Shown here: one piece after another, positions 1 through 17,290 of the stretch | Position numbering within the stretch: position 1 is the first letter of the stretch | Layout of the letters: each line of letters starts with the position of its first letter | Assembly (NCBI GenBank): GCA_048268245.1 | Contig: JBLWVX010000044.1 | Span: 1 to 17,290, forward strand | Direction: 5' to 3' | Length of the DNA: 17,290 nt | Origin: Arcobacteraceae bacterium | GTDB taxonomy: Bacteria > Campylobacterota > Campylobacteria > Campylobacterales > Arcobacteraceae | Made by a program: the position numbers and the translations under genes | Notes under the pieces: generated by a model | Database searches by the model: none | What the model was told of the DNA's origin: nothing | The model's input: the letters and a program-made list of their open reading frames with translations, nothing else

Positions 1-100
1 TGTAAAGAAATTTATACTACAGATGAAGTGAAAATATACTACATTTTAGAAAGATTTCTTATTTTTATTTTTAAAAATCCCTATTTTAAGGGCTTATAGC

Positions 101-442
101 TTATTCCATTTCAAGGGACATTAAATACATATCCTCACCATCAAGGACTTTTATATCCGTGCTATCGCACTTTGGACAGGAAAATTCATTTTTTTCAAGT
201 TCTGATTGAGTATTACAATTATGACACTCAATCATTATTTTTTGAATATTCATAATAAAGTCAGCATTATGACAAATGGTATGCTCTTTAAAAGTATCAA
301 AAGCTGTTTTCAATAAATCAGGTTCAACTCCTGATAAAACACCGATTTTTACTACTACTTTTGTAACTTCTTTTGCTTCATTTTGTTTTGCATGCTCTTC
401 GCATGACTCTAGTAAGGATTGAACTATACTATATTCGTGCAT
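101..442 (-). CDS. hypA: hydrogenase maturation nickel metallochaperone HypA
   Basis: N-terminal MHE Ni-binding motif, two CxxC zinc-finger motifs (CHNC, CPKC), 113 aa, last gene of the hyp cluster. Confidence 0.96.
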   Translation of the reverse strand: MHEYSIVQSLLESCEEHAKQNEAKEVTKVVVKIGVLSGVEPDLLKTAFDTFKEHTICHNADFIMNIQKIMIECHNCNTQSELEKNEFSCPKCDSTDIKVLDGEDMYLMSLEME

Positions 443-549
443 TAATATTTCCTTTAAAAGTGTCCCACTTTGAAAGGGACCTATTTCATTTTATGTCTTC
501 TTTTTTAGCACAAAAATAAATTCTGTTAAAAAGAAGCAAAAAACTAAAG

Positions 550-567
550 AGTGCATAGAAATGCACT
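550..567 (-). terminator. stem-loop between hypE and hypA (possible terminator or mRNA-stability hairpin)
   Basis: agtgcat-agaa-atgcact 7-bp inverted repeat just after the hypE stop, followed by a T-rich run on the minus strand. Confidence 0.4.
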
Positions 568-572
568 TAGTT

Positions 573-1568
573 CTAACAAATTCTAGGAAGTAGTTCACCT
601 GTTGGTAACTCTAAAAATCTTTTAGTTCCCCAAGGGCTGTTTAAAACTACTTTTTTATCATACTGTTTTGTAACATCTGCAATTATAGAAGCATTTGAGC
701 TATTTTCAAAAGCTTTTAAAACTTCTATTGCTTTTTGTGCATCTTCTTTTTTTACAGCCAATACAAAAGTTCCTTCATTTGCTAAACTCATAGCCTCAAA
801 GCCTAAAAGCTCACATAAACCTTTAACCTCATCTTTTACAGGAACTGATTCTTCATTTACTTCAATACACACATCAGATTGAACTGCCCATTCATTTAAA
901 ACAGCACTTAGTCCACCTCTTGTAGCATCCCTTAAAGCTGTTATGTTTATGTTTTCTTTTATTAAAGCTTCAACTTGTGGCCATAAAGAAGCACAATCAC
1001 TTTTCAAATCAGTATTCATATCCATACCTTCTCTTGAAGCAAAAATAGTAGCCCCATGAGCTCCAATATCACGACTTACAATAATTACATCATCAGTAGA
1101 TACTTTATTTGAACTAATACCCTCTTTTTGAACCTCACCTATTCCAGTTGTATTTATAAATATCTTATCAACACTACCTTTTGGCACTACCTTTGTATCA
1201 CCACTTACAACAGTAGCGCAATTTTTTTCAAGCTCTATTTTCATACTTTCAACAATAGTTTCTAACTTATCAATCTCAAAACCCTCTTCTATTATCACAG
1301 AACATGTAAGATATTTAGGTTTAGCACCCATCATTGCCAAGTCATTACAAGTTCCACAAATAGATAGTTTTCCGATATCAGCTCCATTGAAAAAAATAGG
1401 ACTTACAGTAAAAGAATCAGTTGTAAAAGCTAATCTTCCATTATCAATAATAGCAGCATCTTCACTTTTTGATAATATCTCATTTTCAAAAGCTTTATAA
1501 AATACTTTTGAGATTAACTCTTGATTTTCTGCTCCACCATTTCCATGGGCTAGTGTAACTTTTTTCAT
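573..1568 (-). CDS. hypE: hydrogenase maturation carbamoyl dehydratase HypE
   Basis: LAHGNGG start, TTDSFTVSP, GDTKVV and RDATRGG motifs, and the invariant C-terminal PRIC. Confidence 0.97.
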   Translation of the reverse strand: MKKVTLAHGNGGAENQELISKVFYKAFENEILSKSEDAAIIDNGRLAFTTDSFTVSPIFFNGADIGKLSICGTCNDLAMMGAKPKYLTCSVIIEEGFEIDKLETIVESMKIELEKNCATVVSGDTKVVPKGSVDKIFINTTGIGEVQKEGISSNKVSTDDVIIVSRDIGAHGATIFASREGMDMNTDLKSDCASLWPQVEALIKENINITALRDATRGGLSAVLNEWAVQSDVCIEVNEESVPVKDEVKGLCELLGFEAMSLANEGTFVLAVKKEDAQKAIEVLKAFENSSNASIIADVTKQYDKKVVLNSPWGTKRFLELPTGELLPRIC

Positions 1569-1584
1569 CTATTTCCTTTACTTT

Positions 1585-2712
1585 TTATTTTAAGAGATTA
1601 CCATATTTATAGTATGCAGCACATGCACCTTCACTACTTACCATACATGAACCTACTGGATTTGTTGGAGTACACACATTTCCAAATATTTTACAGTCAG
1701 TTGGTTTTGCCACACCTTTTAAAATCTCTGGACACTTACAAGCTTTATTCTCTTTTGGAGTCTCTTTTGGTAAGATTTTTTCATATATTATTTTTGCATT
1801 ATATTTATCAAATTCATCTTTTAAATCATATCCACTTAAAGGAACTTCTCCAACTCCTCTAAATTTAAATGTAACTTTCTTTAAATATGTATCAATCATC
1901 TCTTGAGCTTTTAGATTTCCTTCAAAAGAAACTAGTCTTTTATATTCAACCTCTAAATCACTTCTATTTTCAACAAACTGTTTTATAAGCATATGAATAG
2001 ACTGCATAACATCAACAGGTTCAAAACCACTTACTACAACTGGTTTATTATATTGTTTAGGAAATGGCTCATAGATTTTTGAACCACTTATTACAGATAC
2101 ATGAGAAGGTCCTAAAAAAGCATCTATTTTACAATCATCACTTTGAACTAGAACTTCCATAACTTCTGGAACAGTTACATGATTTACATGGAAATATAAA
2201 TTCTTTATATCTTTAGCTATTACTGTTTTTAAAAGTGAACATGTCATAGGAGTTGTTGTTTCAAAACCAATAGCAAAAAACACTACTATTTTAGATGGAT
2301 TTTCATCTGCAATTTTAATACAGTCCATAGGTGAATATACAAATCTTACATCAGCACCTTTACTTCTTGCATCTTGTAAACTTCCATTACTGCCAGGAAC
2401 TTTTATCATATCTCCCAATGTAACTAAAATAATATCTTCTTGCATAGCAAGTGCATATGCACTATCAATTTTATCTTTAGGCATTACACATACAGGACAT
2501 CCTGGTCCATGAATAAAGTTTATATTAGATGGAAGAAGTTGTGGAATTCCATACTTCATAATAGTATGAGTATGTCCTCCACAAACTTCCATAATATTTA
2601 TAGTTTTATCTAACTTACTTGCATCTTCTTCTATTAGCTTTGCATAAGCTTTCATAACCTCAGGGTTTCTAAATCCATCATATAAATCATTTAGTTCTAG
2701 TTCTTTTTCCAT
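1585..2712 (-). CDS. hypD: hydrogenase maturation Fe-S protein HypD
   Basis: MEVCGGHTH, GPGCPVC, GFETT, PSHVS and C-terminal CMVSSEGACAAYY motifs. Confidence 0.97.
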   Translation of the reverse strand: MEKELELNDLYDGFRNPEVMKAYAKLIEEDASKLDKTINIMEVCGGHTHTIMKYGIPQLLPSNINFIHGPGCPVCVMPKDKIDSAYALAMQEDIILVTLGDMIKVPGSNGSLQDARSKGADVRFVYSPMDCIKIADENPSKIVVFFAIGFETTTPMTCSLLKTVIAKDIKNLYFHVNHVTVPEVMEVLVQSDDCKIDAFLGPSHVSVISGSKIYEPFPKQYNKPVVVSGFEPVDVMQSIHMLIKQFVENRSDLEVEYKRLVSFEGNLKAQEMIDTYLKKVTFKFRGVGEVPLSGYDLKDEFDKYNAKIIYEKILPKETPKENKACKCPEILKGVAKPTDCKIFGNVCTPTNPVGSCMVSSEGACAAYYKYGNLLK

Positions 2713-2722
2713 AATTCTCTAC

Positions 2723-3004
2723 TTATCGATTAGGACAGTTTTCTGCCTCTTCTATTGCTGCAAGCCTGTCATTTTCTTCCATTTTATCTATGATTTCTTG
2801 ATAGACTTTTAATGACTCTAAAGCATCTTCCTCATCTATCTTATTCATAGCAAAACCTATATGTAATAATACATAATCCCCTATTTTTACAGGCTGATCT
2901 ATTAAATCTAAAGAAGCACTTCTTTCAACTCCCATAGTATCAACTACACAAGTGTTCATTTCTTCATCTATACTTTTAATCTTTGAAGGAATTGATAAAC
3001 ACAT
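2723..3004 (-). CDS. hypC: hydrogenase maturation chaperone HypC
   Basis: MCLSIP N-terminus and GDYVLLHIGFA motif; lies between hypB and hypD. Confidence 0.96.
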   Translation of the reverse strand: MCLSIPSKIKSIDEEMNTCVVDTMGVERSASLDLIDQPVKIGDYVLLHIGFAMNKIDEEDALESLKVYQEIIDKMEENDRLAAIEEAENCPNR

Positions 3005-3008
3005 AGCC

Positions 3009-3782
3009 TTATCTCATCTTTCTTTTAAATTCAATCCAATCAATAACTCTTTGAATTGATTCTTTGTCATTAATGTTTACTTCTAAAATATCAACATTTG
3101 GTTTTAGTTTTCTAGCCTCAGATTTCTCTTTTTCTACATCATATTGGAAGTGAGGAAGTAAATCTGTTTTAGTGATCAAAATCAAATCTGCACATCTGAA
3201 CATAACAGGATATTTAGCAATCTTATCTTCACCTTCAGGTACTGATACAAGTACAATATTTAAATGTGTTCCAACATCATAAGAAGCAGGACATACTAAG
3301 TTTCCAACATTTTCTACAAAACAAACATCTAAGTCATCTAAAGGCATATCATGTAAACCTTTATGAACCATAAATGCATCTAAGTGACAAGCTGAACCTG
3401 TTTGAATTTGAGTAGCCTTAATTCCTTTAGCTTTTAATCTATCTGCATCTCTGTTAGTTTCTAAATCACCTTCAACAACACCATATTTAAAGTTTGCTAA
3501 ATCAGACATATGCTCTAAAAGTGTAGTTTTACCACTTCCTGGACTTGACATTAGATTGATACCTAATACACCTTGTTTATCAAAATGGGCTCTGTTATGT
3601 GATGCCTCATGGTCATTTTTATCTAAAATCTTTTTTATTACTGATACTGTTTTACTATCATTTAACTGTGGATTATGATGTAAAGTTTCATGGGCAGCTT
3701 GATGACTTTGGCTATCTCTATGAGAGTGATCATGATCATGATGATGGTGGTCAGTTATTGAACATCCGCAATCTGTACACAT
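3009..3782 (-). CDS. hypB: hydrogenase nickel incorporation GTPase HypB
   Basis: N-terminal CxxCGC, His-rich tract, P-loop SSPGSGKT, CHLDA, ENVGNLVCP and TKTD motifs. Confidence 0.97.
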   Translation of the reverse strand: MCTDCGCSITDHHHHDHDHSHRDSQSHQAAHETLHHNPQLNDSKTVSVIKKILDKNDHEASHNRAHFDKQGVLGINLMSSPGSGKTTLLEHMSDLANFKYGVVEGDLETNRDADRLKAKGIKATQIQTGSACHLDAFMVHKGLHDMPLDDLDVCFVENVGNLVCPASYDVGTHLNIVLVSVPEGEDKIAKYPVMFRCADLILITKTDLLPHFQYDVEKEKSEARKLKPNVDILEVNINDKESIQRVIDWIEFKRKMR

Positions 3783-3925
3783 ATTTGTTCCTTTTATAAT
3801 CTATTTTATTTAATATGAATACTTATTCATTTTTATGTAGTTTAACTCAACTATTATAAATCTATTCTAATTTTATTTATTTCTTATGTATTTTTAGGAA
3901 AAATTAAGATATTTTTGACATATAA

Positions 3926-4254
3926 TTAAATTCTCAAGAACAATCTTTAGCAAATAAAACTACTGAAACTATGACAGAGATTGACAAAGAAGTTAATGCT
4001 ATTAATAAAGCAAATACTGTAAATGTAGCTGTTCAAACTGATAACATTGCTAAACTTGTAGTTGAAAACGCAAACTCAAAAGAGTTTGTAGGTAAAGATG
4101 AAGTTCAGGCAAAAGAATTAACTTCAAGCGATACTACAACAAGTAAAAAGTATGAAGTAGAAACTTCACCAAAACAAAATACAAATAATTCTAATTAACA
4201 ACTAAAGAGGTTAAAGACTCTTAAAATGATGAAGATGAATGGACAAGCTTTTAA
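3926..4254 (+). pseudogene. remnant of a methyl-accepting chemotaxis protein (C-terminal fragment)
   Basis: Frame reads LANKTTETMTEIDKEVNAINKA then NTVNVAVQTDNIAKLVVENANSKEFVGK, resembling the two flanks of an MCP signalling domain without the conserved tip. An out-of-frame NDEDEWTSF* (4225-4254) resembles the NWETF-type tether and follows an in-frame TAA. No sensor or TM region. Confidence 0.7.
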
Positions 4255-4261
4255 GCTTGTC
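4242..4261. terminator. inverted repeat at the end of the MCP remnant
   Basis: gacaagctt-tt-aagcttgtc perfect 9-bp inverted repeat overlapping the relic stop codon. Confidence 0.5.
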
Positions 4262-4287
4262 TTATAAACTATAACTTTGATAAAAAG

Positions 4288-4296
4288 TGTTAAAAT
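4288..4296 (+). promoter_or_regulatory. extended -10 promoter (TGnTAAAAT) for a probable leaderless transcript
   Basis: TGTTAAAAT ends 6 nt before the ATG at 4303; no Shine-Dalgarno sequence in between. Confidence 0.55.
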
Positions 4297-4302
4297 GTTT
4301 TT

Positions 4303-4938
4303 ATGAATTGTAAAAACTGCAACAATAACACTTTTTATCATATTGAAAAAAATTACATTAAATGCAAAAAATGCAATAAAAAATACTCACTAAAAAAACT
4401 ACATACTGATACTCTTATAATAAAAAACTTCTGTGATAATATAAATGCCAATGAATGTAGTAAACAATTAGACCTTAATTATCGTACTGTTAAAAATAGA
4501 TATGATAAGTTGAGATTTAAAATTGCTAAGTTTTTAGAAGAAGAGTATAACAAAAGTATAAAAGACTATAGTGATTATGAAGAGTATTACTACTTCAACA
4601 CAAAACAAAAGCAAAGCAAAAATAAATCCTTATATGAAGCTATAAATATTATGGGCTTTTATTTTGATGAAAAAGTTTATACCCTTTTAATGCCCAAACT
4701 ACCTAAAAGAAATAGTGAAGATACTGAACATTTTAAAGAGTATCTAAACTGGTATAAAATTCACTCTCAAGAATCATATAAAACTAGACTAAAAGAGTTT
4801 TGGCTTTTCTTAGAAGATAGCCTTAGAAAATACAAAGGCTTTAATCAAGACTATTTTTTTTACTATTTAAAAGAGTGTGAGTTTAAATTTAACTATACAA
4901 AAGAAGAGCAAATTAAAATCCTAAATAAGATATTTTAA
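4303..4938 (+). CDS. IS1595/ISXO2 transposase-like protein (Zn ribbon + HTH, catalytic core apparently eroded)
   Basis: N-terminal CKNC...CKKC zinc ribbon, HTH-like NANECSKQLDLNYRTVKNRY, C-terminal YLKECEFKFN resembling the IS1595 family terminal motif. Only 211 aa; no terminal inverted repeats seen. Confidence 0.65.
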   Translation: MNCKNCNNNTFYHIEKNYIKCKKCNKKYSLKKLHTDTLIIKNFCDNINANECSKQLDLNYRTVKNRYDKLRFKIAKFLEEEYNKSIKDYSDYEEYYYFNTKQKQSKNKSLYEAINIMGFYFDEKVYTLLMPKLPKRNSEDTEHFKEYLNWYKIHSQESYKTRLKEFWLFLEDSLRKYKGFNQDYFFYYLKECEFKFNYTKEEQIKILNKIF

Positions 4939-5334
4939 TTACTCCTTATCAAAACTATCTACAATAATTGCACCCATTGAAGCAGGCATTGTAATAACTA
5001 TCAATCTTTTTATAGCAATAATTGGCTCGGTTAGTAAAGGTAGTTTATCAATAGATATTAAAACTAAGGCTACAACTAAGGCTGATATTATATATGCAAT
5101 TATAATTCTTAATATAAAAACAAAAATCCTATGAACAACCTGCCCTTGAAAAACACTCTCATATGCAAAAAGTGCTAAAAAACTTACTGATAATATAAAT
5201 ACTAATGTAAGATTAGAAAAAGGAAGACTTTCACTAATTCTCCAAGCTTCTTCAGAAAATGAAATTGGTACAGCAAAAGCAAAAGAGCCTATTGCAATCT
5301 GCCCAATATCTTTCATATCAATATTTAAATTCAT
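4939..5334 (-). CDS. DUF2391-like integral membrane protein
   Basis: Four hydrophobic segments; GSFAFAVPISFSEEAW and PASMGAIIVD motifs recalled from this family. Confidence 0.7.
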   Translation of the reverse strand: MNLNIDMKDIGQIAIGSFAFAVPISFSEEAWRISESLPFSNLTLVFILSVSFLALFAYESVFQGQVVHRIFVFILRIIIAYIISALVVALVLISIDKLPLLTEPIIAIKRLIVITMPASMGAIIVDSFDKE

Positions 5335-5335
5335 T

Positions 5336-6160
5336 TTAAACCTTCACTTGGTTTTTACCATTACTTTTTGCTTCATAAAGAAGTTCATCTGCACTTTTAA
5401 TGATTTGTTCTTCATCTTTTTTAGAGTCCTCATTACTACTTACACCTATACTTACTGTAATTTTCATATCATCTGCATACTCTTTTTGAATATTTACTCT
5501 TATTTTATCAGCAATCTTAAAAGCATCATGTTTTTTTGTATCTGGAAAAATTACACTTAACTCCTCGCCTCCATACCTAAAAGCAATATCCATACTTCTA
5601 ATACTTTGTTTGATAATCTTTGAAATTTTTGTAAGAACCTCATCACCTTTTTGATGTCCATAAGTATCATTTACATCTTTAAAATCATCAATATCAATCA
5701 TTATAAAAGAAAAAGCACTATTTTTTCTTCTCGCTTTTTCAAAAACTTTTTTTATAAAAATATTTAAAACCTCTCTTTTATATAAAGAGGTTAACTCATC
5801 AATTGTTGCAATTTTTGAGATTGATTCAAACTCATCCTCTAACATAACTTTCATATCTTCTGTAATATTTTTTATGTTTTCTATATAATCTACACTTGCT
5901 ACATTTATCCCAACAGGTCTATTTAGAACCTTTTCTAAACTTTTCATATGCGTAACTAATCTATTCCAAGTATCTTTGGCTTCTTTTTCATCTAACTTCT
6001 TATGTATTAAAACAGATATGATTTTTGAATAAGGATTATTTATTCTTTTTGCAAACTCTTCAATACTATTAGCATTATAAGCTAGTTCATTAATCTTTTT
6101 AGTATCTAGATTTTCTAACTTTTCATTTTTTATAATTGTTTCAATCTGTTCACTACTCAT
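5336..6160 (-). CDS. GGDEF-domain diguanylate cyclase
   Basis: DELTSL, DIDDFKDVNDTYGHQKGD, RxxD I-site (RSMD), RYGGEEL active site, ADELLYEAK; soluble N-terminal domain. Confidence 0.93.
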   Translation of the reverse strand: MSSEQIETIIKNEKLENLDTKKINELAYNANSIEEFAKRINNPYSKIISVLIHKKLDEKEAKDTWNRLVTHMKSLEKVLNRPVGINVASVDYIENIKNITEDMKVMLEDEFESISKIATIDELTSLYKREVLNIFIKKVFEKARRKNSAFSFIMIDIDDFKDVNDTYGHQKGDEVLTKISKIIKQSIRSMDIAFRYGGEELSVIFPDTKKHDAFKIADKIRVNIQKEYADDMKITVSIGVSSNEDSKKDEEQIIKSADELLYEAKSNGKNQVKV

Positions 6161-6723
6161 TTATGTAACCTTTTTTATCTATTTTATAAACCAAAATTCT
6201 CATTAGTAATTTTATTCTTATTTGCATAAGAATTATCTAATTTAAGACTTTTTTTTAATAACTCTAAATAATAATTATGAATTGTATCAAATTCTGATTT
6301 AGGAGGTATTTCTTTTATACTACTAGCATTTAAAAAAACAAATTATCAATTTAAATCACTACAATAGTCTTTATATCTATTTTTGTTAATTATATCATTA
6401 ATATAAAAAAACAAAAAAAACAAGCTAAATTAACTGAAAAGATTGAATACCACAAAAAAACAATCAAATCTATTCCATGCAACAGAAAAAATAAGTTCAG
6501 GGAACCTTGACTTTAAAATAAAAGCAAGAAAATAAAGGTGTAGAGTTTACAATAAAAATAAATCTTAGTTAAAGAAATATGTATGTACAATATCTGCTAA
6601 TATATATAAAACCAATAATGAAAAAATCACTTTGTTTGTATTCATAAAAATTCCTTACTATATATTTTAGCAATTCTATATTAACTTTTCGTAAACAGTA
6701 AATACCTATAACACCGATGTTAG

Positions 6724-7770
6724 TTATATACTGTGTCGATTTTGTGCATTATCTGATATATCAAATAACACTCTTTTTTCTTTTCTTCTTGGAACATACT
6801 TATAATACTTTTGCAAAGTTATAGATGGATTTTTGTGTCTTAACATAAAACTTACCCATTCCAAACGCTCACCCATAGAAAGCTTCAAACTTGCAAAAGT
6901 ATGTCTAGTTTGATGAAAACCTCTATATTCAATATTTAAAGATTTTAAAATCTTTTTATAATAATATGTTAAATCACAAGTACTATTAAATCTATTTCCA
7001 CGAGCTGTATAAAAAACATATTCTCTTAATCCAGTTCGCTGTAATTGATTTTTTAAAAAAGGCAGTAACTCCTCAGGTAAATCTATAATAGCTTTAGAAC
7101 TAAAAGTCTTAGGTAAATCTTCAATACCATTCATTATAGTTTTATTAACATCTATTTCCATTTTTTTGAAATCAATATCAGTCCATTTTAAAGCTATGAT
7201 TTCCCCTGCTCTCATACCAGTAAGTAAAGCTACTGCAATTAAATTTTTAATATGTGAATCATAATTTAATAAAAGTTTTAACTCATCATAATTAAAAGGA
7301 TTTATCTCATATTTAGATTGGAATTTAGGATTAGATATTTCATTAAATGGATTACTTTTAATTACTCTATTTAACAATGATTCTTCAAATACATCTTTTA
7401 AAATTGCCTTAGCTATTCTAAGTGTACCAGTACAAGGTAAAAACTTATAAAAATCTTTTAGAAATAAAGGTGTAACTTCTACAACTGTAATATTTTTAAA
7501 GTATGGTTTTATTCTAGTTTTTAGAATAGAATTATAACTTCTTAAAGTACTATGTTTTAAAGTCTTACTTTTTTCTTCCATTACATTTTCACAATGTTCT
7601 ACTACACTAATTAAAGTATTATTGTTTATTCCAAATTTGTTAAAGAACTCATCATTTTTATAGTATGACTTAACTAATTTTCTATTATTTGTTGTATCTT
7701 CTAGTTTAGTTGATATTCTACGACCATTAATACGAACATATAATTTACCATTTCGATTATAAAATGTCAT
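6724..7770 (-). CDS. tyrosine recombinase / phage integrase
   Basis: Catalytic set: R (TGMRAGE), K (LPKT), HxxR (HQTRH), H (MLRH, where LGH is more usual), Y (KYYKY). N-terminal arm-binding-like and SAM-like regions. Confidence 0.93.
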   Translation of the reverse strand: MTFYNRNGKLYVRINGRRISTKLEDTTNNRKLVKSYYKNDEFFNKFGINNNTLISVVEHCENVMEEKSKTLKHSTLRSYNSILKTRIKPYFKNITVVEVTPLFLKDFYKFLPCTGTLRIAKAILKDVFEESLLNRVIKSNPFNEISNPKFQSKYEINPFNYDELKLLLNYDSHIKNLIAVALLTGMRAGEIIALKWTDIDFKKMEIDVNKTIMNGIEDLPKTFSSKAIIDLPEELLPFLKNQLQRTGLREYVFYTARGNRFNSTCDLTYYYKKILKSLNIEYRGFHQTRHTFASLKLSMGERLEWVSFMLRHKNPSITLQKYYKYVPRRKEKRVLFDISDNAQNRHSI

Positions 7771-8054
7771 GCGATTTCCCTTTTAAATTGTTCTATCGCA
7801 CTTTCTATAAATACTATTTTATGCTTACCTTGCTTAATTTCTTTTCTATAGTGAACATTTAGTTTAAATCTACCATCATTTATATAATTATAAATAGTTG
7901 GTGGTGTCTTATCTAAATATTCAGCTACATTTTTTACTTTTGTTAAATCTCTTTTTTTTCTAAGTTCTTGGTTTAACATTTGAACTTCTTTTTTTAACTC
8001 TATTACTTCATCTAATAAAGATGGTATTAAAGATAATGTTTCTTCTATTGTCAT
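7767..8054 (-). CDS. excisionase-like HTH DNA-binding protein
   Basis: VKNVAEYLDKTPPTIYNYINDGRF winged-HTH pattern after a short coiled coil; ATGA overlap with the integrase. Confidence 0.75.
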   Translation of the reverse strand: MTIEETLSLIPSLLDEVIELKKEVQMLNQELRKKRDLTKVKNVAEYLDKTPPTIYNYINDGRFKLNVHYRKEIKQGKHKIVFIESAIEQFKREIA

Positions 8055-9241
8055 TTTTTATCTCTGTATTTATCTTTTAAAACAATCTTATTATGATTAG
8101 TTCCATACTTAGGAATTGAATTTAAAAAATTATGTGCTTTTTCTGCACCATTAGACACATATGTAAACTCTGTAGTTTGAAGCTCTTTAATAATTTGTTT
8201 AGCTTTTGAGTAAGATACTGTGTCACAGTCCATATCTGTATATTCTATATATATACTATCACTTATTTCAATATGTCTTATATCTCTTTTTGTTTCTTCT
8301 TTAACTGGTTGATCCAGGTTCTTTGATTCTTCATATTGTTCTTTAAATGATTTAGGTTTTTCATGAGTTAAATTTTTTAAATCTTCTAATTCTTTTTTTA
8401 ATTGTTCATTTTCTTCTTTTAACTTTTTATTTTCATTTTGAAGTTTTACTATCTCATCAATATCTTCTATAGGAACTATTGAACCAGTACCAATCTGAAT
8501 AAATGTTTTATTTAACATATCATCTTTTATTATCTTAACTTCTTTATCATTTTTGTTAATTTCTTCTTTATGCTCATCAGGTTTTGTATTAAAGTTTGAA
8601 ACTTTTTCTTCTTTTTTTCCCGCGGGAAAATTTTGTTTATAATCTTTTATTTCATCTCTTGTAATTTCTTCATTTACATATTTATCATAGATTTCACATT
8701 GTAAATCTGTATCTTTAATTCTTCCTATTTCTTCAAGAACTGAAAGAGGAACAGTTAATCTATCAGCTTCTAAAAGTGTTACGATAGATGGGTCTAATCT
8801 TAAAGAAGAAAAACATTTAGAAATAAAAGTTTGTGATTCGCCTATAGCTCTTGCTAAATGTTCTTTTTTCTTATATCTTCCAGAGTTCCACATTTCGCCT
8901 ATTTTTTTCGCATACTCAAATGGTGTTAAATCTTGTCTTTGTCTTGCTTTTACAAGAGAAATTTCATCTATTTGAGCTTCATCAAAATCAAATATTTGTA
9001 TTTTAATTGTTGTATGATTTAATTTATTACAAGCTTTAAATCTTCTCTCACCATCTACAATCATATAACCCTTATGAAATTTAACAACTGCAACAGGTTC
9101 TAATAATCCATGTATCTTAATAGAACTTGCAAGCTCATCTAAATTATTAAAAGTTTTTCTTGGTTGATTTTCATTTGGATATACTGTTTTGATATCCACC
9201 TCTAAAAAGTCTTGTAATTGTGTATCCATTAATTTATTCAT
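8051..9241 (-). CDS. ParB/Spo0J-family protein (CTPase domain + HTH) with long C-terminal extension
   Basis: PNENQPRKTF, LASSIKIHGLLEPV and IVDGERRFKA (GxRR motif); HTH KEHLARAIGESQTFISK; C-terminal coiled coil LQNENKKLKEENEQLKKELEDLK. Confidence 0.9.
   Translation of the reverse strand: MNKLMDTQLQDFLEVDIKTVYPNENQPRKTFNNLDELASSIKIHGLLEPVAVVKFHKGYMIVDGERRFKACNKLNHTTIKIQIFDFDEAQIDEISLVKARQRQDLTPFEYAKKIGEMWNSGRYKKKEHLARAIGESQTFISKCFSSLRLDPSIVTLLEADRLTVPLSVLEEIGRIKDTDLQCEIYDKYVNEEITRDEIKDYKQNFPAGKKEEKVSNFNTKPDEHKEEINKNDKEVKIIKDDMLNKTFIQIGTGSIVPIEDIDEIVKLQNENKKLKEENEQLKKELEDLKNLTHEKPKSFKEQYEESKNLDQPVKEETKRDIRHIEISDSIYIEYTDMDCDTVSYSKAKQIIKELQTTEFTYVSNGAEKAHNFLNSIPKYGTNHNKIVLKDKYRDKK
8615..8630. 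promoter_or_regulatory. perfect 16-bp palindrome, candidate parS-type ParB loading site
   Basis: TTTTCCCGCGGGAAAA, GC-rich core in very AT-rich DNA, inside the ParB gene (codons F205-K209); similar in form to parS (TGTTTCACGTGAAACA) and the Noc site (TATTTCCCGGGAAATA). Confidence 0.65.
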
Positions 9242-9243
9242 AA

Positions 9244-9477
9244 TTAACCCCTTTTATTAAATTTATTAACATACTGCTCAAATCTAGTTTTTAGATGTTC
9301 TTTTGCTTCATCTATAGATTTAAAACTTTGAAATCTTGTTTCTTTAAATGTGTAATCAAAAAATACAAATGTTGCATTTTGAGAAAGTCTTATTTTTCTT
9401 ATTTGAAAAACTATTTTGTCTTTTAAAATATAGTAGATTGTAGTTTCATCATTTTTTAGTGTTAGTACATTTAGCAT
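9244..9477 (-). CDS. hypothetical phage protein (77 aa)
   Basis: Fills the gap between rep and the ParB gene with 1-2 nt spacing; its 3' end carries the AAGGGG RBS of the ParB gene. Confidence 0.7.
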   Translation of the reverse strand: MLNVLTLKNDETTIYYILKDKIVFQIRKIRLSQNATFVFFDYTFKETRFQSFKSIDEAKEHLKTRFEQYVNKFNKRG

Positions 9478-9478
9478 A

Positions 9479-10786
9479 TTAAAATCCTAATTGTGAAGCT
9501 GTTTTAACTACATTCATTGTTTTAAACTCACCAGTATCTATGTCTATATATTCTTCCTCTACTGTATATAATTCATCACTAGTTAAAGGCTGTATTTCTA
9601 CAGTAGTTAAGAGATCTCTTTTAATCATTTCATTTTGAGTAACTAGATAGTGCTTATTATCAATTACATTAGTATCTAAGCTAGTTAGTTCTCTATAATA
9701 TCTTTGAAGTTGGTAATCATTTAATTTTGATGGAATTACTGGAACTAACATGAATCTATTTTGGCTATCATTGAAAGTATATTTTTCAAACTCACTTACA
9801 TAAACTTGTAGAGCTGTTTTATAATCTTCTTTTTTATATGCTAGTTTGAAAGTATCATTTTTCTTAATTCTACTATAGATAATTGAGTCAGTATTTTTAG
9901 CCCATGATATAACTTCATCTACTGTATCATTCTCAATATCGTACTTCATGTACATATGCATATTACCATCAAATAAAGTTTGAATTTGATTCTTTTCCCA
10001 CATTTTAGAAGCTTCTAAAAGTGAAGTATTAGAGGGTAGTGAGTGTCTTACTTTTCTATAAACACCTAGTGTAATTGAAAGACTTCTTGATGTTAAAAAT
10101 CTTCTAACTTTGTTTTTAATATACCAGTATGAAGCGTATTGTAAAGAGTTATCATTCTCATTTTTGAAAGTTTTTGTGATGTATTTCATGATATATGCAA
10201 CAGCACCACCTGCTGACTTATACCATGTGTATCTAAAGTCTAAAGACTTTTTATTGTTTCCCCATCTTACTTTGTTTGTAAAGTATTCATAAAACTTATT
10301 TTTTACTTCTAAGATATAATCTTTTGGTAAGAATAGCATAGCGTGCATATGTGGAACACCGCTTTTATGAGGTTCATATACTCTAAAATATATTAATCCC
10401 TTTCCATATTCTTTTTTCATTTTTCTAAATACATTTAATCCAGTAAATCTATTCCAAATCTGTGTCATATCTTTTGCAGTTTGATTAGGCTTAATTAGTA
10501 AGTTACCTTTAGAGTCCGTTTTATGATACTTTGCAGGAGCTGTAAAAGTTAAAAATACTGGTTTTAAATTCATTTCTTTTGCTAAGTCAAAAATAGAGTT
10601 AATTCTATTATTCATTTCTGCAAAATATCTTTTAGGATTTATTACAGCAGAGTGTATAAAGTCTAAAGCATCTTTATTTTCATTTTCAAACTCAAAGTTT
10701 GAAAGATTGTTTTTTATCCAGTCTTTTTGAAACTGTATCTTTTCATCTATATATTTGATATCATATTTGCTTAATCCGTATTTCAT
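9479..10786 (-). CDS. rolling-circle replication initiator (HUH endonuclease, two-tyrosine phiX174 A / P2 A type)
   Basis: Motif 1 FLTFTAP, motif 2 EPHKSGVPHMHAM, motif 3 AVAYIMKYITK; AAGGGG RBS upstream. Confidence 0.9.
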   Translation of the reverse strand: MKYGLSKYDIKYIDEKIQFQKDWIKNNLSNFEFENENKDALDFIHSAVINPKRYFAEMNNRINSIFDLAKEMNLKPVFLTFTAPAKYHKTDSKGNLLIKPNQTAKDMTQIWNRFTGLNVFRKMKKEYGKGLIYFRVYEPHKSGVPHMHAMLFLPKDYILEVKNKFYEYFTNKVRWGNNKKSLDFRYTWYKSAGGAVAYIMKYITKTFKNENDNSLQYASYWYIKNKVRRFLTSRSLSITLGVYRKVRHSLPSNTSLLEASKMWEKNQIQTLFDGNMHMYMKYDIENDTVDEVISWAKNTDSIIYSRIKKNDTFKLAYKKEDYKTALQVYVSEFEKYTFNDSQNRFMLVPVIPSKLNDYQLQRYYRELTSLDTNVIDNKHYLVTQNEMIKRDLLTTVEIQPLTSDELYTVEEEYIDIDTGEFKTMNVVKTASQLGF

Positions 10787-10835
10787 TTATTACCCCTTTA
10801 AAATCTATTACATAACTATTATAAAAGTAATCAAG

Positions 10836-10894
10836 GGGAGCGACTCAAACAGACAAGCTGTTTGCTTTCGCTCCCTCTGGGGCGCGGTGCGCCC
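10836..10894. other. GC-rich double hairpin, candidate double-strand replication origin
   Basis: gggagcga(10836-43)/tcgctccc(10868-75) encloses caaacag(10846-52)/ctgtttg(10858-64); then gggcgc-ggt-gcgccc (10880-94); lies directly upstream of rep. Confidence 0.6.
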
Positions 10895-10912
10895 ACTTTT
10901 ATCCCCTATTAA

Positions 10913-11092
10913 CTATTTGAATAAGAAAGGTGCTTTAATAACAAGTTCACCCATTCTTAATCTAATTTTTTTCATTCTTTTTAAATCTTCTTTTGATTTA
11001 TTAGATTTACTTTCCAATTGTTTGTATTCTTTTAATAAAGTCTCTTTTTCAATAAATAAAATAAAAAGATTTGTTAATGTATTTGTTTTCAT
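10913..11092 (-). CDS. hypothetical basic 59-aa protein (not in ORF track)
   Basis: Hand translation MKTNTLTNLFILFIEKETLLKEYKQLESKSNKSKEDLKRMKKIRLRMGELVIKAPFLFK*; AAGGA RBS; ATGA overlap with the upstream ORF. Confidence 0.7.
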   Translation of the reverse strand: MKTNTLTNLFILFIEKETLLKEYKQLESKSNKSKEDLKRMKKIRLRMGELVIKAPFLFK

Positions 11093-11421
11093 AAATAAAG
11101 TCCTTTATAATCTTCAAATTTGAAGATGAACTTATTAAAGTAGTTTATTCTAGAATGCAAATCTTGATTAAATTCTTGTGTAAAGACATAAAAATTATCA
11201 TTTATTTGTTCACTCATTCTTTGCATATTTAAATACTCATTTTTAATATCTTCAAAGAACTCTTCATCTGTTCTTGGGTCATTTTGTGCTTCTTTTACAA
11301 TTTGTCTTACTGCTACAGTTGATAATAGTAATCCTGCAAAAGGTAATAAAGGTGTTGGAATATCAACTGAACTAATCAGATTATGAGCTGAACCTATATA
11401 GTTTTTAATTTTTTTTATCAT
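11089..11421 (-). CDS. hypothetical 110-aa phage protein with one hydrophobic segment
   Basis: AAAGGA RBS, co-oriented directly after the secretin gene; hydrophobic LLPFAGLLLSTVAV. Confidence 0.7.
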   Translation of the reverse strand: MIKKIKNYIGSAHNLISSVDIPTPLLPFAGLLLSTVAVRQIVKEAQNDPRTDEEFFEDIKNEYLNMQRMSEQINDNFYVFTQEFNQDLHSRINYFNKFIFKFEDYKGLYL

Positions 11422-11433
11422 GTTATATCCTTT

Positions 11434-12669
11434 CTAATCACAAAAGTTTAAATACTTACAAGTATCAAACTCTCTTAAAATTAACGATTCATTCTTATTA
11501 TTGAAATTATCTAATACATTAAAATCTATAATCTCAATAAGCACAGTTGTTGTAGTTGTTTTATCATCTAGTTTTTTAGATTTAAAAAAATTTCCTATTA
11601 CTGGTATTGATGAAAGTAAAGGTACATTTTTATAAGTTTCAATTTTTGAATTGTTATTGATACCTGATAATAAAAAGTATCTTTTATCTTTATCTAGTGT
11701 AATATCTTGTTTGATTGTTTTCTTTGTAGTAATTGGAAGATTGTTATCATTACTTAGTAATTGTGAGTACACAAAATCTAAATCTAAATTTACTAAATCA
11801 TTTAGTATTTTTGGTTTTATATTTAGTCTTAATCCAACATCTTTATATTCAAATGAATTTACTTCTTTAGTTTTAGTATCTTCTATTTGATTACTAGTTG
11901 TTAAGTATGGTATGTTTTGAGAACTATCTAAGATAAAATCTTTATTATGTTCTAGATTTATTATTGTAGTTGTAAGATTAGTAGTAAAAGAGTTTGTATC
12001 TAAAAACTTTATTACACTATTTACATTATCATAGTCAGCTTTATTACTGATATTTATTGCAGAACCTAAAAATATATCAAATACAGCTTTTTGTCCTTTA
12101 TTTAAATTTAAATCTATTAGACTTTCATGCTCTTTTAAATCATTTAAATTTGTTTCAAAAATTGAAAGTTTTATTTTCATCTTATTTGGAAGAACATCTA
12201 AAAGCTCTATATTTCTTTTTATTTGTGTATATTTTTCATAAGTGCTATCTATTGCTAACTTATTTGCTTGTTTTAAATATGTATAATCAACTTTATAAAG
12301 TTTACAAATAGAGTCAATATCTTTATAGTTTAAAAAGTTCAAATGGATATATCGAACCTTAGTTTTTTTCTCTTTTTCTTCATGCTCTACAGTATCTATT
12401 TTATTTATATAGTAAATACCATTTTTAATACTAATATCATAATCATTAGCTTTTAGAACTGTAGTTAAAAATTTATAATTGTTTTGAGTTGGTTTATAAA
12501 ATACTGTAATATCTTTCATCATCTTATCATTGATTACAAAAGGCTTATCAATATTTGATAGTACATCAACTGTAAAAAGTTTTAAATTTGTTTCTAAGTA
12601 GTTAAAATCATTTGCTTGTAAAGCTGTCAGTAACGCTAGTGAACAAATCGTTTTCTTCATTGTTTTCAT
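11434..12669 (-). CDS. secretin (pIV/GspD-like) phage extrusion channel
   Basis: Signal peptide, YKDVGLRLNIKPKI and VPLLSSIPVIGNFFKS secretin signatures. Start moved from TTG 12687 to ATG 12669, which follows an AAGGGG RBS. Confidence 0.9.
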   Translation of the reverse strand: MKTMKKTICSLALLTALQANDFNYLETNLKLFTVDVLSNIDKPFVINDKMMKDITVFYKPTQNNYKFLTTVLKANDYDISIKNGIYYINKIDTVEHEEKEKKTKVRYIHLNFLNYKDIDSICKLYKVDYTYLKQANKLAIDSTYEKYTQIKRNIELLDVLPNKMKIKLSIFETNLNDLKEHESLIDLNLNKGQKAVFDIFLGSAINISNKADYDNVNSVIKFLDTNSFTTNLTTTIINLEHNKDFILDSSQNIPYLTTSNQIEDTKTKEVNSFEYKDVGLRLNIKPKILNDLVNLDLDFVYSQLLSNDNNLPITTKKTIKQDITLDKDKRYFLLSGINNNSKIETYKNVPLLSSIPVIGNFFKSKKLDDKTTTTTVLIEIIDFNVLDNFNNKNESLILREFDTCKYLNFCD

Positions 12670-13678
12670 TTTTACCCCTTTCTTCAAATAAATTAAATTT
12701 ATCTATTGTTTTTATTGCATACTTGTTATTTACTACTTTTAAAAACTTTGTTTCATATTCATTATTTAAGATATAAAATAAGTAAGATTTTTCATATACA
12801 TTCCCATTTATAAAGCAAAGGTTTTTATTACAAATCATTTCAAAGTATTGTGAGTCTTTAAAATCTTTAGTTGGTGTTGTTGCTGCTCTTTTAGGAATGA
12901 TTGAATTAGATTGATTTTTGTTGTTATCATTTACAACATTTTCAGGTTCAGAAGAAAAAGATTTAATAAAAAAATATCCTCCAATAATAAGAAATGCAAA
13001 GATACCAAGTGATATAAGTAAATAGTGAAGTACTAGTGATTTTTGAGTATTGTTATCACCTGAATGATAAAGTTTAAAAGACTCTTTGATAATTGGTATC
13101 TTTTTAGTATCAGCTTGTTGAGTTTTAAACATTTGATAGCCAATAAATTTATTATAAATCATACTAGTATTAAAAAGTTTTCTTGATGCTGGTCTTGCCT
13201 TATAGAAGAACTCAGTAAATACTTTATAGTTTTTGTGAACTAAAGGAATATCTTGAGTAATTAAAATAATATCTTGATAAAAGTGTCTATGATAGGATAA
13301 CCACCATTCTAAAGTATCATCATGTTTTTTTAAGTAATCTTGGCACTCATCAATTACAATAAGTGTATTTACAAATTTAGTATCTGTAATTTTATCTACT
13401 TCTTCTATTAATTCATTATCTGTAAAACCTCTTTTTTTACACATATGTAAGTGTTTAAGAATTTTTTTGAATTCATCAAAATCAAATTGATAAGTATTTT
13501 CAAATTTATCAAATTTAAATTCATTTAAATTAGTTAAGCAAGCTTTATATTGAGTTTTTGAAATTGCATATTTTTTATATTTTGAATATTTTCTATTTCT
13601 AAGAAAATTAACAATAATATAAAAAACACCATAATAACTTTTTCCACTACCTGGTATACCAGTAACAAACTGTATCAT
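12608..13678 (-). CDS. Zot-like / pI morphogenesis ATPase
   Basis: Walker A GIPGSGKS at the N-terminus, Walker B LIVIDECQ, HRH and ILITQ motifs, single TM helix then periplasmic tail; overlaps the secretin gene. Confidence 0.93.
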   Translation of the reverse strand: MIQFVTGIPGSGKSYYGVFYIIVNFLRNRKYSKYKKYAISKTQYKACLTNLNEFKFDKFENTYQFDFDEFKKILKHLHMCKKRGFTDNELIEEVDKITDTKFVNTLIVIDECQDYLKKHDDTLEWWLSYHRHFYQDIILITQDIPLVHKNYKVFTEFFYKARPASRKLFNTSMIYNKFIGYQMFKTQQADTKKIPIIKESFKLYHSGDNNTQKSLVLHYLLISLGIFAFLIIGGYFFIKSFSSEPENVVNDNNKNQSNSIIPKRAATTPTKDFKDSQYFEMICNKNLCFINGNVYEKSYLFYILNNEYETKFLKVVNNKYAIKTIDKFNLFEERGKNENNEENDLFTSVTDSFTSK

Positions 13679-14085
13679 TTTGTAAGCCTTGCAAAATCAA
13701 CAATAGAGTTAGTAATGTAAAAATATACAGATATTAAAAATCTTGCACCAACTGCAGTTAAATATGTAATTAAAATCATTACTAAAGAAGGACCCACTAG
13801 ATTCCAAGCATCAATAATTCCTATGTTATAAGCTATAGCACTAAATACTATAGTTACACAGTCATTAACTCCACCGGCAGTACCATTAGCTAAACTTTCA
13901 ATGATATTTATAATATTTTTAATTGATTCATACATAGTAAAAGTTACAGTAAGCATTGTAGTTACAAAAGAAATTACCATACCAAAAAGTAAAGCTCTAG
14001 CAGTTAAAAATAAAATACCTAAAGCAATATCTTTACCAAACTTACCTACTAAAAAAGTTCCTACTGTTGCTACTGGATTAATCAT
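13675..14085 (-). CDS. pVI-like minor coat membrane protein
   Basis: 136 aa, largely hydrophobic, between pIII-like and pI genes, ATGA overlap with pI. Confidence 0.7.
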   Translation of the reverse strand: MINPVATVGTFLVGKFGKDIALGILFLTARALLFGMVISFVTTMLTVTFTMYESIKNIINIIESLANGTAGGVNDCVTIVFSAIAYNIGIIDAWNLVGPSLVMILITYLTAVGARFLISVYFYITNSIVDFARLTK

Positions 14086-14097
14086 TTAAAAACTCCC

Positions 14098-15768
14098 TTA
14101 AAATAATCTATTTGCTAAAGATATAACTTGAACTGAAATTTGCCATAAAGCAATCATTAAAATAATTTGAAAAAACAAAACAACAATTGGTTTTAATGTA
14201 GACATTGGTGTAACAAAATCAAAAGAAACTTTACTACCAAATATATCAAGAGATAAACACTCTTCTAAATTTGGATTTTTAGAATATGAAATAGGTGTAA
14301 ACTCTAAACCACCTTCAAAAATTTGTTTATAATCATTTACTTGTGTTTCAAGTTGATTAAATGAAGATTCCATATCACTAAATAATGTTGTAAAATCTGT
14401 ATTTATCTTGTCAAACTTAGTATTTAAATCATTTAATTTTTCTTCATCAGCAGTATTTAAAGAGTTCTTTATATCTTCTAAAGTTTGATTTGTAGTATCT
14501 AATTTACTATCTATACTTTGAGTATTGTTATTTATAGATGTAGCAGTACTATTTAAGCTATCCAAAGAGCTTTCAAGATTACTATTATCATTAATTGGTT
14601 GTTCTACTTCTTGGGGTGGTATTGGGTCAGGATTAGTAGTATCACATAAACTAGTATCATCATCATAAATATCAGCAATTCCATCTAAATCACAATCTTC
14701 ATGACAAATAGGTGAACCAGTTAAATCTGTACCAGTTTCAATAGTACCTATAGGACATTCAAAACCTTTTACACAACCATTGTCACCACTTGTATAATTA
14801 ACTTCATCACAACCTCTATCACATGTAAAAGTAGTATCAGTACATTTTAAACTAGGAGCGCCGTCACCACAATCACTAACATAATAATCTAATTCACATG
14901 GTCTATCAGTTGTACCAGTTCCAGTACCGTCATCAGGATTTGAAGTATCACCACCTCCACCAGTACTAGTACCAGTTCCACCTTGTGCAGGAGTTCTTGT
15001 ATCTTGATTTATAGTGCCATCTGGATAATATGATACATAAGTACCATCACTATAGTCAGTTCTTGAACTTCCATCTAAATTAGTAGTAGTAACAGAACCG
15101 TCAGCATTAACTACTATACTATCAACAATAGTTGGGTCAATAGGCATAGTATTAGTATCAGGGTTTCCATCACTACTATAATCTATATGACAAATGGGAT
15201 TACCAAATAAATCTGTACCAGTTTGCACAGTTCCTGCAGGACAAGTAATTTGTGGTTGTGAAACTGGTAAACAAAATTGTTCACCCTCTACTGTTCCAAG
15301 TTCAAAACCTTCACCACATAAAGGAATACCATCAGGGTCAAAACCAGTTGTCCCCTCGCCTAAATCGGTACATACACCATATCTATAATCTTGATTAGAA
15401 GAACAAGAACATGTATATCTTCCATCTAATCCAACTGTACATGTTTCATTTGTATCAGGATTTACATAACTAGGTGGTTCAGGCTCAACATGTCCATCAT
15501 CGATAGGATGACAAGATGTGTAAACTGTAGAATAAGAAAGTCTAAATTTCCAATAACCATCAGCAGAACTATAAGAACATGAACCGACAGCATATTTTGA
15601 ATTTGAAGTATATGTTTCTCTATTAGAATTACAATGCGATTCACTTGTTCCAGACTTATAGACAACAGTAGTATAATATCTATCAACTTTAAGTTCTTCA
15701 CCCTCAATACAAGTAGCAAAAGAAAATGTATTTATAAATAATATTAAAAATATTGATTTTTTTAGCAT
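14098..15768 (-). CDS. pIII-like adsorption protein
   Basis: Signal peptide, Cys-rich domains, Gly/Thr/Asp linker, coiled-coil region, C-terminal TM anchor; sits before pVI and pI. Confidence 0.85.
   Translation of the reverse strand: MLKKSIFLILFINTFSFATCIEGEELKVDRYYTTVVYKSGTSESHCNSNRETYTSNSKYAVGSCSYSSADGYWKFRLSYSTVYTSCHPIDDGHVEPEPPSYVNPDTNETCTVGLDGRYTCSCSSNQDYRYGVCTDLGEGTTGFDPDGIPLCGEGFELGTVEGEQFCLPVSQPQITCPAGTVQTGTDLFGNPICHIDYSSDGNPDTNTMPIDPTIVDSIVVNADGSVTTTNLDGSSRTDYSDGTYVSYYPDGTINQDTRTPAQGGTGTSTGGGGDTSNPDDGTGTGTTDRPCELDYYVSDCGDGAPSLKCTDTTFTCDRGCDEVNYTSGDNGCVKGFECPIGTIETGTDLTGSPICHEDCDLDGIADIYDDDTSLCDTTNPDPIPPQEVEQPINDNSNLESSLDSLNSTATSINNNTQSIDSKLDTTNQTLEDIKNSLNTADEEKLNDLNTKFDKINTDFTTLFSDMESSFNQLETQVNDYKQIFEGGLEFTPISYSKNPNLEECLSLDIFGSKVSFDFVTPMSTLKPIVVLFFQIILMIALWQISVQVISLANRLF
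14695..15243 (-). repeat. duplicated 21-aa Cys module within pIII (copies at 15181-15243 and 14695-14757)
   Basis: CPAGTVQTGTDLFGNPICHID vs CPIGTIETGTDLTGSPICHED, 15/21 identical; share the 17-nt string taaatctgtaccagttt. Confidence 0.85.
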
Positions 15769-15777
15769 GATTCATTC

Positions 15778-15900
15778 CTAGCTTTTAGCTAAAGAAATAG
15801 CACCAAAAACTGGAACTAATATCAAAGATATATTAAAAAAAATACTAAAAAAGTAATCAAATACTACATCATTTGTAAGTTCTATTATGATTAAATTCAT
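15778..15900 (-). CDS. small membrane protein, pVII/pIX-like minor coat candidate (40 aa, not in ORF track)
   Basis: MNLIIIELTNDVVFDYFFSIFFNISLILVPVFGAISLAKS*; ATGA overlap with the upstream ORF; ends 9 nt before the pIII start. Confidence 0.75.
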   Translation of the reverse strand: MNLIIIELTNDVVFDYFFSIFFNISLILVPVFGAISLAKS

Positions 15901-16043
15901 TTCTTACCACCTATTGAAACTGCAAGATATACAGCAAAGAAAAGCCATGTAAAACCTATTAATGACCCAGTAAATGCCATCATGAAGTTATAATCTTGTA
16001 AGTTCATATTTAAATAATTTGCTATATCTTGACTTGAATTCAT
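15897..16043 (-). CDS. small membrane protein, pVII/pIX-like minor coat candidate (48 aa, not in ORF track)
   Basis: MNSSQDIANYLNMNLQDYNFMMAFTGSLIGFTWLFFAVYLAVSIGGKK*; AAGGGG RBS; single TM with basic C-terminus. Confidence 0.78.
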   Translation of the reverse strand: MNSSQDIANYLNMNLQDYNFMMAFTGSLIGFTWLFFAVYLAVSIGGKK

Positions 16044-16045
16044 TT

Positions 16046-16168
16046 TTAACCCCTTGCTACTGATATTGCTTTATTAATAGCCCATAGAATCGAACAATAA
16101 GCCAACAAAGAAGAAGAAATAATAAGCATATTTTCTTTTGAGATAAAAAAAGTTTCTAAAACTTCCAT
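16046..16168 (-). CDS. coat-protein-like small membrane protein (40 aa, not in ORF track)
   Basis: MEVLETFFISKENMLIISSSLLAYCSILWAINKAISVARG*; AAGG RBS; acidic N-terminus, TM helix, basic amphipathic C-terminus. Confidence 0.72.
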   Translation of the reverse strand: MEVLETFFISKENMLIISSSLLAYCSILWAINKAISVARG

Positions 16169-16205
16169 ATTTAAACCTTATTTTTTAAAACTTAAATATA
16201 AAAAT

Positions 16206-16253
16206 TTTATTAGAGTGAGGTTATTTAATTAGTTCTTTGCTCACTCTAATAAA
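16206..16253 (-). terminator. 14-bp perfect inverted repeat after the major coat gene (terminator or processing hairpin)
   Basis: tttattagagtgag (16206-19) / ctcactctaataaa (16240-53), 20-nt loop; same position as the central terminator after gene VIII in Ff phages. Confidence 0.6.
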
Positions 16254-16264
16254 TGAATTTATGA

Positions 16265-16384
16265 TTATTTACTAACCATTCCAATAACTCTTTTAACACC
16301 CCAAATACCACCATAGGCACCAATAATTAAACCACCAACAGTCATAACAGCAGATGTATCAAATGCTAATGTAGTTAAATCCAT
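16265..16384 (-). CDS. major coat protein candidate (pVIII-like, 39 aa, no signal peptide; not in ORF track)
   Basis: MDLTTLAFDTSAVMTVGGLIIGAYGGIWGVKRVIGMVSK*; strong AAGGGG RBS; acidic N-terminus, Gly-rich TM, basic C-terminus; followed by a strong hairpin. Confidence 0.82.
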   Translation of the reverse strand: MDLTTLAFDTSAVMTVGGLIIGAYGGIWGVKRVIGMVSK

Positions 16385-16400
16385 AATTTTCCCCTTGTTT

Positions 16401-16625
16401 GCTCTATCCTAGAGCCTAATTTTAATTTTGTAGAATGCACAAAAAATATACACTCTATCAAACCAAAATCGTTACAAATCGCCTTATATTGCTTCATAGG
16501 TTTAGAAAGGTTATAAGATTAAATTACAGCCTTTCGCCCTATCGGTTGAACGCACATTCTTAAATTACTGGAGGATATTTTTACTTATCGAACTTAGTTT
16601 CATTCCAGTAATTTAAAAATCGTGC
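16401..16625 (-). other. structured intergenic region with four successive hairpins
   Basis: Stems at 16552-16625, 16496-16542, 16427-16462 and 16401-16415; two use G-T/U pairs that form only on the minus strand. Confidence 0.65.
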
Positions 16626-16629
16626 AAGA

Positions 16630-17022
16630 TTACTTTTTATCTACTATTACTAAGTTCGCGTCATTTATTTTATATGTTGTTTTCTCTTTTGTATTAAGAA
16701 TTGGTGCTAAAATTTCTTTACCTCTTAAAGGTTCATAGATATTTAGTTTATTGGCAATATCATCTTCACTTTCACAAGGAATAGAAATTACTTCTTGAAT
16801 AACCTTATCAACTAGTCTGATATTGCCACCTAACTCTTTTTCAACTTGTACCGTGTTCATAAAGAACAGTTTTACACTATGACCGTATTTAAACGCTCTG
16901 TTATTATCATCAACACCCTCACCTGCAACTGTAAAGTCTACATTGTCTAACTTTCCATAGATGAAAGTTCCATGACCTTGTAATTGTGGTGTTTTAATTG
17001 TTTCTAAATTTTTGTTTTCCAT
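16630..17022 (-). CDS. putative ssDNA-binding protein (pV-like)
   Basis: 130-aa soluble, beta-strand-rich sequence with aromatic and basic residues; first gene of the structural cassette; AAGGGG RBS. The call is mostly positional. Confidence 0.55.
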   Translation of the reverse strand: MENKNLETIKTPQLQGHGTFIYGKLDNVDFTVAGEGVDDNNRAFKYGHSVKLFFMNTVQVEKELGGNIRLVDKVIQEVISIPCESEDDIANKLNIYEPLRGKEILAPILNTKEKTTYKINDANLVIVDKK

Positions 17023-17054
17023 TTTTAACCCCTTGTTAAATTATATTTATTTAC

Positions 17055-17117
17055 TTACCCCTTTAAACTAACGAATCAGGCGGGGTAAAGTGCCTAATCC
17101 GAGTGAGATAACTCACT
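17055..17117 (-). promoter_or_regulatory. hairpin plus H-type pseudoknot in the 5' leader of the pV-like gene
   Basis: Minus strand: AGTGAG-TTAT-CTCACT, then CGGATTAGGC-ACTTTACCCC-GCCTGATTCG-TTAGTTTAAA-GGGGTAA; loop TTACCCC pairs with downstream GGGGTAA. Confidence 0.65.
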
Positions 17118-17251
17118 AGAAAGAACTTGTAAAAGTGCTTTATAGAAAATTAATAAGTTAGTTATTGAAAATTTTTAAAATAATGGAATTAATATTTATA
17201 TAAATATATTAATATCTAAGTGTATATACCCCTTTTAATATTTTGATTTTT

Positions 17252-17260
17252 TGTTATAAT
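17252..17260 (+). promoter_or_regulatory. extended -10 promoter (TGTTATAAT) pointing out of the window
   Basis: Perfect TGnTATAAT with a second TATAAT at 17264-17269; divergent from the phage structural operon. Confidence 0.45.
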
Positions 17261-17290
17261 TCTTATAATTAAAATAAATTACAAATATTT

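Follow-up and report, generated by a model that had tools for sequence, protein, structure and literature searches.

A filamentous, M13-like prophage of intact appearance in an Arcobacter-type bacterium

Results

Gene content and extent of prophage A

The window analyzed here is an entire contig (C44) of 17,290 nucleotides. From position 6698 to 17290 its minus strand carries an integrated filamentous phage, prophage A, with 16 tightly packed, unbroken genes (Table 1). Genes 1-9 encode an OB-fold protein, a 39-aa coat protein, three small membrane proteins, pIII-like and pVI-like proteins, the pI/Zot ATPase and the pIV secretin. Genes 10-16 are two short accessory ORFs and the genes for a HUH Rep with two tyrosines, a 77-aa product, an orphan ParB, an HTH/excisionase-like protein and a tyrosine integrase. 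The products have the lengths of their homologues (pI, 356 aa versus 352-376 aa; pIV, 417 versus 379-431; Rep, 435 versus 430-470), and signs of frameshifts are therefore absent. The original prediction, an integrated inovirus whose set of morphogenesis, replication and integration genes looks full, was borne out: all named genes were found, co-oriented on the minus strand, and all 16 ORFs are open and of homologue-like length. Its extent (6724..17117, at least 10.4 kb) was corrected at the start, which lies at the host junction 6697/6698, and stands as a minimum size, as prophage A continues up to or beyond position 17290, where the contig ends, and thus measures at least 10.6 kb. Because the contig extends just 268 nt upstream from the first gene, the right end of prophage A lies outside the assembly.

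Table 1. Coordinates of genes and other features of prophage A in the window
Feature	Position	Strand	Evidence or remark
Integrase-proximal prophage end (attL side)	6698..6723	-	host homology ends at 6697/6698
Tyrosine integrase, 348 aa	6724..7770	-	PF00589 1.2e-19; two SAM-like N-domains; phrog_1 1.1e-56
HTH_17/excisionase-like, 95 aa	7767..8054	-	PF12728 3.6e-7; phrog_66 'excisionase and transcriptional regulator' 1.6e-5
Orphan ParB-family protein, 396 aa	8051..9241	-	ParB_N 1.6e-16; HTH_ParB 2.7e-5
77-aa ORF (o77)	9244..9477	-	no family match; in block common to prophage B
Rolling-circle Rep, 435 aa, HUH superfamily, two tyrosines	9479..10786	-	PF05840 Phage_GPA 2.8e-20; phrog_91 'nicking at origin' 1.9e-25
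Candidate plus-strand origin	10822..10875	-	40-nt hairpin 10875-10836, then invariant CTTGATTACTTTTA motif 10835-10822
G+C-rich palindrome GGGCGC-GGT-GCGCCC	10880..10894		terminator-like match; predicted stem; between o59 and origin hairpin
Accessory ORFs o59 (10913-11092) and o110 (11089-11421)	10913..11421	-	both in 0 of 49 IMG/VR relatives
pIV-type secretin, 417 aa, N-terminal signal-like segment	11434..12687	-	PF00263 2.7e-21; phrog_1012 7.6e-39
pI/Zot-family assembly ATPase, 356 aa	12608..13678	-	PF05707 5.7e-16; phrog_197 8.5e-25; Walker A and B
pVI-like multi-pass membrane protein, 136 aa	13675..14085	-	several hydrophobic segments; no family match
pIII-like adsorption protein, 556 aa, chimeric	14098..15768	-	signal segment 5-22; C-terminal anchor 522-552
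Three small one-TM ORFs (40, 48, 40 aa)	15778..16168	-	one hydrophobic segment each; candidate minor coat proteins
Hairpin AGTGAG...CTCACT, candidate terminator	16214..16245	-	shortly 3' of coat gene; sequence reading, genome pattern scan
Major coat candidate, 39 aa	16265..16384	-	phrog_2186 'virion structural protein' 1.8e-5
74-nt imperfect hairpin	16552..16625	-	between OB-fold gene and coat gene
OB-fold protein, 130 aa, first gene	16630..17022	-	candidate ssDNA-binding protein (gene V analogue)
Non-coding leader	17023..17157	-	conserved with prophage B and G057 prophage
A+T-rich contig end	17158..17290		no real match in 5 same-genus genomes

Host junction and ends

The left junction was demonstrated by comparison with same-genus genomes, all five of which align with the host flank as far as about 6697. 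G055 holds an empty integration site at the position equivalent to 6697/6698, with the sequence ...TTTTCGTAAACA|AAACTTTCATATAAT... where the window has ...TTTTCGTAAACA|GTAAATACC.... No att repeat was found for prophage A in the available sequence, the right end being outside the contig; a close relative, the G032 prophage, is bounded by an 18-bp direct repeat with copies 9.4 kb apart. The genes flanking the empty site in G055 gave zero tblastn matches in the window's own assembly, and the end at 17290 overlapped no other contig end of that assembly. The A+T-rich contig end is probably still phage DNA. A divergent CI-type repressor sits upstream of the first gene in six relatives; the window, which contains no repressor gene, ends before the place where relatives usually carry theirs.

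Morphogenesis genes and leader

Hydrophobic segments were distributed as expected, with one in pI (213-242), several in the pVI-like protein, a signal peptide plus a C-terminal anchor in the pIII-like protein and one in each small ORF. The secretin aligned with positions 9-396 of the 403 in phrog_1012 ('protein IV of M13'), and G7, K13, D110 and E111 of pI were invariant in 11 sequences. The pVI-like protein shared 33-40% identity with the equivalently placed ORF of the related loci L017, L022 and L020. Homologues of the small ORFs lie at the equivalent place in L017, L019, L021, L022, L018 and L004, and s48 and s40a each matched 32 of 49 IMG/VR relatives. The coat candidate, with an acidic N-terminus, a Gly-rich hydrophobic core and a basic C-terminus, has no leader peptide and shared 50-56% identity with ORFs of 38-43 aa from six related loci. 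Within the pIII-like protein, residues 1-206 were 65% identical to prophage B (contig C31, see below) and 58% to G057, and residues about 411-551 were 31-40% identical to the A-type relatives L020, L022 and L019; the gene carries an internal repeat (14665-14757/15151-15243).

The DNA fold of 16385-16629 had a minimum free energy of -26.9 kcal/mol (z -2.45; 3 of 200 shuffles folded as well), and the 74-nt hairpin in this region is a candidate terminator, packaging signal or minus-strand origin. The leader was 88% identical to C31 421-560. A stretch of about 75 nt within it is nearly unchanged across three phages with first genes only about 23% identical. The leader includes a 16-bp palindrome, AGTGAGATAACTCACT, at 17102-17117, which is present in prophages A and B and not intact in G057.

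Rep, candidate origin and accessory ORFs

The predicted two-tyrosine HUH Rep was confirmed, as F78/T80/T82, the HUH residues H146/H148 and Y198-x-x-K201-Y202 were invariant in 11 of 11 aligned homologues. Rep matched positions 282-471 of the 852-position phrog_91 profile. The phiX174 gpA and P2 gpA initiators (PF05840) likewise have the HUH motif and two tyrosines spaced Y-x-x-K-Y; the window Rep is shorter than P2 gpA.

A hairpin followed by the invariant CTTGATTAC motif, situated about 35 nt upstream of rep, forms a new candidate origin. The window and each of 10 other distinct related loci contain a single copy of the motif. A hairpin precedes it in 11 of 11 loci, with a sequence that differs between them; in every locus, at least 199 of 200 shuffles, and likewise at least 199 of 200 windows from that locus, fold less well than the hairpin. 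The CTTGAT... motif appears to resemble the CTTG/AT nick sites of phiX174 and pC194-type origins.

The accessory ORFs o59 and o110 were each found in none of the 49 IMG/VR relatives, and a 1403-nt marine metagenome contig joins 10910 to 11435 without them. o110 was 86.5% identical to a C31 ORF and 68% to a G057 ORF.

Integration genes and ParB

The integrase was 42-44% identical to those in the G032 and G057 prophages. Its gene is overlapped by 4 nt by the excisionase-like gene, and the xis-int pair is also present in L017, L024, L003 and L019. ParB has the architecture ParB_N, HTH, coiled coil. Prophage A contains no ParA gene; clade relatives of the window ParB adjoin ParA in 3 of 3 loci examined. 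ParB was found in 0 of 49 IMG/VR relatives, and the tables of Roux et al. 2019 (PMC6813254) contain one family of 7 ParBc/KorB sequences. The orphan ParB is thus rare and the sole unusual module of prophage A, and we count it among the new features.

A second prophage in the same genome

Contig C31 holds a second, divergent co-resident inovirus, prophage B. It shares four patches with prophage A at 86.6-95% identity, namely the leader, the pIII N-domain, o110 and o77 plus ParB, a new observation. ParB matches its C31 counterpart in two pieces, 97% and 92% identical, and o77 is 93.5% identical to C31 8881-9114 and 91% to an ORF of the G057 prophage. The structural, assembly, replication and integration genes of A are only 23-36% identical to those of B. 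Prophage A has an A-type backbone with four patches taken from, or shared with, prophage B.

Relatives and catalogued sequences

Relatives of pI were found in 30 of the 184 genomes of the host family, and the pI profile matched 70 of the 401 phylum genomes sampled. The 49 IMG/VR relatives include 46 with a secretin homologue adjoining pI, 39 with this Rep and 19 with this integrase. Synteny was demonstrated in nine other loci, one a Sulfurimonas MAG, and genomes of relatives measure 9-11.5 kb. The module set had been predicted to be atypical, which these counts contradict for all but ParB. Pieces 85-99% alike occur on contigs of two marine and one wastewater metagenome from three studies, and close relatives therefore circulate.

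The lineage, originally predicted to be undescribed, is also already catalogued. The proposed 'Amplinoviridae' of Roux et al. 2019 (PMC6813254), a family without isolates, includes Campylobacter and Arcobacter entries, among them Sp_2538571020_ALJJ01000013 from Campylobacter sp. (Amplinoviridae:Sf_1; locus L039) and Sp_2577266260_Z059DRAFT_JABW01000010_1.10 from Arcobacter cibarius ('Amplinoviridae' Sf_7). For both, iPF_00003 Zot, iPF_00002 secretin, iPF_00075 Phage_GPA RCR and iPF_00011 Y-recombinase are listed (PMC6813254). Locus L082, which over 5001 nt matches G005 (a genome from the host family of the window) at 100% identity, is probably the A. cibarius entry, as judged by equal length (14,426) only. 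Like prophage A, L039 and L082 have diderm Campylobacterota hosts, a size of about 10-14 kb, a Zot pI, a secretin, a Phage_GPA-type RCR Rep and a Y-recombinase. Their pI, pIV and Rep match the window proteins at 9e-58, 5e-28 and 3e-25 (L039) and at 2e-37, 8e-40 and 4e-25 (L082). The pI identities of 41% (L039) and 33% (L082) fall below the genus line of 50% quoted in PMC11531552. Both are catalogue sequences without isolates or experiments, and both lack ParB, o77, o110 and o59, all of which are present in prophage A. Prophage A was placed in 'Amplinoviridae' on the basis of homology to these listed entries and not of the gene-content clustering used by the authors.

The closest relatives are the host-family prophages in G032, G156, G025, G155, G024 and G183 (L017-L023), with pI 45-54% identical (tblastn, BLASTP), and the IMG/VR UViG L038 (pI 51%). 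This group shares the gene order, with Rep up to 58% identical, and the origin motif is also present in L017-L021 and L038. In contrast to prophage A, its members lack ParB, o77 and o110 and have unrelated N-terminal parts in pIII, and in the G025 and G024 prophages xis/int lie on the opposite side in divergent orientation. The Sulfurimonas MAG locus L004, from the same phylum, shares the synteny of coat, small ORFs, pI, pIV, Rep and int; its pI is 35% identical, and the window ParB query gave no match in it. In PMC11531552, 16 Sulfurimonas inovirus vOTUs are assigned to 'Amplinoviridae', and some hosts carry two distinct inoviruses.

Isolated phages are all distant, as predicted. The top tblastn match to the window pI among 50,697 GenBank phage records was to the Vibrio phages Vf33/Vf12/VALG_phi8 (29% identity over 45% of the protein, E 2e-5), and the top Rep match among phage records was 28% identical. 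In these Vibrio phages a Zot-family pI also adjoins a minor coat gene, but the hosts are gammaproteobacterial and the genomes 7-8 kb. No Ff record passed E 1e-3 against the window pI in the same tblastn search.

Discussion

The stretch from 6698 to at least 17290 is very probably an integrated inovirus of the 'Amplinoviridae' lineage (Roux et al. 2019) in a host of the Arcobacter family. The tyrosine integrase and the small HTH protein would excise and integrate the phage genome, the integration site lying, on this model, in the promoter region that separates a membrane-protein gene from a small conserved host ORF. Rep would nick the plus strand at the conserved CTTG/ATTAC-type motif behind the hairpin, leading to rolling-circle replication, and the OB-fold product may coat the single strand. 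The leaderless coat protein, the three small membrane proteins and the pIII-like and pVI-like proteins would assemble on this ssDNA at the inner membrane, powered by the pI ATPase, and the filament would exit through the phage-encoded secretin, with the cell not lysed. Continued activity of prophage A, like every step of this cycle, is proposed from sequence.

In gene content, prophage A resembles the chronic filamentous Ff phages of E. coli (M13, f1, fd): common to both are pI, a phage-encoded pIV secretin, pIII and pVI or their likes, a small coat protein and a proven or candidate ssDNA-binding protein. The Ff gene order is II-V-VII-IX-VIII-III-VI-I-IV, and the Ff Rep presumably belongs to a different family from the window Rep. 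Ff phages are non-integrative and lack integrase and ParB, whereas prophage A has both genes.

It is possible, if rather unlikely, that prophage A is cryptic, with intact-looking genes but fixed in the chromosome and forming no particles, for example after loss of the regulatory end or the right att. The right end, repressor and att sites are not visible in the window, and a deletion could also explain why the host genes expected past the site are absent from the assembly; some defective Sulfurimonas inovirus prophages are reported in PMC11531552. However, all 16 ORFs are open with homologue-like lengths, the origin-like element is intact, the C31 patches suggest that replicating or co-resident genomes recombined recently, and the metagenome pieces indicate close relatives in circulation.

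We regard it as improbable that prophage A depends on or competes with prophage B and is hence a hybrid or satellite and not a self-sufficient phage. Such an interaction would act through the shared leader, the ParB/o77 block and the pIII N-domain. The four common patches would fit it, as would the leader palindrome, intact in both ParB-bearing phages and not in the ParB-less G057 phage, and a ParB separated from the ParA that its relatives adjoin. Against it, prophage A has its own divergent structural, assembly, replication and integration genes, A-type relatives without the B patches exist as bounded prophages (e.g. G032), and a metagenome variant lacks o59 and o110.

Secretins and Zot-like ATPases occur outside phages too. 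That the element is non-viral and uses them for secretion is nevertheless highly improbable, even though particles have been seen for no member of the lineage according to PMC11531552, given the full-length fit of the secretin to the phage pIV family, the conserved block with coat-like, three small membrane, pIII-like, pVI-like, OB-fold and RCR Rep genes, and the genome sizes of relatives.

As an integrated inovirus, prophage A adds a member to an already catalogued, still uncultured inovirus type.

Gene Content of Prophage A

The window comprises the whole of contig C44 (17,290 nt), one of 57 contigs in the 2.68-Mb assembly. Host genes occupy positions 1-6160 (hypA, a hypE-like gene, hypD, hypC, a hypB-like gene, two ORFs, a DUF2391 membrane protein, and a GGDEF cyclase). 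The 16 ORFs of prophage A run head to tail along the minus strand (17022 down to 6724); most neighbours overlap by 4 nt or are separated by a few bases. Pfam and PHROGs matches to these co-oriented ORFs confirmed the module set named in the original prediction, a morphogenesis cassette with its own secretin together with an HUH Rep, ParB, xis, and integrase (Table). Judged from its sequence, prophage A is a genuine integrated inovirus that looks intact, and it adds a new member to a lineage that is catalogued but uncultured.

The remaining virion components were assigned by position and hydrophobicity. A pIII-like protein of 556 aa has a signal segment and a C-terminal anchor, a pVI-like protein of 136 aa is multi-pass, and three ORFs of 40-48 aa have one transmembrane segment each; none of them gave a family match. 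The small membrane ORFs, the coat gene, and the pIII-like gene hold conserved positions in relatives. The pIII-like gene contains an internal 93-nt repeat (14665-14757 and 15151-15243, 73% identical), which encodes two copies of the Cys-containing motif CP.GT..TGTDL.G.PICH. The Rep protein carries the motifs of a two-tyrosine HUH endonuclease like phiX174 or P2 gpA, namely motif 1 (FxTxT, F78/T80/T82), HUH (H146, H148), and Y-x-x-x-Y (Y198-x-x-K-Y202), all invariant in 11 of 11 homologues.

For the first gene (16630-17022) no family match was obtained. Its AlphaFold model is an OB fold (pLDDT 76), and the top Foldseek matches were all PriB or SSB (best E value 4.2e-4, with TM scores of only 0.3-0.47). 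The product is predicted with moderate confidence to be a single-stranded DNA-binding protein. A run that may be RNA gave a 548-nt contig spanning 16560-17107 (depth 159); at most this hints at an abundant first gene in a relative.

Table. Features of prophage A and patches shared with prophage B (window coordinates)
Feature	Coordinates	Strand	Evidence or remark
Tyrosine integrase	6724-7770	-	Pfam and PHROGs
HTH_17/excisionase-like protein	7767-8054	-	Pfam and PHROGs
ParB	8051-9241	-	Pfam and PHROGs: ParB_N 1.6e-16, HTH_ParB 2.7e-5; plus coiled coil
Rep, Phage_GPA-type	9479-10786	-	Phage_GPA 2.8e-20
Secretin	11434-12687	-	M13 pIV PHROG matched over full length
pI, Zot-family	12608-13678	-	PF05707 5.7e-16; transmembrane segment 213-242; Walker residues invariant
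39-aa virion-protein-like ORF (coat candidate)	16265-16384	-	phrog_2186 1.8e-5, weak score
Hairpin	16214-16245		After coat gene
74-nt hairpin	16552-16625		After first gene
Leader	17023-17157		About 75 nt almost invariant in three phages, against only about 23% identity of their first genes
ParB + o77 patch	8026-8464 and 8558-9489		94-95% DNA identity to C31
o110 patch	11110-11437		91.8% DNA identity to C31
pIII N-terminal domain patch	15327-15750		86.6% DNA identity to C31
Leader patch	17019-17157		88% DNA identity to C31

Integration Site and Prophage Boundaries

The host flank is conserved in all five other genomes of the genus, and this conservation ends at 6697/6698, 26 nt past the integrase stop codon. 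In the same-genus genome G055 the site is uninterrupted (...TTTTCGTAAACA|AAACTTTCATATAAT...) and lies just upstream of a gene for a 99-aa membrane protein; in the alignment with G055 the window junction reads ...TTTTCGTAAACA|GTAAATACC.... Because of this comparison, and because no tRNA gene was found in the window, the insertion is placed in intergenic DNA and not in a tRNA gene. The stretch 6526-6697, which adjoins the GGDEF gene and right beside which prophage A inserted, is conserved in five of five genus genomes and may contain a hydrophobic ORF of 26 aa on the minus strand.

The integration module consists of the integrase domain and the adjacent small HTH (xis-like) gene. In two related loci (L021 and L022, from genomes G025 and G024), the genes for the xis-like protein and the integrase are found upstream of the first gene and in the opposite orientation; the module has therefore moved within the lineage.

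At the other end, C44 stops 268 nt upstream of the first gene. In the closest complete relative (L017, G032:C2), an 18-bp direct repeat, TAGTTAATAAATAGTTGA, at 4632 and 14016 flanks a 9.4-kb prophage that sits between a SurA-like gene and a response-regulator gene, and the repeat leaves 724 nt upstream of its first gene. A divergent CI-type repressor is encoded upstream of the first gene in relatives L085, L083, L078, L052, L019, and L024 (at 16501-16815 in L024, G057:C1). Given these bounds, the upstream repressor of the relatives, and the stop of C44, prophage A is at least 10.6 kb long and is probably cut by the contig end. In relatives the repressor gene is sometimes, or often, followed by genes for an Mrr-like restriction endonuclease or SLATT-domain proteins, possibly defence cargo of these inoviruses.

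Searches for repeats within the window found no att repeats for prophage A, the right end of which is off the contig. A 9-mer, GTTAGTTAT, at 6719 and 17157 was rejected as an att candidate, being within chance for A+T-rich DNA and a misfit to the empty-site sequence. The end of C44 and the start of C31, the contig of the second prophage, overlap no contig end in the assembly, and the last 141 nt of the window (17150-17290) and C31 1-440 gave only short chance matches in five same-genus genomes. In G055 the empty site adjoins genes for 99-aa and 156-aa proteins, neither of which had a tblastn match in the assembly. Its smallest contig measures 6.3 kb, from which we suspect, as a guess, that short contigs were dropped.

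Distribution and Classification of the Lineage

Homologues of pI were found in 30 of the 184 species genomes of the host family, that of the window included (12 of 22 genera). With a pI profile, 70 of 401 sampled genomes of the phylum were positive, from 22 of 64 genera and 9 of 14 families. The gene order (OB-fold gene, coat, small ORFs, pIII, pVI, pI, pIV, Rep, and often xis and int) recurs in nine other fetched loci, among them one from a Sulfurimonas MAG. Scanning IMG/VR with a single pI sequence gave no match; scanning with the pI alignment gave 49 contigs of 5-18 kb, many of them partial. When these were searched with the window's proteins (phmmer, E <= 1e-3), the secretin was detected in 46, Rep in 39, and the integrase in 19 of the 49, and ParB and the small accessory ORFs o77, o110, and o59 in none.

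The supplementary tables of Roux et al. 2019 (PMC6813254) assign a Campylobacter sp. sequence (Sp_2538571020_ALJJ01000013, 10,193 nt, genome 2537561772) to 'Amplinoviridae:Sf_1' and an Arcobacter cibarius sequence of 14,426 nt to 'Amplinoviridae:Sf_7'. Both entries list iPF_00003 (Zot), iPF_00002 (secretin, 753 sequences), iPF_00075 (RCR, 'Phage_GPA', 274 sequences), and iPF_00011 (Y-recombinase), and prophage A has a counterpart of each in its pI, secretin, Rep, and integrase. The Campylobacter entry is IMG/VR locus L039, which pI, pIV, and Rep of the window match with E values of 9e-58, 5e-28, and 3e-25. The same three proteins match those of IMG/VR locus L082, which may correspond to the A. 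cibarius entry, as the two are equal in length. L082 shares 5001 nt at 100% identity with G005, a genome from the host family of the window, and on this ground the host family is taken to be that of Arcobacter. Placement in 'Amplinoviridae' is thus by homology to listed members and not by the authors' bipartite gene-content network. In a 2024 paper on Sulfurimonas phages (PMC11531552), this group is described as having large genomes, hosts in Deltaproteobacteria and Campylobacterota, and no isolate. The length of prophage A and its host, which groups with the family of G005 and contributes the hyp and GGDEF flank, agree with that description; from its taxon, the host envelope is presumably diderm.

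Since the IMG/VR relatives and the Roux 'Amplinoviridae' entries carry the same set of modules, as do the nine other loci, that set is normal for the lineage and already catalogued, and not atypical as first thought. The notion of an undescribed lineage has likewise to be given up, in view of the pI relatives across the phylum and the Campylobacter and Arcobacter entries filed under 'Amplinoviridae' (PMC6813254). As first stated, no member has been characterised. Among 50,697 phage records the best pI match to an isolated phage was 29% identical over 45% of the protein (Vibrio Vf33-like) and the best Rep match 28% identical, so no isolate is a close match, and 'Amplinoviridae' are listed without an isolate (PMC11531552). 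Literature listings for Arcobacter, together with passages of PMC3781098, contained nothing on filamentous phages or Inoviridae. In a search of sequencing runs, none contained half of the window's words and no RNA run was listed. Among metagenomes, only contigs of two marine and one wastewater data set matched the window in pieces. A 33-nt, 97% match in genome G166 was rejected as a CRISPR spacer, since it sits in plain A+T-rich DNA without repeats.

A Candidate Replication Origin

The motif CTTGATTACTTTTA occurs once in the window, at 10835-10822, some 35 nt before the rep start codon. Another 10 distinct related loci each contain it once, always just upstream of rep. A hairpin of 30-45 nt directly precedes the motif in 11 of 11 loci; its sequence differs from phage to phage. 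Set against 200 shuffles and against 200 random windows from its own locus, every hairpin folded better than at least 199 in both comparisons. Because a conserved single-stranded motif behind a covarying hairpin is the pattern of a rolling-circle origin, we infer that the two elements form a candidate origin. The initiator and origin expected of an inovirus would then be represented by the Phage_GPA Rep and by this element in 11 of 11 loci. The CTTGAT core of the motif resembles, we assume, the nick sites of phiX174 and pC194-type replicons. Rfam gave no match at E <= 0.1, and a promoter scan was discarded as evidence, yielding fewer sites than shuffles (61 vs 80.5).

A Second Prophage and Shared Parts

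Prophage B, on contig C31 (421-12050, plus strand), has the same architecture as prophage A and also lies at a contig end. It encodes a first gene product of 135 aa, pIII (546 aa), pI (376 aa), a secretin (379 aa), Rep (463 aa), o77, ParB (486 aa), xis, and int, after which a Ham1-family host gene follows. The two prophages are divergent in protein sequence (pI 29%, pIV 28%, Rep 29%, and integrase 36% identical), and over 8.7 kb prophage B shares 89% identity with a prophage of G057, a different species of the genus. Right at the beginning of C31 (1-130), three copies of a word of about 16 nt (TTGT(A/T)CAA..TTAAA) lie upstream of a very basic 92-aa ORF (151-429) without a family match; these words could be operators or iterons of prophage B.

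Four patches are highly similar between the two prophages at the DNA level (Table). The pIII protein of the window is a chimera, with residues 1-206 like the B type and approximately 411-551 like relatives of the prophage A backbone (A-type). The accessory genes o77, ParB, and o110 are absent from A-type relatives; the G057 phage has o77 and o110 and lacks ParB. A 1403-nt contig from a marine metagenome joins 10910 to 11435, with 3 other letters between the joined sides, so that the 524 nt containing o59 and o110 are missing from it. Close relatives that lack the two genes therefore exist in the sea. The simplest reading is that prophage A is an A-type backbone with B-type parts, gained by recombination in a doubly lysogenic cell.

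ParB and the Leader Palindrome

The ParB protein combines ParB_N and HTH domains and contains a GERRFKA stretch, which we take to be the CTP motif. No ParA-like ORF was found in 6698-17290 with Pfam or PHROGs. Members of the same ParB clade (41-51% identical over the N-terminal 200 aa) are present in 13 other genomes of the family. A pI match was found in just one of these, G023, where the ParB gene is broken and on another contig. Of the 13 loci three were examined, and in all three the clade ParB adjoins a ParA-type ATPase, in islands that also carry methylase or integrase genes. The tables of Roux et al. include one family of 7 ParBc/KorB sequences among inoviruses (PMC6813254). Because the clade lies mostly outside pI-bearing genomes and is ParA-linked in the loci examined, and because inovirus ParBc/KorB proteins are already listed, the ParB is a rare accessory here and not a new kind of thing.

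A 16-bp palindrome, AGTGAG-N4-CTCACT, lies in the leader (17102-17117). It is present in both ParB-bearing phages and not intact in the ParB-less G057 phage, and is a candidate parS common to prophages A and B. The genome contains just four occurrences of the pattern AGTGAG-N(0-30)-CTCACT, and the two prophages account for three of these; the pattern was not accepted as prophage-only, as one copy on contig C40 sits in an unrelated hairpin. That element (10650-10790) is an intergenic, nested G+C-rich hairpin (…CACCCCTCGTGGGT … GGAGTGAGTAACTCACTCC … ACCCACGAGGGG…) in a genome of 27% G+C.

A shared control or maintenance module of the co-resident phages, in which a KorB-like, ParA-less ParB (with o77) binds the leader palindrome, is conceivable, but we regard it as improbable. 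In such a module ParB would replace the CI-type repressor of the relatives and could silence the structural operon or partition replicative forms, and the same recombination traffic may have moved the pIII receptor domain between the prophages. Either effect would let two divergent inoviruses live side by side in a single cell or shut one another out of it. We know of no study of ParB-based control of an inovirus.

Discussion

The lineage of prophage A is common, with a pI relative in about one in six sampled Campylobacterota genomes. It lacks a cultured member (PMC11531552). A growable host in which two members look intact would offer a practical way in. In the hairpin-plus-motif element the group as a whole gains a concrete candidate origin that can be tested. 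Being shared by prophages whose proteins are otherwise 23-36% identical, the four patches give a clean natural example of module exchange in one cell, and the receptor-binding part of pIII is among the modules. Nothing found here alters what is known of how inoviruses work; the value, modest overall, lies in the testable origin, the recombining prophage pair in one cultivable-type host, and the orphan ParB.

Follow-up and report, generated by a model that had tools for sequence, protein, structure and literature searches.

The contig JBLWVX010000044.1 (C44) of Arcobacteraceae bacterium (GCA_048268245.1) carries an integrated inovirus prophage, which was recognized by Pfam and PHROG profile matches to Zot, secretin, and Rep. 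The window, that is, the stretch of DNA analyzed here, is the whole contig of 17,290 nt, and its surroundings were assessed with the remaining contigs of the assembly (2.68 Mb, 99.3% complete). All the prophage genes described below lie on the reverse strand. A rolling-circle Rep of the GPA/G2P type (9479..10786) is encoded by the first gene of a rep-orf77-parB-xis-int operon, and is followed by orf77, a small backbone gene with no family match in Pfam, PHROG, or NCBIfam (9244..9477), parB (8051..9241), a gene for an Xis-like HTH_17 protein (7767..8054), and a tyrosine integrase gene assigned with Pfam/PHROG (6724..7770), which is the last prophage gene at the left end. The operon is tightly packed, with junction gaps of 1–2 nt or ATGA overlaps, one of which joins the start of xis to the stop codon of parB. 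The pIV secretin (11434..12687) and Zot/pI (12608..13678) genes were likewise assigned with Pfam/PHROG. A structural block (13675..17022), which encodes a pVI-like protein of 136 aa, a pIII-like protein of 556 aa, four ORFs of 40–48 aa, and orf130, has homologues in related prophages, and the roles of its products are proposed from position only. Profile scores were 59 bits for Zot, 76 for secretin, 73 for Rep, and 134.6 for PHROG pIV. The element, known from its genes alone, thus shows the features of an inovirus: Zot/pI, a rolling-circle Rep, small ORFs of coat size, a length of about 10 kb, and a single strand. When 6100–6800 and 17000–17290 (the contig ends at 17290) were compared for direct repeats that could mark att sites, AT-rich 10-mers were all that emerged; promoter-like sites were fewer in a promoter/terminator scan of the window than in shuffles, and an Rfam search of the window gave no family. 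Seven sequencing runs, with no RNA run among them, each contained no more than 9% of the words sampled, and four of these runs yielded just short pieces of metagenome contigs, without informative junctions.

The parB product is an orphan protein of the ParB/Spo0J type with 396 aa. An ORF at 8051–9241 with QPRK and GERR motifs, an HTH, and about 190 extra C-terminal residues had been described in an earlier note on this DNA, and ORF, Pfam, and TIGR00180 analyses bore out this description. Pfam ParB_N, the CTP-binding fold, scored 60.6 bits (cut-off, 26.3) over residues 12–98 (8948..9208), and Pfam HTH_ParB, the DNA-binding domain, scored 24.7 bits (cut-off, 22.6) over residues 103–200 (8642..8935), where the assignment also agrees with the alignment. 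NCBIfam TIGR00180 (parB_part) passed its cut-off of 58.45 with 110.4 bits, and the best relative of solved structure is Helicobacter pylori ParB (4UMK, E = 1.2e-22). In the alignment, the recognition helix has the signature S-x-(F/Y)-(I/V)-S-K-(C/A)-F, which is common to the phage clade described below, unlike the host ParB. A ParB/Srx-type nuclease was rejected as an assignment because the protein has an HTH and passes TIGR00180, and a Noc-like membrane tether was rejected because TIGR04285 stays under its cut-off and a basic amphipathic N-terminus is missing. The KorB/plasmid partition model NF010406 reached 23.8 bits against a cut-off of 640.

About 192 residues (205–396) follow the HTH. 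A heptad-rich, coiled-coil-like segment at residues ~261–301, whose core (~262–291) is encoded at 8369..8458, was recognized from the sequence and from sub-threshold matches. The C-terminal coiled coil proposed earlier therefore has a counterpart in this segment, but its Pfam matches to DivIC, ZapB, and bZIP are all below threshold; the segment is a possible dimerization element. Residues 311–391 (8069..8311) form a C-terminal domain of about 80 aa that belongs to no Pfam family. The same domain also stands alone as proteins of 65–117 aa and is represented by 48 representative clusters among 1.84 billion. Comparison of this domain with the host ParB by hhalign gave a probability of 0.1%, that is, no similarity, and an ESM Atlas search with residues 225–396 gave no usable match. 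Clamp closure by the inovirus ParB is only assumed below, because its C-terminal region has no detectable likeness to a canonical dimerization domain.

Box I (QPRK, residues 26–29) and box II (GERR, residues 64–67) of the nucleotide pocket are kept, whereas box III is altered: it reads K98-A-R-Q-R102 where the relatives and the host ParB have ENIQR (aligned as ENIQR/ENLQR). The inovirus protein thus lacks, in the alignment, the Glu of ENxQR that is required for CTP hydrolysis. According to the available part of the original report, the E111Q substitution in Bacillus subtilis ParB abolishes hydrolysis while CTP binding, gate closure, and parS loading are kept, and the mutant protein spreads further along DNA with impaired ParABS function (PMC8494293). 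The designation of the protein as an intact CTPase was accordingly upheld for boxes I and II but not for box III; because the Glu whose change to Gln kills hydrolysis in B. subtilis is gone, the CTPase label is doubtful. The inovirus ParB is probably poor at CTP hydrolysis, while CTP binding may remain. Alternatively, the Lys-Ala pair in box III may do away with nucleotide binding entirely or shift its specificity; orphan ParBs include proteins with a divergent box III and binders of ATP or GTP (PMC12704722).

No ParA was found among the 19 ORFs of the window with Pfam, in agreement with the earlier observation, and the search for a cognate parA was extended to the assembly with the same outcome. 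A tblastn search of the whole genome for a phage-type ParA gave no match, and the 12 CbiA-family places in the genome include none on C44 and none on C31, the contig of a second inovirus prophage. The host chromosome encodes its own parA-parB. The LG(R/K)GL-type ParA-binding motif, as defined in PMC12704722, is missing from the inovirus ParB and present in the host ParB. Also missing is the N-terminal GK(T/V)(R/K)T peptide of ParA-coupled phage relatives, a basic peptide that is probably the ParA-activating one. The N-terminus of the inovirus ParB is 10–12 residues shorter than in these relatives, with four open codons upstream of the start. With both contacts missing, the suggestion that the phage borrows the host ParA loses its footing.

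A perfect 16-bp palindrome, TTTTCCCGCGGGAAAA, lies inside the parB frame (8615..8630, without strand), where it codes for F205-P-A-G-K209. The 2.68-Mb genome has just two copies of it, which are divided between the two inovirus prophages, and 0.01 copies would be expected in the window by shuffling. Two codons within the palindrome, CCC and GCG, are rare ones (P = 1.6e-4 under the codon usage of the host). No further parS-like sites were found in the prophage beyond the one in parB, with up to three mismatches allowed, and canonical parS-like sites of the host are confined to contig C8 and have a sequence unlike that of the palindrome. The site motif wTTTCCCnnGGGAAAw has 49 sites in 19 of 22 loci of this ParB family (393 kb). 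Control sets contained 0 sites in 534 kb of ParB-less inoviruses, 1 site in 1.32 Mb of other ParB loci, and 0 sites in 455 kb of distant viral ParB loci. Among the close loci, 12 of 21 have the site no more than 301 nt upstream of parA, and 9 of 21 have it inside parB, at equivalent codons. An exact 14-mer of the site was also looked up in IMG/VR: the family ParB is present in the fetched part of 11 of 80 stretches (80 of 100 were covered), Zot or Rep is present in none of these 80, and many of them are high-GC chance matches. In view of the strong enrichment of the motif near the closest relatives of this ParB, TTTTCCCGCGGGAAAA is likely to be the parS of the inovirus ParB, as judged by its co-occurrence with the ParB clade. 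At the level of sequence, family membership, orphan status, and the association of the motif with the ParB family are well established.

Among the relatives whose genomic context was covered, the closest belong to tailed phages. The 19 closest IMG/VR loci encode ParBs with 39–49% identity on contigs of 16–47 kb, and tailed-phage ParBs are 39–51% identical to the inovirus ParB over residues ~2–220. Zot is found in none of 28 records (27 from IMG/VR and one MAG genome). ParA is encoded within 800 nt upstream in all 21 close loci (L006 and L086–L105; L102 duplicates L092), in 5 of 5 order-level loci, and in 12 of 15 metagenome loci; in the remaining three, the contig begins ~230–300 nt upstream of the ParB match, leaving no room for parA. 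Two Arcobacteraceae loci, L143 and L144, are tailed prophages with ParA upstream, a CI-type repressor, and a DnaB-type helicase, and both carry the C-terminal domain of about 80 aa. L144 also has terminase and portal genes, and L143 lies in a complete chromosome. In the tree, the clade of the window protein (100/100) is nested inside the phage ParAB clade (100/99). The KARQR clade comprises four protein clusters among 5.8 billion, including P0004, which has the same KARQR box and is 68% identical to the inovirus ParB, and the middle region of ParB is variable in the alignment, with indels of 90–125 aa. Matches in INPHARED phages amount to 72 records, all below 60% identity and none covering 80% of the protein, and the sole close match in the genome-contig collection is L006 (41%). 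As the tree and gene order show, the inovirus parB was taken from tailed temperate phages of Campylobacterota with parA-parB operons.

Within its own inovirus lineage, parB is an accessory gene. The co-occurrence survey in the host family found ParB in 0 of 32 related prophages, which confirmed the earlier view that ParB is outside the usual gene set; ParB is therefore dispensable for basic rep-xis-int regulation. The carriers are 2 of 34 prophages of the lineage, both within one genome. The near-twin prophage L210 has orf77 directly followed by xis and lacks exactly parB, and orf77 is found without ParB in L205 and L208 as well as in L210. The two prophages of the genome (C44 and C31) share an orf77-parB block with 94–95% identity and are otherwise unalignable. 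The parB frame is intact in both copies. Comparison of these copies gave dN/dS values of 0.064 in the N-terminal half (232 codons, with 27.5 synonymous vs 8.5 non-synonymous differences) and 0.29 in the C-terminal part, demonstrating strong purifying selection on the CTP-binding fold and HTH.

Given these features, we favor, with moderate confidence, the reading that the inovirus protein is a captured tailed-phage ParB, namely a ParA-independent clamp that is loaded at an in-gene parS, hydrolyzes CTP poorly, and acts as a regulator or organizer of phage DNA; parS binding, nucleotide behavior, sliding, and role are what we infer here. The inovirus would have captured ParB from a parA-parB-parS cassette of tailed temperate Campylobacterota phages. 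Because a single parS copy lies within the parB frame, the gene and its loading site may have moved jointly as a single-gene cassette. The inovirus lineage would then have been left without ParA, the N-terminal basic peptide, and the box III Glu/Asn. ParB dimers are proposed to load at the in-gene parS and to be closed into clamps by CTP, and poor hydrolysis would make these clamps long-lived. They would slide along the 10-kb phage DNA, as replicative form or prophage, and, without ParA, would regulate or organize the rep-orf77-parB-xis-int operon and the replicative form. Clamp spreading over rep-xis-int is plausible, as the likely parS is inside parB in the packed operon. Two points weigh against this regulatory role: the prophage has a single parS-like site and no partner protein was seen, where KorB and BisD work with several sites and with partners, and the 32 related prophages do without ParB.

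A different role would be partition, in which ParB-parS segregates or stabilizes the double-stranded replicative form through the host ParA or SMC, or by tethering to an integrated parS so that it rides along with the chromosome. Rolling-circle replicative forms are usually multicopy, which counts against this role. A centromere-like site and its binding protein have been kept under purifying selection, the operon layout implies that parB is co-transcribed with rep, xis, and int and so made when the replicative form exists, the host has a chromosomal parA-parB, and the two identical chromosomal parS copies are possible anchors, all of which are consistent with partition. However, the protein has neither the host-type LG(R/K)GL motif nor the phage-type N-terminal peptide, the candidate parS differs from the canonical parS-like sites of the host on C8, two co-resident phages with one centromere would be partition-incompatible, and the 32 related prophages manage without ParB. 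On this evidence, we consider partition unlikely. Somewhat less probable still is the reading of parB as a single-gene centromere whose product would be a hydrolysis-dead clamp deaf to ParA, and which would either jam the ParABS of rival tailed phages or tether its own replicative form to chromosomal parS, to be carried along at cell division.

Interference between phages alone, a form of centromere-based exclusion or incompatibility, is more doubtful again. Recognizing the parS of tailed phages with the same host range, but unable to activate their ParA and slow in hydrolysis, the inovirus ParB would jam the partition complexes of tailed phages or silence DNA around their 2–5 parS sites. The tailed-phage clade has the same motif, with 2–5 sites per ~20 kb, and the functions lost from the inovirus protein are exactly those of ParA coupling. 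Moreover, parB is an accessory gene that has passed horizontally between the two prophages of a single cell, as is often the case with defense or moron genes, and the genome contains no tailed prophage with this parS. Against this stand the position of parB within the rep-xis-int operon with no obvious lysogeny promoter, a PADLOC analysis that gave no match for the ParB protein, and the lack of an experimental precedent to cite; in addition, integrated proviruses are frequent among the tailed relatives (e.g., L143), and these may not need ParABS. It is very improbable that parB is a mere passenger, a recently acquired and decaying fragment of the partition cassette of tailed phages that does nothing for the inovirus: its rarity (2 of 34 lineage prophages, one genome, and four KARQR clusters among 5.8 billion), its lost partner and motifs, and the 90–125-aa indels of the middle region would fit decay, but both frames are intact with a dN/dS of 0.064 over 232 codons, the palindrome has stayed perfect and contains rare codons, and the clade has been maintained down to 68% identity (P0004) with KARQR unchanged.

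We return to the favored reading of a captured, ParA-independent clamp. ParB clamps are now regarded as CTP switches of general use, and mobile elements commonly carry orphan ParBs, almost all of them uncharacterized (PMC12704722). The in-gene palindrome, the tailed-phage parA-parB relatives, the losses in the inovirus line, and the accessory status of the gene are new in this analysis. Together they make the inovirus parB a compact and testable system, with one gene, one internal 16-bp site, and ancestors that still have ParA. Three losses can be traced in the inovirus line: those of ParA, the N-terminal peptide, and the box III Glu/Asn. The locus also suggests that a centromere and its binding protein can travel as a single-gene cassette from tailed double-stranded DNA phages to filamentous single-stranded DNA phages. 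Control of rep-xis-int or of the replicative form would make the clamp a new kind of regulator in inovirus biology; if it instead serves as a weapon against tailed phages or a leash to the chromosome, it would represent a ParA-independent use of ParB-parS by a single-stranded DNA virus. The gene is rare, being known from one genome and four protein clusters, which limits the reach of these considerations.

ParB-like genes in inoviruses are rare yet on record, and orphan prophage ParBs are known. The gene is thus unusual for an inovirus, as the earlier note held, but not without precedent: in the available part of the Roux 2019 study, supplement file 6 lists the inovirus family iPF_01231, with seven sequences, annotated as ParBc/KorB. 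This family resembles the present case, by its annotation, as a ParB-fold gene without ParA in a filamentous phage. The tailed-phage ParABS systems (L086–L104, L143, and L144) share the HTH signature and the 16-bp palindrome with the inovirus ParB. They differ in having their own ParA of about 200 aa directly upstream, the GK(T/V)(R/K)T peptide, and ENIQR, none of which the inovirus has, and 2–5 dispersed sites, where the inovirus has one.

In B. subtilis, too, a parS lies inside spo0J. Chromosomal ParB/Spo0J proteins (4UMK; B. subtilis Spo0J, 6SDK) share with the inovirus ParB the ParB_N and HTH domains, the QPR and GERR motifs, a 16-bp palindromic site, and TIGR00180 membership. The host ParB is ~32% identical to the inovirus protein and, unlike it, has LGRGL and the box III Glu/Asn; its C-terminus is unrelated, and the host parS-like sites differ in sequence. 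The laboratory mutant ParB(E111Q) of B. subtilis, as described in the available part of PMC8494293, is changed at the same box III position; the inovirus ParB offers a natural counterpart, with Lys rather than Gln there and Ala in place of the neighboring Asn. Noc is, like the inovirus ParB, an orphan ParB paralogue without the ParA motif. The Noc model TIGR04285 aligns with residues 14–240 at 112.6 bits against a cut-off of 315, and the structures 7NG0 and 7NFU score ~70 bits. However, the basic amphipathic N-terminal helix of Noc is not evident in the inovirus ParB, and the taxonomic context differs.

KorB has a ParA partner, IncC. KorB of the IncP plasmid RK2 (PMC11790492) and BisD of ICEclc (PMC12409273) are described, in the available parts of these reports, as ParB-fold CTP clamps of mobile elements with loading at parS-like sites and long-range gene regulation, and BisD works within an integrated element and carries an additional domain that ParB does not have (PMC12409273). 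The KorB structure 8QA8 matches the inovirus ParB at 37 bits (E = 2e-8), which indicates a distant relation only. Both systems have several sites as well as partners (the clamp-locking proteins KorA and TrbA for KorB, and BisC for BisD), no such partner was seen at the inovirus locus, and both proteins hydrolyze CTP, whereas the inovirus ParB is predicted to do so poorly. As a ParA-independent clamp that regulates or organizes phage DNA, the inovirus ParB would nevertheless be nearer in role to KorB or BisD than to a partition adaptor.

The product of the parB gene at 8051-9241 on the minus strand (396 aa) matched Pfam ParB_N at residues 12-98 (60.6 bits; cut-off 26.3), Pfam HTH_ParB at residues 103-200 (24.7 bits; cut-off 22.6) and NCBIfam TIGR00180 (110.4 bits; cut-off 58.45), and among solved structures it is closest to the ParB-parS complex of H. 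pylori (4UMK, E 1.2e-22). With QPRK at residues 26-29, GERR at 64-67 and all three models above their curated cut-offs, the assignment of a ParB-type protein in the earlier note is borne out. The C-terminal extension described there was also found (about 192 residues beyond the HTH), while its coiled coil is represented only by sub-threshold matches at a heptad-rich stretch (about residues 262-291).

The window spans the whole of contig C44 (17,290 bp), and its assembly has a low GC content and is 99.3% complete (2.68 Mb in 57 contigs). Host genes, including hypA-E and one for a GGDEF protein, occupy 101-6160 of the contig, and an integrated inovirus prophage extends from 6724 to at least 17157. 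All prophage genes lie on the minus strand, in the order orf130, four ORFs of 40-48 aa, a pIII-like gene (556 aa), a pVI-like gene (136 aa), Zot/pI, the pIV secretin, orf110, orf59, a GC-rich hairpin region, Rep of the GPA/G2P type, orf77, ParB, an Xis-like HTH protein and a tyrosine integrase. Because the junctions among rep, orf77, parB, xis and int are gaps of 1-2 nt or ATGA overlaps, these genes are taken as one operon. The structured GC-rich region between orf59 and rep (10787-10912), in a phage otherwise of 25% GC, contains the hairpin GGGCGC-ACC-GCGCCC (10880-10894) and a longer hairpin, GGGAGCGA...TCGCTCCC, and may serve as a terminator, an origin or a packaging signal. The pIII-like gene has a 93-nt internal direct repeat (14665-14757 and 15151-15243; 73% identity) coding for two copies of a Cys-rich module, CP.GT..TGTDL.G.PICH. 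On the host side, a 211-aa ORF (4303-4938, plus strand) flanked by the hyp operon and a gene for a DUF2391 membrane protein has an N-terminal Cys-x2-Cys pair motif and a weak match to the IS1595-transposase C-terminus (22 bits; cut-off 75).

Three ParB_N genes are present in the genome: one in the chromosomal parA-parB pair on contig C20, the gene in the window, and one for a 486-aa protein, carried by a further inovirus prophage whose genes are arranged alike (locus L004, about 150-12050 of contig C31). As the earlier note had observed, no ParA was found in the window; nor did a cognate parA emerge outside it, as tblastn with a phage-type ParA query gave no match anywhere in the genome, and none of the 12 CbiA-family places is on either prophage contig. 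We surveyed related inoviruses through their Zot genes, matches to which occur in 71 of 184 host-family genomes. Most matches, weak and partial in frames of about 650-870 aa, were set aside, as were G188:C131 (E 4.7e-6) and a 60-aa fragment; the places retained were all those in other genomes with E ≤7.1e-8 (32), each with up to 20 kb of surrounding sequence. By tblastn, all 32 loci have homologues of Rep and Zot from the two prophages here and 27 have the secretin, while ParB (five queries, E ≤1e-3; both prophages of this genome recovered as positive controls) and ParA were found in none. This agrees with the earlier view that ParB is outside the usual inovirus gene set. In another genome of the genus, prophage L210 closely resembles that on C31 (Rep 89%, Zot 91%, secretin 93%), and its orf77 is followed 35 nt on by xis without parB; parB thus occupies an insertion slot between orf77 and xis. 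Two further related prophages (L205 and L208) also have orf77 without ParB.

The two prophages of this genome are mostly unalignable as DNA, and their Rep, Zot, secretin and integrase share 27-36% protein identity. Four blocks are nevertheless common to both: orf77-parB (94-95% nucleotide identity, with edges within 30 nt of the gene ends), the orf110 gene (92%), the 5' part of pIII (87%) and 139 bp of non-coding DNA upstream of orf130 (88%). Such near-identical blocks in divergent prophages point to recent modular recombination between co-resident filamentous prophages. The non-coding block (17019-17157; C31:421-560) has GC-rich DNA at 17072-17094 and an inverted repeat at 17101-17116, lies 133 nt from the contig end and is possibly a regulatory or attachment region.

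Only eight protein clusters (P0002-P0009) among 5.8 billion exceeded 40% identity to the window ParB; the remaining cluster matches, of chromosomal ParB or Noc type, reached about 30-36% across the N-half. The 19 IMG/VR loci closest to it (39-49% across residues about 2-230) come from contigs 16-47 kb long, and Zot was found in none of 28 records (27 from IMG/VR, the other a Sulfuricurvum MAG genome). A ParA of about 200 aa is encoded within 800 nt upstream of parB in all 21 close loci, one of which (L102) duplicates another (L092), and in most of them the two genes overlap by about 20 nt. ParA is likewise upstream in 12 of 15 metagenome loci, the other three being on contigs that begin about 230-300 nt before the ParB match, too short for parA, and in all five additional loci found by sampling 401 genomes of the order. 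In two host-family genomes, ParBs with upstream ParA share the C-terminal domain of the window ParB; they belong to tailed temperate prophages with a CI-type repressor and a DnaB-type helicase, with a CII-like regulator also in L143 and a terminase and portal gene in L144. The maximum-likelihood tree covered the N-terminal 205 residues in 45 rows, excluding the duplicate and rows without QPR or shorter than 150 aa; in it, the window and C31 proteins formed a clade with P0002 and P0004 (100/100) on a long stem (0.5). This clade was sister to P0005 and P0006, and together they were nested in the tailed-phage ParAB clade, split from other rows at 100/99. Seven more distant viral ParBs (L106-L112) grouped with chromosomal-type ParBs, and their loci gave no ParA match with the queries used.

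The window clade differs from every ParA-coupled relative in three respects: ParA, an N-terminal peptide and box III. It lacks the N-terminal 10-12 residues bearing the conserved GK(T/V)(R/K)T(S/T)G peptide, and only four open codons precede the window parB start. Box III is KARQR, with K98-A99 where all other proteins compared have Glu-Asn (ENIQR in relatives). According to PMC8494293, B. subtilis ParB E111Q, changed at the equivalent position, no longer hydrolyses CTP but retains CTP binding, gate closure and loading, spreads more widely from parS and is defective in ParABS function. P0005 and P0006 have a short N-terminus but keep ENIQR, which suggests that loss of the N-terminal peptide preceded the change in box III.

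The two prophages share a single palindrome, the perfect 16-mer TTTTCCCGCGGGAAAA (window 8615-8630; C31 9727). With up to 2 mismatches allowed it occurs only twice in the genome, as does its core CCCGCGGG, and the shuffled window gave 0.01 palindrome matches at up to 3 mismatches. The palindrome is in the parB frame and codes for F205-P-A-G-K209 with the codons CCC and GCG, which are rare in 1,058 long host ORFs (2.8% of Pro and 2.1% of Ala codons, respectively), a choice with a joint probability of 1.6e-4 from host codon usage. The consensus is wTTTCCCnnGGGAAAw, in which TTTCCC and GGGAAA are nearly invariant. ParB-family loci contained 49 sites in 393 kb, with at least one in 19 of 22 loci. 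Of the control sets, the 32 inovirus loci lacking ParB (534 kb) and 28 distant viral ParB loci (455 kb) had none, and 79 other ParB loci (1.32 Mb) had one. Of 21 loci of the relatives, 12 have a site no more than 301 nt ahead of parA and 9 have one within parB, at equivalent codons. Host canonical parS-like sites (by consensus search) differ in sequence and were found only on contig C8. The palindrome is therefore a candidate parS of the window ParB clade, and since one copy is inside parB, the gene would transfer with its own loading site. In tailed temperate phages of Campylobacterota (L086-L104 and L143), a small parA-parB operon is accompanied by 2-5 dispersed palindrome copies; several of these phages are classed as integrated proviruses, and L143 is in a complete chromosome (G067). 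An inovirus lineage has captured a Spo0J-type ParB, together with a motif tightly linked to its clade, from tailed-phage parABS cassettes.

The linker after the HTH is an insertion hot spot: the C31 copy, the C31-type protein P0003, P0002, P0004 and P0009 have 90-125 extra residues, which differ among relatives and are missing from the window copy (alignment A1, columns about 270-400). P0003 bears the precomputed Pfam label PF28159.1. A search of 1.84 billion proteins gave only 48 representative clusters with the domain of the last 80 or so residues, mostly stand-alone proteins of 65-117 aa. The domain matched no Pfam family, and no similarity to the canonical ParB C-terminus was detected. Other Arcobacteraceae genomes encode homologues of the last 75 or so ParB residues as separate proteins of 71-76 aa (L145:9935-10156, L146:9945-10166, L147:9978-10193 and L148:4433-4663).

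A ParB-type gene in inoviruses is already on record, as supplementary file 6 of Roux et al. 2019 catalogues family iPF_01231 (7 sequences; 'ParBc (6) KorB (1)'; category Segregation) and one other 'Segregation' family of 2 sequences; 'ParB' is absent from the main text. Among the full-text literature matches listed, none is a study of ParB in a filamentous phage. PMC12704722 describes orphan ParBs as common, often divergent in box III, with about 1% of parB homologues prophage-encoded, and neither 'inovir' nor 'filamentous' occurs in it; PMC10432266 concerns linear plasmid-like phages. What is new is that an inovirus ParB derives from tailed-phage ParABS, that its gene contains the candidate parS, and that ParA, the N-terminal peptide and the box III Glu/Asn were lost in a coordinated way.

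We propose that the window ParB would bind CTP through boxes I and II, load at the in-gene site and, because of poor CTP hydrolysis, form long-lived clamps, acting on the DNA of the phage itself independently of ParA. As parB is transcribed together with rep, xis and int, ParB would be made while the replicative form exists. Partition or hitch-hiking of that form is nonetheless rather unlikely; LG(R/K)GL, the motif defining ParA binding in PMC12704722, is present in the host ParB and absent from the window ParB. Interference with tailed phages having the same parS is slightly less probable still. Between the window and C31 copies, the N-half of parB shows 27.5 synonymous and 8.5 non-synonymous differences (dN/dS 0.064) and the C-terminal part a dN/dS of 0.29; the window parB is an accessory orphan maintained by selection, and a passenger gene is the least credible reading. 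We lean somewhat toward a regulator or DNA organiser, although the single site, the lack of any partner found and the absence of ParB from 32 related prophages count against it. Its models would be KorB (PMC11790492) and BisD of the integrative element ICEclc (PMC12409273), in whose manner the window ParB may regulate or organise DNA.

Follow-up and report, generated by a model that had tools for sequence, protein, structure and literature searches.

ParB proteins and their DNA sites are the model system in which DNA clamps driven by CTP and the evolution of DNA-binding specificity are studied. Bacillus subtilis has a parS site inside the spo0J gene. Noc, a ParB-family CTPase of nucleoid occlusion in Bacillota, has a site of its own, NBS. 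According to the excerpted text of PMC7383237, noc is confined to Firmicutes, and parS and NBS differ at two positions, the second of which is position 6. KorB of the IncP-1 plasmid RK2 is a ParB-family transcriptional regulator that is loaded at palindromic OB operators (excerpt of PMC11790492), and SopB of the prophage-plasmid N15 is a phage-borne ParB homologue with several inverted-repeat centromere sites, IR1-4, per genome (excerpt of PMC7205306). The parB loci of linear plasmid-like phages have also been described (PMC10432266).

The locus analysed here lies in a window of 17,290 nucleotides (the whole stretch of DNA under study) on contig C44 of an Arcobacteraceae genome. The window carries an inovirus prophage, identified by its replication initiator (phrog_91 / Phage_GPA), its Zot protein and its secretin (phrog_1012), with no capsid or tail genes; no major coat protein was recognised in the prophage by the PHROGs and Pfam scans. 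Its main features are given in Table 1. No convincing direct repeats were found as att sites, and the window held no tRNA. A promoter and terminator scan of positions 7600-11300 returned 18 promoter-like sites against 23.8 expected, which is uninformative. The search for a family of orf77 gave none (best protein-atlas score 0.85), and no KorA-like partner was identified.

Table 1. Coordinates of the candidate site and of the neighbouring prophage genes in the window
Feature	Position	Strand	Description
Candidate parS-like ParB site	8615..8630	.	Perfect 16-bp palindrome TTTTCCCGCGGGAAAA
Core within TTTTCCCGCGGGAAAA	8616-8629		TTTCCC-GC-GGGAAA: 6-bp arms on either side of a 2-bp spacer
parB	8051..9241	-	396 aa (P0001); ParB_N 12-98, HTH_ParB 103-200, site in linker codons 204-209
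parB, C-terminal half			Coiled-coil-like stretch at about 260-300, then a C-terminal domain without known family
Tyrosine integrase (int)	6724..7770	-	348 aa; left end of prophage
Excisionase-like HTH_17 gene (xis)	7767..8054	-	95 aa; start overlaps parB stop
orf77	9244..9477	-	77 aa; no family assigned; immediately upstream of parB
Rolling-circle replication initiator (rep)	9479..10786	-	435 aa; Phage_GPA / G2P-like
pIV-type secretin	11434..12687	-	Inovirus assembly gene
Zot / pI-type assembly ATPase	12608..13678	-	Inovirus hallmark

The first-pass annotation of this DNA had reported a perfect palindrome just after the helix-turn-helix (HTH) domain of the ParB gene, written in unusually GC-rich codons. 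All three observations held. The palindrome cannot be extended beyond 16 bp because positions 8614 and 8631 are both T. On the coding strand, it falls on the codons AAT TTT CCC GCG GGA AAA (N204-F-P-A-G-K209), which start four residues past the Pfam HTH_ParB match. Among 700 long ORFs taken from the genome, proline was encoded by CCC in 2.8% of cases and alanine by GCG in 2.0%, and with the FPAGK peptide fixed, the probability of the observed codon string was 1.5e-4. Within parB itself, CCC was used for one of 12 prolines and GCG for two of 13 alanines. Runs of at least eight G/C begin at just 23 positions in the 2,681,560-base genome, which contains 171 perfect 16-bp palindromes; ten of these hold eight G/C, two of the ten being TTTTCCCGCGGGAAAA and its duplicate, and one holds ten.

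The palindrome had been described as single in the window, and this remained so when up to three mismatches were allowed; shuffling of the window gave an expectation of 0.01 further matches, with a match in 2 of 200 shuffles. The scan of the host genome that had been proposed at the same time revealed one more exact copy, at 9727-9742 of contig C31, within a ParB paralogue carried by a second prophage. Beyond these two copies, the genome contained none of the 16-mer at up to two mismatches. Matches to the strict motif (TTTC-SS-NN-SS-GAAA, arms complementary) likewise numbered two in the 2,681,560 bases, one in each ParB paralogue. The stretch around the two copies is 95% identical, and their identity is therefore uninformative on selection. 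The orf77-parB pair is near-identical in these two co-resident inoviruses, which are otherwise 28-34% identical, and from this comparison orf77 is judged to have moved together with parB between the two prophages.

The homologous ParB genes were compared at the DNA level. The first-pass annotation had proposed checking whether homologous genes keep a palindrome at this position at synonymous sites, and had named its lack in close homologues, together with no specific binding or CTPase stimulation, as grounds for abandoning a parS-like role. The outcome of the homologue check was positive and went beyond what it demanded: phage ParB genes of Campylobacterota, 37-53% identical to P0001, have TTTCCC-NN-GGGAAA in the linker that follows the HTH domain. 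There the arms are translated in each of the three frames, at sites located 624-1539 nt into the ORFs. In the frame TTT CCC, the site is translated as NFPAGK in the window, DFPVGN in L115 and NFPTGN in L006 and L117. In the frame xTT TCC C, it becomes ISRGKK (L039), ISLGKK (L007), FSPGKK (L113), VSRGKK (L124), ISPGKE (L004) or ISPAKK (L036), and in the frame xxT TTC CC, ENFPRE (L118) or ENFAGE (L009). Further copies are dispersed through the same phage elements, also outside parB. With the motif widened to TTTC-N-C-NN-G-N'-GAAA, 43 sites were found in 31 of the 40 clade loci (314,616 bases; seven elements are present twice among the 40), as against none in 129 other ParB loci (1,236,744 bases). 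The strict motif gave 41 sites in 29 of the 40 clade loci and a single site in the other 129. Nine clade loci had no widened-motif site within the DNA scanned per locus; one of these, L005, is the element of genome G039, whose sites fall outside the stretch scanned for L005. A branch of length 1.22 (SH-aLRT 100) separated the clade from four chromosomal ParBs. These comparisons show that the predicted site is kept at the DNA level and is associated exclusively with this ParB clade.

The dispersal of the site was also evident at the level of whole genomes. The sequence TTTCCCNNGGGAAA occurred 47 times in 28 of 184 genomes of the family, compared with 15 occurrences for the reversed control, and it formed clusters of five in 36.6 kb (G012), four in 21.4 kb (G039) and four in 18.3 kb (G153). 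Each cluster surrounds a clade parB, and all three lie in tailed prophages. In IMG/VR, 26 records contained the exact 16-mer, in 29 stretches altogether, and eight of these records encode a clade ParB (E <= 2.2e-46); the remaining 18 show no clade ParB, and many are fragments of 8-63% completeness. The site also recurs in element-borne dnaG genes, where it coincides with the conserved primase peptide FPEGKD, and its conservation there may be partly owed to the primase protein.

The GenBank phage collection contained no close relative of P0001, the best being nine records at 31-34% identity. Among plasmids, only the A. butzleri plasmid NZ_CP104380.1 matched, with a ParB 37% identical; this plasmid carries no clade-type site, and its ParB probably has another specificity. 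A metagenome scan with P0001 gave 169 pattern matches with no relative among them. Fourteen sequencing runs contained 5-16% of the sampled words, and contigs from three runs were 94-98% identical across the site, with no change in 8615-8630 among the differences listed (67 more are unlisted), which is uninformative because it is expected by chance at that level of identity.

The anatomy of the site was examined in 46 distinct contexts, in which the arms were constant and the central dinucleotide was variable (AC 14, GA 11, GC 9, CA 7, AA 2, and one each of CG, CC and AT). The 2-bp spacer was present in all 46, which were collected with a spaced search pattern. A variable centre between constant arms is typical of a dimeric binder, to which the predicted site would conform. 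The first-pass reading of the palindrome as the Noc-site core with a specific central GC is borne out in part: the arms do equal the quoted NBS core, while the GC at the centre does not contribute to the specificity, the two central bases varying freely. The suggested one-gene cassette with its own specificity fared similarly, in that the site class is indeed distinct, although the moving unit in this genome is orf77 plus parB and the specificity is clade-wide.

Within the arms, the fifth base varies across the clade between C, G and A. The L012/L037 relative has the arms TTTCAC / GTGAAA, as in the parS-like sites of the host, AGTTTCACGTGAAACT and TGTTTCACATGAAACA, and the tree indicated that CGC arms arose at least three times. 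No HTH residue separated the arm-type classes among the aligned clade rows. Phenylalanine at P0001 position 144 was found in 17 of 18 CCC-type rows versus 4 of 10 others, the rows being related to one another and L005 being counted as CCC-type. Threonine at position 138 was found in four of five CGC-type rows (L008, L010, L009 and L036, from three lineages) and also in four CCC-type rows (L001, L003, L120 and L125).

P0001 is a member of the ParB/Spo0J family, with matches to Pfam PF02195 ParB_N (E 1.6e-16, 60.6 bits, cut-off 26.3) and PF17762 HTH_ParB (E 2.7e-5, 24.7 bits, cut-off 22.6), to PHROG ParB-like families and to ParB and Noc chains in the PDB. The nucleotide-motif residues Q26-P27-R28, G64-E65-R66-R67 and Q101-R102 are kept. 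At box III (Glu-Asn-x-Gln-Arg), the Glu-Asn seen in the H. pylori ParB and Noc chains corresponds to K98-A99 in P0001, and ENIQR is retained in the alignment by relatives outside the P0001-P0004 subclade. In M. xanthus ParB, the substitutions E126A and N127A leave nucleotide binding intact and abolish ring closure, as the excerpted text of 10.1101/2021.05.05.442810 describes; from K98-A99 we infer that clamp closure may be lost in the window's ParB. P0001-P0006 also lack the N-terminal Lys/Arg-rich segment of about ten residues (e.g. AGKTKTSG) present in ParA-linked relatives, which by analogy would contact ParA. Most relatives of P0001 have parA adjacent. No ParA gene was found among the 20 window ORFs scanned with PHROGs or in the Pfam scans of the window ORFs, and none of the genome's five Walker-A ParA-like ORFs sits on C44 or C31. 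The window's ParB therefore has neither the adjacent ParA nor the N-terminal Lys/Arg peptide of a ParABS system.

Several explanations other than binding by ParB were considered for the palindrome. The retention of (F/L)PAG(K/N)K in P0004-P0006, a ParA-less subclade 42-68% identical that was compared as proteins only, within an otherwise variable linker, would suit a by-product of a conserved FPAGKK peptide with a protein-level role, the DNA symmetry being accidental; the DNA pattern encoding (F/L)PAG(K/N)K with the arms retained would be TTTCCCGCGGGAA(A/T). This reading scarcely deserves credence, as the conservation of the same arms in three frames, yielding unrelated peptides (FPAGK, ISRGK, NFPRE), and outside parB already contradicts it. 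Furthermore, the rarest proline and alanine codons are used (P = 1.5e-4 given the peptide), and the middle residue in frame 0 is A, T or V, exactly the pattern expected if the central dinucleotide is free and the G after it is fixed. Chance, or a relic without function that came along with the captured parB, would account for a single site without ParA and for two local copies that are recent duplicates. We regard it as improbable: the clade-wide site association excludes chance, and a relic, which is harder to exclude, is disfavoured because the ParA-less subclade still shows FPAG(K/N)K at identities as low as 42%. A hairpin in the single-stranded DNA genome or the mRNA (a packaging signal, complementary-strand origin or terminator) is barely conceivable. 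The inovirus does pass through a stage of single-stranded DNA, and the palindrome could form a stem of 6 bp closed by a 4-nt loop, but the fold is weak (centroid -3.4 kcal/mol, z = -1.4, with 18 of 200 shuffles folding at least equally well), the identical site occurs in tailed double-stranded DNA prophages, and the arms are constant rather than covarying, around centres many of which are not self-complementary.

The remaining alternatives concern which protein would bind the site and for what purpose. Homologues of the window's xis and int lie directly downstream of parB in L115 and L117, and in L120-L125 an ORF of the integrase family carries a site at its 3' end, both of which could point to the HTH_17 excisionase-like protein, the integrase or a host factor as the binder. 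Such a binder is very unlikely given that, among the phage genes of the window, homologues of parB were found in all 40 clade loci and sites in 31, compared with integrase in three and xis in two (orf77, rep, Zot, pIV, pIII and three small ORFs had homologues in none of the 40). Four or five dispersed recombination sites per phage genome would also be destructive, and the 6-2-6 layout is unlike tyrosine-recombinase cores, which have 6-8-bp spacers. A true ParB site with a maintenance role, as the centromere of an episomal replicative form acting via the host Soj or through pairing with integrated copies, is unlikely. Inoviruses replicate as episomes, a Soj-like gene adjoins the host's own parB on contig C20, and the relatives beside parA with dispersed sites display a partition-type layout. 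Against this role stand the absence of parA from C44 and C31, the missing N-terminal Lys/Arg segment, and the Lys-Ala in place of Glu-Asn at box III, where the matching M. xanthus alanine mutants fail ring closure in the excerpted report. The presence of an integrase further implies that the element does not depend on partition.

Taken with the comparisons above, the palindrome is very likely the DNA docking site of the ParB encoded by the surrounding gene. We consider it probable that a cognate ParB site, a clade-level specificity class and a regulator or roadblock role jointly explain the data. The binding itself, the 6-2-6 contact geometry and the regulatory output are here predicted from sequence. 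One helix-turn-helix domain of a ParB dimer would occupy each 6-bp arm (TTTCCC / GGGAAA), with the two central bases as a spacer without contact. In the tailed temperate prophages of the clade, parB stands beside parA, with two to five such sites dispersed through the phage genome, mostly in coding regions. The filamentous prophage of the window would have taken over parB with its embedded site and the collinear xis-int module, without parA. Its ParB could then act as a site-bound regulator or roadblock in the rep-orf77-parB-xis-int string, with autoregulation and damping of xis/int as the output. On the evidence of gene order and motif loss, the protein is probably a regulator that stays bound at its site and not a partition clamp, since it has no ParA partner, no Lys/Arg peptide and Lys-Ala at box III; a ParA-driven clamp appears less likely than a site-bound regulator.

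The site-bound regulator may be taken further, although this extension is doubtful. A captured partition protein would now be a ParA-free, non-sliding ParB on a single intragenic site, gating rep-orf77-parB-xis-int, possibly disturbing rival tailed phages, in a cassette that is traded. The window's ParB could disturb the maintenance or expression of rival phages because it would recognise the sites that tailed temperate phages of the same hosts scatter through their genomes for ParAB partition. If true, the orf77-parB cassette of the two inoviruses would represent a traded regulatory or interference module.

The proposed site is a new spacing variant of the bacterial centromere motif, common to this phage ParB clade. 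A literature text search found the core sequence in no paper, and the titles and abstract openings screened revealed none that connects a filamentous phage with ParB or parS. As a natural site class with familiar arms and a 2-bp central spacer, it raises the question of how the dimer geometry adapts. The C/G/A arm variants arose several times in the clade and therefore offer a ready-made series for specificity studies. The locus further provides a clear example of a predicted protein-binding site maintained within coding DNA in all three frames, and a ParA-less filamentous-phage ParB with an altered CTP-switch box may reveal a role of ParB beyond partition. Orthogonal ParB-site pairs also serve as DNA-labelling tools (excerpts of PMC11109969 and PMC11798528).

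The nearest counterparts of the locus are Noc-NBS, chromosomal ParB-parS, KorB and N15 SopB. The Noc-NBS pair shares the arms TTTCCC / GGGAAA, which equal the quoted NBS core, and P0001 can be aligned with Noc chains of solved structure (7ng0, E 2e-18). By the excerpted text of PMC7383237, Q137 and R148 of P0001 fall at the Noc specificity positions Q158 and K169, and the variable arm base of the clade (C/G/A) is position 6, which separates parS from NBS. The full Q-K-K-R specificity set of that text is absent, as Q137 matches while C143 stands for K164 and R148 for K169. The region at Noc R186, which reads the position-6 base, is two residues shorter in P0001 and has no arginine; in the HMMER alignment the R186 position falls beside this 2-residue gap, at P165. 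In addition, the arms of the NBS core abut, whereas those of the clade site are 2 bp apart, and the clade setting is a phage and not a chromosome, with no membrane-targeting role implied.

Chromosomal ParB-parS systems resemble P0001 in combining ParB_N with HTH_ParB, in their QPR and GERR motifs and in having a palindromic site of 16 bp, and the best solved match of P0001 is a ParB chain (4umk, E 1.2e-22). They differ from it in that the P0001 site has a 2-bp spacer and that P0001 has no ParA, no N-terminal ParA-contact segment, a Lys-Ala box III and an unlike C-terminal half. KorB chains are also matched (8qa8, E 2e-8), but KorB is a working CTP clamp with the partners IncC and KorA and 12 operators, whereas the window's ParB has a single site within its own gene, a changed box III and no partner known so far. 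The four to five dispersed sites of the tailed prophages in G012, G039 and G153 resemble the arrangement of N15 SopB. N15, however, does not integrate; it is a linear plasmid prophage that has SopA and whose sites are unrelated in sequence, whereas the inovirus in the window integrates and carries only one site.

Positions 8615-8630 hold TTTTCCCGCGGGAAAA, which is a perfect palindrome over its full 16 bp and does not continue on either side. It is located within the minus-strand parB gene, where it covers codons 205-209 (F-P-A-G-K) plus the final base of codon 204. In the encoded protein, P0001, the ParB N-terminal domain spans residues 12-98 and the ParB HTH domain residues 103-200, which places the palindrome just past the HTH, as the first-pass annotation had described. 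The uncommon GC-rich codons CCC and GCG it had pointed out were borne out, accounting for 2.8% of Pro and 2.0% of Ala codons in 700 long ORFs of the same genome, and its statement that the window holds no other copy held with up to 3 mismatches allowed. Given the peptide, the codon string of the palindrome has P = 1.5e-4. The genome (2.68 Mb, 28% G+C, from the family holding Aliarcobacter, with the window as one complete contig, C44, of 17,290 bases) contains only 23 positions at which runs of at least 8 G/C bases start.

Host genes occupy positions 100-6160 (hypA, hypE-like, hypD, hypC, hypB, a membrane protein and a GGDEF protein), while from 6724 rightwards all genes lie on the minus strand and form an integrated filamentous (inovirus-like) prophage. 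Judging from their abutting or overlapping coordinates, rep, orf77, parB, xis and int look like a single transcription unit. Domain and family scans of the window ORFs detected no ParA gene, and no ParA-like Walker-A ORF was found on this contig or on contig C31 of the same genome.

Features of the inovirus-like prophage in the window
Feature	Position	Strand	Remark
Tyrosine integrase (int)	6724-7770	-	
Excisionase-like HTH_17 gene (xis)	7767-8054	-	
parB	8051-9241	-	396 aa (P0001)
orf77	9244-9477	-	77 aa, no known family
Rolling-circle Rep	9479-10786	-	
pIV-type secretin	11434-12687	-	
Zot/pI ATPase	12608-13678	-	
pIII-like ORF	14098-15768	-	556 aa

The 300-bp gap upstream of rep contains a G+C-rich hairpin, GGGCGCGGTGCGCCC (10880-10894), which includes two of the 23 G/C-run starts and is a candidate phage replication origin or terminator. 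The pIII-like product is rich in Cys, Gly, Thr and Asp, and its gene has an internal 93-nt repeat (14665-14757 versus 15151-15243, 73% identical).

Related loci were collected from 184 family genomes, from scans of GTDB species genomes and IMG/VR, and from 401 genomes of the order, and 40 of them encode ParBs that share 37-53% identity with P0001 across the N-terminal 200 residues. In the tree, this clade was split from four chromosomal ParBs by a branch length of 1.22 (SH-aLRT 100), and P0001 lay on a long branch (0.78) nested within it, adjoining L113 (support 86). The first-pass annotation had proposed to look for the palindrome in homologs, and many clade parB genes do keep it at the DNA level, as TTTCCC-NN-GGGAAA in the linker that follows the HTH. 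It is read in three frames: TTT CCC (NFPAGK in the window, DFPVGN in L115, NFPTGN in L006 and L117), xTT TCC C (ISRGKK in L039, ISLGKK in L007, FSPGKK in L113, VSRGKK in L124, ISPGKE in L004) and xxT TTC CC (ENFPRE in L118). In the first of these, Ala, Thr or Val stands in the middle, exactly as predicted by a free central dinucleotide and a fixed arm G. The three frames and this residue pattern cannot be accounted for by a conserved peptide, but can be by a conserved DNA site. Nine of the 40 loci showed no site within the locus DNA examined.

Across 46 distinct site contexts, the arms (TTTC-C-C) were constant and the flanks A/T, and the two central bases varied (AC 14, GA 11, GC 9, CA 7, others 5). 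This makes the window 16-mer a member of a 6-2-6 site class, and the suggestion that its central GC forms part of the specificity was not upheld. At the fifth arm position, most sites have C; three or more separate lineages (L008/L010, L009, L036 with L126) have G, and one relative, L012/L037, has A, with TTTCACGAGTGAAA located in its parB. The latter sites (L012 2006, L037 6506) have arms of the chromosomal parS type, TTTCAC / GTGAAA, with the 2-bp spacer retained. The in-gene site of L122, TTTCCCCAGTGAAA, is a hybrid that combines the two arm types; like the L012/L037 sites, it may be an intermediate of a specificity change.

The strict motif, TTTC-SS-NN-SS-GAAA with complementary arms, had two occurrences in the 2.68 Mb genome, one in each ParB paralog. 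Of the 40 clade loci (314,616 bases, not deduplicated, with seven elements represented twice), 29 had it, at 41 sites in all, compared with a single site in the 129 loci of other ParB genes (1,236,744 bases). With the fifth arm base free, these counts became 43 sites in 31 clade loci and none in the other 129. TTTCCCNNGGGAAA occurred 47 times in 28 of the 184 family genomes, versus 15 for the reversed control. Sites clustered around clade parB genes, with five in 36.6 kb, four in 21.4 kb and four in 18.3 kb in the family genomes G012, G039 and G153, respectively. In IMG/VR, the exact 16-mer was found in 29 stretches of 26 records, eight of which encode a clade ParB (E <= 2.2e-46), six of them missed by the protein scan. 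By this distribution, the site is specific to this ParB clade. Homologs of the window phage genes among the 40 loci were parB in 40, int in three, xis in two and the rest in none, which makes ParB the only candidate binder found in every element.

The elements themselves differ. That of G153 is a tailed temperate prophage (integrase, CI-/CII-like regulators, ParA, ParB, terminase, portal, baseplate, sheath, tape measure) with its four sites in parB, a 117-aa ORF, the small terminase gene and a baseplate gene. In L120-L125, an integrase-family ORF immediately upstream of parA has a site at its 3' end. These loci and L041 also have TTTCCCGAGGGAAA or TTTCCCAAGGGAAA in an element-borne dnaG (e.g. 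L121 9588), where the site overlaps the conserved FP(E/K)GKD motif of the primase catalytic domain, so its conservation there may be partly protein-driven. parA adjoins most clade parB genes. L115 and L117 share the parB-xis-int order of the window (int 42-44%, xis 39-41% identical), a module probably acquired by the filamentous phage with parA left behind.

The proposed scan of the host genome revealed one further exact copy, at C31 9727-9742, in the gene of a 486-aa ParB paralog, which belongs to another inovirus-like prophage. The orf77-parB unit, site included (counterpart G000:C31 8869-10604), appears to have moved recently between two unrelated filamentous phages, because orf77 (93.5%) and ParB (91-97%) are highly identical, versus Rep (29%), Zot (28%) and Xis (34%). 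With DNA 95% identical, the C31 copy has no evidential value for selection on the site. The paralog (L001 890-2350) has an additional insert of ~90 residues beginning ~60 bp past the site, for which a precomputed Pfam match, PF28159, was noted in the related protein P0003. A metagenome contig (run X2) has a like replacement, 369 letters instead of window 8465-8560.

At the sequence level, these comparisons demonstrate a ParB-family protein with a clade-specific DNA site within its own gene. A ParB dimer would sit on the site with one HTH domain per arm. The Lys/Arg-rich N-terminal segment of the ParA-linked relatives is missing in P0001-P0006, and in box III, the CTP-switch motif, P0001 has K98-A99 in place of Glu-Asn (VKARQR, window 8948-8953, codons 98-99, versus IENIQR in all relatives outside the P0001-P0004 subclade), a change specific to the ParA-less branch. 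For M. xanthus ParB, matching alanine mutants are reported to bind nucleotide with the ring staying open (preprint 10.1101/2021.05.05.442810). P0001 retains the QPR and GERR motifs and may therefore still bind nucleotide. The main alternative is that the site serves upkeep of an episomal phage form via host Soj. The lack of ParA, the missing segment and K98-A99 argue against classical partition and favour a static, site-bound protein. ParB seated mid-operon, with the parB start codon ~610 bp upstream and xis ~560 bp downstream, would reduce read-through towards the 3' part of parB and on into xis and int.

By sequence, P0001 is an ordinary ParB family member that matches solved ParB, Noc and KorB chains. 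A complete ParABS system was rejected for the window element, which has no ParA, and Noc identity was rejected on the spaced arms, the difference at three of four Noc specificity positions and the phage setting. The literature searched gave no match to the core sequence of the site class and, judged mostly by titles and abstracts, no ParB or parS tied to filamentous phage. No close clade relative was present among 50,697 GenBank phage records, and the single plasmid match encodes a 37% identical ParB, without the site. Canonical parS-like palindromes of the host (contig C8, 29189 and 35983, 6.8 kb apart) have abutting arms, unlike the spaced phage site, and the two are distinct. As described in PMC7383237, parS and the Noc site differ at two positions, the second being position 6, which corresponds to the clade's variable fifth arm base. 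The clade prophages resemble N15, a prophage whose SopB has dispersed centromere sites, IR1-4 (PMC7205306), in likewise having dispersed inverted-repeat sites. The role proposed for the window protein would be akin to that of KorB, a ParB-family protein employed as a regulator (PMC11790492).
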